64,000 nucleotides of DNA from Candidatus Omnitrophota bacterium (GTDB lineage Bacteria > Omnitrophota > Gorgyraeia > Zapsychrales > JANLHA01). The notes beneath the pieces were generated by a model that saw nothing but the letters and a program-made list of their open reading frames with translations, did not search any database and was not told the origin of the DNA. Location of the stretch: positions 79,411 through 143,410 of the forward strand of contig JAKQKX010000073.1 in assembly GCA_029560465.1 (NCBI GenBank). Direction: 5' to 3'. Shown piece by piece: positions 1 through 64,000 of this stretch. How positions within the stretch are numbered: the first letter of the stretch is position 1; the number at the start of each line of letters is the position of its first letter. The position numbers were made by a program, and so were the translations under genes.

Positions 1-1094
1 GGTATCGCGCTATTTTGGCTTCGGAAAAGAAGATGGATGAAATTATTAAAAACGAGCTGATAGAAGTAAAGAAGATTTATGGGGACGAGAGAAGAACAGA
101 AATCGCCGCCAAAGCCGAAGAAATCGAGCTGGAAGACCTGATTGCGGAAGAAGACATGGCGATCACGATTAGCAACACAGGATATATTAAACGTTTGGGG
201 GTGGGCGCTTATCGTAAGCAGAAAAGAGGGGGAAAGGGCGTCAGCGCCATGGCGACCAAAGAAGAAGATTTTGTGAAGCAGATTTTTGTTGCTTCGTCGA
301 AAGATTATTTGCTGATATTTTCTAACAAAGGAATCGTTCGTTGGCTTAAAGTTTATGAAATCCCGATTGCTTCGCGCAGCGCGAAAGGGAAGGCGATCGT
401 GAACCTTCTTTCATTTGAAAAAGAGGAGTATATCAGCTCTATTGTCGCCGTCAAAGAGTTTCCAGAGGACCGGTATGTTGTTATGGGAACGGCGCAGGGA
501 AACGTTAAGAAAACAACGTTATCGGCTTTTGGGAACCCGCGTAAGGGAGGTATTGTCGGAATTAATTTAGACCAAGACGATTATCTGATTGGGACCGCCA
601 TTAGCGGGGGGAAACACGAAATTTTGCTGGCTACGAAACAAGGGAAGGCCCTTCGTTTTTCGGAAAAGCAGATTCGAGACATGGGCCGCGCGGCACGCGG
701 AGTGAGGGGGATTAATTTATCAAAAGGAGATATCGTTGTTTCTATGCAGGTTTTTCCTTCCGAGATTGACAGGACGGAAAGCACGTTGTTAACGGTCACG
801 GCCCTTGGCTTTGCCAAGAGGTCTTCTTTTGGGGAATACCGCATCCAATCCCGAGGAGGCAAGGGGATTATTAATGTAAAAGTAACCCCGAAAAACGGAA
901 CAGTTGTGAGCGTTTTAGGGGTCATGCCCGATGATGAGGTCATGGCTGTCACGAAGGTCGGAATGATGGTTCGCTGTCCAGTGGTTGATATCCGAGAGTC
1001 TTCGCGGAGCACGCAAGGCGTTAAGCTTATTTCTTTGCAACAAGGAGACGTTGTTATGTCTGTTGCCAATGTTGTTGCCAAAGAGGAAGAATAA
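1..1094 (+). CDS. gyrA: DNA gyrase subunit A, C-terminal domain (5'-truncated at window edge)
   Basis: Frame is open to position 1 (no upstream stop). Contains the GyrA-box 'QKRGGKG' and repeated beta-pinwheel blade segments typical of the GyrA CTD. Stop at 1092-1094. Confidence 0.85.
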   Translation, partial: YRAILASEKKMDEIIKNELIEVKKIYGDERRTEIAAKAEEIELEDLIAEEDMAITISNTGYIKRLGVGAYRKQKRGGKGVSAMATKEEDFVKQIFVASSKDYLLIFSNKGIVRWLKVYEIPIASRSAKGKAIVNLLSFEKEEYISSIVAVKEFPEDRYVVMGTAQGNVKKTTLSAFGNPRKGGIVGINLDQDDYLIGTAISGGKHEILLATKQGKALRFSEKQIRDMGRAARGVRGINLSKGDIVVSMQVFPSEIDRTESTLLTVTALGFAKRSSFGEYRIQSRGGKGIINVKVTPKNGTVVSVLGVMPDDEVMAVTKVGMMVRCPVVDIRESSRSTQGVKLISLQQGDVVMSVANVVAKEEE

Positions 1095-1201
1095 TTCCCA
1101 CGGTTCCGTGGAAACACAGAAACCCTGCGGGGCGTATTTTTTCTTGACCATAAAAGAATCTAGAATATAATAATAAAACTGTATTTTAATTTTTATCTAT
1201 C

Positions 1202-1275
1202 GACCCCATCGTCTAGCCTGGTTAGGACACAAGCTTTTCAAGCTTGCAGCGCGGGTTCAAATCCCGCTGGGGTCG
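1202..1275 (+). tRNA. tRNA-Glu (anticodon UUC)
   Basis: Hand-folded cloverleaf. Acceptor GACCCCA/TGGGGTC, anticodon loop TTTTCAA (anticodon TTC at positions 34-36), T-arm GCGGG-TTCAAAT-CCCGC, discriminator G, no encoded CCA. Strong similarity to canonical bacterial tRNA-Glu (TTCGTCTAG...AGGACAC). Confidence 0.85.
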
Positions 1276-1286
1276 CTTATATTCTT

Positions 1287-1320
1287 GGGGCCGCGAATGG
1301 GCCCCAGTTCGTTTTAAAGG
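1287..1320 (+). terminator. hairpin GGGGCC-(7 nt)-GGCCCC followed by T-rich tract, downstream of the tRNA
   Basis: Perfect 6-bp GC stem at 1287-1305 followed by 'agttcgtttt'. Seen directly in sequence. Confidence 0.4.
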
Positions 1321-1658
1321 GTTTCCAAACTTTTGCCCCCCACATCCTCTCCTCCTCCTCCGGCCCTTTCTTTTAAAAGCACAAAGGCAGAAAACACAAA
1401 AAAAGATGTTCAATCGGTTAAACATCTTATATATTTATATTATAAAAATATTTTACTCTTGGGCTTTGGAAAGACCTTGATGAGAAAGCGTTTGTCAAGG
1501 GAAAGCTGCAAGAGAATAAGTTGTGGTGCGGTTTTTCAGGCCTTTCAATTCCAAAGAGCCCTTGGCGATTTTCTGTGAGATTCTTGCGGATGTCAACGAG
1601 CGCTGTTAGCGGCGGGCCACGACATATAATAATCGTGAAGGTGTTTTATTCTTTGTTT

Positions 1659-2453
1659 ATGCGAGTTGCCGTTCTTCAAATACAGGCTCGGCCTAAAAAA
1701 TCATGCAATCTTAATAAGGTCCTGGATTTTCTTTCCGAAGCTGCCGGGAACAGGGCGGAGCTGATTGCGTTGCCGGAAGTATTTAATTACAGGGGATTTT
1801 TGAATACGAGCGACCTTCGGGAGCATGTTTTTGAAACTGTTCCTGGCCCGTCTACGTTGCCTTTGTTGGCTTTTGCGAAAAAAAAACGAGTTTCCATTTT
1901 GGCCGGGTCTGTGTATGAGAGGTCAGGTTGTTTAGAGAAGGCGTATAATACCTCGATAGCAATCAATCAGAGAGGCGAAATTATTGCCAAGTATAGAAAA
2001 AGGCACCTTTTTGATGCTAAGGTTGAATCCCGGGTTATAAAAGAAACGCAAACGTTTCTTCCTGGAACGCAAAGAAGAGTTTTTCAGATAGCCCGGTTTC
2101 GCTTCGGGATGAGCATTTGTTTTGATTTGCGATTTCCGGAACATTACCGCAAGTACGCGCAGAACGGTTGTCATGTTTTGTGTGTTCCGTCTGCCTTTAC
2201 CCAGGCCACCGGCCAGCATCATTGGGAACCGCTGCTAAAAGCGCGGGCTATTGAAAATTTAAGTTATGTTGTGGCGCCGAATCAATTCGGAAAGGACGAA
2301 TGCGGAATTGTTTGTTTTGGGCACAGCATGATTCTTTCGCCTTGGGGAGAGATTATGGCAGAAGCTTCGGCGGACAAAGAAGAAATTATTTATGCGGATT
2401 TTGATTTGAGGACAGTCCAGGAGGCTCGAGCCCGATTTTCGGGTGTATATTAA
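1659..2453 (+). CDS. carbon-nitrogen hydrolase family protein (nitrilase/omega-amidase-like)
   Basis: E-K-C catalytic triad context: 'ALPEVF' (Glu), 'KYRKRHLF' (Lys), 'GMSICFDLRFPE' (Cys). The ORF track starts at 1521, but the N-terminal 46 aa look non-coding. ATG at 1659 gives 'MRVAVLQIQA', typical of CN-hydrolase N-termini. Confidence 0.75.
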   Translation: MRVAVLQIQARPKKSCNLNKVLDFLSEAAGNRAELIALPEVFNYRGFLNTSDLREHVFETVPGPSTLPLLAFAKKKRVSILAGSVYERSGCLEKAYNTSIAINQRGEIIAKYRKRHLFDAKVESRVIKETQTFLPGTQRRVFQIARFRFGMSICFDLRFPEHYRKYAQNGCHVLCVPSAFTQATGQHHWEPLLKARAIENLSYVVAPNQFGKDECGIVCFGHSMILSPWGEIMAEASADKEEIIYADFDLRTVQEARARFSGVY

Positions 2454-2489
2454 GGAAAAAATATTATTTCAACAAAATGTATTTCTTTG

Positions 2490-2495
2490 TATAAT
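2490..2495 (+). promoter_or_regulatory. perfect -10 hexamer TATAAT 13 nt upstream of the mdh ATG (near-leaderless transcript candidate)
   Basis: TATAAT at 2490-2495. The -35 region is weak (TTCAAC). Seen in sequence. Confidence 0.3.
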
Positions 2496-2508
2496 TTAAG
2501 TATAAAAA

Positions 2509-3507
2509 ATGTATAGAAATGTAAAAATAGCGATAACTGGGGCAGCCGGCCAAATTGGCTATGCTTTTCTTTTCCGGCTTGCTTCTGGTGAAGTTTTTGG
2601 TCCGGACACAGATATTCACCTTTCCTTGCTCGAAATCGAGCCAGCGTTGCCCGCATTGAAAGGAACGGTTATGGAATTGCAGGATTGTGCTTTCCCTCGC
2701 CTGAAATCTATTACCGCCACGTCCGTTGTCCAAGAGGCTTTTTGTGATGCTGATTGGGCGGTTTTGATCGGAAGCGTGCCCAGGAAAGCCGGAATGGAAC
2801 GGGGAGATTTATTAAAAATTAATGGAAGGATTTTTATAGAACAGGGCAAAGCACTTGACCAGTATGCCAAAAAATCTTGCCGCATTTTGGTTGTTGGAAA
2901 CCCTTGTAATACAAACTGTTACATTGCTAAAGCTGTCTGTCGACATATCCCGGCCACTAACTTTTTTGCCCTTATGATGCTTGATCAAAAAAGGGCAGAG
3001 GCCCAGCTGGCTGTTAAGGCCCAAGTAGACAGCCGTTTTATTAAGAATATTGCCGTTTGGGGAAATCATTCTGCGACACAGTTTCCAGACTTTTATCACG
3101 GGGTCGTTCAAGGACGCCCGCTCGTAGATGTCATATCTGATATTAAATGGCTTAAAAATGATTTTATTGATATAATTCGGAAACGAGGGGCAGAGATTAT
3201 AAAAATTCGCGGGCAATCTTCAGCCGCCTCCGCAGCGAACGCTATTGTTGAGACAATAAAAAATTTAATCACCCCGACGGAAACAGGCGAATATTTTTCT
3301 GTTGCGGTTTCATCGGATGGCAGTTATGGGATTAACAAAGGGTTAATTTTTGGCTTTCCAGTTCAATCAGAAGGGACTCATTGGAGTATCGTGACAGGGT
3401 TGGAGCACGATGCGTTTGCTCAAGAGAAAATTGAAACGACAAAACAGGAGCTCTTAAAAGAACAAAAGGAGGTTGAATTTTTGTTCCCAAATATTTTTAA
3501 ATATTAA
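2509..3507 (+). CDS. mdh: malate dehydrogenase (NAD-dependent, LDH/MDH family type 2)
   Basis: N-terminal Rossmann motif 'KIAITGAAGQIGYA', 'VVGNPCNTNC' (cf. VVGNPANTNA), and 'GNHS' catalytic-His region. Length 332 aa. Confidence 0.85.
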   Translation: MYRNVKIAITGAAGQIGYAFLFRLASGEVFGPDTDIHLSLLEIEPALPALKGTVMELQDCAFPRLKSITATSVVQEAFCDADWAVLIGSVPRKAGMERGDLLKINGRIFIEQGKALDQYAKKSCRILVVGNPCNTNCYIAKAVCRHIPATNFFALMMLDQKRAEAQLAVKAQVDSRFIKNIAVWGNHSATQFPDFYHGVVQGRPLVDVISDIKWLKNDFIDIIRKRGAEIIKIRGQSSAASAANAIVETIKNLITPTETGEYFSVAVSSDGSYGINKGLIFGFPVQSEGTHWSIVTGLEHDAFAQEKIETTKQELLKEQKEVEFLFPNIFKY

Positions 3508-3625
3508 TAATAATATTAATATTAAATAAATAAAATTAATTATTAAAAAAATTGGCTTTCCGCTTGTTTTTTGATATTTCAAAGGGTATACTTACATTTG
3601 TAACACAGTAACTTAAGGAGGAGAT

Positions 3626-4639
3626 ATGTTGCATAATAAACAAAAATTGACAATCGTAGTTGGCTTTTTTTTATTTGTGTTTGCTTTTGGGTGTGAAAAA
3701 ACATCATCATCTCAAATCAATAATCCTCAAGCTATTAAAACCAAACCAACCACCCCTGTTCAGCTTGCGCAAAATACCGCCCCTGTTAAACAGGCGGTTG
3801 TGTCCCCTGCTCAAGCGGAAGAAAAAAAACCTGTCGCCCCTGCGGGCCTTACCAAAGAAGCTGCTCTTTCCTCACCTGTTGCCGGGAATGTTTTAGCCAA
3901 AGTCGGGACCTGGACGTTGACCATAGAGGACTTTAATGAACGGCTGGAAGCGCTAAAAGAAGTTGTTCCGGATTATGATGCCACGGATATTGAGCAGAAT
4001 AAAATGATTTTGGAAGAACTTATTCGTCAGCAACTTTTAGTGCAGGACGCAGAGAATACGGGTGTTTCTAAAAACAAAGATATAGCACAGGCTGTTGAAG
4101 AATTTCGACGCACTCTTTTGGTGAGAGAAGTAGCCAATACCCTCACGAAGGATATTTCAGTGACAGAAGAGGAAGCTAAAGAATATTATGAAGCAAATAA
4201 AGAAGAATTTATGGATCAGGCACAGTGGAGGGTTAGAGAACTTGTTTTAAATACAGAAGAGGAAGCTAAGCAGGTTTTGGTAGAGCTTTATCAAGGCGCT
4301 GATTTTGTAGAAAAGGTAAAAGAGAAATCAAAAAGCAACTCGGCTTGGCAAAAAGGAGACTTGGGATTAAAATCCGAGTTTGATTTTCCAAAAATGCAAA
4401 AGGTCGTTGAGGCCTTAGAGGTCGGAGACGTGAGCGGGGTTTTTCAAGGGCCAAATGGCTATTATATTGTTAAATTAGAGGAAAAACAAGGCGGGGAGCC
4501 TCAGGATTTTGAGGATATTAAGGAAGATATAATTACAGGGTTGACTTTATTAACACAACAACAGGCTATTTTGGGGCATTTAGAAAAGTTAAGACAGCAG
4601 ACGGATATACAAGTTAACTTAAAATTATTAGAGGAGTAG
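3626..4639 (+). CDS. SurA/PrsA-like peptidyl-prolyl cis-trans isomerase lipoprotein (parvulin-type)
   Basis: Signal peptide with lipobox 'FAFGC'. C-terminal parvulin/rotamase-like segment 'WQKGDLGLKSEFDFPKMQKVVEALEVGDVSGVFQGPNGYYIVKL'. Strong RBS AAGGAGGAG. Confidence 0.6.
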   Translation: MLHNKQKLTIVVGFFLFVFAFGCEKTSSSQINNPQAIKTKPTTPVQLAQNTAPVKQAVVSPAQAEEKKPVAPAGLTKEAALSSPVAGNVLAKVGTWTLTIEDFNERLEALKEVVPDYDATDIEQNKMILEELIRQQLLVQDAENTGVSKNKDIAQAVEEFRRTLLVREVANTLTKDISVTEEEAKEYYEANKEEFMDQAQWRVRELVLNTEEEAKQVLVELYQGADFVEKVKEKSKSNSAWQKGDLGLKSEFDFPKMQKVVEALEVGDVSGVFQGPNGYYIVKLEEKQGGEPQDFEDIKEDIITGLTLLTQQQAILGHLEKLRQQTDIQVNLKLLEE

Positions 4640-4643
4640 GCAA

Positions 4644-5447
4644 ATGAATTTAGAAAACAAGAAACAAATAGCCATTATTATTTTGGCCGTGGGGCTCGGG
4701 CTTGTGGCTTCTGTAGGAACTGGCCACTATATTCAAACCCGGGTTGACCAGGAAACGGCTAAAATATCTCAAGAATTTGAGAATAAAAAAGTTAAGCCTA
4801 TGATGCGGGAGATTGATTCTTTGCGCAAGGAAATGCAGAAGCTTGCCAGCATGCAGGCGGCCACGGCTACAAAGGTCCAAGAGCAAAAACCCTCGGAATT
4901 ACCAGCCGTTCCCAAGTCATCATTGGCGTTGCGTACTCCTGCGGGGAAGCGGGCTTATACCGTCCGCATCGATTCTTTATCGGCCGTTGGTGGTTTGGTC
5001 AATCCAGGGGATTATATTGATGTGATTGCGCACATGGATATCCCCGACCCGGTTTCTAATTCTAATCAAAATGTGTCTTCCATGGTTTTTCAGAATATTC
5101 AGATATTGGCGGTCGGGACGAACCTTCAGGCGCCGGGCGGGTATGAACAGCAGCAGACCGCAAGGGCGCTTAATATTACGTTTGCGTTAACTCCGGAAGA
5201 AGCCAGTTTGATGTCTTTTATTGAAAAACACGGGAGAATGCAACTTATTCTTCGCGCTCCCGCTGAAACAGAAACGGAAATTATTCAGGCGGCATCCTGG
5301 AGCGCGTTAGCCGATTATGTGTTTGAAAAACAAGGAACGGAGTTAATAATTCCTAAAGAAAGAGCGGTTATTCAGCCTGTTTCTACCGGTCGAGTTGATG
5401 AAGTGAAGCCGTTTATTCAAATCTTTCAGGGAGGCAGAAGCCTTTAA
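4644..5447 (+). CDS. cpaB: Flp pilus assembly protein CpaB/RcpC-like
   Basis: N-terminal TM anchor. Conserved CpaB-like blocks 'AYTVRIDSLSAVGGLVNPGDYIDVIAHM', 'QNIQILAVGTN', 'ITFALTPEEASLMSFIEKHGRMQLILR'. Lies immediately upstream of a secretin. Confidence 0.65.
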   Translation: MNLENKKQIAIIILAVGLGLVASVGTGHYIQTRVDQETAKISQEFENKKVKPMMREIDSLRKEMQKLASMQAATATKVQEQKPSELPAVPKSSLALRTPAGKRAYTVRIDSLSAVGGLVNPGDYIDVIAHMDIPDPVSNSNQNVSSMVFQNIQILAVGTNLQAPGGYEQQQTARALNITFALTPEEASLMSFIEKHGRMQLILRAPAETETEIIQAASWSALADYVFEKQGTELIIPKERAVIQPVSTGRVDEVKPFIQIFQGGRSL

Positions 5448-5535
5448 AACGGCTGGCTTTTTAGAGCATCCCGATGATTTGAGGTTAGTGTGGGGTTTTT
5501 CGGATAAATTATTCTGATGGCAAGGGAGTGATTGT

Positions 5536-7479
5536 ATGCACAAAATAACTAGTACTAAACAATTAATCGTTAGGGGTGTTCTGGTTCTCTGTTTTATTGT
5601 ATCTCAAATTTCCGTGACTCCGGCCCTGGCTCAGGTTCAGGAGGTTTTTGATTCTGCGGAGACACAGGATGTTTATTTGTATAAAGGGGACCTGATTTCG
5701 TTAAAAGTGTATCAACTGACAAGAATCGCCATTAGTACGCCGGGTATAGTAGAGATTGCGAACGCGGATATTGACGAATTGCTTATCGTTGGGCAACAAA
5801 TAGGAGAAACGCGGCTGTTTATTTGGGATGAATATGGGAAAAGACAGGTTTTTGTCCGGGTTTTACCTGAAGATTTGGATGCGATTATGGCGCGCATACA
5901 AAGGCTGTTGGACGCTATCGGGGTCTCGACGGTTAAAATGGAAAAAAATGTTTTTGAACGAAAAATTGTTTTAACCGGGACTGTTCTTAGTCAAAAAGAA
6001 GCGGCTCTTAATAAGGTGTTGGACCCTTTTGAGAGCATTGTCTTTAATTATGTGGACGTATATAGCGAGCTTATACAGATTGATGTGCAGATTTCAGAGT
6101 TGAACACAACGATACAAAAGGCGTTGGGGATTGATTGGAACACCGGCGCTGACGGGATGATTCTGGCTTATGAGGAAACGATGCCCGCCTTTGATGGCAG
6201 CGTTAAGGATTTGTTCAAGATCGGAGATTTTCGAAGAACTTCCGCTATCCAGGCGATTGTGACGGCGCTCATTGCGGAAGGGGAGGCTAGAATTTTGTCG
6301 AAGCCCAGCATTGTGGTTAAAAATGGGGAACAAGCATCGTTTCTCGTTGGCGGGGAAATTCCGGTGAGGAGCACCACAACCTCTACGGGAGGAGCCAGCG
6401 TTCAAGAAAATGTAGAGTATACATCTTATGGGATTGATGTTAAAGTCACGCCGGAGATTGTTGGGGAAAAAATCGAAATTAAATTAGCAGTCGCGATCAG
6501 AGATATTGATGCTTCCAATGCTGTTGGAGAGAACGTGGCGTTTACGAGCAGGAACGCAGACACAACGCTTTTTTTGGATGACGGACAAACCATTGTTTTG
6601 GCGGGGCTTATTAAACACAATAAAGCAGAGACCGTTTCCGGTGTCCCGTTTTTACGAAGGATCCCGATTGTCGGCTTTTTATTCCGCAACAAAAACTGGC
6701 CGACGGACTCAGAGCAGGAAGTGGTTATTTCTATGACGCCCAGGATCGTAACGCAGAAAAATATGAATTTCGAAAACAGGGAGATTCGCAAGAAATATTC
6801 TATAGCGGAAGATTTATATCAAGAAGAAGCCGGGCTGGTGGCGGAAGCAAGTCCGAGGAAGACAGCGGAGAAAAAACAGCCGGTTGATGACGAAGTAAGT
6901 TCTGATAAGCTGGATTCTATATCGGACGAAATTGACGCTATCCTCGCCGAAGATTTAGAAGATGTCGACGACTTTCCTGTTTCGGAAGAGTTAACCGATC
7001 AGGAAATGGACGCGATGGTCTCCGGGGAAGATGCGGTGGTTGCGGACCTGGTGGAAGAGGCTGACGCTGATGCGTCTCAGTCAGAGCCTGAAATCGAGGA
7101 AGAAGCGCCGTTACCCGAGCCTTCAGTTGAAGAAGGCGTGAGCATTGATGAGGCAACGTCTCAAGCCATTACGGAATATGTTCAAACGGTTCAGAAGAAG
7201 ATTTCTAGGGCGATCTCTTTTCCCATGGAGGCCAAAGAGCATGGATGGGAAGGAACGGTTGTTCTTTCGTTGGTTATTTTAAACGACGGCACGCTAAACG
7301 ACGCGCGTGTTCAAACGTCTTCAGGGCACGAGGCTTTTGATAAAGACGCTATTAATACGGCGCGCATTTTAGCCCCGTTTTCCTCTTTCCCCGAGGCATT
7401 GAAATTAGAAGAATTGGTTGTAACCATACCGATTGTTTACAGCCAGGAAGCTGTATTAGAGGGAGCGGGCGCAGAATAA
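5536..7479 (+). CDS. cpaC: Tad/T2SS-type secretin (CpaC/RcpA-like) with acidic linker and C-terminal TonB_C-like domain
   Basis: Secretin core 'ILSKPSIVVKNGEQASFLVGGEIPV...DGQTIVLAGLIKHNKAETVSGVPFLRRIPIVGFLFRN...EVVISMTPRIV'. Followed by a D/E-rich linker, then 'YVQTVQKKISRAISFPMEAKEHGWEGTVVLSLVILNDGTLNDARVQTSSGHEAFDKDAINTA', matching the TonB C-terminal domain consensus (Y..I...YP..A...G.EG.V....I..DG.V.D..V..SSG...LD.AA). Confidence 0.8.
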   Translation: MHKITSTKQLIVRGVLVLCFIVSQISVTPALAQVQEVFDSAETQDVYLYKGDLISLKVYQLTRIAISTPGIVEIANADIDELLIVGQQIGETRLFIWDEYGKRQVFVRVLPEDLDAIMARIQRLLDAIGVSTVKMEKNVFERKIVLTGTVLSQKEAALNKVLDPFESIVFNYVDVYSELIQIDVQISELNTTIQKALGIDWNTGADGMILAYEETMPAFDGSVKDLFKIGDFRRTSAIQAIVTALIAEGEARILSKPSIVVKNGEQASFLVGGEIPVRSTTTSTGGASVQENVEYTSYGIDVKVTPEIVGEKIEIKLAVAIRDIDASNAVGENVAFTSRNADTTLFLDDGQTIVLAGLIKHNKAETVSGVPFLRRIPIVGFLFRNKNWPTDSEQEVVISMTPRIVTQKNMNFENREIRKKYSIAEDLYQEEAGLVAEASPRKTAEKKQPVDDEVSSDKLDSISDEIDAILAEDLEDVDDFPVSEELTDQEMDAMVSGEDAVVADLVEEADADASQSEPEIEEEAPLPEPSVEEGVSIDEATSQAITEYVQTVQKKISRAISFPMEAKEHGWEGTVVLSLVILNDGTLNDARVQTSSGHEAFDKDAINTARILAPFSSFPEALKLEELVVTIPIVYSQEAVLEGAGAE

Positions 7480-7658
7480 AATTTAGTTTGTTTCGAAGCG
7501 TCCGTTGAGGGAAAAATGGCCTGCCCTTTCCTTTTCAAGAGGGGATGCTTCGATTTCCTTCCAAAGAATTCTTGCCAAAAGCAATTTTCGTTTGTATACT
7601 AAAAACTATTAGTTAAAAGATGTTTTTAAAAACAATCGTAGGGAGCTCTTAAAATTTA

Positions 7659-9821
7659 ATGAGTTCAAAAATAGTTACTATTTTTAGCAACAAAGGCGGT
7701 GTTGGAAAAACGTTTGTCAGCGTTAATTTGGCAACCGCTTTAGCCTTGTCTGGAAAGCGGGTTTTGTTGCTTGATATGGATTTTCAGGCCGCGCATGATA
7801 TGGCCCGCATGTTAAATTTGGCGCCCAGAAACAGCTTGGTTAATTTGTTGGCTGAAATAGAAAAGAGCGAAGATGCCGAGGTCATCAAAAAGTACGTGAG
7901 CTCTCATTCCAGCGGGTTGGATTTTCTCCCGGGCGTTTTGCATGCCAAGCAAGCAGGACACATCTCTTCCGATAATATTAAACCTTTTTTTAGAAAGGTC
8001 GGCCAGGTTTACGACTTTATCATTGTTGATGTTGGGAAATTATTCAGTGAGACAATGTTAACGGTTCTTGACCACTGCAATGTTATTTTTCTTGTCGCGA
8101 CGCCTGATGTTTTGGCCGTCTATCAGGTGAAGTGGTGTTTGGAGATGTTGCAAAGCCTGCATTTTCCTTTAAAGATGGTTAAGCTGATTTTAAACCGGGC
8201 AGAAAGCCGAGGAGGTGTTGCTTGGCAGGAGGTCCGGTCTGCTTTGGCCTGCGAAATTTTTTCTCGCATTCCTTCCGACGGGCGCGCTGTCGGCATGGCC
8301 TTAAATCGCGGGATTCCCGTTATTATCGATTCTCCCAAGAGCCCGGTAACCGAAGCGTTTAGCCGGATGGTTAATGACCTGAAAAAAGAAGAACTTTTTG
8401 TCCAGGCTTTTGAGATTGAACGGGAAAGGACCACTGAAGGACTGGATAAATCCGGGAAGTTTTGGGAAAAATTTGGCATTACACCACAAAATATTCCAGG
8501 AGGCGTTTTTTCAAAAGAAGAGGATGAAATTACTTCCCTAAAAAGAAGGATTCATGAAAAATTGGTCAGCAGGCTTAATATTGAAGATTTAAGCCCGGAC
8601 AACCTCAGCGACCCCGCCAAAGCGGCGGAACTTAAGGATGATGCCAGAAAAATTGTCAGCAATTTGCTCATTGAAGAAAAAGGAGCGATGATCTCTTCTC
8701 ATGAAGAACGGCGACGCCTTGTTAAAGAAATTGTGGACGAAGCGTTGGGGTTAGGGGCGTTAGAAGAGTTTTTGGCTGACCCCGATGTTTCAGATATTAT
8801 GGGAAACAATAAAGATGAATTATATATTGAAAAACACGGGAAGCTCATTTTAACAAACAGAAAGTTTGTTTCCGACCAGCAGATGAGGGCTATTATTGAC
8901 CGCATTATTGCCCCTTTGGGCCGGCGTATCGATGAATCAACTCCTATGGTGGACGCGCGGCTTCCGGATGGATCACGGTTTAATGCCATTATCCCCCCGC
9001 TTTCTTTGAATGGCCCGATGATTACGATCCGTAAATTTGGGGCGGAGCGATTAGACGTCGAAGACCTCGAACAAAAATATCGCAGCTTTAGCAAAACGAT
9101 GAGAGAACTTTTGCAGGCCTGTGTCTTGGCGAGAAAGAATATTATTGTGTCGGGAGGAACCGGGTCCGGGAAGACCACCTTGTTGAATGTTATTTCGCAG
9201 TTTATTCCGGACAATGAGCGCATTATTACGATCGAGGATGCTGCGGAATTGCGGTTAAAAAAGAGCCATTGGGGAAGGCTCGAATCCCGCCCGACCAACA
9301 TTGAGGGGAAAGGCGCGGTGACCATCCGGGACCTCTTTATAAATTCTTTACGTATGCGTCCGGACCGGATTCTTATCGGGGAGTGTCGAGGTCCAGAAGT
9401 CCTGGATATGTTGCAGGCCATGAATACGGGCCATGATGGATCCATGACCACCTTGCATGCCAACTCTACCCGGGATGTTTTAGTCCGCATGAGTTCCATG
9501 ATCCTGCTTAGCGGAATCGAATTGCCGGTGAGAGCTATTAATGAAATGATCGCATCCGCCATAGACCTTGTGGTTCATGTGGCCAGATTTTCCGATGGAT
9601 CCAGAAAAATTACAGGGATAACAGAGGTTGTTGGCCTTACCAGTGAACACGCCTTGGATTTGCGGGACATTTTTATTTTTAATCAGAAAGGCATTGATGA
9701 AAACGGAACAATTATTGGAGATTTCGAAGCCACGGGGTATGTTCCGAAATGTTTTGAAGATTTCGTGACGATGGGGCTTTCTATTGACAAGACGATGTTT
9801 GTTAAACCCTCCAAAAGCTAG
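7659..9821 (+). CDS. fused CpaE/TadZ-like (ParA/MinD-family) + CpaF/TadA (VirB11-family secretion ATPase)
   Basis: N-terminal deviant Walker A 'SNKGGVGKT' (MinD/ParA class). C-terminal 'SGGTGSGKTTLLN' Walker A at ~9155-9180, 'RILIGECRG' and 'GHDGSMTTLHANS' typical of TadA/CpaF. One continuous 720-aa ORF. Confidence 0.8.
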   Translation: MSSKIVTIFSNKGGVGKTFVSVNLATALALSGKRVLLLDMDFQAAHDMARMLNLAPRNSLVNLLAEIEKSEDAEVIKKYVSSHSSGLDFLPGVLHAKQAGHISSDNIKPFFRKVGQVYDFIIVDVGKLFSETMLTVLDHCNVIFLVATPDVLAVYQVKWCLEMLQSLHFPLKMVKLILNRAESRGGVAWQEVRSALACEIFSRIPSDGRAVGMALNRGIPVIIDSPKSPVTEAFSRMVNDLKKEELFVQAFEIERERTTEGLDKSGKFWEKFGITPQNIPGGVFSKEEDEITSLKRRIHEKLVSRLNIEDLSPDNLSDPAKAAELKDDARKIVSNLLIEEKGAMISSHEERRRLVKEIVDEALGLGALEEFLADPDVSDIMGNNKDELYIEKHGKLILTNRKFVSDQQMRAIIDRIIAPLGRRIDESTPMVDARLPDGSRFNAIIPPLSLNGPMITIRKFGAERLDVEDLEQKYRSFSKTMRELLQACVLARKNIIVSGGTGSGKTTLLNVISQFIPDNERIITIEDAAELRLKKSHWGRLESRPTNIEGKGAVTIRDLFINSLRMRPDRILIGECRGPEVLDMLQAMNTGHDGSMTTLHANSTRDVLVRMSSMILLSGIELPVRAINEMIASAIDLVVHVARFSDGSRKITGITEVVGLTSEHALDLRDIFIFNQKGIDENGTIIGDFEATGYVPKCFEDFVTMGLSIDKTMFVKPSKS

Positions 9822-10171
9822 TGCGTATCACTAATCAAACAAAAAACACGCTTATTGCCGACCGAGCCCGGTTAGCCGACACGATTGTGTCGCGCTTGGT
9901 GGGGCTTCTTTCCCGGGCATCGTTGTCTTCCCAGGAAGGGTTGGTGATTACAGAGTGCCGGCAAATCCACATGTTGTTTATGCGATTTGCTATAGATGTC
10001 ATTTTCGTCAACAGGGACAACAAGGTTGTAGGGCTGGTCAGAGATATTAAACCTTTCCGAATGAGCCCGTACTTTTTTCGGGCCCAGAAAGCCATAGAAT
10101 TGCCCGTCGGGGTGATTGATTCCTCTCGAACAGAAAAAGGAGACACCCTTTTCTTGAAGGACGAAGAATAG
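9821..10171 (+). CDS. DUF192-like (COG1430) small protein
   Basis: GTG start overlapping the previous stop. Motif 'IDVIFVNRDNKVVGL ... PVGV' resembles the DUF192 family. Weak call. Confidence 0.45.
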   Translation: MRITNQTKNTLIADRARLADTIVSRLVGLLSRASLSSQEGLVITECRQIHMLFMRFAIDVIFVNRDNKVVGLVRDIKPFRMSPYFFRAQKAIELPVGVIDSSRTEKGDTLFLKDEE

Positions 10172-10191
10172 TCTTTTTTCGAGAGGCTTAA

Positions 10192-10476
10192 TTAAACCAG
10201 GTCTTCGGGATCAATGTCTTTGGCCGCCTGCTCGATTTCGTCGAGCCATCGTTTACAATGTCGGCAAATTTTTGCTTCCAGTAGTATTTTTTTCCCGCAA
10301 AACAGACAATGCTTTTTATCAAGGCTTGGAAAGTCTGTTCTTATCACGGTATCAATGATGAATTGTAAACAATGTGGACAACGGAGATTTTCTTCTGATG
10401 GGAGGATTTCGTAGCAATAAGGACATTTAATCATGGCTCGGTGCTTTTCTGTGTCGACGTCCTCTTTCAGCGCCAT
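10192..10476 (-). CDS. zinc-ribbon protein (four CxxC pairs), hypothetical
   Basis: 94-aa ORF with CPYC...CPHC...CLFC...CRHC spacing typical of double zinc ribbons. Sits in a gap between + strand genes, divergent from 10730. Confidence 0.45.
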   Translation of the reverse strand: MALKEDVDTEKHRAMIKCPYCYEILPSEENLRCPHCLQFIIDTVIRTDFPSLDKKHCLFCGKKILLEAKICRHCKRWLDEIEQAAKDIDPEDLV

Positions 10477-10729
10477 GTTTTTGTTTTTTTCTTCGATACA
10501 TTTTTTTGGCGGTCCTTTGTTTATAAAAAGCGGGGGTTCTTGTGTCTATTGCGTGGGAAGACTGAATGATACAATTATATAGACATTTTTACGTTTTTAC
10601 TAATAATACTTATTTTTTTTGGCAGGAAAGAAGTTGGTAATATCTTTGGGTTTTGGACAATAGTTCTTTGCTTTGGCAAGGATTATGTTATACTATTTTT
10701 ATTAATGTCCAATCAAATTTCTTCCATTT

Positions 10730-12433
10730 ATGGGTGTCGTATATAAACTTACACAAAGTGTTATTGATTTTATTCTGGCTGAAAAGGCCGCGAGCCCAAC
10801 CTTAAGTTGCCGGAAACTCGCCGAGTTGGTTTATAAAAATTTTTCGATTAGATTATCAAAATCTTCTATAAGTGCGGTTTTAAAAGAAGCGCATTTGAAT
10901 AGCCCTGTTGGACGAAGGACCTTGCCCGGATCTTCATGCCCCCCCCAGTTAACTAGAAAAAAGCCTAAGAAAGTTTTGATCAACAAGATCGCTTTTCAAC
11001 CTTATCCGCAAGAAGTTTTTGATGTAAAAGCTGGGATTTCTGATCTTTCTTCCTTGCCGGATGAAACTAAAAAAGCTTTTCAAGTGGTTCCTGATATTGG
11101 TTATATGTTTATAAAAGCAGCGGAATGGGAGCTCTTCAGGGAATCCTTTTTAGCAGAAATTTTTTCCGAAAGATTTTCGTTTTTTGATAAGATCCAAATT
11201 AATAGTTTGGTTGAAAAATTGCTTTATATGGAAATTTTTGAAAAAAACGACGCTTCTGAAGGTCTATGGAAAGAGGGCCTTTCTCAGAATGATAAGCGTA
11301 TATTCAACGTAGAAGGGCTTTGGTCCGAATTAAGTGGTATGGACAATTGGGCTGAAACCGTGATGAAATTTGTTGTAAATTTGCAGTATTATATGACAAA
11401 AGTGTCTTTTGTTCAGTTGAAGTTGGAAAACGGGAAAAATCTCTTCTTGGATGCGGAGGTAAGTTCAGTTTGGACAAATGATTCAGATTTGCCATTCTTT
11501 AATACGGTAAACCAAAGTACCAAAGCAATTTCTGACGAAATTATTAATAATGTCCAACCTGTAACGTTTTGTTTTTGTCCAATCTTAAACATCAAAGAAA
11601 ATCTTTCTCAAAAAGTATATTGTGCTCAACAATTTTTAGATTTATGTGCGACCTTTGATAATAAGGAAGGAAAACGAATTCTTCAAATTTCCATGTTGGA
11701 TTCCGAGATGAACGAAATAGCCTGTTTTGGTTCGATTCCACCGAAGAAACGGTATTTCATTACCTGTCTTTGGCCTTGGCAACCAGAATTTCATCCTTTA
11801 TTGAGAGCTATTAGAGCAAACAGATTAGAAAAATTTATGGATCCTTTTTTTGAAACCTGTGTGTATTTTTTTGAAACTTTTACCACCCTTCCTGTTGATG
11901 ATGACTTTCAGCCAAGATTAGGATTGAGGGTCTTTCCTTTAAAAGAAAATCGAATGTCAAGCCCCTTTGGGATTATATTAACGAATGCCCCTAATGATTT
12001 GTATCCTGCTAGTAAGATATTAGAGCGATATTGTCGTCGATGGCCAAATTTTCAACGAGGATTTAACTATTCTGTTGGAAAAATTAAGGCGAAGGATTCC
12101 CAATTTTTGTTATTTCAAGGAAATAATTTTAATATAAATAAAAATATTAATATTAAAAAAATTTTCGCCGACTTTTTAGCTCATTACGCTTGGCATACTT
12201 ATTTTTCATCCGGGAAAAAAAGTCTAATTCCTGTGCACCTGAAAGACATTATCCTTCCTTTGTCTGGAACGATCACGGTTCACCCCGAGTCGAGGCAGAT
12301 CCTTTTGATGCCGAGCAGTGATTATGCCTGCCTCGAGGAACTTAACTCTGCTGTGACTCGGATTAATGAAAGAAACATCGTGGATTTTTATGGCAAGCGG
12401 CTGATGATGAAGATCGTTTCTCGTCGACAATAA
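10730..12433 (+). CDS. hypothetical protein with N-terminal HTH-like domain
   Basis: 567-aa ORF. The N-terminal ~60 aa 'LTQSVIDFILAEKAASPTLSCRKLAELVYKNFSIRLSKSSISAVLKEAHL' resembles HTH domains of IS630/resolvase type. The remainder has no motif I recognise. Confidence 0.5.
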   Translation: MGVVYKLTQSVIDFILAEKAASPTLSCRKLAELVYKNFSIRLSKSSISAVLKEAHLNSPVGRRTLPGSSCPPQLTRKKPKKVLINKIAFQPYPQEVFDVKAGISDLSSLPDETKKAFQVVPDIGYMFIKAAEWELFRESFLAEIFSERFSFFDKIQINSLVEKLLYMEIFEKNDASEGLWKEGLSQNDKRIFNVEGLWSELSGMDNWAETVMKFVVNLQYYMTKVSFVQLKLENGKNLFLDAEVSSVWTNDSDLPFFNTVNQSTKAISDEIINNVQPVTFCFCPILNIKENLSQKVYCAQQFLDLCATFDNKEGKRILQISMLDSEMNEIACFGSIPPKKRYFITCLWPWQPEFHPLLRAIRANRLEKFMDPFFETCVYFFETFTTLPVDDDFQPRLGLRVFPLKENRMSSPFGIILTNAPNDLYPASKILERYCRRWPNFQRGFNYSVGKIKAKDSQFLLFQGNNFNINKNINIKKIFADFLAHYAWHTYFSSGKKSLIPVHLKDIILPLSGTITVHPESRQILLMPSSDYACLEELNSAVTRINERNIVDFYGKRLMMKIVSRRQ

Positions 12434-12603
12434 TATATTTTTACCCCAAGATTCAATCCTTGACATTTTGTAATATATTATGATATACTTCATTCAACGT
12501 TGGGAAATAAATGACAGGTCATTATATGACAAATATTTTAAGAACCATAGTTCAGTCTTTGGTGAGATTTTTAAAAGCGTTGGTTGATAAGCCCGCTTTC
12601 TTT

Positions 12604-12645
12604 AACAGGCTTCTTTATATAAATAAAGAAGCCTGTTTTGTTTTA
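12604..12645 (+). terminator. Rho-independent terminator (perfect 14-bp stem, 6-nt loop, T-tract)
   Basis: AACAGGCTTCTTTA-tataaa-TAAAGAAGCCTGTT followed by TTGTTTT. Lies 170 nt downstream of the 10730..12433 stop. Confidence 0.6.
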
Positions 12646-12833
12646 GCTCTTTCATAATTTTAAAAATTGCTTTTTACCCCTTTGTGGGGTTTAATCCGTT
12701 AGATTTGGGTTGTTTTTTGTGGGCCCAAACTAATGGATACCGGAAATATCCGGTAATATAGCCCGTAGTGAATCCACTCTTTGGTTGCAAGAGTTGGGTA
12801 CGAATCATCTGGGGGCACGGAGGTGAGGGCGCG

Positions 12834-12992
12834 ATGGGGCATAATAAGGGTAAGCAAGAAAAAGGACAAAACATAGTTGAATATGCCATCGTCGTGGCCT
12901 TGGTCGCATCAGCCATGCTTGCCATGAGCACCTACGTGTTTAGATCTATTCAGGCAACACAACAGGTGATTTCAGAAGGATTCAGAGATTAA
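12834..12992 (+). CDS. flp: Flp/Fap-type pilin (pilin 1)
   Basis: 52 aa. 'GQNIVEYAIVVALVASAMLAM' is a G/XXXXEY Flp prepilin processing motif plus hydrophobic helix. RBS GGAGGTGA 7 nt upstream of ATG 12834. The ORF track's longer start at 12768 adds non-pilin N-terminal residues. Confidence 0.7.
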   Translation: MGHNKGKQEKGQNIVEYAIVVALVASAMLAMSTYVFRSIQATQQVISEGFRD

Positions 12993-13056
12993 AATGGCGG
13001 AATGGAAAACCGCCTAGCTTTGAGTGGTATGGATCAAACTATAGGAGGAATTACTA

Positions 13057-13263
13057 ATGGTATACAAGAACAGAAAAAAGAAAGGGCAAAGCACCCTCGA
13101 GTATATTATCCTGGTGACAGGTGTTATTGCCATTCTGATTATTTTCTTAAACCCGACTAATGGTATTTTTAACACAGCGTTTAATTCAACCTTGCGTACG
13201 GGTACGAATGGCATGTTTGATATGGCCAATCGGTTACAAACATCTCGTTATGATAATCCGTAA
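13057..13263 (+). CDS. Flp-type pilin (pilin 2)
   Basis: 'KKKGQSTLEYIILVTGVIAILIIF'. RBS AGGAGGA. Confidence 0.7.
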   Translation: MVYKNRKKKGQSTLEYIILVTGVIAILIIFLNPTNGIFNTAFNSTLRTGTNGMFDMANRLQTSRYDNP

Positions 13264-13302
13264 TTAATTATCAAGAGACAAAAGTAAATGGAGGAAACAT
13301 AA

Positions 13303-13677
13303 ATGTTTAGAAAGTTAATTAAGAATAAAAAAGCACAGCAAACAGCCGAATACGCGCTGTTAATTTCTCTTGTTGTCGCGGCGGTCATTGCTATGCAAAC
13401 TTATGCGCAACGAACCATTCAGGCGAGAATTCGTGACGCTTCTGCCTATTTGACAGACTCTACAAGCGCCTTAGGTAGAACCAACCAGTATGAACCTTAT
13501 TATCTGGAATCTGATTACAATGTCCTGCGTGATGACAGGGAAGAAGAATTGCAAGGGCAAAGAGCCGACTCCTCTGGGTTGTTCCAGTTAGACACAACCA
13601 GCAATAGAACTCGCGCAACCGGCGGTTATCAGACATCCAATTATGACACCAATTTTGGTGTAATTAATGGTATCTAA
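13303..13677 (+). CDS. Flp-type pilin with extended C-terminus (pilin 3)
   Basis: 'KKAQQTAEYALLISLVVAAVIAM' (Ala at -1 instead of Gly), then 'QRTIQARIRDA'. RBS GGAGGA. Confidence 0.65.
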   Translation: MFRKLIKNKKAQQTAEYALLISLVVAAVIAMQTYAQRTIQARIRDASAYLTDSTSALGRTNQYEPYYLESDYNVLRDDREEELQGQRADSSGLFQLDTTSNRTRATGGYQTSNYDTNFGVINGI

Positions 13678-13730
13678 GATCCAGATAACTTAGTGTAACG
13701 AAAATCTGAATTTTAAGGGAGGAATTTTCA

Positions 13731-14051
13731 ATGTTTAAGTTTCTAAGAAAAATAAAAGGGCAAAGTACTTTAGAGTACGCCGTCTTGATTATCATCGTCA
13801 TCGGTGCTCTTTTATCTATCCAGGTTTACATCAAAAGAGGTGTTCAGGGTAGATTAAAGAGTGCAACAGATGACATCGGTGATCAATATTCACCGGGCAA
13901 CTCAAACATCCGTCGTGTTGTGACTACAGTTAGCAATACTGCTGAAACGTTCACCTATGGTGTTTCTTCAACAACCTTGAACACGGATGAAGTTACCGAA
14001 ACATTGCAGAACCAGGTTATCATTAACGCCGAACAGGAATTCTGGGGTTAA
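13731..14051 (+). CDS. Flp-type pilin (pilin 4)
   Basis: 'KIKGQSTLEYAVLIIIVIGALLSI' followed by the conserved 'KRGVQGRLK'. RBS AGGGAGGA. Confidence 0.7.
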   Translation: MFKFLRKIKGQSTLEYAVLIIIVIGALLSIQVYIKRGVQGRLKSATDDIGDQYSPGNSNIRRVVTTVSNTAETFTYGVSSTTLNTDEVTETLQNQVIINAEQEFWG

Positions 14052-14173
14052 TTTTAGTTTATTAGATAACCAGAATGTTTTAAGCTAAATAAAGTATGGC
14101 TTACTTGAGGGGGAGAACAACTTTCGGGTAAGCCATACTTTATTTATAATCAGTTTGAACATTAAAATACTCT

Positions 14174-14566
14174 ATGAAACTTAACAAGAAGGGCCAAAAT
14201 TCTTTTGTTGAATATGCCACGACTTTTTTTCTGGTTGTTTCGATTATTTCGGTGATGGGCACGTATGTCCGTCGAGTATTGCAGGGGCGCACAAGAGACG
14301 CCCTGTATTATATGGCCGGCACCGTGCAGGCGGATTATAATTGCGGTGGAGCCGCAGATTGCGCCCTTCCGAATCATGGCTCTTTTTATTTTCAATATGA
14401 GCCGTATTACAGCAATTCAACGACAACGCGATATACGGACACGACCACGACCATGACAGAACAGGGCGCCTTTCCTCTGGGGTCGGGGATCGTAGAGCAG
14501 ATTTTTAATCACCAGATTAGCGCCATAACAAACCAAACGCAGTTGCCACCGGCTTTGGCTGATTAA
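14174..14566 (+). CDS. Flp-type pilin (pilin 5)
   Basis: 'KKGQNSFVEYATTFFLVVSIISV' then 'RRVLQGRTRDA'. Confidence 0.6.
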   Translation: MKLNKKGQNSFVEYATTFFLVVSIISVMGTYVRRVLQGRTRDALYYMAGTVQADYNCGGAADCALPNHGSFYFQYEPYYSNSTTTRYTDTTTTMTEQGAFPLGSGIVEQIFNHQISAITNQTQLPPALAD

Positions 14567-14586
14567 TTAAAAATTTTAATAAGAAT

Positions 14587-14925
14587 ATGAGAAGAAAGTA
14601 TAAGAATTCCGCGCAAACATTTTTAGAGTATGCTATGCTAGTGAGTGTCGTTGTCGCGGTCCTGATTTCTCTTACCCCGTTATTGCGCAGAGGGGTCCAG
14701 GGGATGATTCGGGTTGTTTCCGACCAAGTCGGCAATCAATCCGGCGCGGAGCAGCCCGGCGGGCTCGATGGGCATTTGGTTGAGCAGATAATAGACGTGG
14801 ATCAAGCCTCCGTCAGGCGGCGGAGGGAAGATTTTGGAGAGACGCGGGTGGATTATGACGGCACGGTGTCACAAACAGTTACGACCACAACCACGAATTT
14901 AGGATTTCAGTATAGAGATAACTAA
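14587..14925 (+). CDS. Flp-type pilin (pilin 6)
   Basis: 'NSAQTFLEYAMLVSVVVAVLISL' then 'RRGVQGMIR'. Confidence 0.65.
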   Translation: MRRKYKNSAQTFLEYAMLVSVVVAVLISLTPLLRRGVQGMIRVVSDQVGNQSGAEQPGGLDGHLVEQIIDVDQASVRRRREDFGETRVDYDGTVSQTVTTTTTNLGFQYRDN

Positions 14926-14950
14926 AAGGCTTTAAAATGAGGGTACGGGC

Positions 14951-15259
14951 ATGAAGTTATTACGAGGGCAAAGCACTTTGGAATATGTGACGCTTATTAC
15001 AATTATTTTAGGGGTATTCCTGGGGATGGGGACTTATTTTAAAAGAGGGGTTCAGGGGCGGTGGAAGGAATCCGTTGACGGAATGGGCGACCAATACGAC
15101 CCGCGGGTGACTAATACAGATATTACTGAGCGGGCGAGTGGGTTTTCCTCCACGCGTATTACCACAATCCCGGTTAACGCCGGGGTCTGGACAATGCGGG
15201 ATGACGATTCCAACATGCTTGAAGAAAAGTACGGGGCGTCAAGAGTGGCCGCCTATTAA
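14951..15259 (+). CDS. Flp-type pilin (pilin 7)
   Basis: 'LRGQSTLEYVTLITIILGVFLGM' then 'KRGVQGRWK'. Confidence 0.7.
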   Translation: MKLLRGQSTLEYVTLITIILGVFLGMGTYFKRGVQGRWKESVDGMGDQYDPRVTNTDITERASGFSSTRITTIPVNAGVWTMRDDDSNMLEEKYGASRVAAY

Positions 15260-15279
15260 TGAAACGTAAATTTTAAATT

Positions 15280-16995
15280 ATGAAATGTGACAAAGGAAAG
15301 ATTCGGAACCCTCGATTAGGCCAATCAGGGACGGAGTTGGCTATCTTTGGGGCCATGCTTATTTTTATAATCGGTTCCATTATTAAAGCGGGACTGCAGG
15401 TTAGTATGCTTAACAATATGCAATTACGAGCTTTGCGCCTTGCCTTGAGCGAATCTTACCGGACGTCCGAAGGCGAGTACATTGGTTTTGCTGGGGACGA
15501 AGGCGCGAACTCCCGGAACGTGGCGTCTATTGTTATTTTGGAAGACAGATTGAATGTGGATGCGGGTAAGAAATTCGGGTCTCGGGACAGGTTCCCGATG
15601 ACAGCCAGCGCCAGCGCTTCTATGACAAAAAATTTATTCCGTCCGACAGATTTTGGAGATCGCCGGGACCTGCCGGTGTCGGATATTTATATTAACGGCC
15701 AACGCTTTCCGTTATTAGGGGCGGATTTCAAAACAGTCACCCTTGCCAACGCTGACGGAAGCCGACCTGCCTGGATACCAGCGTGCAATGGCGCGGCACC
15801 GGCATATTTTAATTCCAGCGCCCCGCCCGCGAATCCTCCCTACGGAATGTGCTGGTGGAATAGCTGTGTTACTTATTCGAGTTGTGTTTATGTGGGATAC
15901 GGGGGCAATTATGAATTAGGTTACATGGGGGAATGTGTTATGGCAACAGGAGGGGCCGGCACGGGAGAGTATGATTTGGTGACAAATTCTGCGGGATGTT
16001 CGTTGCTGTTTACTATATCAGGCAATTATCCTAAGAGTAAAACGTGTTGTTTTGGGACCACATGTCAAAAAAATTGTAATAATCTTCCTCAAGACGTCCG
16101 TTTTGATTATGATTTTGACGGCGTATCTGATGTGCCTGCCGGGAGCCGGGACGGACAATTCTGGCAGTGGTTTTTAATCGCCGGGGTAGTTGACGGAACA
16201 GCGTTAACCTTGCCGTGGGGTGGCGTGCCGGGAATTTATGTTGATCCCAGCGGAGAGAAGGAATCGAAGAACGACAGCGTTGATGTTGACGGCGATTATT
16301 ATGAAGAGTCTATCCTTAGTTATTCTGCCTTGAGTTCTGGCGTTCTTCGAACCGTGAACGTGATTGACGGGGAGGAAGGAGATATGACCAGTTCATTCCT
16401 TTCGGATGCCCGTCAAGCCGGGGAATGGCGTTTTGCCGGGACCATCGGAGGCTCTTGTGGAGTTGAGCCGACAGGGAATTGCGTTATCGGATCAACGACG
16501 ACCGGAGAGAATGCTCTGGGGGTGTGTTCGAATTATAAATGCCTTGCTCGTTCAGTTGGTTTTTCTGAGGGCGCGCAGGTTTATACATTTACGGAATCTA
16601 ATCCAGGCCAAGAAACAGGTCAGGGAATGTATCTTCGGACGGAAGAAGGCCCGATTTTTAATGCCAACATGTCGCAATACACCCGGAGCACGGAAAGGCA
16701 TGACCAGCTAGATGTTGTGGAGCGGTTGGTTCAGCTTACCAAGGACACGGGCAGGTTTTGTGCCGACGATGTTAATCCTCGCGTCTGGGGAACTTCGGCG
16801 TGGGCGCGCGATAATGGGCTGTATGGAATTCAGAATCCGGTCGAAGTTTGTACCCGGCCCAGCACGGGAACCAATTGTTATATGGGGGGCGTCGCACAGT
16901 TGACATGTTTTGACAGGGACAACTTGATGTTGTTTGTCAGGAGCCGGATTGCCGATCTTAGAGGGAGGCGTTGGATAAGAAGATACGCCCCGTAA
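15280..16995 (+). CDS. TadE-like pseudopilin with large Cys-rich extracellular domain
   Basis: N-terminus 'GQSGTELAIFGAMLIFIIGSII' matches the TadE-family signature (G/XXXE[LF]A + hydrophobic helix). The 571-aa body has about 25 Cys in clusters (CWWNSCVTYSSCVYVG, CCFGTTCQKNC). Confidence 0.6.
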   Translation: MKCDKGKIRNPRLGQSGTELAIFGAMLIFIIGSIIKAGLQVSMLNNMQLRALRLALSESYRTSEGEYIGFAGDEGANSRNVASIVILEDRLNVDAGKKFGSRDRFPMTASASASMTKNLFRPTDFGDRRDLPVSDIYINGQRFPLLGADFKTVTLANADGSRPAWIPACNGAAPAYFNSSAPPANPPYGMCWWNSCVTYSSCVYVGYGGNYELGYMGECVMATGGAGTGEYDLVTNSAGCSLLFTISGNYPKSKTCCFGTTCQKNCNNLPQDVRFDYDFDGVSDVPAGSRDGQFWQWFLIAGVVDGTALTLPWGGVPGIYVDPSGEKESKNDSVDVDGDYYEESILSYSALSSGVLRTVNVIDGEEGDMTSSFLSDARQAGEWRFAGTIGGSCGVEPTGNCVIGSTTTGENALGVCSNYKCLARSVGFSEGAQVYTFTESNPGQETGQGMYLRTEEGPIFNANMSQYTRSTERHDQLDVVERLVQLTKDTGRFCADDVNPRVWGTSAWARDNGLYGIQNPVEVCTRPSTGTNCYMGGVAQLTCFDRDNLMLFVRSRIADLRGRRWIRRYAP

Positions 16996-17014
16996 GGATT
17001 ATAGGTGAATTGTT

Positions 17015-17314
17015 ATGAAAACACGGAAAAGGAATCAAAGGAAAAAGCTTTATAAATGGCCGGGACAGGTGTCTTTGGAGTTTATGTTTGGGATGATCGG
17101 TGTCGTTTTGCTTGTGGTCGGGATGATTCAGGTTTTTGCCTGGACAGGCAATGACCTGATGAAACGTTTTAACTCTCATGAAGCTCTTTTGGTTTCTCCG
17201 GTTGGCACTTCTCAACCTGCGGCTCCTTTAGAACAGGTCCGGCCGATGTTTTATTCGGTCACAAAAATAAACGCAACGGTTAATAGCAATATTTTTGGAG
17301 AGGAAGCTCCTTAA
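17015..17314 (+). CDS. small TadE-like pseudopilin
   Basis: 'WPGQVSLEFMFGMIGVVLLVVGMIQ' pilin-like N-terminus. 99 aa. Its 3' end overlaps the next ORF start by 20 nt. Confidence 0.45.
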   Translation: MKTRKRNQRKKLYKWPGQVSLEFMFGMIGVVLLVVGMIQVFAWTGNDLMKRFNSHEALLVSPVGTSQPAAPLEQVRPMFYSVTKINATVNSNIFGEEAP

Positions 17315-20300
17315 TTCTAAATTTATTACCCCGGGGGTCAAGTTGTTGCATGTTTTTTACAAAGGCGTAAGGCGAGTCCGAAGATGGCAACATAAAAAGC
17401 GGAATGCTTTTTTCTTTGTTCCCAACAACAGCGGTGATTCCACAAGAATGCCGCCTCGGCATGTTGCCGGGCAAGTCGGGCTGATCCTGATTCTGGCCGC
17501 GGCCATAGGGCTGATTTTATATGCGGTCACGATTAATATCGGCAGGATTTCTCAAGGCAAAACCTTGACTATTATTGCCGCCAACACGGCGGCATCCAAG
17601 ATGGCGTCGTTTATCGCCAGTTATGGCCAAATGCTTTTTATGACGTCTTTGGGGGGAGAAACAAAAATTTGTGCCTGGACCGGATTTTTAGTAAAGCTCA
17701 TTGCGGCCATTATTGTTGTGGTCATTGTTGTTATTTGCGCCGCTACCGAACAATGTGAGGGATGGGGGTTAGCCGCTGCGATTGTCGCGGCGGTTCTTGT
17801 TGTGGCTGCCGCGGTTATTGATGTCACAATAACCCAGCCGGGCATTACGTCCATGTGGAACAAAATGATGAAGGACTCGATGGGGCCGAAAGAAATGGCC
17901 GTGGAACTGGGGGTGCAAACCGCCTTGATGACAGCGGTGAATGACCCTGCCCAAATTCCGGATTTATTCGACTTTGACACTGACGGTTCTTTTGGCAATT
18001 TAGCGGACCCTCTTAATAAAACCACGGCCCCGGATTATATTTCCCGCTTTGCGTATTATTATACCCGCCGCCTTCAAGGTATTCCTGATTTGAATCTTAC
18101 GATCATTGATGACTTCTTGTCTGCGTTGACGGATTTCTTGTTTGGAGGCGATCCCAATCGCTGTACGGTTTGGGGGTGCGACACGGATGATTGGGGCCTT
18201 ATTGATCCCCTAGATTGCCTGTTAACTCCCGGGCACCCCTGTTGCCCGGCCAATCCCGTTGGGAACATGCGTTTCCCGGCCATGTGTGACCCCTGTTGCG
18301 TCATTAACGATCCAGACCTTCGGCCAGCGTGCTGTGCTACGGGAACTTGCGTGGAGGACGAGGGGTTTGCCGGCGGGGATCCAAACACATGTGATGAGAG
18401 AAGCCCTTACCACACCCCGCTTCCTCCCGCAGCGCCAAACGCAAGCTTGACGTACCCGTATATTTTTAGAGGCATAAATGAAAACTCCACGAACAATAAA
18501 AACAGTTCAGGCGCTTGGGTTCCGGCCAATATTTCTTTTCGTGAATGGCTCGGCTTTGACGACGAGCATCATCAATACGCCGTTAATCCGGCCCGGCCTA
18601 ATTGGCATTATTTAATTGACGGAACCGGGGCGAATTTAGACCACTCGCAGTTGATCCGTTCCGCTCCGTTGGAGTATGATTTTTATATGGAAGACGCAAC
18701 CGGTTATTATTTGAATGACGAGAGGCCGGGGATTTTTCCGTTTTTCTATAAACTGGCGGACTGGGGTATGGATTTACAGGCTTTGACCTATGGCGCCCTG
18801 ACGCCGGATCCGCCTGATCCTCATCCGGTCCGGGATAACCTTGAGTGCCATTTATGCGATGTAGACGGGATTGCCGCGGGCACGGTCCCTGCGGTTTGCG
18901 CCGGAATGACGTATCCTTCTGAAATTGGTGTTGCGCTTGAACTTCCCGAAACTCCGGATACAGCGCTTTATAGCGGCGGCTGGTGTGTGGATGCTGCGAA
19001 TACCGGAGCCGACGGCGACCCACCCCAGTTGTTGGACGTGGTCCCCAATATTGTTGATCTTTTAGCCGATGATGCTGTCTGCGCTCAGGATGTGGGCGGC
19101 TGGAAAAGAGGGGCTGATCAATTCTGTGATCCGCCTGACCAGTGGCCTTATATGGCCGAATGCATAAAAGCCGGTGGTCCTTCCGGCGGGGGGGGGCCAC
19201 CTTGCGTGGAGGTCGATCCCGTAAGTGGGACTTCTTGGCCGGTTGATTGTGCTTGCGGAACCGGCGGGGCTTTGCCTCCGACGCCTCCCGTAGACCGGAC
19301 GTTGGCCGCGAACAACTTTCAATATGTGACCACCAACTGGCCTGATGATAAATTAGATGATTTTATCTATGGATTGCCGGAATTCTATGAATGGGCGACA
19401 ACCCTTTTTGGCAAAGATAAGGATACTTTAGAAGACACTTTCGATGATTGGTATGAGGAAGCCGCTACTTGGATTGAAGCGCCGTGCCCGAGCGGTAATG
19501 CTGCGGATTGTGCGGGAAGTTGTACCGGAGACGTGGATGGCGGATACTGGTATGTCTGGCGCGATGATTTGGGCTCTTTCTATACTCCAATTGTAAATTG
19601 GCTGAACCCACCCGATGCGGATCTTTATGTTGGTTCCGGGTGTTTTACGAACAGCTCCGCAGACCCGGCGGTTTGGTGTGTTCCTCCGCCTCAAGCGGCC
19701 GCTAATAAATATGCGGACCCCACATATCTGGGTTTTCAGTCAGGATATAACGGGTTGGAATGCCCTGGAGTAAGCCAGGAGGAACAGGCGTCTTTTGACA
19801 TTAGCGCAGATGGCCGAGGCGACATTGAAGATGTTATTGCGTGTTTTAATTGGAACCTTTTTGATCCGGCTGAAGATCCGTCCGGGGCCCCAATTATTCA
19901 CCCTGTAACCGGGGCGCAGGCTGTAGGAAATTTTGAAAAATTTGAGGCGTGTAAGTGGGATTGCGACAATAATCCGGTTAATTCCATAAACAGCTGTCCG
20001 ATCTTGCCCAGGTCGCTGGTGCCGGGGTTTGATGCTTTAATATTTACGGTTCCAATGCCCGAAGCAGATTTGATCGCGTTAACATTGTGTTTAGGAACAG
20101 AATCGATTCCAACCTGTAATGATGATTGTTCGTCGTTGCCTGGCGGATATGGCATCCCCGCTTTTGTTCCAACGTCCGATAACGCGGCCCTTCCGGCGCC
20201 AGACACGTCTTTGTTGACCAATTTAAGGGCCCTGTATGCTTTTTGCGAGGCGAATCCAGCTTCAAGTCTTCCAAACCAGTGCCGGGACCAGGGGACAACG

Positions 20301-21341
20301 ATTGCTTGTGCCAGCCCCACCATTTTGTCAGACGCCTTAAACTGTTCCTGCACGTGGTACGGGTTACCGACGGATCTTTTGGGAACCTGTGGACAGCTTT
20401 GCGGTATTGGGGCGACCCCGTTTTTTGATGCCATTGAAACAGCCCTTGATGATAATATAGGCTCGTGCGGAGAAACTGATCCTGGAGAATGGAAAGATTT
20501 GTTAGACCAGAGCGTTTTAGCCGCGGGGAATCAGGCGATGAAAATGTCAAAACGCTTGAATTTGTTGGAGGGACGAGAGGAAGAGGCGATTTCGATAAGG
20601 AATGTGTTGTATAATGCGCTTCTTCATATCGACGCCTTTCTCACGGGCCCGGCCCAGGGGCTTATTGATGCTTGTAAGGCATGGGGGAATATTTATCCTC
20701 CGGCCACCACCTCTTTCGCCATTTATGCCTGGCAGGATCTCCCCAAAGATGTTTATAACACGATTCGGGGGGATTGGCATGTTGTTAAAGTGGAAGTTCG
20801 AACTCCGGGGCGGTGTAACGCCGCGTGTGGAACGGATCGATGGCCGTATATTGACACATACACCAAAAGCTGGGGGATGAAACGCTGTTATGAATTAAAG
20901 GAATGGACAGGCAGGGTCAAAGCCCGGGTGATCCGTTATGACGAGGATACTGTCGGCAGCCGGATACTTTTCCCGGATGGAACTCTATTATGGAAACCAC
21001 AATACTATCATCCGGAAGGGTCAGATCAGGATCCTACGGATTTGGAGCTGACCTGCGCTATTATGATTGATCCCAATATCGCCGCCCAGACATGGGAATG
21101 GGGGTGGAGGAGCGCTTTTATGGTTAATCAGACGCCGACAGCCAGCGCCACGCCACCTAGGGGGTCGCCCGAGTATTTGGATTGCTGGAATTTTCTGCAT
21201 GAAAGTTTGTTAAGATATGGTTATTCAACGGCGACGTGCGCTCAATATTTTCTAGGAGGCGGATCGGGGTACAGTGGAGACCAGGGGTTTCGTGTCCGTT
21301 TTGTGGAGTGTGATAACGCCTTTATTAGTGGAAATAATTAG
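17295..21341 (+). CDS. TadG-like large Cys-rich membrane-anchored protein (putative pilus-associated adhesin/tip protein)
   Basis: 1348-aa ORF. After an in-frame Met at 17448, 'GQVGLILILAAAIGLILYAVTINIGRISQGKTLTIIAANTAASKMA' resembles the TadG N-terminal domain (TM helix followed by D/N.GR...LQ..ADAAALA). Two further very hydrophobic helices follow. The ~1100-aa extracellular region has many Cys clusters (CCPANPVGNMRFPAMCDPCCV, CCATGTC). The true start may be 17448 rather than 17295. Confidence 0.55.
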   Translation: MERKLLNSKFITPGVKLLHVFYKGVRRVRRWQHKKRNAFFFVPNNSGDSTRMPPRHVAGQVGLILILAAAIGLILYAVTINIGRISQGKTLTIIAANTAASKMASFIASYGQMLFMTSLGGETKICAWTGFLVKLIAAIIVVVIVVICAATEQCEGWGLAAAIVAAVLVVAAAVIDVTITQPGITSMWNKMMKDSMGPKEMAVELGVQTALMTAVNDPAQIPDLFDFDTDGSFGNLADPLNKTTAPDYISRFAYYYTRRLQGIPDLNLTIIDDFLSALTDFLFGGDPNRCTVWGCDTDDWGLIDPLDCLLTPGHPCCPANPVGNMRFPAMCDPCCVINDPDLRPACCATGTCVEDEGFAGGDPNTCDERSPYHTPLPPAAPNASLTYPYIFRGINENSTNNKNSSGAWVPANISFREWLGFDDEHHQYAVNPARPNWHYLIDGTGANLDHSQLIRSAPLEYDFYMEDATGYYLNDERPGIFPFFYKLADWGMDLQALTYGALTPDPPDPHPVRDNLECHLCDVDGIAAGTVPAVCAGMTYPSEIGVALELPETPDTALYSGGWCVDAANTGADGDPPQLLDVVPNIVDLLADDAVCAQDVGGWKRGADQFCDPPDQWPYMAECIKAGGPSGGGGPPCVEVDPVSGTSWPVDCACGTGGALPPTPPVDRTLAANNFQYVTTNWPDDKLDDFIYGLPEFYEWATTLFGKDKDTLEDTFDDWYEEAATWIEAPCPSGNAADCAGSCTGDVDGGYWYVWRDDLGSFYTPIVNWLNPPDADLYVGSGCFTNSSADPAVWCVPPPQAAANKYADPTYLGFQSGYNGLECPGVSQEEQASFDISADGRGDIEDVIACFNWNLFDPAEDPSGAPIIHPVTGAQAVGNFEKFEACKWDCDNNPVNSINSCPILPRSLVPGFDALIFTVPMPEADLIALTLCLGTESIPTCNDDCSSLPGGYGIPAFVPTSDNAALPAPDTSLLTNLRALYAFCEANPASSLPNQCRDQGTTIACASPTILSDALNCSCTWYGLPTDLLGTCGQLCGIGATPFFDAIETALDDNIGSCGETDPGEWKDLLDQSVLAAGNQAMKMSKRLNLLEGREEEAISIRNVLYNALLHIDAFLTGPAQGLIDACKAWGNIYPPATTSFAIYAWQDLPKDVYNTIRGDWHVVKVEVRTPGRCNAACGTDRWPYIDTYTKSWGMKRCYELKEWTGRVKARVIRYDEDTVGSRILFPDGTLLWKPQYYHPEGSDQDPTDLELTCAIMIDPNIAAQTWEWGWRSAFMVNQTPTASATPPRGSPEYLDCWNFLHESLLRYGYSTATCAQYFLGGGSGYSGDQGFRVRFVECDNAFISGNN

Positions 21342-21362
21342 AAAAGTATTTAAGGACGAAAT

Positions 21363-21806
21363 ATGTTTCGGCAAAGGAGAAGTGCTCAATCTATATTGGA
21401 GTATATGACCTTGATTGTTTTTTTATTATCAAGCTTGTTTGTCTTTCAAGGTTATATTTTAAGGGGTTATTATGGAAGCTGGAAAAAGGCGGGGGATGCT
21501 TTTGGCTCAGGGCGTCAGTATGACCCCAGGCCTTTTGGGAATTATGGAGATGGCGGCGGGACTTTAGAATGTTTTTTTGATGCCACCCACTGTACGTCAG
21601 GGACCGGCCCGGCCCGGCCGTGTACGTTAATTAACAGATGGATTTCAAAGGCCTGTTATGATGCGACACCCTGTGATTGCACGATGCCAATCGGAACGAC
21701 GGGGTATATCACACAGTGTTTGCAGTGTTTAGAAAATTGTAGCGAGTCTGTAGCTGCGGGAGCGCTTTGTGGGGACGTGACGACATCGAGGGTTTTAATT
21801 GATTAA
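21363..21806 (+). CDS. Flp-like pilin with Cys-rich C-terminal domain (pilin 8)
   Basis: 'RRSAQSILEYMTLIVFLLSSLFV' Flp-type N-terminus. The 100-aa tail has 12 Cys (CTSGTGPARPCTLINRWISKACYDATPCDCTM...CLQCLENC). Confidence 0.55.
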   Translation: MFRQRRSAQSILEYMTLIVFLLSSLFVFQGYILRGYYGSWKKAGDAFGSGRQYDPRPFGNYGDGGGTLECFFDATHCTSGTGPARPCTLINRWISKACYDATPCDCTMPIGTTGYITQCLQCLENCSESVAAGALCGDVTTSRVLID

Positions 21807-21841
21807 TGATTAGGGGTTTATAAGGAGGCATAGGTTAAGCG

Positions 21842-22696
21842 ATGTATGTTTCTCTATTTTGTATATTTATATCTGCGACAATGTTTGGGTATTTTGTCAT
21901 TCCGTTAATTTATAATAAATCCGTAGAAGTTGGCCAAAAACGGGCGCATAAACTTTCTTCAAAACTGGACAGGGTTTTGCCCCGCTCCAAGGTTGAAAAG
22001 ATAACCCGCTTTTATATCATTGCTCCGATTGTTTTTGGAGGGGCTTGCTATATGTTTTTCCCGGAAGACCTGCGGCTTTTCGGTATAGGAATCGGACTGG
22101 TTTTCGGTTTAATTTTTCCAGGAGTTTATAACAACCTCCTTATAGGGCAAAACAGGAGGAAATTTGATGACCAGTTAATAGATGCGCTTATGATTATGTC
22201 AAGCTCCTTCCGAGGGGGGTTGAGTTTGGTTCAGGCCATGGAAGCCGTTGTGGAAGAGATGCCGGATCCGATAAACCAGGAATTTTCGATTGTTTTGGGG
22301 GAGAACAATATGGGGGTTTCTCTGGATGAAGCCCTTAATCATCTTTATAATAGGCAGCCTTCTCCGGCCGTGCAGCAAATGACAACGGCTATTTTGCTGG
22401 CAAGAGAAACAGGGGGGAATTTGCCCAGTATTTTTCAGCGGATTGTGAATGTTATTCGTGAACAAAAAAGAATAAAATCTCAGATAGACACTTTGACAGT
22501 TCAAGGAAAAATTCAAGGTGTTGTTATGTCGGCCTTGCCTATTATGTTTTTTACGATTATTTACGGAACGAATCCGACTTTCTTTGATCATATGTTTAAG
22601 TCCACGGTAGGGAGGGGCATGCTTGTTTATGCGGTTTTTTCGGAAATTTTAGGCGCCATTATGATTTGGAAGATTAGTAGTTTTAAAGATTTTTAA
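21842..22696 (+). CDS. tadB: TadB-like inner-membrane platform protein (T2SS-F domain)
   Basis: T2SSF-domain pattern 'LIDALMIMSSSFRGGLSLVQAMEAV...EFSIVLGENNMGVSLDEAL...TAILLARETGGNLPSIF'. Flanked by TM helices. Confidence 0.7.
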   Translation: MYVSLFCIFISATMFGYFVIPLIYNKSVEVGQKRAHKLSSKLDRVLPRSKVEKITRFYIIAPIVFGGACYMFFPEDLRLFGIGIGLVFGLIFPGVYNNLLIGQNRRKFDDQLIDALMIMSSSFRGGLSLVQAMEAVVEEMPDPINQEFSIVLGENNMGVSLDEALNHLYNRQPSPAVQQMTTAILLARETGGNLPSIFQRIVNVIREQKRIKSQIDTLTVQGKIQGVVMSALPIMFFTIIYGTNPTFFDHMFKSTVGRGMLVYAVFSEILGAIMIWKISSFKDF

Positions 22697-22734
22697 TAAA
22701 TCAAACAAAGCCTAACCTAAGGAAGAGGTATATC

Positions 22735-23625
22735 ATGTTAATGCTGACATTTGTTTTGACGATGTGTTTTTTGGCGGGATTTAGTTTTGTTGTTGGGCTT
22801 TTTCCGATGGAAATGGAGAGCCGGCCTACGTTAAAAGCTTTTGGATATGAGGTGGCCCCGGCAAAGAAGAAAAAGAATGCGACGTCCATGTTGCGTGCTT
22901 TAGCCATGTTTAATAAACCATTGTGTTCAGGGGGCCTTCGGAAGAGAATTTCAAAAGATTTATCTGTGGGGCATGTTAACTTGACGCCGGAAGAATTTTT
23001 CTTAATGAAGGAAATCGGTATTATTTTGGTGCTTTTGTTGACTTTTCAGATGATTCAGCCAGACATGATTCTTTTTTGGCTTTTTATGAGTCTTTCTATT
23101 GGTTATATGATGCCGGAATTTTGGCTTAAGGGAAAAATTAAAAAAGTCAAAGCTGTTATTGTGAAGGAATTGCCGAATGCCATTGATTTGCTTGGCCTTT
23201 GTGTGAATGCTGGGTTGGACTTTATGTTGGCTTTGAAGTGGGTTGTTGAGAAATCAACACCATCGGTCATGATTAACGAGCTTAATATCCTTTTGCAGGA
23301 AATCAACGTTGGAAAGACCCGCCGTGACGCATTAAAAGATTTGGCGGTAAAATTTGACCTTCCGGAAGTTTCTTCCTTTTCAAGGACGCTTCTCCAGGCA
23401 GATAAAATGGGGACCTCTGTTTCCGAAGCCCTGAATCTTTTGTCTGAAGACATGCGCCTTGCCCGATTCCGCAGAGGGGAACAAATGGCCATGAAAGCGC
23501 CTATGAAGCTGTTGGTGCCCCTGTTGTTCTTTATTTTCCCTGTTGTCGGAATTCTTGTCGCCGGCCCAATATTTCTGCAGTTTATTGAGGAGAATCCGTT
23601 GTCAGAATTGGGTGGGAAAAAATAA
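22735..23625 (+). CDS. tadC: TadC-like inner-membrane platform protein (T2SS-F domain)
   Basis: 'LPNAIDLLGLCVNAGLDFMLALKWVVEK...ELNILLQEINVGKTRRDALKDLAVKFDLPEVSSFSRTLLQADKMGTSVSEAL' T2SSF pattern. RBS AGGAAGAGG. N- and C-terminal TM helices. Confidence 0.7.
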   Translation: MLMLTFVLTMCFLAGFSFVVGLFPMEMESRPTLKAFGYEVAPAKKKKNATSMLRALAMFNKPLCSGGLRKRISKDLSVGHVNLTPEEFFLMKEIGIILVLLLTFQMIQPDMILFWLFMSLSIGYMMPEFWLKGKIKKVKAVIVKELPNAIDLLGLCVNAGLDFMLALKWVVEKSTPSVMINELNILLQEINVGKTRRDALKDLAVKFDLPEVSSFSRTLLQADKMGTSVSEALNLLSEDMRLARFRRGEQMAMKAPMKLLVPLLFFIFPVVGILVAGPIFLQFIEENPLSELGGKK

Positions 23626-23971
23626 CCCCTGTTTGGAAAATGAGAAGCAATCCCGTTTTTGATCAATTATCAAAAAGTGTCTTATAAAAACGGTGTTTTT
23701 GTGAAATTTCTAGAAAACCTTGAGTTGTCCATTCTGATTTGTCCATTCTGAGAAAATTGTGTTTTTAATAATTAAATAAATATAAAAATTAAGCAATATT
23801 CTAAAATTATTTTTCAAGCGAATAGAAATTTTTAAGATGTTTTTAAACCATTAAGTTTTTTTTGGAAGCGTTTTCTTGTTTTTTCTCCTGATTCTCAAAA
23901 GACAATTTCAAAAAATATTTCTTTTGGGCTGTAACTATCTGAAAATAAACAACATTTTCTTTAAAAAAAAA

Positions 23972-24000
23972 TTGCATATTCATTGTTGCCCCTCTATAAT
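23972..24000 (+). promoter_or_regulatory. sigma70-type promoter: TTGCAT -17 bp- TATAAT
   Basis: -35 TTGCAT at 23972-23977, exact 17-bp spacer, perfect -10 TATAAT at 23995-24000, preceded by an A8 tract (UP-like). It is 327 nt upstream of the giant ORF start. Confidence 0.5.
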
Positions 24001-24009
24001 AATGCTATA

Positions 24010-24162
24010 CTTATAGGGCAAGTGGTAAAGGGTTGCCTTATAAGAATATCCTGAAAGAGGGCCAACAAAATAATGAGATGCACATCATTTATTAAGCTCT
24101 TCAGAGTATTTGAGTAAACTACTGGGCTACCAAGAGACCACTTGGTAGCTTTTTGTTTTTAA
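24010..24162 (+). ncRNA. structured leader / candidate small RNA: 5' 12-bp hairpin plus 3' terminator-like hairpin with T-tract
   Basis: Hairpin 1 is CTTATAGGGCAA-(11 nt)-TTGCCTTATAAG at 24010-24044 (one G-U). Hairpin 2 is GCTACCAAG-agacca-CTTGGTAGC immediately followed by TTTTTGTTTTT (~24127-24162). Both lie between the predicted promoter and the giant gene ATG. Confidence 0.4.
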
Positions 24163-24326
24163 AAAATGGCAAAAATTATAAAAATTATAGGAGGAGCAGA
24201 AAAAAAACTAAATAGTTTTTTGTTGAATTCTTTCAGCTTGTTTCAAAAAATTCCTTCCACTTGTATTCGAGGGCACCAGTTAGCCCATTGTTTCGTTAAT
24301 AATCTGGTTAATTTCTAGAAAAATAT

Positions 24327-27300
24327 ATGAATTTTAGATTGGACAAAAAACTAGGTGCCGAAACTGTCTCTAAAGGTATATTAGAGAATAGGTTAATTTC
24401 TGCGTCTGAAAGTATTGTCCAAAATGAATTAAAAGAAGAGTCTTTTAAAAGTAGATTTAAGTCTTGGATTCGGCTTGTTGCCCTTGTTGTTGTTTTAATT
24501 TTCCTTCCAGAGCAGGTTAGCTGGGCTTTCAACTACAATCCCGCTGTTCTTTGGGGACACTCGTCTTCGTCTGTTCAGGTGATTGACTTGGATTCTCCCA
24601 ATCCCCAGGTTTCTCAAGAAGAAATGATGGCGATACAGCTTTCCTCCGGTGTCGCCAATCTTTTGGAACAAATTGAGAACAAAGAAAATGCACAAATTAA
24701 ACTCGGGCTGTCTTCAGATATAAATAATTCTCTTTCTAGTGAGAAAAGCGTTTTAATTTCTGCGAAGAGGAAAATCACTCCGGATTATGTCCAATCTGTT
24801 AAATCTTGGATTCGTAATCCTAATATTCACCCATTTAATTGTGGTGTTTATGCTTTAAAAGATTTGTTAGATGGCAACAAAATTTCAACGTCTTTGGCTG
24901 AAATTGCTGTGGCAACTCTTTCCGTCGATCTTTTAAATAATATTATTGAGCCTGGAGAAAAATTCTTAAAAACTTCTCTTTTTGCGATTGAAGAAGTTGC
25001 CCGCGGATATGGTCTTAATGTTCAGGCCGTCAAGGTTGACACGCAAGACATCCTTTATCTGAAAACTCCGTTTATTGCCAATTTTGGTTCGGAACACTTT
25101 GTGACTGTTCGGTCCGTTGATGCTCAGAATGTGTACTTCTCTGATATTGGCAAGCAACAGTCTATGCCACGAGATCAATTTAAAGAGAAGATCAGCGGTT
25201 TTGTTCTTGCTGTCAATTTGGATCGCCAAGAAGATATGGAATACGAACCCATTTCAGACGCCATGAAGGTGTTTGTTTGGGGTAATAAATGGATAGACAG
25301 ATCAGATGATTTGCCCGGGTTGTTGTCTGGGGCGGATGTTTTTGCTGCTGTAATTTCCATGGTGGTTCAGATTGTCATCGCTTATATTATGGGTGGCCCG
25401 CTTGGAGTTATTATTTCTTTAGCTTCTTCAACTTTTGGTTCTGCCGTAGGGGAAGCGTATTATGTTAACTGTGTGAATGATGGCGGAGATGATTGTGAAA
25501 GCAATGCGTTTATTTTAAGCACAGCTATTACAATTGCTGTTTCAGTAGGTTTGAATTATATGGCCGGGATAGGATCTGAGGCCGGAAATGCAGCGGGCGA
25601 GGCTGCCGCCAGTGGTGGGGAAACCGCATTGGAGTCTACTGCCAGTACCGGCGCAACCAGCTCCCTTAGCACAGCTTTACAAAATGCGGCAGTTGGTGCG
25701 GCAGTTGGTGCGGCTCTCGGGTGGGCCGTTGCGAAGATGACGGGAAAAGATGCTACCAAGGCGGCGCTTATTGGTGGGTTAATTGGAGCTGCAGGAGGAT
25801 TAATTGCTGGTTATGGTGGGTTTGGTGAGGGGATTCAAAGCGCTTGGCAGAGTTTGATAACAAAACTTCAGAATATATGGTCTAGTATTAAAGGGTTTTT
25901 TAATAAGGTTTTTGGCGGCGGCGCTGCATCTACGGCAACGAGCACTACTTCCACAACGAGCATGACAGTGACTCAGCGGTTGTGGGATATTGCGAAGGCC
26001 TTTGCCAAAGGCTTTACGGTCGGGATGATTAAGGCTTATGTTCAAGTTAAAATTGCCGAATTTTTAGAAGAGCATTTGGATATTGATAGTGAAATTTTGA
26101 AATCGGTTTTAGTTGGGTTGATTTCTTCTTTGGCTGCGGATTTGGCGGTGGGTGTTGTTGCCATGGGATTGGACGCGGCCGCAGATGCGTTGTTTGACAA
26201 GCCTGCCAGTGGTGATACCGAGGATTTGGGCTGGCGTGAAATGTTGGGCATGAAAGATGACTCGGAAGCGTCAAAGAAACAATATGCCAATCAGCAGGTT
26301 GAAAAAGCGCAAATTAAGGCAAAGGCTGAAGGGAAGGGGCCGCTTACTGGTGATCAAATTGCGCAAGTTAAAGCGGACGCAATGAGTAGCTATAGTTCTT
26401 TTAAGTTAAATCTAGCAGACATGGGAATGATGGCCCTTCAGCGGTTAGCAGGGGGGATGGGGAGTTTTATATTAAGATATATATTTAAAGATAAATTCGA
26501 CCCAAGCTCCATGATGTCTCAAATTCTTGGCAATTTTGGGTCTTTAATCGGGATGACGCTGTTTAATGTGATCGCTTACGGAGACACTTGGGGAACAACA
26601 TATGATATTAAGAAAGAAAAAGACGAAAATGGAAATGATGTATATACTTATGAAAATGTTGGAACGAAAGAGAACATAAAATCTACTACAACTACAACCG
26701 AAGAGGGGAAAACGGTAACGAGTCATTATTCCGGAACGCATAATGTCACCATGCTTGATACGGATGGTAATCTAGATAACGGTTATGAAAAAGCGTTTGT
26801 TCAGGGATCTTTTTTGGGAACGATTTGGCGGGGTGCGGTTCAAACATTGGTATCGATGTTGTTGGCCCTTGCCCTTTTTGGTAAAGAAGATTTTTCAGAA
26901 GCTGAAGGGGCGGATGGGAAGACGCGAGACAAGGATGAGCGAGCCAAGCAATTTTGGACGTGTAGTTTAATTTTCTTAGGGTCTGTTCTTACGCAGGGTA
27001 TATTCGCATCAATAGCCGGAATGTTTAAAACGTCTGATTTGGCTGCTATAGGAACAAAAGATTATGAAAACCAACAAAAAGCAGGCGGAAAAACAGACGG
27101 GGAAGACAAGCAAAGCATAGGTTCTATTTTCTTGAATGTAACAGGAAATGCTTTTCAAGAGTTTGCTTCTAATTTAGTGGGCGATTGGGTTGGAACAGCC
27201 CCCACTGGCGGAAAGTTTGCTAACTTGTCTTCCTTTGGCACCTATGTTGAATCTATGCAAAAAATGGGCGGCATTACTTTAGATACTGTGTTGAAGGCCC

Positions 27301-30300
27301 AGGAAAAAAGAGAAGAGCTTGAAGAGAAAAGAGAAGAAGCAAAAGAGCAAATGGGTGGATATAATGCTCCGGAGGAGTGGTATGCCTGGGGTTGGGATGA
27401 CAGTATGGCAATTCCAGATGACCTGAAAGACGATGCAGAGAAAACAGATGAAGACATGGCCCAGGAAGCGGGGTTGCAGTTTTTGATTATGGCGGAAGAT
27501 AACCGGGTCGGTTTCTGGGTAGACAATTTTTCCCAGGTGGCGGCGATGTCTGCCATTACTAATTTTAAAAATAGTTTTGAATATGTAGCGTCCGCAATTT
27601 CACACGATTCCGGATACATAAAATTTTACCGGGATTTTCTTGGTTTTACCTTCCGTCCCATTGCCAAAGACGGGTCTTTTCTTGGGAAGAATTACATTCA
27701 ACTAAAAAGAAAAACAATCGGAGAGGATTTTGATCCCGAAAAAGAGGCGACAGAGTTGGTTGCCAAAATAGAAGAAGCAAAGGAAAAAGGCGACATAGAA
27801 GCGGACGGTACCCTGCTTACTATCGAGATGGAAGCCGACGTGGACTCGGCAGAAGATGTGGATGCTTTGGTTAGTTTTATGACGCTGGTAGAGGAAAAGC
27901 TGTCTGGAACAGCGGAAGAATCAAAGGGTGAAAAGGGTGATGTGCTTATTAAGGCGAAAGTGTTTTCCTCTAAAACTCAGGAAGAGGGGGGCACCGAAAG
28001 TCTTATTGCTGGTTACGGATCAGGGGATATAAAGCTAGTAGCCGGTTACGGAGCGGGAAGTCAACAGACAAGTGATTTTATGGTTGTGCCAAGACAACAT
28101 ATTCTTATTGGGGCAAATAGTGCGGACTCCGCAAACTATATTTCTTACAATTTAGTCGGAGCGGGAAATAAGGGAAGAGGCTGGGTTCAGACGGATACAG
28201 CCACAGGGGATGTTTATGAGGGGTTCCTTTCGTATAATCCATATACAGGACAATATTCTTATGATGGCCGGGCGTTCACGGTTGAAGAAGCGAATAAATT
28301 AGGCTTGGATCCTTCTATAATGAAGATTATCGCTAAGAAAGAAGAAGGAGATAAATCAGGAGGGGCGGAAGTAGATCTTTTTGGTGAAGGTTTTACGAAG
28401 TCGAAAGAATTGTCTATTATGGAAACAAGCCCCTCGGAATCGGAAAACTTTGGTGGAGAAGCGCAAACCGGTTACAATCGCTTGGTCGCGCTTGGTTTTG
28501 AGGATTTGGGGTTTGCCATTTATGATAAAGATGCGGGAACAGACGGGCAGGTTGATGGTGGGGGGAGTGTTTATCGTAGAGTTTTACAAGGCGGAGTTGA
28601 AGGGTGGCGGGCTAGGGCAGACGCAAGGGCGGAATATGCTGACCAGATGCGTGAGGCCAAAATTAAGCGTATTATTAACTGGCTGGTTCCGTTTGTGGAT
28701 ATTTGGGGAGAAGGCGAAATTCCGAATCCGGAAAAGGTTGTTTCTCCCGACAAGATGATTGAGGAAACGGTGAGTGCTATGCCGCTGACACAAAAGCAGC
28801 GGCAAGGTCAGGCAGAGGCAAAATTTAAAGCTGCCCAGTCGACGCCGATTCGTGTTAAGAATGCTATGTTAGAGAAGATAAAAGAGTTGGATGCGCAAAA
28901 AGACGCTGATCAGATAACGGAAGAAGCTTATACGACAGAGGTCGCTAAGTTGAACGCTTCCATTGCTAAGATAGATGAGCTTTTAAATGTTGACCCGGAG
29001 CAGGGTGTTTATGACACCTTGGCCACTGTTCCTGTTTATGCTGGTTCTTCTAAGCACAGATATATGCAGCTTTTTGAAGCCGGCGTATTTCTGGGAAATG
29101 CAGAAACAAATAAGTTAATAGGAGAATCGACAACTTCGTATGCAAAATATGAAAACGGAATAATCCAAGGTGGCGTTGTTGGTTGGGTTTTGGGAGATGG
29201 AATTGTTAAAAATCAGGGTGAAGTTACTTCTTTAGTAGGGAAAGCAGAAAATGTCCGCGCTGTTATGAAACAACTGGGTTTGGATAACTTTATTAATATG
29301 TCTGAAGAAGAGAAAAAGCAGGTTACGGATAAATTAATTGCGGCGTTGACGGAACAAGGTCAGGACGGGCTTTTGGCGAGCGTGAAGATTGGCTTTGAAG
29401 GCGGGGCCTTGGTTGCTGATAGTCAATTTGAAGGCGAAGGTGAGACCGACCCGGGAACCAAGCTTAGAAAGAGGATGTCAGCTGCGGATGTTGAACTTTT
29501 GAAGGCGCTTATTGCCACTGCCGCCTTAACGAGCGGATTGTCGGAAGAAGAGAGAATCAAGGCGGTAGAAGAGCTTTCTGTTGCCTTAAATGACGTGCAA
29601 AATATGGGTGATGTGGAAGCCCGGCTTATGGATATGACGACCCAGGATAATCCGATTAAAGATTTTCTGATTAACGCCTTGGAAAACACCTATGCTGGAA
29701 GTCCTACCAAGAATGTTACGATTAATGCTATGAATAAGTCTATGACAGAAGATGGGTGGGATCAGTATACCGCCAAAATGGAGGCGGGAACTAAACTAAA
29801 AGCCAGGGCAGAGGCGATTATTTCCGTTATTGAAGAGGTGGGTTTGGGGGATGTGCTTGGTCTTTCCGAAGAAGAAAAGAAAACCAAGGGCGCGGAACTT
29901 ATTGCCGCTTTACAGCAGGCGGGATTATTAGATAAAGATCAAAAAGTTCCAGACCTGTTTGATGCAGCCACATTGCAATCCATGAAGCTTGCGCTTGGAA
30001 CAATGTTGTCTGGCGGGGTTGCCGATGCAATTGTGGCAGATATGTTAAATCATCAGATATTGAATACCCTTATTAATGTGTTTACCAGCGGCCTTTCTGA
30101 AGAAGATAAAAAGAAGGCCGCTGTTTCTTTGCAGGGTGTGGAAACGATATCTGCTCTTAAAGATGCGGTCGTGAATTTTGCCACGAAAGAACCCCTGGCA
30201 GATGTCATCCGCGCTAGTGAAATTGATGATCTTGTCTTCAGTTACCATGGGGCGCTTGATGATGCCGGGAACGTAAGGTCAGATTTTGCTTTTAATTTGG

Positions 30301-33300
30301 ATGCCTATAATCCTGCCGCAACCCTAAAATCCCAGGCAAATGTATTCCTCCCCGGAATTGGTTTAGCACAAATATTAATCAGTGCTTTTGGCGGCGAATT
30401 GAGCGAAGAGGAAACGTCTTCACTAGTGCAGAATATGGCGAAAGTTTTTATAAATGGCCTTTCAGAGGTGGATAAAAAGAAGGCAGCTAGTGCTTTTAAA
30501 GATGTGCAAACGTTTGATGAACTTAAAAATGCGATTATGGGGTTGTCTTCGGGTGTAAGAAAAATTACCTTAGATGAAAATCTTTCTCCGGTTGACCCTG
30601 GATCTGGGCTTATGGTTCGCTCGATTTCCCAGGGAGGGCAGCTCTCTTTGATGAATTTATTACAGGGGGATGTTTTCTCCTCCAAGCTGAAGGGCCGGGC
30701 AGACACCCTTATGTCTATTATTGAAAGTGTCGGGTTGAATGATCTGGCGAACCTCTCTTCAGAGGATAAAAAAGCCAAGAGAGATCAGTTGGTCACCGCC
30801 CTGAAAAATGCCGGGCTTTTTGAAGGAGAAGGAAATGTTTCTTTGTTTGACCCAGCGGTTTTAAATGCCTTGGTTGCCTTGGGTTTTATGTCGCCCGAAG
30901 CCGTTGATACCATAGCATCCGGTATTATGGATACTGAAATGACGAATTTGCTGGTGAATGCGGTGGTGTCTTCCGGATTAACCGAAAGAGACTCAGAAAA
31001 GGCCGTTGCTGCTGTTAAAGGGGTGAAGACCATTGAGGAACTAAAAGCCGCCACAGAAGGTTTTTCTGGTTTTGAGGGCACGTCTTCTTTTATTGCGAAG
31101 GCTATTTATGGGGTTGATTCCCGCACCACGGAAGAATTGCCAAACGGACAAACCCGTGAAATTGCTAATATATCAGGCGGGGTCTTTTCCACCATCGCCG
31201 CTAAGTCTGAGGATGCGCGGTTGTCTAATGTTGTGAGCCTGATCACCTCTAACAAAATTTCAAACGAAGAATTGGAAGCCGCTTATAAAGCAGATTTACC
31301 TGTTATTAAAGGCGATAATTTAAATGACGAGCAAATAAAAATAAATGAAAGGAACGCTTTGGTCAATTCCCTTGTGGATCAAATGGAAGCCATGGGGATT
31401 TCTTTAATTGATTTTGTCAAAGCGGTTCAAACAGAAGGAACTTTATCCCAGCAGCTCTCCACAATGACTGTTGATACCAAAAAGCAGGCTTTGGCCGTTG
31501 CTTTGGATACAATTAAGGCGGAAAAAATAACGGCGGATGAACTGAAATCAGCGTATGAAGGCAAAGCTTCTTCTAAAGATAATAACGGTGTAGAACAAAA
31601 AGAAAGCAGCAGAACGAAATTAATAAAAGCCATTGTTTCTGATTTAAGAGACGTGGGAGCGACTTTTGCCGATGTGGCGGGGCTTTTGCAGGTTGCCGAA
31701 GGCCAAGATTTAAATCAATCTATTGATGCGAAAGCCCAGGAGCTTTTTACAAGGGATTCCTCGGTCTTCAAGGCCGCAGGGTTGATGACCAGTGGTAGAT
31801 CTTTCATTAATCAAGAAGGGCAATTGCAGTTTTCAGATGCATCTGTTTTAGGAGATTATATCCGCTTGCGGCAGGCTGGTGGGCAGGGTGGAACGGAACA
31901 GCCAGAGGGTTCGGTTGTCCGAAGCAAGGTTCTTGTGGGAGGGGTTGCTGATCTTTATACCGCGGATATTGGCGGTGCGCAGTTCCTGAAAGACACATCC
32001 TCCGGCGTATTTGAGATGAGTCCTTTTGTTATCCGTATGGATGAATTTGTTGCCCGTAATCCTAAAGTTGCGGTTTATGGTGATGAATGGGGCGCTCATC
32101 TTGCCAATGATAAAATAGAAGTGAAAAACATGGTTCTTAAGATTTCGGAAAAAGACGGAATCAAAGCCATTGATCATTATCTCACAGGACAAGAAGGCCA
32201 AATGCGTTATACGGGGGACACGCATTTAGCGGATATTATTAAGATTTCAAAGAAGGACTTGGTTAATGATGAAAAGTTGCAGCAGGCGGTAAAATATTTG
32301 GGTTTAACCATACCGGAAGAAGGCGATTTTTCTCTAGAACAAAAAGTGCAAATTCAGGGATATCTTGATGGGTACAGGGTGTCTATTTCCAGCAAGTCGG
32401 GTGATTTGGGATCTGAAGAGTGGGCTTCTAAAGTTCCTGCTGATGAAATATTGCAGAAATTCCTTGGCGGGAGCGGCATGCTTACGGATATGCCGGTTGT
32501 GACCCAGTCTGTGATTAAATACGGGGGAAATGGTGTAGAAACCATAATTGAGCAGAAAGAAATTAAGTTTGAATATAGCGATGACTCGGCTTCCAAAAAA
32601 AGCCGGCTGTCTATTGATGAAGACGGGTCGTTGCGGGTTGTTTTGGCGTCTCCGTATTCCATGCTGAAAACTGAAATGAAAGTTGATGGGGAAACAGGTG
32701 TGCCTTATATAGAGAAGATGAATGAGAAAGACCCTGTTTACCTTTTGGCCAGAATACCCGGGTTGGGGAATGAAGTCCTTGCTCCGAATAATCCTGGTGA
32801 GCAAAATGATAAAAAGACCGTAAGCTCCTATGATGTTATGCTCACTAATATTATAAAAGTCGGCGCCGCGGAATATGCTGGGCAAATGATGGATGTGTAT
32901 GCTGGCAACATCAATGGCGATATTGAAACCGAAACATACACGGCCAAAGGGAAAGATGGGGCTGTAAAGGAGACATACGCGGCTCCTCTTCCGGCAGATA
33001 AGAATGACCGTTATCGGAGAATCAGTTTTCTGGCGATGCCGTTCCTATACGGGAATTTTGGCACTAAAGATAACCCGGTAGGCATGAATCAATCCCTCCA
33101 TAGTTTTTATATTGAAAACAATGTTTCTGATATGGTGGCCGGAGCAACAGCGGCATATTCTACGCAAGATCCAACCGAAAAAGGGCCTGGAACGGTTTCG
33201 ATGAATTCCAGGCAAAGAATTTTGTCCAGGGCCGGGCTTTTGCCGATTAATCGTATTTTATCATCAAACGGCACTATCGTTTCGCGTTTTCTGGGGAATG

Positions 33301-36300
33301 GGGCTTTAACTATTATTGACGGCGTGGTTTCCACGGTGGATGGAAGTCAAACATACTTGATTGCGGAAAGCGTCCCGGGCGTAGCAAGGGATTTGAAAAA
33401 AGGTGAAGAGTTTCAATTAGATGTTTTGGAATCTTCGGATGATCGCGATGGTATGAAGCAGTCTTATGCGTATGATTATAAAGTGACAGATACCTGGGAG
33501 CAGATCGGCTTCGAAGAAGGCGGGAGACAGGAGTATGTGGCAGCGCATCGTTATACCGGACGCACTAACGATGAGACAAATAGGGGAAAAATATTAGTGC
33601 TGGGCGCCGCCTCTGGATTGATGACAGCGAAAGGGAAAGAAAAAGGGATCCCTGAATATCTTAAATTGAACAAAAATGGCGCCACGGTTTATGGGGATTT
33701 TGAGATATTCGCCGATGAACAAACCCCGGCATGGGTTAGAGAGCATTACAAAGATGTCGGCGGCGTTATTACCTTCCAATGGGCGGCTGATGGAGATATT
33801 GCGAGCAGCCGCATGAAGGCTTCGGAAGGGGATATGTTTGTCGAAGAGAATATTTTTAGTGTTTATAATATTGATAAGTCGCTCGCTGAGGCTGTTGAGA
33901 GTTTAGGCGGGTTGGAGAGTTTGGATGCGAGGGATGCCGATAAAATCGTGGCGGCATTGAAAAAAGCAGGCGTTAAGGGTGTAACTAAGCAAGGCTTACA
34001 ACTTGTTATGCGCGGAAATTCGGCGGGTATTGAAGCGAAGCTGAAGAACGCCGGTATTAAAGTAGAAGAAGGTAGCGTACAGGCCCCCGCTTTAACGGGT
34101 TCTGGTTTGTATGAATCGGCTACAGTGTATTATGATTCGGTCTTAAAAGGATTCAAGCACCGTGCGACAGATTTTGTTGTTGATGGTAAAAATATAGAGT
34201 CTGGACATGTTTTTGCTTTGGGTCAGCCAACGGCCGAAGGAATATATGTTATGACAGGGGCGACTCATATCCCGGGAGTTGCCGGAAGCTATTATGCCAT
34301 TGGTCCGACCAAGAAAGAAGCCGGGTTGCCTACACATTTTTATTTTTATGATTCTGAACGTGAATATAAAGCAGATGGCAAGCTGTATAAATCCCCAGAT
34401 TCAAAAGGTTTTGTGGGTATTACGATTAGCCCGGACGGCCAGAAGGAAGGCGTTAATACAAAAAGCATGTATATGCAGGTTGGCGCTGATGCCTCGGTTG
34501 GGTTGGGCAAGTCGTATATGAGGGGTTTATTCGACTTGGCTGCCAAGAGGGAGCAGTTTGATGAGAGCAAAAATATAACAGCAGAACAGGCAGTGGCGAT
34601 TGAGAACGGGATGGAGGCTGCGTTTCAAGACTATTCTAAATTAAGTGATGCCGAGAAACAGGGCATGAGTTTTATGGATTATATTAAGCAAAAGAAAATG
34701 CCCGCGAGTTTTTATCTTTCCTTAATTGCCATGGCAGAGGATGCGGAAATTAAAGAGTCGCACGGGGATTGGCCGGAAATGCAAAAACGGTCGCAGTCAA
34801 AAACCCCAACTTTTAAATCCGAGTTAGCCAATAAGTATTTTGGCAGCCTTTCTCCTGAAGCTAAAAAAGAACTTTTATTCAGGGCTTGGAAACGAGAGGA
34901 AGAGAGGCAAATCCCGCTGTTTTTGGCTAATGACGAATATAAAGAGAATTTTGGGAGTAATGGGTTTACTCGGTTTATTGCCAAGGTGGGTTTAAGACAG
35001 TACCAAGCGCAGGAGGCGCAGTCTGCGGCTTATACTGGTGATTTGATTGAATCGTTAGAGGCAGCAGGGGTAAGTACTATAGTAAACGGGATGACGAGTA
35101 AGGAAGAGATTGCTAAAAGCAATGATTTTCTTATTAATTCGGTTTTAGCTCCGAAACAAACTGAATTATGGCATGGAACAGGAGCAAAAGGAGAGAAATT
35201 TAATATTTATGAGAAACTTTACGGCGCGCAAAAACATGTGGCTTATGTTGATGCGGCGTTTGAAGGAGAGATGCGTTTTATTAGGGACGGAACCTGGGGC
35301 CCTGCTAATTTGACTTTTGGCATAGGAGACAAAGACGGGGATGGCATCCCAGAGGTCTTGGCTCGTATTATTGGCGGATCAGTGGACGGCACCCCGGCAG
35401 TTTTCCTTACGGATGATTCTGGGCCGCAAGGCGGCTTGTTAAGAGATAGATTTGTACGAACCTCTTATATTGATGGAGCATTACAAGTTACTAAGAGCGG
35501 TGGATGGGCGTTTAATGTGATTTCTGGGAGTGCTGTTTTACCTAGTGATTATGGGACTTTGGCGAAAACAGGCGGATTGAACCCGAATTCTTTGATAACC
35601 GGTTTGGGGCTTTCTGATTACAGGGCTGGCCTGATCAATGGTGCAGGGAAAGCTGACTCGCTTCAACAACTATCCCCGGCACAGTTGTTGAAAGTCATGT
35701 CTCTGTTTTCTCAAAAAACGTTAGTGACGGATCTCCTTACACCAGAGGAAGTCGGTAAAGATAATAAATATGTTGGCTCCATCGTTGCTCAATTTGGAGA
35801 CACATCCAAAGGATTTTCTTCATTGATGCTTGAATCGGCCGGGTTTTTCCAGCTTGTTTCCACATTAGGAGAAGGACAGATAGTCCCTGCGAATGAAGCT
35901 CTTGCAGCAGAGGCTGTTTATGACTTGCTTTTGAATGACGATTATGGGGGAGGGTATCAATATTCTTTTCAACAAAATAAGCTTGGCGCTATTATTATGC
36001 CAACCACCCTTTCATCGAAACAAGTTGTGGATGAACTTAAGGCACAATCCAAAGAAGGGGTTCTTGTTAAGTCTGAGACCGGCATGGTTTTTCTTGTTTC
36101 CCCGGAGGAGTTTAAGAATGGACAAAATAGGTATGAAAAGGGGAAGAAAAAAGGAATAGTTGTAAAAGATATAAAGACAGGAAAGGTCGCCATAATTGAT
36201 AATGACGACATGATGACCGCGTCAGATTTTTATGTCAATGGGGTAATTAATGACTATAGAATTGGCTCGGAACGCGTAGATGGAAAATGGAAAGAAATTC

Positions 36301-39300
36301 TAGGAGACTTGCCTGTAAGAATAAAGGCGTTGAAATGGGAAGAAAAGAGACCCATTGCCAAGGGGAGTACCCGTTCTGGTTTTGAGCTGACCATTAATGG
36401 CGTAACGAAACATTTAGATTCTTCCCAGGAAGTGCAAGTTTTGGTTACACTTGACGACGGCAGACAGGGGTGGGTGGATTTGGCGGATGCTTTCTCTGGT
36501 AGTTCTTCTAAAGACTGGTATGGTGGGCCAGCGACCCTTACCGATGCAGAGGGTAGAACCTTTACCAGAAGAGTGTTGTATTCTAATGTGGAAGAGCTTT
36601 TTGTGACTGCGGAAGTGTATGAAGGAAAAGATTCAGCAGGCAATGATATTGTTAGACAAATTCAGGTTCCTTATAACAAATATAAAGCGGGCCACGAATA
36701 TAAAGGAGAAGAAGGCAAGAATCTTTGGACGGGGAAAGACCATGGATGGGCCATAAGTTTTCGTAGTGCGGGGTTGGCTGGATGGGATGATTATGTGGTG
36801 CGGGTACAAACAGGAGAAAATGAGTTTACTTATATTAGAGTAGACAATAAATACGCCGATGCGCCTGTAGATGGAAAAATAGGAGACAGGTCTTTTTGGA
36901 AGGGGACTATTGATGCGCGTCCTTATTATGATGGCTTTTTCCAGGGAGTAGTAGGAAACTATGCTGTGGATGATGCGTTAGGTCTGTTTATGCGAAACGG
37001 CAAGGTGTTTTTTGCTAATTTTGATAATGAGGATGATGGCCCTATAGGCATGTTAGTTAGGGACGAAGTTCTTAATAAAGACGGGTCGGTGTTGTTGCCG
37101 GCGGGGATTGGAAGTCGTAACAGCGATGCTCGGCAATTATTTAGAGTAGGAGAATCATTACAGACAGCGGCCAACATTCAAGGGACTTTAGATGCTGTTA
37201 CAGGGATTGTTACTGTTGCCACGATTCCTTTGACGTTTGGTGGAAGCAGCGCTGTAGGCGGGGCGGCTGGAAAATTTGCTGCGAATCTTGCAACAAAAGG
37301 TCTCGTTGGGAAAATTGCGGCTGGGGCAGTTAGACTTGCCGCACAAGCTGGAAAGACGTATCTTACCAAAGGGGTTTTGGTTTCCTGGGGGTTGGGAGAA
37401 GCCTTGGCATTCGCACAGAGTGGTGAAATTAATGTTGGTCAGTCAGCTAAGAATCTGTTGCTTTTGGGTGGATTGGCCAGGGGCTTGGGCTTTGTTGGTT
37501 CTTTGGCCAAGGGCGCCACGATGGCCGAAGCCATGGCCGCCGGGTCGATAGGTACTGGGACAGCAGCCGGTGGTTTTAAGTCATTGATGATCAAAGAGGC
37601 CATTGCTGTGGGTGTTCCGAATGCGATTTCAATTATGCAGGGCAATGGTTTGTTGGCTCCGGAAACGAACATGGTTTTAGTTGCCTTAGGTTTCTTCAGT
37701 CCGGGTGGGGCCTCCATCGCCAATGTTGGTAAGAATATTTCCACCGCCGCCCGACTTGGCGCTATGTCTTTATCTGCCGGTTTGGGGTTTGTGTATTGGG
37801 GTGGCGCTTCAATTGCGTCTCTTGGCGCTTTTCACGGCAATACCCAACCGGGTTGGGATGTTATTAAGTCCGTTCCGTCTAATTTCCTTATGGGTTTTGG
37901 CTTCGGCGGAGCTTTTGGTTTGGCTGGCATGGGCTTTGCCAAAGCCGGACAATCTGCGTTCTTTTCTAATTTTTCAACAAATTTCCCGAGAGTATACAAA
38001 TTTTTATCTAATCCCATTACGGTAAACGCCGGAGTCGCAACCGCAGGAGCGGTTGGATTACCGACCATAAGAGGCGTTTTAAAGACATTTGAAGCCAGAA
38101 CGGTTGCGGATAAAAATTTAATGGATAATATAGGAAGTGAATTCACATTAGCCAACATGGTAACTGGAGCTTTTATTGCGTTGGCTTATAGAGGATTGGT
38201 TGGGAAGGGATTGACCAGTAAAGGGCCGTTATTAAAAGCCCCGGCAGCAAGCACAGTAGAACAAAGTGCTTTAGCGGCACAGAAAGCCGGACATACTGCC
38301 AAGTATGGAATGGATGCTGTCAGTATTAAGTATGGCTTACAAAAGATTGGGATTGGTGCCGGGATCGGTGCCAGTGCGAAAGTATTAAATACTGCGATCA
38401 AAGATATTTCTGGAGAAGATGTTAAATGGCAACAGTATGGGTTGGATGTGTTGTCCGGCGGTGCTTTAGGGGCGTTGACCGTTGCTTTTATGGTTCAGCC
38501 CAAAAATATAACAGGAACAGCGCAAGGGAGTCCGGGGTATTATTGGGCGAATCCTGAGAAGCTATTCGCAGCTATGGAACATGGGGCGGCAAAATGGGTT
38601 TATGTTTCTCCCACCTTTGAAACAATGGGGGCTTTTTGGAAAGGGGTTTCCGCGCGGATAGAGAATGCTATTTTAGGAGAAGATTCCCGCTATGCCAAGC
38701 AAACAGGAAAAGAAATGCCCTGGTTCGCGGTGGAAAATGTGGATGAAGAAGGCAAGTTTAAAAATGAAGACAAAAAACTGATTTCAGTTTTTAGAGATGA
38801 TAAGGGGAGGTTCACACCAGATCGTTTAATAGATGCTAGTTTGCAAGGGCCGCAATCTGGTCTTTGGATGGCGCCATTGTTTGGGGCAATCCAAACCCAG
38901 GGGTTAAACGGCGGGCTTGCTCAGCGGGGATGGCAAAAAGCTCTGGCGGTTGTTCAGAACCCGTTTTCCGCCTCTCCCACGCTTATGAGTTTGGCAGAGG
39001 GCAAAGTGGGGATGGTGCTTTCGACTCTTTATCGGGACGCGTTATACATGCCGGGATTAGTTACAGGGTTAAAAGAAGTCGCGTCTTTTTCCAACCAGGC
39101 CGCGAAAGCTTGGACCGGAGAGGACTCGGTTGTTGTCTTTGACGCAGCCGAGGCTTCGGGATTTGGATGGTTGGGGATGCTGGCTTTGCCGACATATACT
39201 TTACTACCGAAGCCGGTCACAAAATTGTCCTCCAGTGACGAAACTAAAAAAGAAGTTATGGAGTTGAGCGGAAAAACAGAGGCGGATATTACCGCGCTTT

Positions 39301-42300
39301 CTAAGGGAGAAGCGGGCGATGGCAAAGGTTCTTCTTCTCCTGTTGCCTATACGAAAGACGGGACCAGGATTTATTTGGTTGAGAATGCCGATGTGATTAA
39401 AAAAGGAAGAAATGTTATCGCTTATCAGCACAATGCTGGTGTTGATGGGAAGTCCATCATTGTGGCGGTATATTCCGGATCCGCGGAAGCTGCTTTGGGC
39501 CAGATATCAAAACAGCTTTCCGCCTATAACGCAGCCCAGTTTAACAGCGCCGGTGTCAAAACTGGGAAAAAGAATGTCTTCTCTTCTAAGGGAGGGTGGG
39601 TTAATAGAGTGTTTTCTCGCTTGGGGGGAGGGGAAGTCTTAGTAAATGGTGAAACAGCCAGGGGGGCTGTTGTATCTAAAATTTTAGGTATGTTCGTTGG
39701 TAAAGGTGCTAAAGCTGAAGCAAATATTTTGATCGGCAAGTATGAAAATCTTAAAGGTCAGACACCGTCACAAATTTTATTTAAATATGCAGAGAGCAGG
39801 GGGGGAAAGAGAGGGATAACGAGTGCTGAAAAGATAGCGACCGTTTATTCCTCTATTTATTCCGCAACTGCAGGTGATCGCACAGCCGTGATAAATAAGT
39901 CAAAGTTGACGTCTGGGCAGAAAGAGGTGTTGAAGAGCATGTTATCTGCTTATGATCGTGTGCAGGCTGATCTTTCCTCGGTTCAAAGCACCAGTAGATT
40001 TTTTAGAAGTAAGAAAAGCGCGGCTCTTCAGAGTGTTTTGCTCTCCATGTTGGATATAAACGACTCGATCCTGAATCCTACCAATCCATATGGGAGCAAG
40101 AAAGGGTTGGAAGTGAGACCAGAGCAGGTGGCGGTCCAGATTTTGACTGAGAAAGCCGGCCGTATGCTCGGCGGTGAAGTTTCGCTTGGTAAAACAATCG
40201 CCACAATAAGCGGTATTTTGCAGGATATAAGGGGTGGCCGTGTTTCTTCTTCTAAAGGGAAGACTGTGGTTATTGAATATATATTGAGAGAAGACTTAAT
40301 AGGGCGGTTAAATATAGAGGCCGCCCAGGGGACATTAGATATTTTGAGCGGAAAGGGGAAATTAGGTCTCTCAAACGGAAAAATAGTTATCCGTGACGGC
40401 AAGAATGCGGGCAAAGAGGTTAAAGTTAAGGTTAAAGTTTTTGAGCCACCCACAGAAGGGTCGGCTAATGCCGAACAATACAAAGATTTAGTCGATGTCA
40501 GTGGTGCAGTGGATGCTTCTGGCCGCCGAAGATTTGCTTTTGCAGACGCTAGCCCGGTGGAAGCGGGCGACATTGTTCTGGCGATTCTGGGGCCGAGAGC
40601 ATTTCAGCACAGAGAGTTAGGAATGAAGTATCATTTTAAAGGCGCGCCTAAGAAAGGAATGTTTGGGGCAGGCGAAGGGGTGCAATGGACCCGAGTTAAG
40701 GCGTATGCGGATGATATTGACCGTTTGGTCGCGGAACCCGGGATGCGTTATGCCGGCCGTATGAATATGTCGGCGTTGGCGGATGCGGGATTGAATAAAG
40801 AAGCTTTGGATGGTTTAGCGGAACTGTTGCTGGGGGTATATACTCGGTATGATGCGGCGAAAGGCGGCAAGGTAGGAGGAAACAAAGAAGAAGCCGCCAT
40901 TGGCGAAGCCATGGATCCGGCTTTAAAGCTTTTGGATCCTTCTTCAAGAAAAATATTGCAGACTGCCCAAATTCAGCAATTATATGGACAATTAGTAAGA
41001 GAATTTTATGACAGCGTTACCGGGCCTAACGGAAAAACTAAATTGGTGGCTAACAAGAAAACCCAGTTGTTGGAGAAATTGTTAAATATATCTTCGGAAT
41101 ACCGGGATTTCTCCAAGGCCATGGGAAAAAGGCAAGACGCGGCTTTGCTTTATCTGACGCAGAGTTGGGCTCAGGCGACGTCTGGAACAAAGGACACCCC
41201 TGGCCTTTATAAAACAGGGCGGGATGTGTTCAGTTCTTTCATAGATCGGCATGTTTCTGATTGGGGCGAAGGGTTGATTCTTAATATGGGCGGCGGCGGG
41301 CTTCGTAATCCGGGAACTATGCCCGGGCATAAGGGTTTGGAAATTATGCTGGTCATACGTATGATACTTGAAACAAACCCGAAGAATCAGTCTGCGGAGC
41401 TAAAAGAGTACGTAAAGTATCTTGAGGAAAATATGGGTGTTACGCCGCAGACAATCAAATTAAATACAAAGGCCGGTAAAGCGGAAGCTGTGCAGTATAT
41501 TGTTAACGCCATGGCTTCCACCTCCCAGTTTGATATGAGTTTTGGGGAAGCTTTGCGCGGGAAAGCCGGAGGGGTAAAACCATGGAAGTATCTTGTGGGG
41601 CTTACCGGGACCCCGAGGTCAGCGAAAATAGGGTTTAGTGAATTAGGTTTGGTGTCAGCCATTGTCAGCCAGAGAGCGCCCTTGAGAACCGATTCTCAAC
41701 AAGGGCAGGTGGCTCGTGCGGATGTGGTTGCCTTGACCGGAAAACAACCGGGCAAGGGCTGGGAAGGGATTTTTACAAATAAGAATTTGAACGATAGCCA
41801 ATTGTATTTTGTTGCAAATGCCAAAGACGCAATTAAGGCCTCTTCTCTTCCTGATAATGTAAAGCTCAAACTGATAAGTTTGGCGGAAAAAACCACCACC
41901 TTAACGTTGGCAGGAAAGGAAGGGGTCGTTGGTACTTTAAAACAGAAAATTCAATATGTGGTTAAATTAGCTCAAGGTCTGGAAAAAATTAATGGAGAGG
42001 ATCGTTCCGGGTCCCGGGTTATTTTGGTGTCCCCGTCTGGCGACACCGAGGCGGCCATGATAAACAAGACCTTTAAAAACATGAAAGGGGTTGAGGTTAT
42101 CGGAGTCGGGTTCGGTAGCGACAAGGGTTCCCGTGATGCGGTTATAGAAAAAGTTACGGAGAGAGTCAAAGGCATGACAAAAGACGAGAACAAGGTTTTT
42201 CTCGTCGTAATTGCCGGCGAGTTGTCCGGGTCAAACTTAATGCCCATCGCCAAAGATTTGTCTAACGAGGGGGTCAGAGCTATCCCGGTTTTTACGGACA

Positions 42301-45300
42301 TCAGAAGTGAGGCCGCTTTGCTTCAGTTTATCGGTCGCGCGAGCATGCCCTGGAACCGCTCCGGGCGTGTAATAATGGATGATATAGGGAGCATGGGTAT
42401 TTTTGATATGATGAATACCGGGCTTACGACAGATTTGAGAACAGAGATTAAAACTGTTCAGGCCCAGACGGTGTTGGATCTTTCTAAGGCCAAGGCCGAT
42501 GGAGCCTCCTTTGTTAAGCAGGCGGCAATAGTTGCTAAGGGCGAAGCGAAAGTAGAGCAGATTTTTCTTAAAGCAATTGCGAGGCAGGAAGCTTTTGAAG
42601 CCCGGAACATACGCGGGTTGATCGTTCAGAACAATTTGATGTCGGCGGCCCAGACCACGGAAATTTTAGCCATGGCTGAAAAAGCCGGTTCTGGAGACCG
42701 GACTGGACAGATGAAGGGACAAAAAATAGCGCAGTTGATTTCCAACCGTGCTGCCGAGATCGCCAGCGGTAATACCACCATGGCAAACATAGGTTTTATG
42801 CCGGTTGCGGATTCTAATGTGTTGGGTGGAAATTTTGTGGGGACAGGAGACGGAAGCATCGCGTTATCTCAAATAGGGTCTTGGACACAGAATTTAGGGG
42901 GGCAAGAATCTTTTGATGTAATCCGAGAAGGTTTCAATATAGAGGTATTAGAAGCTGGAATTGGGACGCAGACAATAAATACAAAAGGTGGGAAGGTCTG
43001 GACGATTCCCGGCTTGTCTTTCTCTTTGTTCACTCCTGCGGAGGACAGCAAGAAGCTTTATGCCGTTTATACTGACAGCACAGGAATCGTGACTTCTAAA
43101 GTTGAGCTTGATCAGGATTGGGCGGCAACGCTGAATAAAGAAGGTGGCAGTATCACAATCCCCACAGGAAACAAGAGCGAGACCATGACCCTGACAAAAG
43201 GGGCGAGAGCAGATACGTTTAAGTTGGCGTATGCCTCCACAACAGGCTTCCAAAAAGATTCTTGGACTTTAAAAGCCCAGGACGCCTATACGATGAATGT
43301 GGAAGGTTTTGGCGTCATGCCGATTGCCACGGAGCAAGATCTCCTGTCAGCCCTGAAGAGCACCGACGTGCGCAAATATCAGACAGGCGTGTTGCAGCCT
43401 GTGAGCAGACAAGCGGTTGTCGCTTTGCTGGGTGAGAAATCGATGGGTGACCTGGAAGATATTTTTGAAAAAACAGGGAATCAGGGAACAGAAGTAACCT
43501 TTACGCAAAATTATCAGGCAGGAATTGACCGGGCGGTGAGTGAAGGCACGATAGAAAAGAGCCAGGGTGACGCTTTAAAGAAGATGGCTAAAACTAAAAA
43601 GGTGGCTAATTTGAGCCGTCAGTTCCTGATGCCTGGCAGCGGTGAAGATACTGCTCAGCAGGAGCCGCGGGTGCAGAATCTTGATATAACGGTTCAGTAT
43701 AAAGGGAATAATATTTTGACTCGTAACAAGAGGGGCGGTTTGGAAATTGGGGTGACCCCGATGATCGGTAGATTTGCGAATGCGTCCACGCGTGCCCGGG
43801 CCTACCGTATGATGGCGCAAACGCTCATGTTGAACAATAATTCTCTGGGCGTGGTCAGTCTTTTAGATGCCGTGATAGCGCAGCAGACGACAAAAGAGTA
43901 TTATGGATACACAGCGGATGAAGATATTGACCAGGAAACACGGTTAGCTATTAAGCGGGCGACATTGCTTTCTTCTCGGAGCGCAGAGGCAAAGGCTCAA
44001 ATTAGTGAATATTTGTCAGCAGGTTCTGGCGAAGGGGTAGCAGAGACGGCTGGAAAACAAATTCAGCAAAAAATGGCTAATGCGACCGCCCGGAGATTGC
44101 TGTCCTCTTATGAAACCATGGTGGATATTTATGGGTATATCGCCCCCAGTTTTGTTTATAATGATGCTTATGCGCAGGATTTTGCACAACAGGTAGAGCA
44201 AATTCGTCAAGAGCAGGGAACGGACGCGGTGGCGCGGGTATTAGCGATTGCTCAAAACGCGAAGAAAATAATCAACGATGGTGTTACTCCTTTAAATTTC
44301 CGGCAGAGATATATATTAACAAAGTTGGCGGAATTGGCCGAACCGGAGAACGAATCGAAAGTCAGGAATTTGATCAGTGCGCCGGTTAGTCTGGGGGAAG
44401 GACTGTATTCCAAAGAGTCCGGTGCTGGCATAAGATTGTTATTGCCTGAAGAAATGACAGACCGGGATCAGGGGCGCGCCGCTTATAGCTCGGATAGACA
44501 TGAAGTTCAGGTTTCCATGATCAACCTTGACCTGACCGGAAAGATTAGTGATAAGACATTTTGGGGGTATGATTTTTGGCATGAGAGCGTGGATCACCCT
44601 GGCTTGGACATTACCAATACCATATTGATGACAAGAGTCAATCTGAACGAAGTCGGCGCTCAATTATTATCTAATTTAAGAATGCAGGACGCCACCCTCG
44701 CTGATACAGAAGAAGGGAAGGATTTGCGGCAGTCAACAGACGTGTTTAATAAGATTTTTGGTAATCTTATGGACATTAAGACAGTTAAGAAATTACAGGA
44801 AACATCATTGCCGGAAATGGCGGATATAGCCTTTAAGAAATATAGTCTCATCCAGCCGGAAGGCGTTAAAAGAGAATTAGAAGCTGAAAGATTTGCTTTT
44901 ACCGCTATTAATTTGATGCAGACCGCTTTAAAAAAGGGCGGAGTGGATGTTTTATATCAGCTGGACGATGAACTCAACGCTTCCAATAATAGAGAAGGGG
45001 TCTACACTCCGAATATCTTGGCTAATTATAGTGAAGCTGAGCATGGGGCAAAAATTTATGTGAAAAAAGGTGGCGTGATTGGAATGGGCAAGGAAGTGTC
45101 TCATTTGATGGCGCTTTTCCATGATGGCAACCATGCTTTAAGCGAAAAGAAAGAAACCGCGTCTCCGGGGTATATGTCCGCCAAGGTCGCTGAGTTGCGC
45201 CAGATTGTCAGTGAAATGAATGACCCGAACCTTACGGAAGCCGTGGGCAGGCTTTTGGATCGGTTCCAGGCTATAGGAAATAATAAATATGACCATCCCG

Positions 45301-48300
45301 TAGAGGATTTGATAGTTGCGCTGAATGATACCAGCCGGACAGATATTACTCCCGCGACTATAAAAACCGAATTGGGTCATATTAAGGACCGCGTTTCTGG
45401 AAGCCGGCAGTTTGATCAAACAGCGCAAAGCACACAAGATTTTGTGGTGGCAGTAGATCAGTTATTAGGTCAGGATACTGTCAGCTCCGATGACCTGAGT
45501 CGCCTGGCATCCATGCCTTTGGCTAAAACCGAATTCGGGGCCGGGGTTGAGCTTATGGGACATGTAGCGCCATTTTTATTCATGCCAGCAGAGGCGGGTC
45601 AGTTCCATGGCAATGACGCAGATTTGTTGACCGTCGCTAACGCCATTATTTCCAATGACCAGTTGGGGCAATTTATGCGTCAATATAATGCCGATATCGG
45701 TGTGCCGGTTGAAGCTATTGCAAAAGCTAAGCAAGCTGAAACTTCTTCTCCGATTAGCGGCACAGAAACAACGGCCGCGTCCTCCAGTTCTCCGATTCAT
45801 GTTATAGGCCAAGATAGTATTTTGGCTTTGAATACGGAAGATGCGCAAGAGTTGTTTTTAGGTATCGCAAATGCGAGCCTTGCGGTTCCGCCGGCGTATA
45901 AACAATATGCGCCGCTTATTCCTGATAACTATCAAGGAACTCTTCCTCCGGATGCAGCCTCGGCGGGTGGTTCTGATGGTAAAAAAAGAAAAACATCTAG
46001 AATTACACGAAAGATCCTTTTTGAAGAAGAGGTTACTGCCGGAGAAACAAGAGATAAAGGAGATTCCGGGGACGGTCTTTCTCATAGTTTAGGTCGTCTG
46101 CAGAACAGCAGAGGAGAAAGAAAAGGTCGGACTCGCAGTGGCTTGGAATCAAAAGAACCAACGACAGCAGTGGCAGGGCGCTTTGCTCCGACTTCTTCTG
46201 CGCCCAGAACTTCTTCTTCGTCAAATCAGGGGGTTACGGCGCCATATGCTTTGGATATTATGATGCCGGTTACCTCTGCGTATTACTCGAATCAGTCCGG
46301 ACAGATTTCTTCTGTGTCTTCAAATATAACCCAGCAGCCTTTGGGGAATATCGTTTCCTCTCCGGTTGCCGGTGAAATGCGGCAATTTGGCTCCGTGTCT
46401 TCGGAGTCTATTGTAGATATGACGACCAGAGACCTTTCTGTTTCTTCTGGTTTGGCGCCTCCGGTCAATATGCCAACGCCGACGTTTAAGCAGCCCGCGG
46501 TATCTTCGTCGATTGTTCCGGTGTCCCCTGTTTCCCCTGTTTTATTGCCGTCTTTCCATGTTTCTTCCACTCCGAAAATTACAACCACTGGTTTTAGCGC
46601 CAGCAATATATCAAGCTCTCCGATTAATTATAATGCGAATATCCAGCAGCGGCCCAGTGCGATCGTTAAGTTACCCACGATTCAGGCCATGGCGTTATTT
46701 AACAACCAAAACGAATTGCGGAATATTATCCGTAGTGAAGCGGAAAATGACTATAACCAGTTAGATAACGCCGGGCTTATTGATCTTTTTGTTGACACCC
46801 TGAAAGATAAGAAGATGGGTGTTGACTCGGAGATTTCCGGCCTGCAGAGCATTGAAGTCGAAAAAGCGGACAGTATCTTAGACCGAGTATTGTATGTTGT
46901 TGCCGGTAAAACGTCATCTGAAGTTAAGAGTTTGGGGCTTACGAGCAATGAAGGGTATCCTCAACAGGGTTATCGTATTGGGCAAGCTGGGCCAAAAGAG
47001 ATGCGCGTTGAGTTGGACGTTATGACTCCGGAAGTCGTTATGCCGATGCTGGACCAGGTGAAGAGTAAGGCGGAAGTCAAAGAATGGTTGATTCAGCAAT
47101 TCAGCGTTCAGAGGATGGCAGAGAGCCTGCCGAAGATGGTTGGCGAGGAAAACCTGCAGGCCGGAGTCGGGAGCCATTATCATCACAGTCGCGCCGAAGA
47201 TTATGACCAGGAAACAGCGCAGGCCATGGAAGTTTACCAGATTTCCACGGAATTTTATCGAAACATCCTCGAGGGGATGGCGACGGATAATGTGCAGTTG
47301 TCAGCGATGCCTTTGTCCCCCAGCCCGACGTCCATTGTCGGCCATCTGCAGGATTATCGTCGTGTTTCGACGGGGAAAGATTTCACTAGCAAACAAAAAG
47401 GCATTGCTGGCCAATATCATTCCGAAGAACGCGTCCCGTATTTGACGAAAAGCGCCCGCGCTTTTGTCGAGACCGCCGTTGTGACGGCCAAGATGAACGA
47501 AGTCAATAGAAGAGTGCTCGAAGATAAAGGGTACAGGGAAGGCATTAAGAAAGATGTTTTGACAAAAACAGTTGTTAAGATGAAGCAGGCGGGCAATTTG
47601 ACGGATGAGCAAATCAAACAAAAAGTCGCTGTTTTGGATAAAGTGATCGGAGACGACGCTTTCTTCCCGGCGGACTTCAATGTTTCTTATACAAAAGATG
47701 CGGGCGCGTTTAAAGAAGTGTTAGAAGCCAGTTATGAAGTTTTTGTGGGTGAGCTTGATTTGCCGGAAAGCATGTCCAGCCGCGCTTTGGCCGCATACCA
47801 GGAATACAATGCCACCGTAGACAAAGTTAAATCTTTATCGGCGAATGACAGCACCCAATTAACCGAAACTCAACAATCCTTGGTCAGCGCGGTAAATAAC
47901 TGGGCCAATGTTTCCACTTTGGATTTCGTTCAGGCGATTAACAATAAGAAGCAAGCCATTGATTTTTCTGGAATTCAAAGCAACCTCTCTGCCCAGAGCG
48001 CATCTTCTCCTGTTAGTATTGAGCAAGCCAAACAGGAATTTAATAAAGCCGTTCGGAGTTATAACGAAGCGGTGGAAAGCGGAAACCGCCTCTATGATGT
48101 GCGTCCGATTGTTAAGGGGATGGCGGCGGCAAACAGGGAATTGAATGCCCTCCCCACCAGCAAAGAAAAGACCGAAATTAGCAAGAAGATCAATCAGGGA
48201 AGTCAGCAGATGTTATTAGAGGGCATAGAGGGCGCCCCGTCGGTCATTAATCGGTTAGGCAAGGCGATCAGTCGTGACGAATATACCCCGAAGGGTCAGG

Positions 48301-51300
48301 AAAAAGCGCAGGTTCAGGAAATTATAGAAATGGCCGCAGTTCAAATGAAGCAATTGGAAGCAGAGAACGGCAAGGCGGCGGTGGCTAATATTCGCCGGGA
48401 CTTCAATGACAGTGTCCGTTCGATGATGGATAAGATTGAAGTTAGCCCGGAGGTCAAGAAAGATATAAGGTTAAGCAGCTATGAACAGAAAAATCCGGCG
48501 ATGTACGGATGGCTGACACAGGCGATCAACGAAGTGGATGAAGCAGCGAATGATGCTCAAGGGCCTTTGTCACACGGGATTACTTATGTGGTCAAAGGTG
48601 GAAAGATATACACGGATGGAACAAAGGCCCCGCACGCCACCTTTATGAATGAGAAGAATTATCCGGAGTTGGGTGGCTTGAAGACCGGCGGCGCCGATTA
48701 TATAGGGTATATGCGGGTCGGCAAACAAAACGGGAAATTGGTATTGGCGGTTGACAAGGGGTCTAATACGGCCAACAGCAGTGCCCAATTGAGAGACTTC
48801 TCTCGTAAGATTGGCGAGTTAAAACGGGTATTAAATGACTTGGGAATTCAAGCCATTGTTTCGGTCAATGGCCGCGGGTTAGAAGCCGATGGTACGTCCT
48901 TAAACGGCCTGAGAGCCCAGAATTATATAACCGATGCGCCCACTAATATTGTTGTTTCTTCCGCGATTACAAAGATGGCGGCCGGTGATGTTTTACGGAC
49001 TCAGGGCAAAAATCTTTGGGCTAACCCGGCGGTGCAGGATACGGCCGTGTATCTGTCGCAGAACGGGTTGGATGAGAGCTTCCAGCGTGTGGAAAAATCT
49101 TCTCTTCCGGCTTACATGGAAGTCTACGAGAAAGACGGGATTCAGATTATTCGTAAGGAATTAACCCGTGAAAACGCCAATGAAATTAGGCAATTAGCGC
49201 AGGCGCAACGCCAGTCGAATGTCCCTGTTTTCTTTGCCAAGGGTGACACGGAGCATTATTATGAAGTTAATCTTGCTCCCGAGGGATATACGACAGCTTA
49301 TCAGGTTGTCCGGAATTCTCCTGATAGATTGGCGAAACTAGCTGAGATTCAGCCGTATATTATGGCGGCGGCTGACGACGGGTTGAGATTTGACAACAGC
49401 CAGTGGTTTGTCCATAATCACCTGCATCCTAAGAATATTATGATCAAACAGAACGATGCCGGTGAAATTGAAGATGTGAAATTTATCGATTGGAAAAAGT
49501 TAAGTAGCTTTAACCCTGCGGCGAAACCAGAAACAGCGCTTCTTCAGCAGGGCGACCAGAACGCGTTAAAAGGCGTCAAGGTTGAGGATGTGGGGTTAGA
49601 GTGGTTTGATTTCACGGATTACGATTTGAGTGGCACTGACTTTACAAAGACCGCCAAGATTTTCGGGTCTTATGTGGATCAGGCCAAGACATCTCAAGAA
49701 ACCAATGTGCCGGAGATGGAAGTTGGTTTGAACTTTGTGGCGTTGGTTCCAGCTATCCCGGCTAACAGGAAAGACGCTACGCCGCGTTTAAGAGGCGGAA
49801 TTCAATCGTCTCCTGTTCAGTTGACCCAGAAGCCGACCGCGGAACAATTCTTGGCTATTAAACAGGCGGTTGCCAAGTCTGATTTCTTCAAGGAAAAGAG
49901 CATTGTCAGCATAAGATCCAATGCCTCTGAACAAGATAAGGCTATTTATGAAGACGGGAAATTAAATGTTAACTTAAATAATTTTGATCTTAAAACAGTT
50001 AATGCCCTCCAGTCTTCCATGGGGGTTGGCGTGGAGCAGGCTTATACGGAATACGCGACGGTTGTTTATAACCATGAAAAATTCCATCGCGAAACGATCA
50101 GTAACGAAAAGAAACAGCGTAGTGCTCAGCCGAGAAAATCCGGCGATTATACCCAGCGCGAGTTGCAGGGCATTATTAGTGAGGCAAGAAAATCCGAGGA
50201 TGATAATATCCGGACGGCGGTTGCAGAAATTGATAAGATTATGTCGCAATCTTACCATTACTCTCCGCAAGACGCAGATTTCGGCGAAGAGATGTTCGCT
50301 AATTATATAGAGAATGGCGGATTAATGGTAAGAGGGGTTTCTGGATCTGGAACCCGGGACGTAAAATTCGTGCTGGCGGCCAACGCTTTAATGCAGAATT
50401 TGGTTAAGCAGAATAAGATTTCCAGGGCTTTTGTTGATCGGATCGCGGAGAAAGCCGAAACAAAGGACACGGCCTTTGATCCTATGGCCACGGATGCGGC
50501 CCGTTTCGTCGCCAATCCCGAATCTTATGCTAAGACGATGTTGGTTGCGGCCAAGAGCAGTTCTGTTTCTTCTCCGATTGAAAGTGATGATTATTCTGAC
50601 TTTGAAGCGGATCGGCCGTATCAGCCGTATACGAACGTGGCGGCTCGGGATGTTTTACAGCCGTTATTCGCCGGAACGCCCGACGCTAGTTCCTTGTCAT
50701 TCCTGGATGTAGGGTCTGGTTCCGGCATTAACACGGTTGCAGCTGCTTCCGAATATAAGGTGAACGCGATTGGTATAGATCCTCAAGCCAGCAATGTGCA
50801 GTTCGCGCAGAATTTGGTTAAATCTTATGCCGGCAATTTAAAAGAGCAGGGCGCTTTTGAAAAACCCGGGGTTGTGGATACCCAGATTGAAGATTTTGTC
50901 GCGCAGGGTGTTCAGCCGAAATCGGTTGAAAACGCGAATTTTGTCGAAGGCAGCGCTACGGATCTCCCGTTCTCCGATAATTCCATTAACAGAATCGTTT
51001 ATACGGATGTTGAGCCTTTCATCTATGATCAAGAAGGTAAAGATAAAGCTATTGATGAAATTTTAAGAGTGGTCAGTAAACAGGACGGGAAGATTATGGC
51101 CCGACCTAAAGCTGGGGCCAAAGAAAATGACGTGGCTGTCTTTGTCGACCGCTTCCGGAATACCGCCGCCCAGAGAGGGCTTGCCTTAGACGTCCAGCGA
51201 ACGGAGATCGCTGGGTCGAACAATGGTATTCTGTTCACGGTTCGGCAGTCAACCCCGGCTTCTTCTCCGATTAACGTGGCTCAAATAGACTCCTTAGAAA

Positions 51301-54300
51301 CACTTCTTAAAGGGGATCTGAAAGGGAAGAGAATTCTTGAAATCGGGCCGGGCGCCAAGACCGATTTGATTGAAGCTTTGGTGGATGCCGGTGCGGAAGT
51401 TTGGGCGGTTGATTCCAGGATTATAGGTCGGGGTGAAGAAGCGCTTATTTTTAACAATCCTGATAAGCAGAGCGGAGTGGTTGCTGGTGCTCAGGCGCAA
51501 ATAGCCGACATGACGCAGTTTCTTAAAAATTATATGACTCAAAATCCGGACAAACCTTTTGATGCCGTTATTTCAAGAGGGGGCTTTGAGATCGGTTATG
51601 TGACGCAGGAAGGGAAAGCGCAGTTCTTAGAGAAAGATCAAGTTAAGACTTTGACGGACACATTAAGCCTCTTAAAAGGTGGCGCGCTTAAAGAAGACGG
51701 CGTGTTGGTGGCGGAAATGCATTGGCCGGAAATGTCCTTGGCTGCGATGGCTCCAGGAAAGATCGAAGAGGCAGGGTTCCGTAATAGATCTGTGACAGAT
51801 AAAGTGCTTGTCCTTCAGCCGGCTCGGGTGAGCGAGGCGAAGTCTTCTCCGATTTCTTTGGGTGATTCTGAAAAGCGTTCCGCCCCTGCTCAAATGACTC
51901 GCGCCCAATTGGAAACAGAGGTTCAGGCTTTGAGGAGTTTAGTTATTACCGATCCATTAACGAAAATTTATAATCGTGCCGGTTTTGAGAAACGTTTGGC
52001 AGAAGATGTTTCTGTTGTGAGTCGCGACCGCCGTCACCGGCTACAGGTTGTTCTTCAGGATTTGGACCATTTCAAGGCAGTAAACGACCTCTTTGGACAT
52101 CAGGTCGGGGACAATGTTTTGGCAGGCGCGGCTCGCATTATGCAGGAAAGTATTCCGGAAACCGCGACGGTTGGCCGTTGGGGTGGAGAAGAATTCACGC
52201 TTTCCTTGCCGGGCATGAGCGCTGTCCAGGCAGTAGAAGTGGTTGATGGTATTCGGAGCAATCTCGTGAACGGCGTTTTGCCGGGTGAAGACCAGTTGAA
52301 TGACCGCGAGTTTGTCCAGAATGCTATTACCAGCATGGTCAAAGCTGCTGAAACGGGCCGATTGACTAAACAGGAAGCAAATAATTTTAAAGCGGCGCTT
52401 ATTCATCAGTTTGAAGAGCAAGGGCTTTCCGGCGTTACTCCTACGACGGCAGCGGGAGAAGACGGATTAAAGGTCTTTTTGGTTGGCATGGAAGGGATTT
52501 CTAACATGCCGACTGCGGAACAGATGCGGCAAATGCCGTTGGCCGAATTGCCGTATGAACAGTTGAGCCGTTGGGTGAGTACCAGTGGACAGGAAGGGGA
52601 AGACTTCGCCATTTCCATCCCTGGCGTGAGCGCGGCCGAGGCCCAGAAGATTGTCGGGGATATCCGGGTGAAATTGAGCTCCGAGAGCATCCCGGAATTC
52701 GTCCAGTTGAATGACCGAGATTTTGTCCAGCAGAAAATTCGCAGTTTCGTGGATGATGCCGTTGCCGGTAAGCATACGCAGAAAGAAATCAGTAAGGTCA
52801 GGTCTGCTATTGTTCACCAATTTAAGGTGCAGGGAATCGAAGTTGAGGGTTCTCCAACCCCAGCGCAGATGATGCAGATGCCGCTGGCCGAGTTGCCTTA
52901 TGAAAAATTAGACCGCTGGGTGGTGACAAACAGCGCGGGTGTGGCGACGTTTGATCCGAAGGAAGACACCATTAATACGGCAATCTTGCACGCGGATGTG
53001 GCTTTGGCGCAGGCTAAGTCGGAACGCGCTAAGACCCAGATTATTAAGAATGCCATCGGGGAACGCGACGCCGGTATTGAATTTTCACACAGTTATAGTC
53101 AGGGTGAAGCGATAGTTGAGCAGATGACCCGTGAAGACCTGGAAAAAGAAGTCGCGGTATTAAGAGATCTGGAAAGTTTTGATCAGTTGACGAGGGTTTA
53201 TAATCGCCGCGCTTTTGATAAAAAAGTTGAAGAGGCCGTGGCCTCCGTAAGAGCTCCTGGCGAACGCCGTAAACGTTTGAATTTTGTTATGGTGGACATT
53301 GATTATTTCAAGTCCATCAACGATTTGTTTGGGCACGATGTGGGCGATGATGTTTTGCGCGGGTTGGGTGTCGTGGCCAAGGCTTCTGTCCGGGACAGCG
53401 ACAAAGTAGGCCGCTGGGGCGGAGAAGAATTCGGCATAGTTATCCCCAATGCCAGTGCCATGGATACGGTCCGCATTGTGGATAGAATCCGGGCAGGGTT
53501 AAGAAATGCGATGATTCCGGAATTATCAGCTTTGAATGACCGGAACTTTGTGCAGGGGAAATTAAGAGAGTTTGTTGATGCGTCCCTGTCCGGGAAAAAG
53601 ACCGAAGATGACGTCACGGCAACTAAGGTCGCCTTGATTCATCAGTTCCGCGTTCAGGGTTTTAAAGATTTGCCTTCTAATGAAGCGATGATGGACATGC
53701 CTCTTGTCGAGCTTCCTTATGATCAGTTGGACCGTTGGGTAGTGACGCATAGCGCCGGAGTCAGCGACTATAATGCGGCTCAGGAAAACCCGACAGAAAA
53801 CATGGTTTTGAAGGCGGATCTCGCTTTATATTCGGCAAAAGAAACCCGTAGCAACACCCGCGTTTATGAAACCAATGTCCAGCAGGCAGTTAATAAATAC
53901 GCTAAAGAATTAGCGCATAGTTCCAAGCATTTTATTTGGCAGTTGGAAACCGTTGCTGACACTGCCGTGCAGGGAGCTCCACAGAGCCGGGAGGCAAAAA
54001 GCGCCTTTAAGATCGCCCAGGCCCATGGCCGGAAAGTGTTGGCAACGTATGGTGTCACCGAAGGGCATGAAGATTTTCAGCCGCTAATGGATTCTTTTAT
54101 CCAGACTCTTGCCCAGGAGCGCGGACGCGTTTCTTCGTCTCCGGTGGAACAAACTTTGGGGAGCGTAAGTTCTCCTGTTCCTGTCGAACCGTTCAAGGCG
54201 CAGCTTTCCTTTGGGCGCGGCCGGAAGAGCGATAATGTTGTTAGAATTCTTGGGGAACTCGATAAGACCGATTTGAAAGAACAGCCGCAGCAATATCTTG

Positions 54301-57300
54301 GTTTGTTGGTTTCTTATTCTCGTGAAGTTAATGATAAGCCCGAGCGGGCGATTGAGGCTAGGGCGGAAATCACCCGGGCAAAGACGTATATTAAAGAGAA
54401 CTATATCGCCTCCGCCGATGATTTGGTTAAATACAGCGATGCTTTGGACATATCGCCTAAGGGCCAGGCTTTGGTTGCGGCTTATACCAGGCTTCGTGAT
54501 GATGAAATTCACATTACTTTGCCGCGCATGGCTGATGTCGCTAAGATTTCCAACACCGAAGCGCAGGAAATATTCGACGCAGAAATCCGGCCGGTAATAA
54601 AGATTGCTGAGCAGAAGCTCCCCGCCGATCAGGAAATCATGGCGATTATGGATAGTGCGGAAGCGGATGACTTGGAAGAAAAGGCTTTTGCGAGCCTTGA
54701 GAGCGATATCCGGGACGCGGTTAATAAAGGCGAGTTTGCGACGTATGATGATGTGGTGGCTGTCACGCAGGGCATGACACAGTCGACGAAGCACCGGGTG
54801 TTGGGTAAGCTGCAGAGCTGGCAGTTGTCCGGCAGAGATTTTAAGAATATCCAAGAGGCGGCCACGCAAGCCGAGGCCGTGGCGCCGCGGCCAGTCCAAG
54901 TGATGGGGCATGTGGTCAGAGTTCATAATCAAGTTAAATCGTCAAAGTTGCAGAATTTACAGTCTAACGACGATTTGGTGCCCAGGATCCAGGAATTTTA
55001 TGCCGGGATTGAAGGCTTCCACTTAAAAGGTAATTTAAAAGGGCTTGAAAGAGCGCACATAGGCAATCAGCGGGCTATTTTCAGGCAACTTAATAATGGC
55101 GGAGTTGTCCTCCTCGGCGTAGAAAACAGGGGTGACATTGATTATGGTGCTTATGAAAAATTCACTCCGGCTAACATGTCAGACGAGGAGTTGCTGGCGA
55201 AGTCTTATGAGTTAACAGAAAAAGTTTCGTCTCCGATTGAATCTCAGGATAGAATTGCCGTGGTTGTCTCCCGGGATTCTAAAGATATTGATTATGAAGA
55301 TCTCCGTACCTTGACCGGCGCAGTAAATAATGCGTCCCCAGATCAGCGCTCTGTGGTTTTGGCTAAGATTTCCGATGTGATGAAGTCGAATCCCAAGATA
55401 GAGAGCGAAATTCGATCGCAGGGTGAAGTCGTTCTTGATGTTCAGCCGCCGGCCGGGTATAGCGAACTCGTGACTCTCACGCCGGAACAGGTGCAGAATC
55501 TTTCTCCGAAGATGGCAAACTTGAGTCCTTACCGTACCGAAAGAGCTATCTTGGCGGTTGTGGCGCAGGATCCGGTTGTGTTAAAAGGTGACGGGACTGC
55601 TTATGATGGAAACAACCGCATTATTTGGGCGCAAAAAATGAATGCGCCGTTGAAGGCATACGTTCCTAAGGGGCAGAAGGAAATGCTTTTGGCGTCGTTA
55701 TCTCAGTCCAGCAGAGATAAGGGAACAGCCAGCAGCAGTCCGGTTGCGTGGCAATTAACGCAGAGTCCGGCTCGTCAAATGCCGTTAACTTCCCAGGAAA
55801 GAGCGCATTCTTTAGAAACAAAAGAGATCGTTAAACGAGGCGGTATGTTGCAGGTGTCCTCTTCTGTTGTGGCACGGCCATCGCCCATGGCTATGGCGCA
55901 GGCTCAGCCGGGCGGTATGATGCAGGTTTCTTCCGCGGTTGTCGAAAGGCCGTCACCGGTGGCTATGGCGCAGGCTCAACCAGGTGGATTGATGACCGTC
56001 TCTTCAACGGTTGTTAAAGAACAACAACAGTTTCCGGCGATATCCGTGCCGACCATAGAATCGCCAAAACCGTTTGAAGTGACAGCGCCTGCGATTATTG
56101 CGACACCGGAAGCCCCGGCCGTTACTTTGCCGATCACAACAATGCCGGTTTTCATGCCCTCTCCTTTAAGTGAAGCGCCGCGGGTTGAGGCTCGGCCGGC
56201 TGAAATAGCCTCGGCTTCGCGCAAAGAGGGCCGTTCTTCTCGTCAGAATAGTGAGTCATCAAGCGCAAAACCGGAAAAACGCGGTGGCATGATGCAGGTG
56301 TCCTCTTCTGTTGTGGCACGGCCATCGCCCATGGCTATGGCGCAGGCTCAACCGGGCGGCATGATGCAGGTTTCTTCCGCGGTTGTTGAAAGGCCGTCAC
56401 CGGTGGCTATGGCGCAGGCTCAGCCGGGCGGCATGATGCAGGTTTCTTCCGCGGTCGTTGAAAGGCCGTCTACGCAGATGGAAATAACTCAGCCGGGCGG
56501 CATGATGACAGTATCCTCTTCGATTATTGAGAAACCTCAAATTGCCAGTCTTGAGGCCGAAACATCTAGACCGTTTGAAATGACGGCCGTCGCTCCGGCC
56601 CTTTCAGCGCCGGTATTTCCAGTTCTATCTTCTCCGTTAAGTCAGAGCCTTATGCAACAAACAGAACAACCTTCCGTCCAATCTGCTCAGGCGGCTGATT
56701 TTATGGACAGGTCGGCTATTCAGCAGCAAGAACGCTTATCCGTTCCGTCCCAAACAACGATGTCTGGTGTTCGCCCGACGCCATCACCCGTGCGTAATCT
56801 TAATCTGACCAGGCCTGAAATGAACTTTGCGGCTATTCCTAAACCGGAAAAACGAGGCGGGATGCTTACGGTGTCTTCTACTGTTATTGACCGCCGGTCA
56901 TTGCCGGTTTCCGCCCAAGCCAAGGTTTCCAATCCTGAAGAAGATGCGGGCTTGTCTGCGGCAGAGATGGTTACTGAATTGCCGGTTAGTGCGCCCTTGT
57001 CTGCACCGATGCCGGTTCTTTCTGCTCCTATCGTTCTTCCCGCGTTCACAGGTGGCCCGTTTGCTTCTGAACAGCGGACTTTGACTACGGAGATTTCAAA
57101 AGATTTAGCGCAAGCAAATACTTATTATGATGCTCGCAGCCAGATCCAGCAGGAACAAGAAGGCGAGATACAAGATTTGTCATTCTGGGACATCACATCT
57201 GGTGCTATGAGCCAGGCTGTTTCCTTGGATGAGAAAGTCCGATTGGCTCATGATGCGAATAAATCCGTTGTGTTGTTTGAGCAAGGAAGAACCCTTCCTG

Positions 57301-60300
57301 AATTGTTGTCTGCCGCTAATAAGACAGTTGCCGAGACATCCCGGCCAGTCTATGTTTATGTTCCGACAATGGAATCCATGGAAGTGGAGCGTGTCGCCAC
57401 TCAGATGGGGATAAATTTACCGAAAGAGACTTTGGGGCAGATTTCACAACTTATGGCTGAAAAACCGCTTGTTTTGGGCGGCTTGGATACTTTAATCAGC
57501 GCTGTGCCGGAATTGGAAAAATACGATATCGTGCTGGTCAGGAATTTCATGATGGCTCTTCAGCAGGCCAGAAAAGCCCCGTTTGTGTCTTACCAGAAGA
57601 GCCTTGATGGAGAAATAATTTCTCAACGATTAGCGTTTGAGCAGTTGCCTAAGAATTATCCGATAGTTTTGTTAGGAAACGACGAGACCCTTAAACCGTC
57701 TTCCGAAGAGTTGCGTAAATATATCGTTGCCCGTAAACCATATTTGGATAATGAGCTGGTTCAGCATATTTTGCCGACAACAGAGCGGCTTCAGTTGGCT
57801 AAAGGGGAAATTTTGGAAATTGCACCGGTGTCGTCATCCATTTCGACAACTGCGGCAGAGAAAGAAGGGGCGGCGATTATTTATGCGGCCAGCCTTTCGG
57901 TTTCTGAGAAGATGGGTGTGATCGATTTTATCGGAAGATATCCCGAATTTAAAGATGGGACAACGAAGGTTGAGATAATTCGCGGGAAGGATCTTGAGTC
58001 AAAAATTTATATGGCTGATGACACGGGGAAGACCCGGACGGTTCTTATTCCCGAAGATGTGTTCTATAGTGTGATTTCTAACCCGGTTTTGGGAGAAAAG
58101 AATCAGCGGATTGGCATAGAGAAGAGCGACAGGGTTGATCTGGCCATGAAGACCGGGAAATATGCCCATTCGTTGCCATCGGAATATCATACAGTTGATT
58201 TAGGTCAGGTTTTGAAAAAGCATGACTTGACCTCCGGGTTGCAGATTACCGATGAAAATCCGCTTTTGGTTGCTTATGATCGCCGCGATTTTGACGTAGC
58301 TCAGGATCAGATGGAGAATATTTTGGTCTCTTTGGCGAAGACGGTTGATGTTTCCGATTTATCGCAGATCACCCGTCTCCAGGTTGTTCCTTCTGACATG
58401 AATCTGCCGGCGAAAATTATGTTGACGGACATGAACAAGCAAGGACAGCCCAAGACATTGATTTTGGCACAGTCTTTGATACAGAATCCCCAGGAGATTC
58501 AAAACGCTTCTTTGATGGTTGATAGTCGGAGTTCTATCGTGAGATTGGCAGAAAAGCAACGGGCAGAGACGATTGCCCGGAATCAGATTGATCCGGACGC
58601 AATTACGGTCGTACGCCTGCCGGGCGGGGACAGGGCTTATATCGAGAAGAATTTTGTTAGATTTGTCGACGACCGTGGCCGGGTCCGTAAACAGCAGATG
58701 GAGTTTAAGGGCGTTAATATTATTGAAGTGGGGCGCATTATTGCCGGGTTGAGCGATCAGCAGCGCAGGAGCTTGTACTTGATCGAGGCGGACAAAACAG
58801 CGGATATTTATGTGGATAAGGCTTCTGGAGAAAAGTGGCTTCCGGTTTCAGTTCATCTTGGTAGCACGAGATATTTGGCTTGGGCCAGATTTGATGAAGA
58901 GATGGAGTTGGCTGTGCCGGTTAACGGAAATCAATTGATTTACGCTGAGAAGATGGTCATGTCCGCGGTCAATGAAAGTGGCCGTCCACAGTTTAAGCCG
59001 GTCGGGTTTGATAAGCGCATTGATTTCGATACGTTAATGCCCGGCGCCGACTATTCGGTGGGTGACTATGTGGAATCGTTAACAAGGCAATTAGCGATGG
59101 AAGAAAACATTTCTATCGATTTTGTCAAAATTGATGATTTCAATTATTTTGTTAAGCCCACAGGCGTTCGGATTATTAAGAATGATAAAGGCCAGACGTA
59201 TTTGATTCTTGGAACCGAGTATGTTAAGGCCCAGAACGACCGGATCGCAGAGGCCCAGAAATATGATTTGGCCATCACAGATCCGTTAGGGATGTATCGA
59301 GCATTTATCGAAGAATCTCAGGCGAAAGAGCTTGAGGTCAAAGATGCGTTCGGTGTTTTTGTTGTGGCTGTGACGAACAAAGTCGGTCAGATTTTAACCA
59401 GAGATTCGAGATCTGGTGGGCAGGATCAAATCGCGTTGAAAGATATTCCGATCCTTTATACCACATTAACCGGGGAGCAAATTATTGTGGCTTCTACCAA
59501 GAAGTCTGATATTGAGCAATATCAGTTTGATATTGCTATTGATCGCGGCATCACGACACGTAAGGAACAGTTGGCCGAACCGAAGGTGTTCGAAGCAGTT
59601 CCGAGTTCAGCTCCTGTGACCACACTGCCGTTGTTGCCGGGCACAGATACTTCAATTATGCCTCCGATCGGCCTGTTGTCTCAGGCTGTTCCGGTTCAGG
59701 CAAGTACGACAGAAACAGTAGAAACAGCACAGATTGAGAAATTGGCTTTAGCCAGTATCCCGATTAGCGATGAAGAGCTTAATGGGCAATTATCAAAGGT
59801 GGGCAGTACGGTTGAGATGCTGGATATAGAAACAAATGAGGTTGGAAGAATCGTTTCTAACGTTCAGTTCAAGAATCCGTTCAGCGGTCAAGAAGTCCGG
59901 TTGGCCAGCGTAGAGATGAAGAATGGGGATGTCCAATCGTTTACTTTTGATGAGTTTAAGAAAAAGAATATTCGTATTGTTCGTCCTTCTGCCGAGCAAC
60001 CTTTGTCAGAAAAGACTAAAATCGCTTCGGCTCAAAAACAGCTTTCAAAACCGACTGCGGTTGAAATTCGACCGGCAGCTTCACCAGTACGTAATTTGCC
60101 GTCGACTGCTACGGAACGAACATGGGTAGATGCTCAGGCGACGAGAAAAGACCGGATGAAAGAACGCCAGTCTGGCGGGTTGTTAATGATGTCGGCTATG
60201 GTTATTATGAATCCGGCTGACGCGGCTGTCCAGGAAGGACAGTTTGAAGAGGCTAAAGATTCGTCATCGCCGATTATGGTGGCGTTAACCAATCCGATGG

Positions 60301-63300
60301 TGTTGCCGGAAGATGCTAGGGCTGGCGGTGTTCGAAAAGACAGCGTAAAGTATGTTGAGGTAGCCCGAGTGTCCTCTTCTCTGAAGCAGGCGGCTCCCGC
60401 GAAGATCACGGAAGTTCCTATGTTGGCAAAACAAATGCCGAATATAGCCACGATAAGTAGTTTGTCTCTTAATAATCGTGCAGCGTATGATATTTTAAGA
60501 ACCGCCATGACGCAGACCATGAATTCTCGGCAGGATAGAGCGGACTTATCTAGGGAAATGAACACTATTTTGGCAAGGGCGGCTCAGGAAGGGCAGCGAG
60601 TCATTAGCCCCGAAGGCTATCCGTTAACTGAAAAAGCCTTACAACAGTTATCAAAGCTCAAAACTAAAGAAGATCTTGCCGCTTTGGTTGGGAAAGACGG
60701 AGCTGAAAGCCTGTGGGATCAATTAAAAGACGCCTTGAAGATGCTTTTCGGCGGAGAAATCAAAGCGGATGAAAAAGAAGAGAGTGTTCACCTGGCTAAA
60801 GTCGACCAGGAGGCCATGCAGGGTGAAGGGGTGTTGACATCACCACAATATATAGAAGAAGGAACGGTGTCGACAGAAACAGGCGTTCTTAAGTCTGACG
60901 TGACTGTATTGAAGGAAGCTTCGAGGGCTCCTCCGGAGGAAATGAAAGCCGATGTAACGATTGCTGAAACAACGGTTAAGAAAGAGGATCAAGAAGCAGC
61001 TCCGACGCTTGCAACAGCGCCTCCGTTAGCGCCGCCGATTGTTAGTCCGGAAACATTGGTACCTCAATTACCAGCACAAACAGCCCCGTCTTCACCGATA
61101 TTTGTGCCTGTATTGCCTATTGCCGCATTTACTCTGGGTAAGGCGACGACCTTGCCGTCTAACCAAAAGAATCCGATAGAAGGACGTAAAGAAACCGGAA
61201 CAAAGGGCATTCCTGTTACGAGTATGCCATTTAGTTCCTCAGTTCCTGTTGAGGAAGAGCCTGTGCCTGGAGGCGGATCAACAGGGCCTGTGAGTGGCTC
61301 TACGAAAGCCAAGACTGCTTTAGTTATTGCGTATGTCAGGGATATGGCAGCGAATAAGGGAGCTGTTGCCAGCGCTCCGGTTGTTAAACCCGAAGCGAAG
61401 CGACAGCATGTAGATTTAAGTACTGACAAAGAATCTAAAAAGAATTTTAGAAGTTCTGGTTCTAGTCCTACGCCGTGGGGCGCTGCCGAGACTTCCTCAA
61501 GTCTCCAGGCAGGAAAATCCGAAGAGAGGACAAGACTTGAACGTGTTGTAATGGTTGTAACGGTTGGTGTGCGTACGGCTGAAACGATAGCAGGTAATGA
61601 AGAGTTAAAAACTAATTGGGTGAGAAACGCCAATCGCGGTAACGATAACGCGAACGGTGTAAGCAGCGCAATCGTTGAATCGGCTCGTGTGACCATCGCT
61701 GCATCGAAAGCGGTCACATCAGAGTTAAAAACTGGTTGGGTGAGAAACGTCAGCCGTAGTGACGATAATACGGTTGGTGGTGGCAAAGAAATCGTCAATA
61801 TTGTAACTAGCAGTACGGTTCTCTCGGCGAAGACAGAAGCCGAGGATGAGTTAGAGACTCGATGGGTGAGCGCCGATCGCGAAGGCGTTAGCGCGATAGG
61901 TGTAGAAGGTGCATACGCCAAAGCCGGTTCTTTGAGAACGTCTGGTATTAATGGCTTAGCTGCCATCAATTGGTTTGGCCTCTTCGGAGGTTTTGCCAAG
62001 GCAATTAAGGCTGTTTTGACTGGATGGTTACAGAGAATTGCTAGATCTGGGTCTGGTAACGGGTCTAGAGAGGGTACATTACCGGAAGCTGTGCCTGCAG
62101 CCAGCTATAGCCTTGAGGGTTCTATCGTCAAGGTGGCTGAAGGAATATTCGTGGCTGCCAAGTCTACGCTGACGAAAGTTGGTGAGTGGCTGAAGCAGTA
62201 TGCGAACCGTGTTGTAACGATTCTTAGAACGTACGACAGCAAATGGACTAATCGCTCTGTACTTATCATTGGCGTTGTCGAGGATACGACTACAAGTGAA
62301 GGTGTGCATGCATCTGCGCTTGGAAGCGAATCTGGTAGCATGGCTGGTGATAGGTCTGGTACACATTCAAATGATGTGTTTGGTGTGTCCAGTGTAATCA
62401 GTAATGGATATGACTATCTGTATAGTCGTATTGATTCCATTGCTGGTGTTGAAACAGTTGTATCTCGTTCTGTTAAAGGTAGTGCTGACAGATTAGCGGT
62501 ATTGCTTAGTGCCAATGCTGGTAGTGTGGCTGACGTAACAAGCGATTCTGGTGTTCTGTCCAACAATGCTCTCAGGGGTTCGGCTGTAAGTGTTGCTGAT
62601 GTCTCTGAGAAAGAGTCCTTTGGTGCGCTTGATCAAGAGATTGGTCAAGGATATGTAGCTGTTGATGTAAGCTATATCAAAGGTTTGCGGTTTGATGGAT
62701 GTGTAGCTTCTGTGCTCAGTAATGGGTATGGATTAAGCACATTGGCATCAACTTCGATTCTTGGCGCTTTGGTCAGTGATGATCTGAGTTCTAAGAATGT
62801 GACCTTTGTGTTAGGTTATGTGAATAATCTGACTGCTACATCTAAGGTTGCGTATGTAGGTGCTATAAAGGGTATTGCTGGTAAGGCTGCCATATCGTTA
62901 GTTGCGCTGAAGCAGTTACATGAGGTTGAGGCGTTAAGCGGTTCTGTGGATCTGTATAGTAGAGTTCTTGGAGTGTCTGCCTCTATAAGGGTAAGTACTT
63001 CCAAGGATAAAGCCTTTACGCAAAAGCTTGATCGAAGTAACGTTCAGGCCATTGTTGCTGAAGCAGTATTAACTGAAGGTGTGTTGGCTGGAGAAGGTGT
63101 CCTGGCTGAAGGAACTGAAGGTGTTCTGATGCCGGTTGAAGCTATATCCAGTCCGGTTCTTAGTATACAGCCTGAAAAGGTCGAAGGTGCTAAGAATGCT
63201 GCCTTTGGTGTGAGGCTTGGTCAAGAAATTGATCAGGTAATACCTGCTGAAGATGCGTTCAATGTATCTGCTGAGGTTGTGCTTAGCAGCGTTAATGAAT

Positions 63301-64000
63301 TGCTGAGAGCTTGGATTGCGAAAGCGATCGAAGTGATTAGTGGTTCTGAAAGCTTGTTGAGTAAGGTTCTTGGTGTGTTGACTGCTGGTAAAACAGCAGA
63401 AGCCGCCGAGAATAATGCCTTAGTAGAGAAGCTTGATCAGAATGTCGCTCAGGTTGGCAGTAGTGCGAAGTCTGACAAAGGCTCTGTTCGTATACAGTAT
63501 GATTATGTGAAGGAATTGCTTGGTGCCGAAGTTGTGGATGTGAGAACGGCCATAAGCGGTTCTGGATTAGTTTATACTAAAGATCTTGGTGTGTCGGTAA
63601 ATACGGCCGCTAAGAGCAATGCTGTTAGAACAGACAGAGATGCGGATGAGAATGCGGTAACTGTTACAGACGATAGAAGCACCTTTAGAACTGTTCTTGG
63701 GTCTCGTTGGATGGCTCGAGAAGGTTCTTTGAGTGCTGAGAAACCATTGGCTGCTACGGAAACTCCGATTAGCACGCCTGTATACTTTGTTGTTCCGGTT
63801 TCATTCTCTAAGAGCATTAGCCTCTTCATTCAAAACTTTAAGCGAGTAAATCTCGCCAAAGCCATTCGTGTTGTCTCTAAAGACATATTTGAGACATATG
63901 TCTTCATAAGGACAGCTCTTGCCTTAAACAAGGCTAAATATGTCATCTCTCCGAGAGCGGCAGGATTAACTTCTGTTGCCTCTACTACTATTTCTAATAC
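24327..64000 (+). CDS. giant multidomain protein, 3'-truncated by window edge (at least 13,224 codons)
   Basis: ATG at 24327 follows an in-frame TAA at 24309-24311. Frame (position mod 3 = 0) checked at ~24.8, 25.3, 52.1 and 53.4 kb and is continuous. The track shows no long + ORF here only because no stop occurs before 64000. Only short antisense or alternate-frame shadow ORFs are listed across 39.7 kb. Uniform coding character throughout. Confidence 0.85.
   Translation, partial: [13224 protein letters not shown]
24780..25230 (+). other. C39/papain-like cysteine peptidase-like domain inside the giant protein
   Basis: '[17 protein letters not shown]' (Cys in an xxCGxxALxxLL context) and, downstream, '[14 protein letters not shown]' (HFVxV His motif, then Asp). 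Cys...His...Asp order and spacing resemble peptidase C39 bacteriocin-processing domains. It follows the N-terminal TM anchor (~24465-24520). Confidence 0.45.
29250..31800 (+). repeat. in-frame tandem protein repeats (~170-180 aa unit, 'LSEEEKK...LIAAL..G' signature), at least 4 copies
   Basis: Recurring blocks '[26 protein letters not shown]', '[26 protein letters not shown]', '[27 protein letters not shown]', '[26 protein letters not shown]', '[26 protein letters not shown]' read from the translation. Confidence 0.6.
48700..49560 (+). other. protein-kinase-like (APH/Kdo-kinase-type) domain with non-canonical catalytic loop
   Basis: '[15 protein letters not shown]' (~49406-49450) aligns to the PKL catalytic loop H-G-D-L-H-P-G-N, but with His in place of the catalytic Asp. 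'VKFIDWKKL' (~49480-49505) aligns to the IDWE/DFG-equivalent metal-binding motif. Confidence 0.4.
50600..51250 (+). other. class I SAM-dependent methyltransferase domain 1
   Basis: Motif I '[14 protein letters not shown]' (~50698-50740). Acidic residue at end of beta-2 'IGIDPQ'. Motif IV-like '[17 protein letters not shown]'. Confidence 0.6.
51270..51830 (+). other. class I SAM-dependent methyltransferase-like domain 2
   Basis: '[30 protein letters not shown]' (motif I + beta-2 Asp, ~51328-51420) and '[11 protein letters not shown]' (post-II). More degenerate than domain 1. Confidence 0.45.
51945..53050 (+). other. GGDEF (diguanylate-cyclase-type) domain 1 with ~250-aa internal insertion
   Basis: '[18 protein letters not shown]', '[25 protein letters not shown]' (metal-binding D), '[13 protein letters not shown]' (GGEEF at 52182-52196). 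The C-terminal GGDEF helix '[19 protein letters not shown]' appears only at ~52985-53045. The insert contains duplicated 'LNDR(E/D)FVQ...' and 'M(R/M)QMPLAELPY(E)(Q/K)L(S/D)RWV' units. Confidence 0.7.
53190..53870 (+). other. GGDEF domain 2 with internal insertion
   Basis: '[16 protein letters not shown]', '[24 protein letters not shown]', '[13 protein letters not shown]' (GGEEF ~53418-53432). Insert with '[15 protein letters not shown]' and '[25 protein letters not shown]'. C-terminal '[21 protein letters not shown]'. Confidence 0.7.
55800..56900 (+). repeat. Met/Gln-rich in-frame tandem repeats (~25-aa unit '[24 protein letters not shown]') including a near-identical ~140-nt duplication
   Basis: About 7 copies of the unit. 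The nucleotide segment ~55841-55980 is almost identical (about 3 mismatches by hand count) to ~56299-56438. Direct reading. Confidence 0.7.
61560..63700 (+). repeat. C-terminal in-frame tandem repeats ('ELKTxWVRNxxRxxDN' ~40-aa units, then longer 'GS(V/E)(D/S)L(Y/L)S(R/K)VLGV...' units)
   Basis: Three consecutive ~120-nt units at ~61590-61900 ('agagttaaaaactaattgggtgagaaacgcc' / 'agagttaaaaactggttgggtgagaaacgtc' / 'gagttagagactcgatgggtgagcgccgat'). Two longer related units at ~62930-63060 and ~63340-63450. Confidence 0.55.

Follow-up and report, generated by a model that had tools for sequence, protein, structure and literature searches.

The locus described here raises the question of why the secretin of a pilus machine should end in a domain of the TonB/TolA type, and of what such a domain might do there. 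Type II and type III secretion, type IV pili and filamentous phage export all use secretins as their gates in the outer membrane, and the targeting, assembly and anchoring of secretins vary by system, usually with the help of pilotins and peptidoglycan-binding accessories. The window that we analyzed, a stretch of 64,000 nucleotides, comes from a member of the Omnitrophota, which are ultra-small and probably predatory or parasitic bacteria. A first-pass annotation of one of its ORFs had claimed a Tad secretin that continues through an acidic linker of about 90 residues into a TonB_C-like domain. In this study, we find that this ORF encodes an outer-membrane secretin belonging to the Tad-type (type IVc, Flp) pilus machine of an Omnitrophota bacterium (Table 1). 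Our confidence is very high as far as the domain architecture, the Tad setting and the conservation across the phylum are concerned.

Table 1. Coordinates in the window of the fusion gene, of the parts of its product and of the neighboring Tad-type genes
Feature	Position	Strand	Basis and remarks
SurA/PrsA-like PPIase lipoprotein, co-operonic	3626..4639	+	Pfam Rotamase_2, E 3.3e-20
CpaB/RcpC, periplasmic alignment-ring protein	4644..5447	+	Pfam RcpC, E 6.9e-23
Secretin-TonB_C fusion gene	5536..7479	+	ORF list and translation; 647 aa and stop codon
Sec signal peptide (predicted)	5536..5634	+	aa 1-33, ...TPALA/QV; from sequence: K/R n-region, hydrophobic core, A-L-A cleavage motif
CpaC/RcpA-type N-domain, VirB9-like beta-sandwich	5644..5865	+	aa 37-110; PF13629, AF2, Foldseek
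Second periplasmic alpha/beta domain, N3-like	5875..6102	+	aa 114-189; AF2 secondary structure, pLDDT ~95
Secretin beta-barrel core	6235..6750	+	aa 234-405; Pfam PF00263, PDB sequence matches, Foldseek
Charged tether	6751..7170	+	aa 406-545; weakly predicted helix 407-437, then acidic disordered stretch
TonB/TolA-type C-terminal domain	7171..7464	+	aa 546-643; leading helix from aa 539
TadZ-like ParA/MinD ATPase fused to CpaF/TadA-type T2SSE ATPase	7659..9821	+	720 aa; Pfam
Conserved DUF192 protein	9821..10171	+	PF02643, E 4.3e-16; in 45/56 loci
Seven tandem Flp-type prepilin genes	12834..15259	+	Class III signal motif G/A-x3-5-E-Y; motif scan and translations
Large pilin-like/minor-pilin-like proteins with prepilin-type N-termini	15280..21806	+	571, 99, 1348 and 147 aa; translations and motif scan
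TadB-like and TadC-like platform proteins	21842..23625	+	284 and 296 aa, one T2SSF each

The fusion gene is a single uninterrupted reading frame with an ATG start and an AAGGGAG Shine-Dalgarno sequence about 8 nt upstream, and a protein 100% identical to its product (P0001, Candidatus Omnitrophota) is on record from four contigs. From the N- to the C-terminus the product consists of a signal peptide, an N-domain of the CpaC/RcpA type, the secretin barrel, a disordered linker and TonB_C. The N-terminus is predicted to be a cleavable signal peptide, with no membrane anchor of the TonB type; AF2 places a helix at residues 5-25, and conservation of this region is only 21%. The N-domain was modelled with a pLDDT of about 95, matches N-terminal domains of VirB9 in Foldseek, has a mean pairwise identity of 51% among homologues and carries a match to Pfam T2SS-T3SS_pil_N over residues 50-109 (E = 1.3e-7; 31.6 bits against a cut-off of 23). 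The second periplasmic domain is less uniform (mean pairwise identity 40%), and we infer the name 'N3-like' for it from secondary structure only. The Pfam Secretin match over residues 244-405 (E = 1e-42; 146 bits against a cut-off of 27.5) covers positions 1-168 of 169. In the PDB, 21 secretins are matched at E below 1e-3, the two best being an A. caldus secretin (8jvb, 3e-32) and P. aeruginosa RcpA (8odn, 5.6e-24), so that the nearest solved structures are those of Tad secretins; Foldseek also matches secretins, and mean pairwise identity in the core reaches 58%. [quoted passage not shown]

The C-terminal part is a genuine TonB/TolA-type domain, as the first-pass annotation had suspected when it proposed a Pfam search and a structure prediction for it. 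Pfam TonB_C matches residues 560-635 (E = 6.9e-14; 52.5 bits against a cut-off of 24.6), TonB_2 matches residues 547-619 (E = 1.1e-6; 29 bits), and the NCBIfam model tonB_Cterm (TIGR01352) gives 55.4 bits against a cut-off of 27.1 (E = 5.8e-15). AF2 models the domain with a pLDDT of about 95, and the best 24 PDB matches in Foldseek are all C-terminal domains of TonB, TolA, HasB or FusB, with those of TonB on top; the complexes BtuB-TonB (2gsk) and TolA-TolB (6s3w) as well as TolA (1lr0) are among the fold matches. By PDB sequence comparison, the C-terminal domain (CTD) of H. pylori TonB is found at E = 1.3e-4 and TolA more weakly at E = 0.04. Mean pairwise identity within the domain is 51%; Y548, P563, A566, G573, G585, S596, G597, D602, P614 and Y635 are invariant, the Y/F-P motif likewise, and the edge strand VTIPIVYS is conserved. 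The last 11 residues of the protein are poorly conserved (26%). A word-index search with the C-terminal 109 residues alone returned only two proteins and was superseded by an exhaustive HMMER search of cluster representatives, in which the top 150 representatives comprised secretin fusions, pieces of such fusions and multi-TonB_C repeat proteins (such as fusions with M56 peptidase, FG-GAP or OEP); no canonical N-anchored TonB was found among these 150.

Barrel and TonB_C are joined by a linker (residues 413-545) that contains 18 D and 26 E against 9 K/R, with a net charge of -35, 33% D/E and 5% Pro. The earlier description of this segment as rich in D/E thus stands, but its length was underestimated, since the linker has 133 residues; its most acidic disordered core (residues 438-538; 101 aa, 36% D/E) comes close to the figure given. 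The AF2 pLDDT drops below 50 over residues 439-455 and 476-534. Among homologues the linker shows 11-17% identity, which, set beside the values for TonB_C and for the secretin core, shows strong purifying selection on the domain but not on the tether. In 118 homologues the linker ranges from 25 to 232 residues, and one divergent clade has, instead of an acidic linker, K/E/R-rich (ER/K) helical spacers like those of TolA domain II. The acidic nature of the linker is clade-specific.

The company kept by the gene is that of a Tad system. CpaB/RcpC, TadZ, CpaF/TadA, TadB, TadC and Flp-type pilins are all present, and the locus is followed immediately by a giant ORF, which has 13,229 codons or more. 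The stop codon of the PPIase gene lies 4 nt ahead of the rcpC start, the lipobox G-C-D of its product is conserved across 47 orthologues, and the gene occurs in 47 of 56 species-representative loci; a PPIase in this neighborhood was already noted by West-Roberts et al. The CpaB/RcpC protein reaches 86.4 bits with the equivalog model TIGR03177 (pilus_cpaB; cut-off 71) and is encoded in 54 of the 56 loci. In the same number of loci we find the fused ATPase, in which AAA_31/CbiA/ParA matches fall on residues 4-240 and T2SSE on residues 364-643 (E = 6.8e-60). The order PPIase-RcpC-secretin-TadZ/CpaF-DUF192 is conserved, and the gene order of the Tad components is kept in 54/56 loci. For the platform proteins, T2SSF is matched in Pfam at E = 4.8e-18 (TadB-like) and 1.4e-13 (TadC-like). 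Ten Flp-type prepilins were counted for the Tad context; two other loci (L001 and L003) show a weak Class_IIIsignal match at the equivalent position, and the four large pilin-like proteins have no Pfam or NCBIfam match. No gene for a dedicated prepilin peptidase (TadV/CpaA) was seen among the scanned ORFs of the window, and a profile scan of about 20 kb around the gene found no TadD/TPR lipoprotein in the Tad locus of the window or in L001, L003 and L061. One locus (L025) has an extra 382-aa ORF right after the secretin gene whose product resembles an outer-membrane barrel. We rejected it as a general partner, since neither the window nor the other 56 loci contain a homologue and Pfam gives no match. 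The insert found at the same place in another locus (L034) is an unrelated ATPase-like gene.

A survey of CpaC/RcpA homologues, which had been suggested along with the original claim, indicates that the fusion is no peculiarity of one genome. Of the 120 database proteins closest to that of the window, 118 combine secretin with TonB_C. As for the remaining two, P0030 is cut by a contig end, and P0048, from a contig of 2.2 kb, is presumably truncated as well. Both domains are encoded in one ORF in 55/56 species-representative loci. In the exceptional locus (L050) the TonB_C part occupies a separate short ORF, and a 139-aa stand-alone copy of TonB_C is on record as P0121; for both, a local frameshift or an incomplete gene call is the probable cause. 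More than 100 homologues share the architecture, with identities as low as about 40%, and two copies of TonB_C are present in 11 of the 118 proteins and 9 of the 56 loci (about 10-16%), in several lineages. Relatives from other phyla lack TonB_C. MAGs labelled 'uncultured Planctomycetales', Phycisphaerae, Elusimicrobia, Elulimicrobium, Bathyarchaeia or Hydrothermarchaeota do not count as evidence for a wider distribution, as the loci share the Omnitrophota gene order; the locus labelled Planctomycetales (L005), for instance, encodes a protein 94% identical to that of the window, whose exact copy is labelled Omnitrophota. Judged from these sequences, the secretin-TonB_C fusion is not a one-off and is the standard form of the Tad secretin across Omnitrophota. 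One could still suppose that the fusion arose by a frameshift or a chimeric assembly, or that the extra domain is a neutral, decaying appendage, but nothing was found in support of either. Because the identical protein is found on four contigs and the architecture in so many homologues, it is no assembly artefact, and decay is contradicted by a TonB_C conservation that matches that of the secretin core and by duplication of the domain in several lineages. Artefact and decay alike are effectively refuted, with a probability that we regard as negligible.

What the domain does is less firmly answered. By analogy with other secretins, the C-terminus would be periplasmic. We propose that the Tad secretin of Omnitrophota has its short C-terminal S-domain tail replaced by a long, flexible and highly charged tether ending in a TonB/TolA-type domain, and that this module serves for docking or anchoring in the periplasm; for this statement as a whole our confidence is evenly balanced. 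Secretins form rings of 12-15 subunits in the outer membrane. An assembled ring (13-14 subunits in RcpA) would present 13-14 TonB_C domains in the periplasm, hanging from the outside of the barrel, and a ring of two-domain variants would present twice as many. The binding mode of the C-terminal domains of TonB and TolA is beta-augmentation, and the TonB_C of the secretin might likewise capture, by strand augmentation, a peptide strand that a partner protein exposes. The secretin would thereby be docked to another envelope component, as an inverted TonB/TolA tether held at the outer rather than the inner membrane, so that the channel is positioned, stabilized or assembled; proton-motive force would not be transduced as it is by TonB. 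The tether may also take over the handshake between S-domain and TadD pilotin, which is apparently missing here. Anchoring or docking fits the data, and the tandem duplication of TonB_C fits an avidity-based binding module. In other phyla, CpaC-type secretins carry a LysM domain at the N-terminus, which gives a precedent for an envelope-binding module on an outer-membrane channel; the fusions of TonB_C with a TolC-like OEP and with a Wzi-like barrel are two more. Against docking by long reach stands the observation that the linkers of some homologues have only 25 residues. As to a partner, no TonB-box-like island is evident in the variable segments of PPIase, RcpC and DUF192 (46-52 orthologues each).

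Direct binding of TonB_C to peptidoglycan, which would staple the secretin to the wall against the forces of pilus retraction, would account for the same data as docking, and the C-terminal domain of E. coli TonB is reportedly peptidoglycan-associated. The LysM-bearing CpaC-type secretins, found in MAGs labelled Armatimonadetes, mean that Tad secretins do evolve anchors to the wall. The peptidoglycan pathway of Omnitrophota is complete, the many copies per ring and the tandem duplication would suit a low-affinity, avidity-driven binding to the wall, and a linker of about 100 residues would suit the reach to the wall layer; in addition, Tad machines are without a known peptidoglycan-interacting component (PMC12307814). 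However, TonB_C is no established peptidoglycan-binding fold and its solved complexes are of protein with peptide, the conserved edge strand and the invariant Y/F-P motif resemble a protein-binding surface, and anionic wall material would repel an acidic tether. We consider direct wall binding unlikely; in function, the domain would then match the AMIN domains of PilQ, the LysM-bearing TsaP or the N-terminal LysM on CpaC-type secretins.

It is also conceivable that the tethered domains gate or plug the secretin channel, as the first-pass annotation had mentioned beside anchoring. In its favor is only a general plausibility, in that many copies would lie close to the periplasmic vestibule. In known secretin structures, however, pilotins bind to a C-terminal S-domain that is found on the outer face of the barrel, and in the fusion the domain is attached by a long and floppy tether, which makes gating unlikely. 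A variable, disordered linker would be a poor design for a precise plug, gating is the task of gate loops inside the secretin core, a core that is intact and conserved in the fusion, and in Tad machines the vestibule is filled by the RcpC ring (PMC12307814). Overall, a gate or plug seems highly improbable to us.

The kinship of the domain with TonB invites a further reading, in which it acts as a force transducer or coupler of the TonB/TolA type, contacting TonB-dependent transporters or a stator of the ExbD/TolR type and thereby connecting the pilus channel with nutrient import or with proton-motive force. The domain is indeed closer to TonB than to TolA, both in profile scores (TonB_C against TonB_2) and in its top structural matches, and the long TolA-like ER/K helices of the divergent clade could span the periplasm. 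Of the TonB-family features, however, TonB_C is present while the inner-membrane anchor helix and the Pro-rich spacer are absent, and without such an anchor the secretin fusion cannot, as far as its predicted N-terminus tells, be energized in the manner of TonB or TolA. Genes for exbB/exbD, tolQ/tolR or a TonB-dependent transporter were found neither in the window nor in the conserved neighborhood (about 12 kb) of the 56 loci, and a survey of complete Omnitrophota genomes reported that the flanks of giant genes contain no TonB-dependent receptor/sus import architecture of the canonical kind. Such a transducer is very unlikely. A bolder reading would make the fusion an inverted TonB/TolA system, a force-bearing cross-envelope link that is anchored in the outer membrane and grips a partner in the inner membrane or the periplasm, for example a stator of the Exb/Tol type, the RcpC ring or the periplasmic loops of the neighboring giant protein. 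The Tad channel would in this way be coupled, mechanically or energetically, with the inner membrane when the cell attaches as a predator or deploys the giant protein. We rate this as quite unlikely; if true, it would be a new use of the TonB fold together with a pilotin-independent assembly of a secretin.

The fusion is listed as 'pilus assembly protein CpaC' by JGI and as 'TonB family protein' by NCBI, and the latter name is misleading because the protein lacks both an inner-membrane anchor and a proline-rich spacer, with no exbBD in its neighborhood; it hides the secretin of the Omnitrophota Tad system. The survey of complete genomes does record 'TonB-domain' genes among the flanks of giant genes, and probably the NCBI name led it to count secretin genes as such. 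The architecture had been claimed to be undescribed for Tad secretins, and our literature search agrees with this, in that no paper describing a Tad secretin-TonB_C fusion was found; the fusion is already in public databases and has apparently never been discussed in print. A phylum in which the pilotin-binding tail of a secretin has given way to a TonB-type domain on a tether suggests that the targeting, assembly and anchoring of secretins can be solved in another way, and it shows a use of the TonB fold apart from energy transduction. The Tad-like locus lies beside giant genes and is expressed in the one cultured representative of the Omnitrophota during co-culture with prey (PMC10066038); the module therefore belongs to machinery thought to be central to the lifestyle of these bacteria.

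Among known systems, the closest is RcpA/CpaC, represented by P. aeruginosa RcpA-TadD (PDB 8odn). It shares with the fusion the signal peptide, the VirB9-like pil_N N-domain and the secretin barrel, and its operon contains RcpC/CpaB, TadZ, the CpaF/TadA ATPase, TadB, TadC and Flp pilins, as here. The last four residues of the short unstructured S-domain of RcpA bind the TPR lipoprotein pilotin TadD, in an interaction that is essential for assembly (PMC10499894). Where RcpA has this TadD-binding end, the fusion has a charged tether of about 140 residues and TonB_C, with an extreme tail that is not conserved; moreover, no TadD was seen in the locus and TadZ and CpaF are fused into one protein.

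The C-terminal domain of TonB (H. pylori 5lw8/6sly; E. coli TonB-BtuB) has the same alpha-beta-beta-alpha-beta fold as the TonB_C of the secretin, and the two have in common the Y/F-P motif, a G-x-V strand, SSG and a terminal edge strand; an extra N-terminal helix before the fold is seen alike in the secretin, in the long H. pylori construct and in HasB. TonB itself has an N-terminal inner-membrane helix that pairs with ExbB/ExbD and a Pro-rich spacer that reaches outward, whereas the TonB_C of the secretin would be held on an outer-membrane channel by an acidic tether poor in proline. Being anchored there, it would point the opposite way and would not be energized in the manner of TonB. Domain III of TolA belongs to the same fold superfamily, but its sequence match is weaker than that of TonB, spacers like its domain II occur only in the divergent Omnitrophota clade, and the fusion lacks an anchor that interacts with TolQ/TolR.

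Other secretins also carry an extra periplasmic binding module, such as PilQ with its N-terminal AMIN domains or with the LysM protein TsaP (PDB 6ve2) and the LysM-BON-CpaC proteins. The AMIN and LysM modules are N-terminal or reside on a separate protein and are recognized peptidoglycan binders, whereas the module described here is C-terminal and of the TonB type. Outside the secretins, a Wzi-like beta-barrel with TonB-C in an operon of the FCB group (bioRxiv 10.1101/2025.01.14.632903) and a protein with three N-terminal TonB_C domains fused to a TolC-like OEP (P0196) differ from the fusion in scaffold, phyla and domain order; in both, as in the Tad secretin of Omnitrophota, TonB_C is associated with an outer-membrane channel or barrel and not with an inner-membrane anchor.

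In this study, we show that the secretin gene of the window joins a Tad secretin to a C-terminal TonB_C domain in a single ORF, as the first-pass annotation had claimed; the Pfam Secretin and TonB_C models both exceed their cut-offs, the latter on the C-terminal end where a Pfam check had been proposed. The related TonB_2 model is likewise matched, as is the NCBIfam tonB_Cterm domain model (E 5.8e-15). The linker between the two (aa 413-545) holds 18 D and 26 E versus 9 K/R, giving a net charge of -35; the D/E-rich segment described earlier is thus acidic as stated, but spans 133 aa rather than about 90, a figure that corresponds to its most acidic, disordered core.

Features of the Tad-type locus and of the secretin-TonB_C protein (nucleotide positions in the window; aa, residues of the protein)
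Feature	Position	Strand	Remarks
SurA/PrsA-like PPIase lipoprotein	3626-4639	+	First in cluster; orthologues in 47/56 loci
CpaB/RcpC	4644-5447	+	TIGR03177 above its cut-off
Secretin-TonB_C ORF	5536-7479	+	Uninterrupted, 647 aa, ATG start, good Shine-Dalgarno
TadZ-like ParA/MinD ATPase joined to CpaF/TadA-type T2SSE ATPase	7659-9821	+	One 720-aa protein
DUF192 protein	Between TadZ::CpaF and 567-aa genes	Same as cluster
567-aa protein	10730-12433	+	No Pfam or NCBIfam match; N-terminus looks helix-turn-helix
Flp-type prepilin N-termini, ten ORFs	12834-15259, 15280, 17015, 21363	+	G/A-x3-5-E-Y/F/L, then hydrophobic helix
TadB-like and TadC-like small proteins	21842-23625	+	Single T2SSF domain each
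Stop-free frame, at least 13,229 codons	24312-64000, continuing past window end	+	Directly after Tad cluster
T2SS-T3SS_pil_N	aa 50-109		Pfam E 1.3e-7, above curated cut-off
Secretin	aa 244-405		Pfam E 1e-42, above curated cut-off
TonB_C	aa 560-635		Pfam E 6.9e-14, 52.5 bits vs cut-off 24.6
Two N-terminal domains	aa 37-110, 114-189		AlphaFold2, confident
Secretin core	aa 234-405		AlphaFold2
Helix after secretin core	aa 407-437		AlphaFold2, weakly supported
Disordered linker	aa 439-455, 476-534		AlphaFold2, pLDDT below 50
C-terminal domain	aa 539-643		AlphaFold2, pLDDT ~95, very confident; alpha-alpha-beta-beta-alpha-beta-alpha

The AlphaFold2 model of the protein, built on 75 homologues, has a mean pLDDT of 79.5. 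A second model, of the C-terminal domain alone, was compared with the PDB; each of its best 24 matches is a C-terminal domain of TonB, HasB, FusB or TolA, and its fold matches include 2gsk and 6s3w. The closest, by fold (E 2.5e-5, TM 0.77) and by sequence (E 1.3e-4, versus 0.04 for TolA), is the H. pylori TonB domain. Solved secretins match the N-terminal 415 aa, the top two by sequence being those of Acidithiobacillus caldus (8jvb, 3e-32) and P. aeruginosa (RcpA, 8odn, 5.6e-24). The N-domain has VirB9 N-terminal domains among its fold matches, a likeness also reported for RcpA (PMC10499894).

The cluster around the secretin is a Tad-type (type IVc) pilus system encoded on one strand, in the order PPIase lipoprotein, CpaB/RcpC, secretin, TadZ-CpaF fusion, DUF192, 567-aa protein, prepilin-like ORFs and T2SSF pair. 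In canonical Tad systems TadZ and CpaF/TadA are separate genes; their fusion is retained in 54 of the 56 related loci. The 567-aa gene occupies the same position in 36 of 56, and is therefore not a mobile-element insertion. Between it and the DUF192 gene lies a 94-aa minus-strand ORF (10192-10476) with two CxxC pairs, zinc ribbon-like; a minus-strand gene of 79 aa occupies the corresponding place in one related locus (L001). Of the ten prepilin-like ORFs, seven encode small pilins in tandem, while the other three lead into or adjoin large proteins (571 and 1348 aa) that match no family. For a Tad system, this pilin repertoire is unusually large. The PPIase stop codon lies 4 nt ahead of the rcpC start, and the two genes are apparently translationally coupled. 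The PPIase has a conserved lipoprotein signal (lipobox ...G-C-D/E) and is a candidate for a chaperone dedicated to the secretin or for a substitute of its pilotin. With Asp at +2, the E. coli sorting rule would predict that it stays in the inner membrane.

Pfam places a Peptidase_C39-like domain early in the giant downstream frame (its aa 221-302), along with weak matches of methyltransferase type (~aa 8,780-8,930) and two GGDEF stretches (best ~aa 9,620-9,740). The position of the frame agrees with published accounts of giant genes in Omnitrophota, which adjoin secretion and pilus loci. In a 2026 survey, "TonB-domain" genes were counted among the flanks of giant genes but not called secretins; we suspect that they are this fusion.

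It is less likely that the fusion is an artefact. An identical (100%) protein is deposited from Candidatus Omnitrophota, and Secretin plus TonB_C occur in 118 of the 120 best homologues, down to ~40% identity; of the two lacking TonB_C, one is cut by a contig end and the other lies on a 2.2-kb contig. A TonB_C-specific pattern, run against a single genome for each GTDB species, gave 56 loci, with both domains in the same ORF at 55 and the order PPIase-RcpC-secretin-TadZ::CpaF-DUF192 retained almost everywhere; the genes upstream often include gyrB-gyrA, a CN-hydrolase and malate dehydrogenase. At one locus (L025) an extra 382-aa ORF (6333-7481, +) starts 3 nt past the secretin stop codon. Its product begins with a signal peptide and ends in ...GVQF, as outer-membrane beta-barrels typically do; it has no Pfam match and no homologue among the other loci. 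Record titles are mostly Omnitrophota/Omnitrophica. We read the deviant labels of several MAGs (Planctomycetales, Phycisphaerae, Elusimicrobia, Bathyarchaeia, Hydrothermarchaeota) as labelling noise, since these loci share the Omnitrophota gene order and the protein of one "Planctomycetales" record shows 94% identity to that of the window. When the C-terminal 108 aa were used in an exhaustive HMMER search, 243 cluster representatives matched at E <=1e-10; the best single-domain matches were essentially all secretin fusions or their fragments, and no N-anchored canonical TonB was among the top 150. An NCBI metagenome protein (P0196, 796 aa) combines three N-terminal TonB_C domains with a TolC-like OEP, a second kind of outer-membrane channel with TonB_C that suggests a more general theme.

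Mean pairwise identity is 51% for TonB_C, 58% for the secretin core, 51% for the N-domain, 11-17% for the linker and 26% for the last 11 residues, so that TonB_C is conserved on par with the secretin's functional core. Across 75 sequences, ten positions of TonB_C never vary, among them P of the Y/F-P motif, S-G of SSG and, in the terminal strand VTIPIVYS, Y635. The linker varies in length between 25 and 232 aa, and a tandem TonB_C pair occurs in 11 of the 118 proteins and at 9 of the 56 loci. A divergent Omnitrophota clade (P0205, P0179, P0265-P0268; L061 2584-5721) retains the gene order and has secretins of 1016-1109 aa; their two TonB_C domains are set apart by ~170-aa K/E/R-rich helical spacers, which resemble TolA domain II and take the place of acidic linkers. 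The acidity noted at first thus holds for the window protein but not across clades; the constant feature is a long charged tether with one or two TonB_C domains. At L061, a second, T4aP/T2SS-like cluster (PilM, PilO, STN-Secretin_N secretin, MshE-type ATPase) follows the Tad-like core.

We found no paper describing a secretin-TonB_C fusion, in agreement with the earlier impression that the architecture was undescribed for Tad secretins. West-Roberts et al. do not mention TonB, nor do Seymour et al. (PMC10066038), who report Tad/RcpA in Omnitrophota. Publicly the fusions are named "TonB family protein" or "CpaC", and PGAP calls the secretin 'TonB family protein' or 'cell envelope integrity protein TolA' (P0001, P0041, P0087, P0258). 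The components and the locus are already known, and the architecture is an undescribed, phylum-wide variant. It matters to secretin and Tad specialists and to Omnitrophota biology, its mechanism being inferential.

RcpC is a periplasmic conduit that binds the RcpA N-domain (PMC12307814). The C-terminus of secretins (S-domain) is found on the outer face of the barrel, on its periplasmic side, and the last four residues of RcpA bind the TPR lipoprotein pilotin TadD, an interaction essential for assembly (PMC10499894). TonB_C docking may replace the TadD handshake; the Tad locus of the window and three others (L001, L003, L061) showed no TadD-like gene, and the C-terminal tip of the fusion is not conserved. 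About 13-14 tethered TonB_C modules per ring, twice that in two-domain variants, would reach into the periplasm and dock to an envelope partner, which would make the fusion a TonB/TolA tether in inverted form, anchored in the outer membrane; its role would be to stabilise, position or assemble the secretin. The C-terminal domains of TonB and TolA use beta-augmentation to bind short strands of their partners. Variable segments of the co-operonic PPIase, RcpC and DUF192 proteins showed no conserved TonB-box-like island. That the domain gates the channel is less likely.

The main alternative, which would account for the same observations, is that the modules bind peptidoglycan directly. A search with the divergent P0205 reached CpaC-type secretins of Armatimonadetes, Acidobacteria, Abitibacteriaceae and Duganella, all lacking TonB_C; some (P0353, P0366, P0371, P0344; Armatimonadetes-labelled or unnamed) carry an N-terminal LysM ahead of pil_N and BON, so there are Tad secretins in which a peptidoglycan-binding module is built in. 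Others have low-complexity C-terminal tails without a globular end.

Energy coupling is also less likely, in spite of the TonB-like fold. The window protein is ruled out as a TonB by its N-terminus, a cleavable signal peptide in place of an ExbB/D-coupled anchor, by the lack of a Pro-rich spacer and by the absence of exbBD near the gene.

Follow-up and report, generated by a model that had tools for sequence, protein, structure and literature searches.

The localisation factor TadZ/CpaE and the motor ATPase TadA/CpaF are components of the Tad (Flp, type IVc) pilus. Proteins of the TadZ/CpaE family, such as A. actinomycetemcomitans TadZ, C. crescentus CpaE and E. rectale TadZ (3fkq), have a ParA/MinD fold, are specific to tad loci and are encoded next to tadA. 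Classical TadZ binds ATP, and its ATPase activity is low (PMC6668835). Bdellovibrio bacteriovorus has a TadZ-TadA fusion that lacks a receiver domain, named TadZA, whose function has been investigated; it is the sole published fusion of the two proteins and was presented as an atypical feature of this species (bioRxiv 10.64898/2026.07.08.737194).

Here we analyzed a stretch of 64,000 nucleotides from a Candidatus Omnitrophota bacterium (contig JAKQKX010000073.1; hereafter the window), in which one gene encodes both proteins. Members of Omnitrophota, a phylum in which predation or parasitism is suspected, are uncultivated or available in enrichments only. An affinity of Omnitrophota TadB/TadC with those of Bdellovibrionales has been reported (PMC10066038). 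Seymour et al. 2023 analyzed TadB, TadC and RcpA with no mention of the fusion, and our literature searches found no CpaE-CpaF or TadZ-TadA fusion in Omnitrophota. A preliminary description of this DNA stated that the localisation factor and the ATPase are separate in characterised Tad systems, a view that is outdated because B. bacteriovorus TadZA has the same architecture.

Results

One open reading frame spans both domains

The tadZA product is one polypeptide in which a ParA/MinD-type, TadZ-like domain is joined to a CpaF/TadA ATPase, and it is encoded within a Tad pilus locus (Table 1). As the preliminary description had it, the 720-aa frame carries KGGVGKT in the N-terminal part (aa 12-18) and GGTGSGKTT and GHDGSMTT in the C-terminal part (aa 499-507 and 591-598), with neither stop nor frameshift between the domains; it runs from an ATG to a TAG at 9819-9821 and has no internal stops.

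Table 1. Coordinates of tadZA, its domains and motifs, and the surrounding Tad genes in the window
Feature	Position	Strand	Evidence or remark
rcpC/cpaB	4644..5447	+	PF16976 RcpC 81 bits; TIGR03177 86 bits, above cut-off
rcpA/cpaC secretin with C-terminal TonB_C	5536..7479	+	Secretin 146 bits, TonB_C 52.5 bits
tadZA, fused ParA/MinD-type domain and CpaF/TadA motor ATPase	7659..9821	+	single 720-aa ORF
ParA/MinD-fold (TadZ-like) domain, aa 4-257	7668..8429	+	Pfam, NCBIfam, AF2, Foldseek
Deviant Walker A KGGVGKT, aa 12-18	7692..7712	+	K12 signature lysine, K17 P-loop lysine
Inter-domain linker, aa 258-287	8430..8519	+	low-confidence/disordered in AF2 model
Linker motif FWEKFG, aa 268-273	8460..8477	+	short predicted helix; function inferred only
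CpaF/TadA part, aa 288-720	8520..9818	+	three-helix bundle, N-terminal domain, RecA-like ATPase domain
Motor ATPase Walker A GGTGSGKTT, aa 499-507	9153..9179	+	motif in translation, alignment
GHDGSMTT, aa 591-598	9429..9452	+	motif in translation
DUF192 gene	9821..10171	+	overlaps tadZA stop by 1 nt (TAGTG)
Two Flp-type prepilin genes	12834-12992, 13057-13263	+	G/xxxxEY Flp motif in translations
tadB-like platform gene	21842-22696	+	PF00482 T2SSF 65.8 bits
tadC-like platform gene	22735-23625	+	PF00482 T2SSF 51.4 bits

Since cpaE/tadZ and cpaF/tadA are neighbours in most tad loci, a sequencing or assembly frameshift, or a lost stop, might have merged two separate genes. Four public assemblies carry the gene with an identical nucleotide sequence, although their read sets are possibly not all separate. 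Of the 120 protein clusters nearest to it (identity 67-100%, the named ones mostly Candidatus Omnitrophota), 118 are 716-737 aa long and contain both domains. The two shorter clusters, P0018 (588 aa) and P0078 (686 aa), count in favour of a merge, but P0018 begins at an internal methionine, M133, inside the N-terminal domain and off the domain boundary. Comparison with a 92%-identical ortholog, which is syntenic and lies on a 3.36 Mb contig, gave 31 synonymous and 10 non-synonymous differences over codons 258-330, and pS (~0.75) against pN (0.05-0.07) was alike in the N-terminal domain, the linker and the C-terminal domain. Invariant linker residues and the many fused representatives described below also speak against a merge. 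The identical assemblies, the conserved fusion and the in-frame purifying selection across the junction thus rule out that a frameshift is concealed at 8.4-8.7 kb; we reject the artefact on gene identity, cluster conservation and codon pattern, and its probability is practically negligible.

The fusion recurs in Omnitrophota, Bdellovibrionota and other lineages

The architecture that the preliminary description noted in a single sequence recurs in many of the homologs surveyed. In addition to the 118 Omnitrophota-type clusters, 79 of 80 Bdellovibrionota loci (MAG loci found by a contig scan seeded with the Bdellovibrionales protein P0140) are fused, as are at least 71 of the best 150 representatives at 50% identity, which come from Bdellovibrionota, Spirochaetota and other lineages. 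The latter count is a lower bound because divergent ParA fusions escaped phmmer: the ten long relatives scored as unfused that were checked comprised four proteins with an N-terminal FHA domain, two divergent ParA fusions that phmmer had missed and four without an N-terminal Pfam match. In a crude neighbour-joining tree of 166 TadA domains (358 columns), fused proteins were intermixed with unfused ones and formed no single clade, the best clade holding 86 of 87 fused and 50 of 79 unfused sequences. Judged from these homologs, the Tad motor of Omnitrophota is, as a rule, a fused protein.

P0140 is 41% identical to the Omnitrophota fusion and colinear with it over aa 21-715. The link to B. bacteriovorus HD100 runs through such Bdellovibrionales MAGs and through synteny, HD100 itself being absent from the 80 MAG loci returned: the gene order of one Bdellovibrionota locus (L002), RcpC-secretin-fusion-TadB-RHS, matches Bd0113..Bd0109 of HD100 in the published order Bd0109-Bd0113 (PMC5430801, PMC3818213). 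B. bacteriovorus TadZA (tad locus 1, Bd0111) resembles the Omnitrophota protein in having a ParA/MinD-like domain without an atypical receiver domain (ARD), a flexible linker and a C-terminal TadA in one ORF, in the order rcpC-rcpA-tadZA and in the lack of a prepilin peptidase in the locus. The Walker A motif reads KGGVGKS in Bdellovibrionota and KGGVGKT in Omnitrophota, with both lysines in each. The two differ in phylum and in what follows the fusion gene, since in the window tadB is not next but is separated from tadZA by the DUF192 gene, a 567-aa gene of no known function and the pilin genes. By sequence, the Omnitrophota protein belongs to the TadZA family of the known Bdellovibrio kind; the comparisons, the tree included, fall short of proving that the two fusions share one origin.

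The gene occupies the tadZ position of a conserved Tad locus

Genes in the window are ordered rcpC - rcpA - tadZA, with flp and tadB/tadC farther downstream. The fusion gene therefore sits exactly where tadZ would be, after rcpA and with the TadZ-like domain in frame with tadA. The Tad locus (rcpC, rcpA, tadB, tadC and flp) is also kept in loci L085 and L086, which include a 67% homolog in another genomic neighbourhood; both repeat the secretin with C-terminal TonB_C and have the DUF192 gene directly 3' of the fusion gene. Orthologs of the two prepilins have Flp_Fap / Class_IIIsignal matches. No prepilin peptidase was found in the locus.

The C-terminal part is a CpaF/TadA ATPase

The CpaF/TadA identity given to the C-terminal part in the preliminary description is borne out by several comparisons. 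PF00437 T2SSE matches aa 364-643 (203 bits, E 7e-60), and in a phmmer search against the PDB the CpaF chains 8rkd/8rjf/9e24 scored 378 bits (E 3e-112), compared with 126 for archaeal GspE, 123 for FlaI and 112 for VirB11. The top four Foldseek matches are all CpaF, 9e24/8rkd being 44-46% identical. Its nearest solved or characterised relative is therefore CpaF and not PilB/PilT/GspE/VirB11. The T2SSE motif set is present (Walker A, Asp box, Walker B glutamate and His box), and G499-G502, G504-T507 (K505, T506 and T507 included), E575, G591-S595 and H600 are invariant in 37 homologs, with S503 being S or A. The score against TIGR03819 (TadA family conjugal transfer-associated ATPase) is 317.1 bits with a cut-off of 373.15, which makes the motor part a relative of that family outside the narrower equivalog, as far as profile scores tell. 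Caulobacter crescentus CpaF/TadA (8rkd, 8rjf, 9e24) is homologous across the three-helix bundle, the NTD and the CTD and shares all ATPase motifs, but the ~110 residues before its matched region (an alignment offset) have no ParA-type fold, whereas the Omnitrophota protein carries a ParA/MinD domain and a linker there.

The N-terminal domain is ParA/MinD-type and only partly TadZ-like

PF13614 AAA_31, PF01656 CbiA and PF10609 ParA match aa 4-240 (E 1e-16 to 5e-18), and the Pfam scores of the two halves together put the domain assignments far beyond chance. The domain is modelled by AF2 with a pLDDT of ~80-90, and the whole fused protein with a mediocre mean of 65.9. The name CpaE/TadZ-like, given in the preliminary description, stands as regards the ParA/MinD fold and the tadZ position of the gene. 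It does not extend further, because the ARD, the hallmark of canonical TadZ/CpaE, is absent from the N-terminus (the fold begins at aa 4 of the AF2 model, and Pfam gives no Response_reg match), the P-loop lysine is kept and the best curated profiles are those of MinD, at scores below their cut-offs. These are minD_arch (TIGR01969), the best NCBIfam match, at 96.1 bits (cut-off 201.75) and MinD (TIGR01968) at 82.1 bits (cut-off 212.9); CpaE_hom_Actino follows at 39 bits (cut-off 154), and no curated family cut-off among the NCBIfam profiles is exceeded. "TadZ" is thus a name based on locus position and on sequence resemblance to the Bdellovibrio fusion.

Walker A (K12 and K17 included), D39, D41 and D124 are invariant in 37/37 aligned homologs. 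KGGVGKT, which fits the TadZ/CpaE pattern K/RGGxGxS/T and is equally a canonical MinD-type motif with the lysine kept, occurs in 112 of 120 Omnitrophota-type proteins, and KGGVGKS in 74 of 79 Bdellovibrionota proteins. Because K12, K17, D39, D41 and D124 are invariant, the domain, unlike classical TadZ, probably still works as a MinD/FlhG-type switch that dimerises in response to nucleotide. Among the other fused representatives, many have a degenerate Walker A, and this, with the low ATPase activity of TadZ that nevertheless binds ATP (PMC6668835), would suit a catalytically dead structural appendage that serves as a scaffold only, as has been proposed for low-activity classical TadZ. We consider this very unlikely for the Omnitrophota protein: the five residues are invariant or nearly so in both Omnitrophota and Bdellovibrionota, and retention of the full motif set argues that nucleotide chemistry is retained.

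Between the two domains the AF2 model has a pLDDT < 50 (aa 252-287) and a helix at 266-270. F268, W269, K271 and G273 are invariant in 37 aligned sequences; the strict FWEKFG is present in 111 of 120 Omnitrophota-type proteins and in 0 of 79 from Bdellovibrionota, and so is a conserved linker motif specific to Omnitrophota. In the Bdellovibrionota proteins, part of which carry a GGxLQKLK-type segment instead, the linker is longer (~93 residues between domain envelopes, compared with ~72 here). MinD and FlhG have a membrane-targeting helix (MTS) after the ParA fold. FWEKFG lies 10-15 residues past the fold, a position equivalent to that of this MTS, and by position it may serve in binding to the membrane or to a partner. 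On the Eisenberg scale its hydrophobic moments come close to those of MinD MTS sequences or lie above them; such values are unremarkable and do not discriminate.

Did the N-terminal domain come from TadZ at all? It could instead be an ATPase of the MinD/FlhG type that kept a remnant of the membrane-targeting helix and was separately fused to TadA, and would then act as an ATP-driven membrane or dimerisation switch gating motor assembly and not as a polar hub. The archaeal and bacterial MinD profiles are consistent with such a recruitment, as are the absent ARD, the invariant switch aspartates and the deviant Walker A with both lysines, which MinD/FlhG (FleN) share, together with a short, conserved hydrophobic/basic element of amphipathic type after the fold. 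Foldseek ranks the TadZ structure 3fkq only 46th among the fold matches, and the TadA N-terminus also takes other modules, as the FHA proteins show. However, the scores lie far under the MinD cut-offs and the C-terminus runs on into a secretion ATPase. The best solved relative by both sequence (66.6 bits) and fold (TM 0.88, rmsd 2.6 A, ahead of FleN/FlhG/MinD) is 3ea0, a ParA-family ATPase of Chlorobium tepidum that likewise consists of a single ParA fold without an ARD; it stands alone and has a TadZ-type Walker A, KGGDGGS, in which the P-loop lysine of the Omnitrophota domain is missing. The domain is also closer to the 79 Bdellovibrionota TadZA N-domains (median 96, max 133 bits) than to any solved MinD (<=55 bits), and Bdellovibrionota fusions do without FWEKFG. 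Finally, the gene has the exact position of tadZ between rcpA and tadA, and the gene annotation of the window shows no minC/minE or flagellar genes near it. On this evidence we regard separate recruitment as unlikely.

Discussion

The tadZA product is probably the motor ATPase of the Omnitrophota Tad pilus, and a natural TadZ-TadA fusion; its motor function is assigned by homology and context. From what is known of CpaF/TadA, the C-terminal part would form a hexamer beneath the TadB/TadC platform, and ATP use by this hexamer would drive extension and retraction of the Flp filament. The biology of TadZ/CpaE, a localisation hub by which Tad components are recruited, and the work in B. bacteriovorus on TadZA, whose TadZ part and linker interact with the polarity hub RomR, suggest that through the N-terminal domain the motor would be coupled to an envelope complex or to a cue for position. 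Owing to the fusion, recruitment factor and motor would be made at a fixed 1:1 ratio and be inseparable. The covalent link to TadA distinguishes this protein from the stand-alone TadZ/CpaE, as do its missing ARD and its P-loop lysine.

A bolder reading, which we hold to be improbable, joins these elements for Omnitrophota and for those related fused lineages whose Walker A is canonical. Every motor subunit would contain, in its ParA/MinD module, a working ATP switch; neighbouring N-terminal domains would pair in an ATP-dependent manner, giving three dimers per hexamer. With FWEKFG serving, as in MinD, to anchor them to the membrane or to a partner, they would control whether the TadA hexamer is assembled or activated at the site of host-cell contact. 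If true, this would be a regulatory principle undescribed for any type IV filament motor, and ATP-switch gating would perhaps be common to two predatory or parasitic lineages, Bdellovibrionota and Omnitrophota, through an ancient fusion or transfer of the locus.

The architecture itself was already known; new here are its standing as the standard fusion in Omnitrophota, the invariant Walker A lysines and FWEKFG. The value of the finding is comparative rather than conceptual, and nothing in it is surprising in kind. For annotation, fused proteins are named inconsistently ("MinD", "CpaF", "T2SS/T4P ATPase"), and a search for a separate TadZ in fused loci would falsely score it as missing. For the family, what had been a single-species oddity becomes a widespread motor subclass of Omnitrophota, sampled Bdellovibrionota, Spirochaetota and other lineages, and, beside the reported affinity of Omnitrophota TadB/TadC with Bdellovibrionales (PMC10066038), the fusion supplies a further, independent character.

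A single reading frame joins a ParA-type domain to a CpaF-type motor

The preliminary description had read a CpaE/TadZ-like ParA-family domain and a CpaF/TadA ATPase in a single 720-aa frame, and both the frame and the architecture are borne out by domain and structure searches. The motifs on which that reading relied are located at aa 12-18 (KGGVGKT), 499-507 (GGTGSGKTT) and 591-598 (GHDGSMTT) of the tadZA translation. Pfam places AAA_31, CbiA and ParA at aa 4-240 and T2SSE at aa 364-643 (203 bits). With NCBIfam, the TadA-family model TIGR03819 matches aa 329-654 at 317 bits (cut-off 373.15 bits), and the archaeal and bacterial MinD models match the N-terminal (N) domain at 96 and 82 bits, each below its curated cut-off. 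When compared with the PDB using Foldseek, the C-terminal 430 residues match the CpaF/TadA structures 9e24, 8rkd and 8rjf at 44-46% identity, and the N domain is closest to the Chlorobium tepidum ParA-family ATPase 3ea0 (TM 0.88, rmsd 2.6 Å), followed by FleN, FlhG, MinD and Soj; Eubacterium rectale TadZ (3fkq) ranks 46th among these matches. The sequence match to CpaF (378 bits, E 3e-112) begins at CpaF residue 110 of 501, so the ParA-type domain and linker take the place of the CpaF N-terminal extension.

The AlphaFold model is mediocre as a whole (mean pLDDT 65.9) but good over aa 1-250 (about 80-90); aa 252-287 are disordered and lead through three helices (aa 285-344) to the ATPase domains. 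Among 37 aligned homologs, no variation is seen at K12, G13-G16, K17, D39, D41 and D124 of the N domain, nor in the motor at G499-G502 and G504-T507 (the GGTGxGKTT Walker A), E575 and the His-box residues. F268, W269, K271 and G273 of the linker motif FWEKFG are likewise invariant. This motif, present in 111 of 120 Omnitrophota-type proteins versus 0 of 79 Bdellovibrionota proteins, is at the sequence level a conserved, clade-specific element.

Coordinates of tadZA and neighbouring features in the window
Feature	Position	Strand	Remarks
Tad secretin RcpA/CpaC with C-terminal TonB_C	5536-7479	+	TonB_C at aa 560-635, 52.5 bits
tadZA	7659-9821	+	One 720-codon ORF, ATG start, TAG stop at 9819-9821, no internal stops
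DUF192 gene	9821-10171	+	GTG start shares one base with the tadZA stop (TAGTG)
567-aa ORF	10730-12433	+	No Pfam match; between DUF192 and flp genes
Pilin-like gene set	12834-17314 and 21363-21806	+	GQSTLEY-type N-terminus
Giant ORF	24312-63998	+	Directly 3' of tadC; at least 13,229 codons open, exits the window end

The fusion is genuine and conserved

A sequencing or assembly artefact merging cpaE and cpaF is rejected by independent records of the gene, by its conserved architecture and by its pattern of codon substitution. Four public assemblies (JGI 3300010355, JGI 3300009780, ENA ERZ795059 and NCBI GCA_035400085.1), some of which may share read sets, contain tadZA without a single nucleotide difference, and only 2 positions distinguish the window from one 13.6 kb locus. 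The survey of homologs proposed in the preliminary description covered the 120 clusters (formed at 90% identity) nearest to the window protein, which are 67-100% identical to it; 118 of them show the same fusion, with both domain sets and a length of 716-737 aa, and the sources that are named are mostly Candidatus Omnitrophota. The two shorter clusters are not cpaE/cpaF splits; P0018 starts at an internal methionine within the N domain. A 92%-identical ortholog (L085) lies on a 3.36 Mb contig that is completely syntenic with the window from gyrB/gyrA onward. Between the two genes, synonymous divergence has reached saturation (pS about 0.75) and non-synonymous divergence is 0.05-0.07, alike in N domain, linker and C domain, with 31 synonymous and 10 non-synonymous differences in codons 258-330. 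Taken together, the identical assemblies, conserved architecture and codon substitutions show that translation passes through the junction in this frame and that purifying selection acts on it. The fusion is genuine and conserved.

The tad locus around tadZA

Reading 5' to 3', the window encodes a PpiC/SurA-like protein, RcpC/CpaB, the secretin, TadZA and a DUF192 protein; then the low-GC 567-aa ORF, two Flp prepilins and a run of larger pilin-like proteins; and finally two large proteins without Pfam match, TadB, TadC and a giant open frame. Neither a separate tadZ/cpaE nor a prepilin peptidase gene (tadV/cpaA) was found within the window. The module that runs from PpiC to Flp, by way of RcpC, secretin/TonB_C, TadZA, DUF192 and an uncharacterised gene, is kept around a 67%-identical homolog (L086) in another genomic neighbourhood.

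An acidic low-complexity linker precedes TonB_C in the secretin, and the same architecture occurs in L085 and L086; we know of no description of such a fusion. DUF192 also directly follows tadZA in both loci, and the one-base overlap in the window suggests translational coupling. At the position of the 567-aa ORF, which lies in a stretch of GC 0.35-0.39 versus about 0.45 around it, L085 has a 566-aa gene and the more distant L086 a 978-aa gene of unrelated length without Pfam match. The pilin-like set is unusually large: the two short Flp prepilins are accompanied by at least seven longer pilin-like proteins of 99-147 aa, all with a common N-terminus. The two big Cys-rich proteins (571 and 1348 aa) have no Pfam match. 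In the first 4000 residues of the giant ORF the sole match is Peptidase_C39-like (aa 221-302), and this frame fits the 'giant ORFs' reported beside pilus and secretion genes in Omnitrophota.

Kinship with Bdellovibrio TadZA and distribution of fusions

The premise that TadZ and TadA are separate in characterised Tad systems proved outdated. An 'atypical TadZA fusion ATPase' of Bdellovibrio bacteriovorus has been described in a 2026 preprint (10.64898/2026.07.08.737194), whose authors remark that others had drawn attention to this fusion before. The preprint demonstrates binding of the polarity hub RomR by the part of the protein made up of TadZ and the linker, and a dynamic redistribution of TadZA that favours the invasive pole. 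The window protein is 41% identical to, and colinear over aa 21-715 with, the Bdellovibrionales protein P0140, and 79 of the 80 Bdellovibrionota loci returned by a genome scan seeded with P0140 are fused. One of them (L002) has the order RcpC-secretin-fusion-TadB-RHS, the published order of Bd0113-Bd0109 in B. bacteriovorus HD100 (PMC5430801, PMC3818213), and the Bdellovibrio tad locus, like the window, is without prepilin peptidase. On these grounds the window protein belongs to the family of Bdellovibrio TadZA. Its N domain scores a median of 96 bits against Bdellovibrionota N domains versus at most 66.6 bits against any solved stand-alone relative, which is compatible with, though short of proof for, a shared origin. 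Omnitrophota TadB/TadC were found to group with Bdellovibrionales by Seymour et al. 2023, where a TadZ-TadA fusion is not mentioned.

When 1.84 billion representatives clustered at 50% identity were searched exhaustively, 71 of the best 150 proved to be ParA-TadA fusions, and the named fused representatives come from Bdellovibrionales, Bdellovibrionota, Bacteriovoracia and Spirochaetota. The Walker A reads KGGVGKT in 112 of 120 Omnitrophota proteins and KGGVGKS in 74 of 79 from Bdellovibrionota, and is degenerate in many other lineages. A crude neighbour-joining tree of TadA domains does not discriminate between single and multiple fusion events. In four close TadA relatives (P0178, P0186, P0216 and P0263) the place of the ParA-like domain is taken by a single FHA domain or a pair of them, and the TadA N-terminus seems to be a fusion hotspot for regulatory modules. 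Separately, P0121, P0122, P0124-P0126 and P0129 each have between two and four CpaF/TadA modules in tandem (three in the 1156-aa P0121), which could reflect either a true concatenation of motors or an artefact of assembly. P0038, a 73%-identical full-length fusion labelled 'Candidatus Bathyarchaeia archaeon' at NCBI, is probably a mis-binned Omnitrophota contig and not an archaeal Tad motor.

Discussion

The tad locus encodes one conserved polypeptide in which a short flexible linker connects a MinD/ParA-fold domain, whose catalytic motifs are all present, to a complete CpaF-type motor. Unlike the TadZ-type relative 3ea0, whose Walker A is KGGDGGS, the N domain keeps both Walker A lysines and the switch aspartates invariant, and hence probably works as a nucleotide-dependent dimeriser. 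By analogy with CpaF/TadA, the C-terminal part would act as a hexameric motor at the TadB/TadC platform, and the N domain, as in TadZ/CpaE and Bdellovibrio TadZA, would couple this motor to a positional cue, with the fusion setting a 1:1 stoichiometry of the two. The membrane-targeting helix of MinD and FlhG sits where FWEKFG falls in tadZA, and the motif may be a membrane- or partner-binding element. The window tadZA is a case, from a different phylum, of the TadZA architecture already described, and what it adds is comparative: how widely the fusion is distributed, its canonical Walker A and a linker motif specific to Omnitrophota.

Follow-up and report, generated by a model that had tools for sequence, protein, structure and literature searches.

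A conserved two-tier set of eleven pilin-like genes in a Tad-like locus of Omnitrophota

We found an array of eleven genes for pilin-like proteins in a Candidatus Omnitrophota bacterium, and this array is probably ancient and makes up the full pilin complement of an Omnitrophota Tad-like pilus, with one tier of filament subunits and a second tier forming a minor-pilin and tip complex. Each of the eleven genes represents a separate ortholog family, held in an order that is fixed across the phylum and kept under purifying selection. The window, that is, the whole stretch of DNA that was analysed, comprises 64,000 nt (assembly GCA_029560465.1, contig JAKQKX010000073.1, forward strand, positions 79,411-143,410), and its features are collected in Table 1. 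It was compared with 85 fetched loci, about 70 of which represent distinct species.

Judged by its domain and family matches, the locus encodes an Omnitrophota Tad-like (type IVc-like) machine that consists of CpaB/RcpC, a secretin, a fused TadZ-TadA ATPase, TadB and TadC. The sequence-only reading is borne out in that the proteins have class III (prepilin-type) signal peptides; their genes stand inside a Tad-type locus, which also encodes CpaB, a TadA-like ATPase, a secretin and a pair of T2SSF proteins. The top NCBIfam match of the ATPase is a TadA-family ATPase, at 317 bits and under that model's cut-off of 373, and the TadA, VirB11 and FlaI models score far above GspE (317 versus 44-54 bits). 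The 567-aa protein encoded between the DUF192 gene and the array has no Pfam family and only a weak HTH_32 match (E = 0.097). Downstream, about 700 nt of intergenic DNA (23626-24326) separate the TadC gene from a giant gene, which presumably has a promoter of its own and whose product carries its own N-terminal TM segment and a Peptidase_C39-like match at residues 216-297. Small genes for class III signal peptide proteins and a T2SS-like locus have been reported to precede giant genes, an adjacency described there as general, with the locus named 'type II secretion system-like' (West-Roberts et al. 2023, bioRxiv 10.1101/2023.11.21.568195), and in V. archaeovorus a Tad complex is expressed in co-culture (Seymour et al. 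2023, PMC10066038). In the portions available, these two papers give a prior but coarse account of the locus. Beyond that text, our analysis sorts the small genes by orthology into eleven families in fixed order, separates two tiers of expression signals and conservation, and adds regulatory RNA elements as well as the finding that the large Cys-rich proteins are pilin-like.

Table 1. Features of the Tad-like locus in the window; identities are medians of orthologs to the window.
Feature	Positions	Strand	Identity (%)	Evidence
CpaB/RcpC periplasmic pilus-assembly protein	4644..5447	+		Pfam RcpC 6.9e-23; NCBIfam pilus_cpaB 86.4 bits (cut-off 71)
Secretin (RcpA/CpaC-like) with C-terminal TonB_C domain	5536..7479	+		Pfam Secretin 1e-42, T2SS-T3SS_pil_N, TonB_C
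Fused TadZ-like (ParA/MinD) and TadA/CpaF-like secretion ATPase	7659..9821	+	67	AAA_31/CbiA/ParA residues 4-240; T2SSE 364-643
DUF192 protein, position conserved	9821..10171	+	54.5	Pfam DUF192 4.3e-16; in 61 related loci
567-aa protein	10730..12433	+	25	Fast-evolving; orthologs at same place in 66 loci
Promoter-like site of pilin array	12460..12489	+		TTGACA-18-TATACT, extended TG, 11/12 matches
Conserved structured 5' leader directly 5' of F1	12728..12833	+		AAUAGA, P2/P3 helices, AAGGAUCAUCUG, then SD (alignments)
F1, Flp-family (PF04964) pilin, 52 aa (~41 aa mature in window)	12834..12992	+	62.5	Flp_Fap match; strong SD
F2, 68-aa pilin, archaeal-type class III signal peptide	13057..13263	+	58.5	PF04021 31.2 bits (cut-off 23.7); strong SD
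F3, 124-aa pilin-like protein	13303..13677	+	56	A↓QQTAEY N-terminus; strong SD
F4, 106-aa pilin-like protein	13731..14051	+	63	1476 homologs; strong SD
Long stem-loop between F4 and F5	14081..14150	+		19-nt perfect inverted repeat 14086-14104 / 14128-14146
F5, 130-aa minor-pilin-like protein, E at +6	14174..14566	+	34	N-terminus; no SD
F6, 112-aa minor-pilin-like protein	14587..14925	+	38	N-terminus; no SD; 20-nt gap to F5
F7, 102-aa minor-pilin-like protein, F4 paralog	14951..15259	+	46	hhalign F4 vs F7 E = 4e-37
571-aa Cys-rich pilin-like protein (G↓QSGTEL), proposed tip-complex subunit	15280..16995	+	30	19 Cys
E99, 99-aa pilin-like protein (G↓QVSLEF), proposed tip-complex subunit	17015..17314	+	37	N-terminus; weak Class_IIIsignal match
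~1300-aa Cys-rich protein, pilin-like N-terminus (G↓QVGLIL), proposed capping/adhesin subunit	17448..21341	+	30.5	
F8, 147-aa pilin-like protein, 10-Cys C-terminal domain	21363..21806	+	36	Related to F4 and F7; hhalign F7 vs F8 E = 1.4e-25
TadB-like platform protein	21842..22696	+		Pfam T2SSF 4.8e-18
TadC-like platform protein	22735..23625	+		Pfam T2SSF 1.4e-13
Giant gene, >13,200 codons, open at window end	24327..64000	+		Stop-free frame 24312-63998; ATG 24327

All eight small ORFs (F1-F8) that had been picked out from the sequence are present on the forward strand where they had been placed, and their aligned N-termini consist of a K/R-rich leader, a G or A, the motif Q-x-x-x-E-Y and about 20 hydrophobic residues. 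The count of eight thus holds for the small genes but not for the array as a whole, which has eleven members because three larger interspersed genes, encoding the 571-aa, 99-aa and ~1300-aa proteins, carry the same kind of N-terminus. In all eleven proteins a basic leader is followed by G/A (-1), Q (+1) and Glu (+5), the exceptions being F5, in which the Glu stands at +6 in the window and throughout the family, and the ~1300-aa protein, whose family keeps G in 92% and Q in 85% of sequences and has I/V in place of Glu at +5. Conservation of Q (+1) and E (+5) reaches about 100% in most families (45-94 sequences per family), and 59 of 61 orthologs of the 571-aa protein have the N-terminal motif. 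A strict regular expression for this N-terminus, run over six frames and ORFs of at least 40 aa, gave nine matches, namely F1-F8 and the 571-aa gene, and none elsewhere in the 64 kb window. The array proteins are mutually homologous by hhalign, with deep paralogy of F3 with F5 (full-length, E = 3e-38 over 113 columns) and of F4 with F7 and F8. The second shared motif noticed earlier is also confirmed: F1 and F3-F8 contain Y-x-(K/R)-R-G-x-Q-G-R or Y-x-x-R-x-x-Q-x-x, which every ortholog family retains, while F2 has no R-x-x-Q. It does not follow the helix, as had been assumed: the AlphaFold2 model of F4, which is of moderate confidence, puts it within the long helix that spans residues 13-52 near the N-terminus.

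The designation of all eight small proteins as Flp-type pilins does not stand, since Flp_Fap is matched by the F1 family only (21 of 25 orthologs, with F1 orthologs named Flp by NCBI and JGI), and by this measure F1 is the only true Flp of the array. The F2 family matches Class_IIIsignal (PF04021) in 24 of 25 orthologs; F3 and F5-F8 of the window gave none or sub-threshold Pfam matches only, and F4 gave none at family level. F3-F8 are pilins of 100-150 aa without annotation, with a beta domain predicted for F4, the one modelled. The named ones among the F4 homologs all belong to Omnitrophota, residues 10-57 of F4 are nearly invariant, and the predicted helix is joined to a four-stranded sheet. 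The low-confidence model of the 571-aa protein has a helix (residues 11-63) and then an all-beta region; neither the F4 model nor, in a comparison with PDB folds, this one gave significant fold matches (pLDDT 68 and 60 for the two models, moderate or low). For the ~1300-aa protein, which has no Pfam or NCBIfam family and 54 Cys in the longest ORF, the start is uncertain (TTG 17295, TTG 17343 or ATG 17448). One small paralog had been credited with 12 Cys, but F8 has 10.

Two tiers can be told apart in the array, F1-F4 on the one side and F5-F7 with the 571-aa, 99-aa and 1300-aa genes and F8 on the other. Tier 1 lies behind a conserved promoter and structured leader, has strong GGAGG Shine-Dalgarno sites, and ends at a conserved long stem-loop. 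The promoter-like site is invariant in the window and two divergent relatives (L006, L007), and the P2 helix of the leader, for which Rfam yielded no relevant match, is present in 41 of 42 species with covarying sequence. The F4-F5 spacer has an MFE of -40.8 kcal/mol in the window; across 46 species its median length is 160 nt and its median MFE -50, whereas most other array spacers measure 20-60 nt. We propose that this stem-loop acts as an intra-operon attenuator or mRNA stabiliser. Tier 2 genes are 19-25 nt apart, diverge fast and include the large Cys-rich members; their Shine-Dalgarno sites are mostly weak (F7, F8) or missing (F5, F6, 571-aa gene), with AGGTGA at E99, which corrects the earlier claim that every gene has one of its own.

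Conservation in tier 1 equals the ATPase level, F1 and F4 being the most conserved array members by median identity to the window, and synonymous divergence is unusually low. In most species pairs no gene of the locus has a lower dS than F1, which falls below the ATPase in nine of ten further pairs and both window comparisons, and F2-F4 are also mostly low, in a result that comes from short genes and partly non-independent species pairs. The low values could reflect RNA-structure constraint or recombination instead of expression.

In the reading that we favour, tier 1 would supply the abundant filament subunits, with F1, as the sole true Flp, the most likely candidate for the major pilin. F4 is as conserved as F1 and likewise has a strong Shine-Dalgarno site, which counts against settling on F1. 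F2-F4 may be abundant co-subunits or adapters, duplicated as a unit in some lineages. The tier 2 proteins could, as in the Kil pilus of Myxococcus, be low-copy minor pilins that prime assembly and build a disulfide-stabilised tip, and the Glu-less 1300-aa protein may form the outermost cap or adhesin, a Glu-less cap having its parallel in the type II secretion protein GspK. The TadZ-TadA ATPase on its TadB/TadC platform would then polymerise the processed prepilins through CpaB and the secretin. Such a pilus probably acts, along with the giant protein encoded next to it, in making contact with prey or host cells, and the Omnitrophota carrying these giant genes are probably predatory.

The Tad/Flp (type IVc) pilus of Aggregatibacter, Caulobacter (Cpa) and Pseudomonas shares the core of CpaB/RcpC, RcpA-type secretin, TadZ, TadA-type ATPase and split TadB/TadC, the short helix-only Flp pilin with G↓xxxxEY (here F1) and further pilin-like proteins downstream. 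It differs in having one to three Flp genes plus TadE/F/G instead of eleven pilin-like genes. In the Omnitrophota locus TadZ and TadA are fused, the secretin has a TonB_C domain, Q is invariant at +1, F3-F8 reach 100-150 aa, tadV, tadD and rcpB were not found, and the proposed TadE/F/G analogues in the tip have no match to the Pfam TadE, TadG or Tad models. The Myxococcus xanthus Kil predation pilus, a Tad-like machine of a bacterium whose way of life is believed to depend on touching other cells, combines the major Flp KilP and the Flp-like adapters KilK and KilO with disulfide-rich TadE/F/G-like tip complexes, one large tip pilin being without a PDB homolog (PMC12075869). One Flp major pilin, helix-only Flp-like adapters and three-protein tip complexes with a very large disulfide-rich pilin may have counterparts here, in a likeness of organisation. 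Kil pilins, however, are spread over four interchangeable tip clusters, in contrast to the single fixed, single-copy cluster of Omnitrophota. Archaeal class III signal peptide proteins and EppA-dependent (Epd) pilins (PF04021, QxSxExxxL) resemble the array in K/R-G↓Q-x-(S/T)-x-E-x-x-x-L with its invariant Q at +1; F2 exceeds the Pfam gathering threshold, and JGI calls some orthologs UPF0333. Here, however, the proteins belong to a bacterium that has CpaB and an outer-membrane secretin, the ATPase is nearest to bacterial TadA, and no EppA-like peptidase was identified.

An unlikely but serious alternative is that the eleven pilins build a type II secretion-like pseudopilus, a short periplasmic piston with a major pseudopilin and a minor-pseudopilin tip but no external adhesive filament, which could push the giant protein or lytic enzymes through the secretin. 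The secretin in the locus, the gene of more than 13,000 codons directly after this locus and the generality and name reported for that adjacency would fit a piston. So would the number and size range of the pilins, which resemble GspG-K, where one abundant and several low-copy subunits (as proposed here) stand in a row and the largest member, GspK, lacks Glu at +5 as the large protein does here. The core, however, is of Tad rather than Gsp type, as seen from the CpaB equivalog, the ATPase scores and the split TadB/TadC, and GspC, L or M are missing from it. Within the array, the N-methylation motif G↓F(T/S)LxE (G↓F-T-L-x-E) and Pfam N_methyl matches are absent from every pilin, and F1 is a bona fide Flp. 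The giant protein has its own TM segment and is encoded at a distance from the locus, presumably behind its own promoter, and a folded protein above 1.4 MDa would be hard to fit through a secretin.

Far less probable than such a piston is the suggestion of the sequence-only reading that the array arose by gene-family expansion, providing alternative or variable major pilins by which a surface filament would vary antigenically or functionally; our data already largely refute it. The genes are true paralogs with divergent C-terminal parts, tier 2 evolves fast between species, and a few lineages have an extra F2-like gene or an extra F2-F3-F4 triplet, the latter duplicated as a unit in L010, L027, L044 and L081. 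Against this stand 1:1 orthologs in the order F1-F2-F3-F4-F5-F6-F7-571-99-1348-F8-TadB-TadC in essentially all of the roughly 70 species-level loci, and a family-specific consensus kept along the whole protein length. All estimable dN/dS values are far below 1, at 0.014-0.28 wherever dS could be estimated against L006 and L007 and noisier, up to 0.57, against the near-identical L001. Near-identical contigs that come from different samples show no difference in F1-F4. Long repeats, invertible elements and silent cassettes are absent from the array: its direct repeats are short (14-37 nt) and 62-87% identical, and its multi-copy repeat families overlap homologous N-terminal coding stretches, so there is nothing cassette- or switch-like.

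That the genes encode small unrelated proteins, secreted or membrane-bound, whose ordinary Sec signal peptides are cut by signal peptidase I is very unlikely, scarcely worth entertaining: each has a basic N-terminus and then a hydrophobic stretch, but an invariant G/A-Q site precedes this stretch, an invariant Glu lies five residues inside it, no other part of each protein is as well conserved (in the F4 model it runs on as a single helix of 40 residues), and the genes, with their Flp_Fap and Class_IIIsignal matches, are embedded in a Tad locus.

For the pilus that we favour, an A24 prepilin peptidase encoded elsewhere would cut the prepilins after G/A. No ORF of the window has the A24 signature G-x-G-D-[VAFILM]-K, and none of the 85 loci has such an ORF at up to 10 kb from F4. 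Among the KO assignments listed in the available part of Seymour et al., one genome has those for CpaB, CpaC and CpaF without K02278 (TadV), and PilD (K02654) is given for other Omnitrophota genomes only. Kil, unlike this locus, has a linked short peptidase, KilA, which is dispensable for the major pilin; there suspicion falls on PilD, given the known promiscuity of prepilin peptidases (PMC12075869).

Inside what profile scores mark as a Tad-type machine, we found genes for eleven prepilin-type proteins whose identity and order are fixed and which fall into two tiers. A strict N-terminus pattern, scanned against all ORFs of at least 40 aa in the six frames of the 64 kb window, matched nine ORFs, F1-F8 and the 571-aa gene, and none outside the pilin locus. 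In the alignment, the N-termini of F1-F8 run from a basic leader through G/A to Q-x-x-x-E-Y and about 20 hydrophobic residues; F1-F4 and F6-F8 carry (G/A)|QxxxEY before the hydrophobic helix (the bar marks the prepilin cleavage site), and F5 differs in having E at +6. The pilin-like proteins total eleven and not the eight of the sequence-only reading, because the 571-aa, 99-aa and ~1300-aa genes between F7 and F8 share this type of N-terminus. Q at +1 is almost invariant in most families (given as ten) and drops to 85% in the ~1300-aa protein and 46% in F8, which has 10 Cys by our count and not the 12 first reported. This near-invariant Q+1 resembles the archaeal QxSxExxxL class more than typical Flp. 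The F5 family has its conserved Glu one residue later than the other families, the ~1300-aa family has I/V at +5 without Glu, and both may occupy special positions in the filament.

Features of the pilin locus in window coordinates, with median identities
Feature	Position	Strand	Median identity (%)	Remark
tRNA gene	1202-1275	+		Rfam 64.8 bits; between gyrase A C-terminal fragment and carbon-nitrogen hydrolase gene
Secretin with C-terminal TonB_C	5536-7479	+		TonB_C at residues 560-635
TadZ-like (ParA/MinD) and TadA-like ATPase fusion	7659-9821	+	67	one 720-aa protein
DUF192 protein	9821-10171	+	54.5
Small double zinc-ribbon protein	10192-10476	-
567-aa protein	10730-12433	+		~25% identity between species; weak N-terminal HTH hint
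Promoter-like site and structured 5' leader	12460-12833	+		before F1; leader ~340 nt
F1	12834-12992	+	62.5	small pilin-like ORF
F2	13057-13263	+	58.5	small pilin-like ORF
F3	13303-13677	+	56	small pilin-like ORF
F4	13731-14051	+	63	small pilin-like ORF
F4-F5 stem-loop	14081-14150	+		~30 bp; spacer -40.8 kcal/mol
F5	14174-14566	+	34	small pilin-like ORF
F6	14587-14925	+	38	small pilin-like ORF
F7	14951-15259	+	46	small pilin-like ORF
571-aa pilin-like protein	15280-16995	+	30	N-terminus G|QSGTEL
99-aa pilin-like protein	17015-17314	+	37	N-terminus G|QVSLEF
~1300-aa pilin-like protein	17448-21341	+	30.5	G|QVGLIL if ATG 17448 is the start; start uncertain
F8	21363-21806	+	36	small pilin-like ORF
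TadB			58
TadC			66
Giant gene	24327-64000	+		stop-free, >13,200 codons, continues beyond the window

The genes upstream of the array encode a Rotamase_2 PPIase, CpaB/RcpC, a secretin, a fused ParA-like and T2SSE ATPase, a DUF192 protein, a double zinc-ribbon ORF and a 567-aa protein, and two T2SSF proteins, TadB- and TadC-like, follow downstream. CpaB/RcpC, an RcpA-type secretin, TadZ, a TadA-type ATPase, TadB and TadC are encoded together, in an order that is kept in related loci. CpaB lies above its NCBIfam equivalog cut-off, and the best NCBIfam match of the ATPase is the TadA family with 317 bits, under that model's own cut-off, against only 39-54 bits for the GspE/PilB models (GspE 44-54); these scores class the machine as Tad-type. 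A T2SS-like pseudopilus that secretes the neighbouring giant protein or enzymes is the alternative that survives best, and it is nevertheless unlikely, since the core proteins are of the Tad type and neither a Gsp-type ATPase and platform nor the G|F(T/S)LxE motif of type II secretion pseudopilins was found.

TadZ and TadA are separate proteins in classical Tad systems, and the fusion of the two seen here recurs at ~720 aa in nearly all related loci. A TonB_C domain on the secretin is also present in a related locus (L004/L005, precomputed Pfam calls), and the DUF192, zinc-ribbon and 567-aa genes are kept in place between the ATPase and the pilins. The giant gene follows TadC after a gap of ~700 nt, and its product has one hydrophobic segment at the N-terminus and a Peptidase_C39-like region at residues 216-297 (E = 8e-10). 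The window is near-identical to one NCBI Omnitrophota MAG contig and two JGI metagenome contigs. A V. archaeovorus locus, comparable by its size, is described as a complete, expressed Tad complex (Seymour et al., PMC10066038).

Median identities to the window (table; 24-75 loci per gene) divide the pilin-like proteins into a conserved first tier, F1-F4, and a faster-evolving second tier, F5-F7, the 571-aa, 99-aa and ~1300-aa proteins and F8. The same division is visible in the translation signals: a strong Shine-Dalgarno sequence (GGAGG, 7-12 nt upstream) precedes F1-F4 only, the 99-aa gene has AGGTGA, those of F7 and F8 are weak, and F5, F6 and the 571-aa gene have none, which contradicts the earlier statement that each gene has its own. 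Spacers measure 39-64 nt among F1-F4 and 19-25 nt from F5 on, with the exception of the ~1300-aa gene and its uncertain start. Synonymous divergence from the related locus L006 is 0.27 for F1, 0.05 for F2, 0.28 for F3 and 0.37 for F4, compared with ~0.7-1.3 for most neighbours; in nine of ten additional species pairs, F1 has a lower dS than the ATPase. Across L006, L007 and these pairs, the synonymous divergence of F1, and mostly that of F2-F4, is several-fold under the values of the genes around them. We read this low dS as selection on the synonymous sites of genes with predicted high expression; RNA structure or recombination are alternative causes, and the genes are short.

Conserved non-coding elements flank the first tier on both sides. 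Upstream of F1, a promoter-like TTGACA-18-TATACT, invariant in three genomes, precedes a leader in which two terminator-like hairpins are followed by a core of AAUAGA, P2, a GAAUUC loop, a P3 hairpin, AAGGAUCAUCUG and the Shine-Dalgarno sequence. P2 (GCCC..GGGC) covaries, and when each sequence was folded singly and searched for anchored helices, 41 of 42 species showed the anchored P2 helix; from MAFFT alignments of the leader, in which hairpins that differ in length are misaligned, RNAalifold derived 0 pairs. Over positions 1-26000, Rfam at E <= 1 gave a tRNA and four weak matches under threshold, of which none is relevant, so that the F1 leader may represent an undescribed cis-regulatory RNA. 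The tRNA gene at the start of the window (table) has no relation to the pilin finding. On the other side, the F4-F5 spacer has a median length of 160 nt and a median MFE of -50 kcal/mol in 46 species, and its stem-loop may act as an intra-operon attenuator or mRNA stabiliser at the border between pilin genes of presumed high and presumed low expression.

The assignment of all eight small genes to the Flp family, as first proposed, stands for F1 only, as judged by profile matches. F1 of the window itself reaches 25.1 bits against Flp_Fap (PF04964), under the gathering threshold of 32.2; 21 of 25 F1 orthologs match at E <= 0.01, most F1 orthologs in databases carry a precomputed PF04964 match, and NCBI and JGI name them 'Flp family type IVb pilin' or 'Flp pilus assembly pilin Flp'. 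Profile scans gave no Flp_Fap match for F3-F8 of the window or for the F4 family, and only five of 25 F2 orthologs match. F3-F8 also lack the short, helix-only build of Flp pilins: as prepilins they measure 102-147 aa, and F4 has a predicted helix plus 4-strand sheet. F2 instead scores 31.2 bits against the archaeal Class_IIIsignal family (PF04021, threshold 23.7), and 24 of 25 of its orthologs match this family; the matches of F3 and the 99-aa protein to this family are weak (E = 0.04-0.05), and one of 25 F4 family members matches. Pfam holds no family for the F4 family, and for F3 and F5-F8 of the window it gives either no match or one under threshold; NCBIfam scans of all pilin-like proteins gave spurious weak matches only, and no N_methyl match was found among them, +1 being Q and not F. 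The 571-aa, 99-aa and ~1300-aa proteins remain unmatched by the TadE/Tad profiles (PF07811, PF13400; Pfam and NCBIfam) even at E <= 1, and their likeness to TadE/TadF/TadG is limited to the pilin-like N-terminus, size classes and locus position. Pfam scans placed neither the ~1300-aa nor the 567-aa protein in a family.

The AlphaFold2 model of the F4 family (pLDDT 68) has a helix at 13-52 and then four strands arranged as a meander, which places the shared 'KRGVQGRLK' motif, initially described as lying behind the helix, in the second half of alpha-1. The model of the 571-aa protein (pLDDT 60) combines a helix at 11-63 with an all-beta region. Foldseek against the PDB gave no match at E <= 0.001 for either model, and the F4 family profile, run against PDB sequences, gave nothing at E <= 10; the top Foldseek matches, levivirus coats and MCM, were rejected as noise from low-confidence models. 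In 1.84 billion proteins, the F4 family profile retrieves 3314 cluster representatives at E <= 1e-3, and F4 thus represents a large protein family without any Pfam model.

The databases contain 1476 F4 homologs, and all named ones come from Omnitrophota. We used F4 as bait to fetch 80 loci from species-representative genomes and assigned their plus-strand ORFs to the best window protein. The gene order F1-F2-F3-F4-F5-F6-F7-571-99-1348-F8-TadB-TadC (1348 denoting the ~1300-aa gene) recurs in essentially every locus of sufficient length with 1:1 orthology, and each pilin family has its own consensus, conserved over the whole length. Exceptions are few: the F2-F3-F4 triplet is doubled as a unit in L010, L027, L044 and L081, with F1 placed after the second triplet in L010; one clade (L014, L019, L024, L026, L032, L034, L038, L039, L058, L073) carries a further F2-like gene, placed between F4 and F5; and the best-scoring window protein for the gene at the F5 position is, in some loci, the paralog F3. 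The duplication of the triplet as a unit suggests that F2, F3 and F4 act together. Profile-profile comparisons align F3 with F5 (E = 3e-38 over 113 columns) and F4 with F7 (E = 4e-37), F4 and F7 being also paralogous to F8, and point to F3/F5 and F4/F7/F8 as deep paralogs; for the remaining pairs the alignment is largely confined to the N-terminal 30-55 columns, with F3-F7, F5-F6 and F5-F7 extending further.

Paralogy within a surface filament had suggested a gene-family expansion for antigenic or functional variation. Our data correct this idea: antigenic variation is very improbable in view of the fixed order, the 1:1 orthologs and a dN/dS far below 1 (0.014-0.28 against the loci L006 and L007, wherever dS could be estimated), and a recent or variable expansion is contradicted in addition by the lack of long repeats or invertible elements in the array. 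Direct repeats in the array are short and diverged (62-87% identical), with multi-copy families overlapping homologous N-terminal coding stretches, and the near-identical contig L001 has 0 substitutions in F1-F4. Variable or silent cassettes, recombination repeats, diversifying selection and a copy number that differs between strains, the marks of antigenic or phase variation, were not found. That the N-termini are ordinary SPase I signal peptides is contradicted by our data and hardly credible.

In the fixed pilin set, F1, perhaps together with F2-F4, would form the filament, and F5-F8 with the three larger Cys-rich proteins would build a priming and tip complex, in which the Glu-less ~1300-aa pilin would be the outermost member. 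GspK of type II secretion likewise lacks Glu5. Maturation of all eleven proteins would fall to a prepilin peptidase with its gene outside the locus. The closest worked-out analogue of the array is the Myxococcus Kil pilus, with KilP as major Flp, KilK and KilO as helix-only adapter pilins, and with tip complexes that resemble TadE/F/G, are rich in disulfides and contain a large pilin for which the PDB has no homolog (PMC12075869).

No ORF with the A24 signature G-x-G-D-[VAFILM]-K, and hence no locus-encoded TadV/CpaA prepilin peptidase, was found by a simple motif search of the 64 kb window and of the <=10 kb around F4 in 85 related loci. C39 peptidases cleave after Gly-Gly leaders, which are absent here, and the C39-like domain of the giant protein was therefore rejected as pilin processor; the DUF192 and 567-aa proteins were rejected as hidden peptidases on inspection, neither being polytopic-membrane-like. 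Among the rows covered of the KO table by Seymour et al., PilD (K02654) appears for some Omnitrophota genomes, and one genome with CpaB, CpaC and CpaF KOs has no K02278 there, which is only a hint. For the Kil major pilin, the linked peptidase is dispensable and PilD is suspected (PMC12075869). The text of the 2025 limonene-enrichment paper holds no pilin data.

A bolder reading, which as a whole we consider quite doubtful, would set the machine apart as a class of its own among type IV filament systems, derived from Tad and unusual in three respects. Its filament may be a heteropolymer of F1-F4, as four pilins of equal conservation and shared abundance, the first kind Flp-like, another with an archaeal class III signal peptide and the other two with beta domains; a fixed seven-protein Cys-rich tip may cap it; and a non-TadV peptidase with Q+1 specificity may mature the prepilins. 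Such a system may further be controlled by the previously undescribed structured leader RNA and be functionally coupled to the display or delivery of the neighbouring giant protein.

Omnitrophota are ultra-small, uncultivated and widespread bacteria with suspected predation or parasitism, and their genomes hint at how they attack other cells mainly through the Tad-like locus and the giant genes beside it. Published work already describes the locus itself and reports small class III signal peptide genes in it; apparently new are the eleven ortholog families, their fixed order and two tiers, the recognition of the large Cys-rich proteins as pilin-like and the putative regulatory RNA elements. 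The 'many small class III signal peptide genes' become a fixed eleven-subunit set with a clear split into a candidate filament tier and a candidate tip tier. F1, possibly with F2-F4, is a candidate major pilin, the fast-evolving Cys-rich 571-aa and ~1300-aa proteins and F5-F8 are candidates for a prey-contacting tip, and the conserved leader and the F4-F5 stem-loop are candidate regulators of the array.

Current family databases miss most of these pilins. Several F4 orthologs carry the JGI label 'cytoskeletal protein RodZ' or 'UPF0333 family', and among the MAGs with an Omnitrophota-type locus, many bear the title 'uncultured Planctomycetales' and one bears 'Saccharibacteria'; these labels and titles are likely mis-annotations and mis-classifications, respectively.

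Follow-up and report, generated by a model that had tools for sequence, protein, structure and literature searches.

The 64,000-nucleotide stretch of Candidatus Omnitrophota DNA that we analysed (the window) holds a Tad-type pilus locus directly 5' of a giant open reading frame (ORF), and all the genes described here lie on the + strand. The locus encodes RcpC/CpaB (4644-5447), a secretin with a TonB_C domain (5536-7479), a TadZ-TadA fusion ATPase combining T2SSE and ParA-like domains (7659-9821) and seven Flp-type pilin genes that together span 12834..15259 (at about 12834-12992, 13057-13263, 13303-13677, 13731-14051, 14174-14566, 14587-14925 and 14951-15259). A processing motif of the [GA]|Q....EY type (the bar denoting the putative cleavage site) is found in 6/7 of these genes, and the one at 14174-14566 carries G|QNSFVEY, with Glu at +6. 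Between the Flp-like pilin genes and tadB/tadC lies a block of four genes for proteins of 571, 99, 1332 and 147 aa, followed by TadB-like and TadC-like platform proteins (21842..23625), each with a T2SSF domain, and by the giant ORF (24312..64000), which is still open at the window end and encodes >13,229 aa with 5 Cys. Eight Flp-like genes are counted in the locus, including a Flp_Fap match (E=1.4e-5) and a Class_IIIsignal match (31 bits), and the [GA]|Q site is common to 11/11 of its pilin-like genes. No prepilin peptidase gene was found within the window, and blastp detected no sequence similarity between four proteins of the locus and the giant ORF.

The first gene of the block (15280..16995) encodes a Cys-rich minor-pilin candidate of 571 aa, in which a leader extending to G14 is followed by the putative cleavage site G|QSGTE, with Glu at +5, and by a hydrophobic α1 segment. 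The family alignment shows a conserved class III (prepilin) signal with Glu+5, [GA]|Q[ST][AG]xELAIFG, and the basic leader, Gly/Ala at -1 and hydrophobic α1 are likewise present in the family. Further along the protein lie two Asp-rich motifs, DYDFDG (residue 276) and DVDGD (residue 335). Structure prediction had been put forward as a check by an earlier reading of the letters (the sequence-only reading): AF2 predicted a helix at residues 11-63 (53 residues) and then β strands, but at low confidence (pLDDT 58), and Foldseek searches against the PDB with models of this protein and of a part-length large protein returned nothing pilin-like. The next gene (17015..17314) encodes a 99-aa small pseudopilin candidate with the site WPG|QVSLEF, Glu at +5, zero Cys and a Class_IIIsignal match at E=0.054; it lies between both large genes, a slot that it occupies in all Tad-linked relatives, and the L008 orthologue matched PF07811 (TadE) with 16 bits (E=0.013), below the cut-off of 22.9. 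On the far side of the large gene, at a conserved 3' position, is the gene for the Flp-like 147-aa protein (21363..21806), with A|QSILEY and a Cys-rich C-terminal part.

The maximal ORF of the large gene, a Cys-rich TadG-like candidate, spans 17295-21341 (1348 codons from the first TTG), and both this ORF and that of the 571-aa protein (15280-16995) are located where the sequence-only reading had reported them. The best-supported start is TTG 17343, giving a protein of 1332 aa (17343..21341), because a G-run lies 7-11 nt upstream, because P0001, a database protein 99% identical to the large protein, starts at the equivalent position (MLHVFYKG...) and because a basic N-terminal extension is common to all homologues; from this start the gene does not overlap that for the 99-aa protein. 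A start at 17448, which the earlier reading had entertained, was rejected in favour of 17343 on the evidence of P0001 and the homologues, and 17295 likewise is not the best-supported position.

The basic extension (residues 1-43, 17343..17471; 10 K/R, 1 D/E) ends at a conserved G43|Q44, where hydrophobic segment 1 begins (QVGLILILAAAIGLILYAVTINI; 17472..17540), the site of a sub-threshold PF13400 (Tad) match. Across the family, G-1 is conserved in >=90% of members and Q+1 is invariant within a conserved G|QV(A/G)x(I/L)LIL, and position +5 holds neither Glu nor any other acidic residue. The three strongly hydrophobic segments recognised earlier are indeed present, at residues of about 44-66, 114-133 and 142-164 (1332-aa form), with the second and third arranged as a hairpin (17682..17834), and a Kyte-Doolittle scan counted 2-3 such segments in the first about 220 residues of 135/144 full-length members (about 93%). 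The large protein, whose first 170 residues contain three hydrophobic segments, departs from the single N-terminal helix of a pilin-like topology, and we know of no pilin that has a comparable long basic extension and two further hydrophobic segments. Segments 1 and 2 are joined by a loop whose cysteine C110 (17670..17672) is present in 94% of the family, and the hairpin is followed by an ectodomain of about 1170 aa (17835..21338; 51 Cys), for which neither Pfam nor the PDB offered a relative; it has an Asp-rich DFDTDG at residue 210, and its C-terminal β region, ending GFRVRFVEC, is conserved. The extreme C-terminus, a predicted strand, is highly conserved in the family, F1320 and C1323 being invariant or nearly so. 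The family comprises 418 clusters with lengths of 1000-1700 aa, and every named member is from Omnitrophota.

Three proteins of the block are enriched in Cys relative to the 17 other window proteins (42 Cys in 4908 residues, 0.86%): the 571-aa protein has 19 (3.3%), one in the putative leader and 18 in the mature part, the large protein 54 (4.1%) and the 147-aa protein 10 (6.8%), with binomial P values of 8.5e-7, 3.6e-20 and 6.9e-7, respectively. The enrichment noted by the sequence-only reading thus stands, but its figure of about 25 Cys for the 571-aa protein was too high and its dozens of Cys in CC/CxxC clusters were overstated, the large protein having three CC (residues 300, 318 and 330) and two CxxC motifs (315 and 502), with the other Cys dispersed along the ectodomain. 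Among 145 large-family members, whose ectodomains hold from 27 to 101 Cys, the summed count of loop and ectodomain Cys is even in 132 (P about 6e-26), whereas the counts of seven other residues, used as parity controls, are even in 67-76 of the 145 (about 50%). The mature Cys count is also even in 14/15 members of the 571-aa family. Moreover, the covarying Cys columns of the large family yielded seven reciprocal-best pairs versus none in 200 shuffles. Even parity combined with the paired gain and loss of Cys points to near-complete disulfide bonding and, judged by these two properties, there is little doubt that the ectodomains carry disulfide bonds and lie outside the cytoplasm, in agreement with the disulfide-stabilised extracellular domains first proposed for these proteins. 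C110, which makes the extracytoplasmic Cys total of the large protein even, appears to pair with a Cys of the ectodomain.

Pfam and NCBIfam scans of both proteins and their relatives (13 and 35 homologues) assigned no family at threshold. PF07811 (TadE) was found in 0/13 members of the 571-aa family (the window protein and 12 homologues), even at E<=10, nor did it match the family consensus; the Ralstonia TadE, our positive control, scored 51 bits. PF13400 gave no hit with the window large protein, and its gathering score was reached by none of 35 members, with sub-threshold matches in 2/35 (best E=0.013), and for the N-terminal consensus of the large family PF13400 was the top match (E=0.017, 15.9 bits versus a cut-off of 22.3), correctly placed and covering model positions 1-41 of 47. 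Tad_C (PF09977) and vWA domains were likewise absent from the 35 members by Pfam. For comparison, the TadG-type protein of a Ralstonia tad locus scored 22.0 bits with PF13400 (just below 22.3) and 34.1 bits with Tad_C (PF09977). The TadE and TadG identities, which the sequence-only reading had itself staked on N-terminal domain matches, are not borne out at the Pfam and NCBIfam thresholds. When profiles were run against the Ralstonia tad locus with hmmsearch, the N-terminal profile of the 571-aa family ranked the TadE site first, at a score of only 4.4 bits, and the large-family profile missed the TadG-type protein. An 80-residue N-terminal profile of the large family, run against 5.8 billion proteins, recovered only four fragments of the family itself and nothing that carries PF13400, a PDB sequence search with the family profiles gave nothing relevant, and hhalign found no homology between the 571-aa and large families outside the aligned processing site. 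Shorter database matches, considered as domain-only relatives, were rejected as N-terminally truncated fragments that carry no Pfam domains.

The sequence-only reading had also suggested a search for homologues in other Tad loci. The order of a 567-aa gene, the Flp genes, the genes for the 571-, 99-, 1332- and 147-aa proteins, tadB, tadC and the giant ORF is kept in L001, L002, L003/4 and L008, at 86%, 67%, 30% and 27% identity, respectively. With the window counted, the order is thus conserved in five independent Tad-linked loci, with the large gene beside TadE/F-like genes, and the giant ORF is 3' of the module in every Tad-linked locus examined. At L005/6, a 571-type gene and a large gene are adjacent, and the 10 kb flanking them on each side contain neither tad genes nor a giant gene. 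The literature on the locus names its core machine and 'small class III signal genes', and the large conserved proteins are absent from these accounts.

The most likely identity of both Cys-rich proteins is that of pilus-tip proteins ("minor pilins") stapled by disulfides, of a kind already known but oversized and novel in sequence. With somewhat better than even confidence, we propose that the 571-aa, 99-aa and 1332-aa proteins, probably joined by the 147-aa protein, form the minor-pilin/tip-initiation module of an Omnitrophota Tad (type IVc) pilus and are functional counterparts of TadE/TadF/TadG (KilL/M/N, CpaJ/K/L). The tip role already suggested by the sequence-only reading agrees with the locus, with the prepilin signal of the 571-aa protein and with proposals in the literature, but hydrophobic segments 2 and 3 of the large protein are hard to square with a simple pilin. 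According to our proposal, all proteins of the module would be inserted into the inner membrane by their N-terminal hydrophobic helix and probably processed by a single prepilin peptidase at the shared [GA]|Q motif. By analogy with the GspK/PilK/TadG class, the 571-aa and 99-aa proteins, which keep Glu+5, would lie below the apex and the 1332-aa protein, which has none, would cap the filament. In the oxidising periplasm, the ectodomains would fold into domains held together by about 9 (571 aa) and about 26 (1332 aa) disulfides, for which the statistics above argue, and one of the latter may link C110 in the loop to a presumptive ectodomain partner. The tip complex could then prime the Flp-like pilins to polymerise through the conduit of RcpC and secretin and, at the pilus tip, might present a rigid, protease-resistant head to the host or prey cell or to the neighbouring giant surface protein.

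Alternatively, the 1332-aa protein may not be extruded at all but remain a three-pass inner-membrane protein with a periplasmic disulfide-rich domain, serving the Tad machine or giant-protein export as a scaffold or for alignment, which would leave the 571-aa and 99-aa proteins as the only true minor pilins. We regard this as unlikely overall, albeit with appreciable weight, since the long, basic, apparently cytoplasmic N-terminal extension and the conserved extra hydrophobic segments would hamper the passage of the protein out of the membrane and into a filament, the apparent pairing of C110 with the ectodomain fits membrane-proximal anchoring and no TadG Pfam match is significant. The missing Glu5 is compatible with such a scaffold, but it is also a hallmark of apical subunits (PMC13533445). 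Moreover, the conserved G|Q is the same as the processing sites of the other pilin-like genes, the large gene sits among pilin genes in the TadE/F/G slot and the pair that it forms with a 571-aa-type gene is portable, occurring outside tad loci, a pattern characteristic of exchangeable tips and not of core machine parts. An extruded tip protein could also go further than our proposal: the 1332-aa family may be a new, Omnitrophota-specific class in which a pilin-like helix and a hairpin of hydrophobic helices precede a head of about 1100 residues, knotted by disulfides and new in fold. The hairpin would leave the cell with the tip and insert into the host or prey envelope or anchor the giant protein, making the pilus a harpoon or docking device coupled to the giant surface protein, a scenario that strikes us as rather improbable.

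We likewise give a low probability to the apparatus being a type II secretion-like pseudopilus piston, with the Cys-rich proteins as a GspH/I/J/K-like tip that pushes or docks the giant protein, or fragments of it, through the secretin, bearing in mind that pilus and pseudopilus are not separable by sequence alone. Such a piston would agree with the GspK-like apical subunit that has no Glu5, with the giant ORF that always follows the module in Tad-linked loci and with the type II secretion-like label given to the conserved locus upstream of Omnitrophota giant genes (West-Roberts et al., 10.1101/2023.11.21.568195). It is at odds with the Tad-type parts, namely RcpC, a Flp_Fap-like pilin, the TadZ-TadA fusion and split TadB/TadC, as well as with the occurrence of the gene pair apart from tad genes and a giant gene and with the dissimilarity of the giant ORF to the proteins of the locus. 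The high Cys content and the few CC and CxxC motifs might finally suggest that the Cys bind metals (Zn, Fe-S clusters) or haem in redox or metal proteins that lie in the locus by chance, but this is very improbable and was rejected: parity is strongly even across 145 diverse members, Cys gain and loss is pairwise, the Cys-bearing region is predicted to be extracytoplasmic, CxxCH is absent from all family members scanned and no Pfam metal-cluster domain was found in the large-family members scanned.

Omnitrophota are ultra-small, uncultured and probably predatory or parasitic bacteria in which genes of record size adjoin a secretion/pilus locus. If the proteins described here form the pilus tip, they would most likely make the first contact with host cells and would be prime candidates for determinants of host range; they could also be targeted with antibodies or tags to visualise the apparatus and would offer a way to test whether pilus and giant protein cooperate. 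Cys parity, for its part, provides a simple test of full disulfide bonding of a family that needs nothing but sequences, and it also supports the membrane topology.

A pilus-tip role for TadE/F/G has now been proposed in Myxococcus, Bdellovibrio and Caulobacter (PMC12075869, 10.64898/2026.07.08.737194, PMC13533445), with TadG/CpaL, which has a conserved C-terminal β strand, as the apical subunit, the absence of Glu5 being taken as the mark of that subunit (PMC13533445). In this apical class, a C-terminal β strand is expected to complete the pilin-like sheet and to bring in the other minor pilins. The large protein resembles TadG/CpaL/KilN in that its gene belongs to a tad locus and neighbours small TadE/F-like genes, in that its N-terminal hydrophobic helix lacks Glu5, the property by which apical subunits are recognised (PMC13533445), and in that extra copies occur elsewhere in the genome; the L005/6 gene pair is reminiscent of the scattered tip clusters of Myxococcus (PMC12075869). 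Its conserved extreme C-terminus invites comparison with the C-terminal strand of CpaL (PMC13533445), and its large C-terminal module of no known fold, with many predicted disulfides, recalls the Kil complexes and KilN4, which has no PDB homologue (PMC12075869). The numerous disulfides reportedly predicted in the Kil tip complexes of Myxococcus also make the premise of the sequence-only reading, that Tad minor pilins are not Cys-rich, outdated (PMC12075869). Unlike TadG-class proteins, the large protein has no significant PF13400, Tad_C (PF09977) or vWA match and is 2-3 times longer (1332 aa versus 551 aa in Ralstonia and about 600 aa for CpaL), with 4% Cys as opposed to 1.1% in the Ralstonia TadG-type protein; the 43-residue basic extension and the hydrophobic hairpin set it further apart, the hairpin being absent from the single comparator examined.

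The 571-aa and 99-aa proteins share with TadE/TadF (PF07811) the class III signal, Glu+5, the hydrophobic α1 and the position next to a TadG-like gene; KilL, too, is an extended minor pilin, and it wraps round its partners. The 571-aa family differs from TadE in having no PF07811 match (0/13) and about 3.5 times the length of Ralstonia TadE (163 aa), and from TadE/TadF in the 18 mature Cys and the Asp-rich DxDxDG-like motifs of the 571-aa protein. The Asp-rich motifs resemble Ca-binding loops, which together with an apical subunit without Glu5 brings to mind GspK and PilK-PilX with PilY1/PilC of T2SS and type IVa pili. There is no sequence or fold similarity to these proteins, and the adhesin-sized domain is fused to a pilin-like helix here, whereas it is a separate protein there; the PilC/PilY1 tip adhesins nevertheless set a precedent for a tip protein of >1000 residues (PMC13533445 cites PilC residue 1051). 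With Bdellovibrio, finally, the locus has in common a TadZ-TadA fusion, and the Omnitrophota lineage is itself thought to be predatory or parasitic.

The window covers a pilus locus of the Tad type (type IVc), and the genomes closest to it are those of Candidatus Omnitrophota. Its genes begin with a PpiC-type rotamase, RcpC/CpaB, a secretin with a TonB_C tail and a TadZ-TadA fusion, continue with DUF192, a 567-aa protein and seven Flp-type pilin genes, and end with a block encoding proteins of 571, 99, 1332 and 147 aa, followed by TadB, TadC and a giant ORF. The secretin (5536-7479) carries TonB_C at its C-terminus (E=6.9e-14), a fusion that is unusual among secretins of the RcpA/CpaC type; TadZ (ParA/MinD-like) and TadA (T2SSE ATPase) share one 720-aa ORF (7659-9821), as they also do in L003 and L008, two of the relatives' loci that we compared with the window, and as has been reported in Bdellovibrio (10.64898/2026.07.08.737194). 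The 567-aa protein (10730-12433; 11 Cys, a function-less annotation and a weak N-terminal HTH_32) is encoded in a low-GC stretch (37-39%) and is kept at the equivalent position in L001, L002, L003 and L008 (978 aa in the last). The giant ORF (24312-64000) is still open at the window end, at >13,229 aa; its 5 Cys amount to 0.04%, compared with 3.3-6.8% in the three neighbouring Cys-rich proteins, and blastp found no similarity between it and these three.

Eight Flp-like pilin paralogues (~50-147 aa) were found in the locus, seven (12834-15259) upstream of the block and the eighth, the Cys-rich 147-aa gene (21363-21806), within it, downstream of the large gene. Two short ones (~12834-12992 and ~13057-13263) were seen only below the 80-aa ORF cut-off, and one of them matches Flp_Fap (E=1.4e-5), the other Class_IIIsignal (31 bits). 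The 11 pilin-like genes of the locus all encode a [GA]|Q processing site, which suggests that a single peptidase may process them all. Despite these 11 genes with prepilin-type signals, no ORF for a prepilin peptidase (TadV/CpaA) was seen within positions 1-24000; absence of TadV/CpaA from the locus has also been noted for Bdellovibrio tad loci.

The two large genes of the block were delimited by ORF scan, the 571-aa ORF at 15280-16995 (+) and the large ORF, 1348 codons from its first TTG, at 17295-21341 (+). The likeliest start of the latter is TTG 17343, giving 1332 aa without overlap with the 99-aa gene (which ends at 17314); 7-11 nt 5' of this codon there is a run of G, a database protein 99% identical begins at the equivalent position, and a basic N-terminal extension is common to all homologues. 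ATG 17448, rejected as a start, is internal (Met36 of the 1332-aa form). Measured against a background of 0.86% Cys in 17 other window proteins, the 571-aa protein contains 19 Cys (3.3%; binomial P 8.5e-7), the large protein 54 (4.1%; P 3.6e-20) and the 147-aa protein 10 (6.8%; P 6.9e-7). The strong enrichment that the sequence-only reading had noticed in both large ORFs is thus borne out, as are the three strongly hydrophobic segments of the large protein, all within its first 170 residues; its ~25 Cys for the 571-aa protein were an overestimate, and of the CC/CxxC clusters ascribed to the large protein just 3 CC and 2 CxxC are present, most Cys being dispersed. A PpiC/SurA-like rotamase (3626-4639), of a kind kept in such loci according to passages of West-Roberts et al. 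(10.1101/2023.11.21.568195), lies directly 5' of rcpC and might assist the folding of the ectodomains, which are rich in Cys and in Pro (8%).

Curated profiles would not class the two large proteins as TadE and TadG, since both families miss the thresholds of PF07811 and PF13400, in which matches had been expected. In the 571-aa family, 13 members were scanned and none matches PF07811, even at E<=10, and 2 of 35 large-family members match PF13400 below threshold (best E=0.013). PF13400 is the top match of the large-family N-terminal consensus (E=0.017, 15.9 bits versus a cut-off of 22.3) and is correctly placed (model positions 1-41 of 47); PF13400 proteins were not found by the large-family N-terminal profile among 5.8 billion sequences. 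For comparison, two proteins of one Ralstonia tad locus were scored: the TadG-type protein (551 aa, 6 Cys) reaches 22.0 bits on PF13400, just below the cut-off, and passes Tad_C (34.1 bits), and TadE (163 aa, 3 Cys) reaches 51 bits on PF07811.

The anatomical resemblance to TadE/TadG is good. The 571-aa family keeps [GA]|Q[ST][AG]xELAIFG, a prepilin site in which position +5 is Glu, and a poor AF2 model (pLDDT 58) of the 571-aa protein shows an N-terminal helix of 53 residues with beta strands after it. The 99-aa protein, a small pseudopilin candidate, carries G|QVSLEF, and its L008 orthologue matches PF07811 weakly (E=0.013). The large family keeps G|QV..ILIL, with an invariant Gln and no acidic residue at +5, and its extreme C-terminus (GFRxKFVxC), where a strand is predicted, is among its best-conserved parts. 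According to PMC13533445, lack of Glu5 marks the apical subunit (GspK/PilK), a part that the paper also assigns to TadG/CpaL, whose C-terminal strand would complete the pilin-like sheet.

To assess the proposed disulfide-stabilised domains, Cys parity was counted in 145 aligned full-length large-family members, 31-99% identical to the window protein. Between 27 and 101 Cys follow the third hydrophobic segment, an odd number in 130/145, and C110, the Cys at residue 110 of the 1332-aa form in the loop that joins hydrophobic segments 1 and 2, is present in 94% of members. Ectodomain Cys plus C110 are even in 132/145 (P about 6e-26, the sequences being related, not independent), whereas for seven control residues the count is even in 67-76 of the 145 members. 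The Cys columns that vary between members number 26, and they include seven reciprocal-best pairs whose partners come and go together (phi 0.63-0.77), at a spacing of 9-43 residues in the window protein; 200 shuffles gave none. The mature Cys count of the 571-aa family is even in 14/15. Parity held across so many changes in Cys number is strong evidence that nearly all large-family Cys would be disulfide-bonded, and with the covarying pairs it upholds the proposal. That the Cys bind metal or haem is very unlikely, and the CxxCH motif occurs in no large-family member. Disulfide bonding would mean that the C110 loop shares one oxidising compartment with the ectodomain, which fits a topology with the N-terminus in, segment 1 out, the hairpin in and out and the ectodomain outside. 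Both large proteins have conserved motifs rich in Asp, DFDTDG in the 1332-aa protein and DYDFDG and DVDGD in the 571-aa one, which resemble Ca-binding loops and may be such.

Fourteen relatives of the 571-aa protein were detectable, and 28 of the large protein by word-indexed search; exhaustive profile search enlarged the large family to 418 clusters (50% identity, E<=1e-3), or 245 at E<=1e-30. Named members of both families are Omnitrophota without exception, and no Pfam domain is recorded among the relatives of either. One large-family member (alignment A6) has inserted fn3 (E=4e-8) and Pur_ac_phosph_N (E=5e-18) domains, which shows that modular insertions into the ectodomain are tolerated. 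L001 (86% identity), L002 (67%), L003/L004 (30%) and L008 (27%) share the window's gene order; in L008, a distant Omnitrophota relative, the module (16741-23252) precedes a gene called at 85,803 aa. In L005 (8428-14530) and likewise L006, the two large genes (520 aa and 1509 aa) are adjacent among radical SAM/SPASM, glycosyltransferase and response-regulator genes.

The L005/L006 pair, which may be a spare tip cluster, has neither a tad nor a giant gene within 10 kb on either side; the pair stays adjacent there as in tad loci, so the two families behave as a unit. We somewhat favour the 571/99/1332 block, probably with the 147-aa protein, as a TadE/F/G-like complex that initiates the tip of this pilus, the large protein sitting at the apex. 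The chief obstacle to the tip reading is that the large protein has a conserved hydrophobic hairpin and, at its N-terminus, a long basic extension. The leading rival of this reading, that the large protein remains anchored in the inner membrane and acts as a scaffold in the periplasm, is possible but rather doubtful. That the entire machine works for the giant protein as a type II secretion-like pseudopilus appears improbable.

Earlier publications already cover the locus, the concept of a Tad tip and tips rich in disulfides. Three papers describe a conserved locus 5' of Omnitrophota giant genes (10.1101/2023.11.21.568195; PMC10066038; 10.64898/2026.06.07.730766), and their searched passages name the core machine and small class III signal genes, with no mention found there of cysteine, pseudopilins or these large proteins. 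New here is the recognition of two Omnitrophota-wide families, without domain or fold match, as a likely minor-pilin module; also new are their exceptional size, the extra hairpin of the large protein and the parity evidence for complete disulfide bonding. Whereas the Ralstonia TadG-type protein, our one comparator, has a single N-terminal hydrophobic helix, the large protein adds the conserved hydrophobic hairpin. The Kil tip complexes of Myxococcus have numerous predicted disulfides, and their TadG counterpart, KilN4, is described as containing a domain without PDB homologue, in which two long helices join a beta scaffold (PMC12075869); by this published description, KilN4 serves here as a comparison for the large protein.
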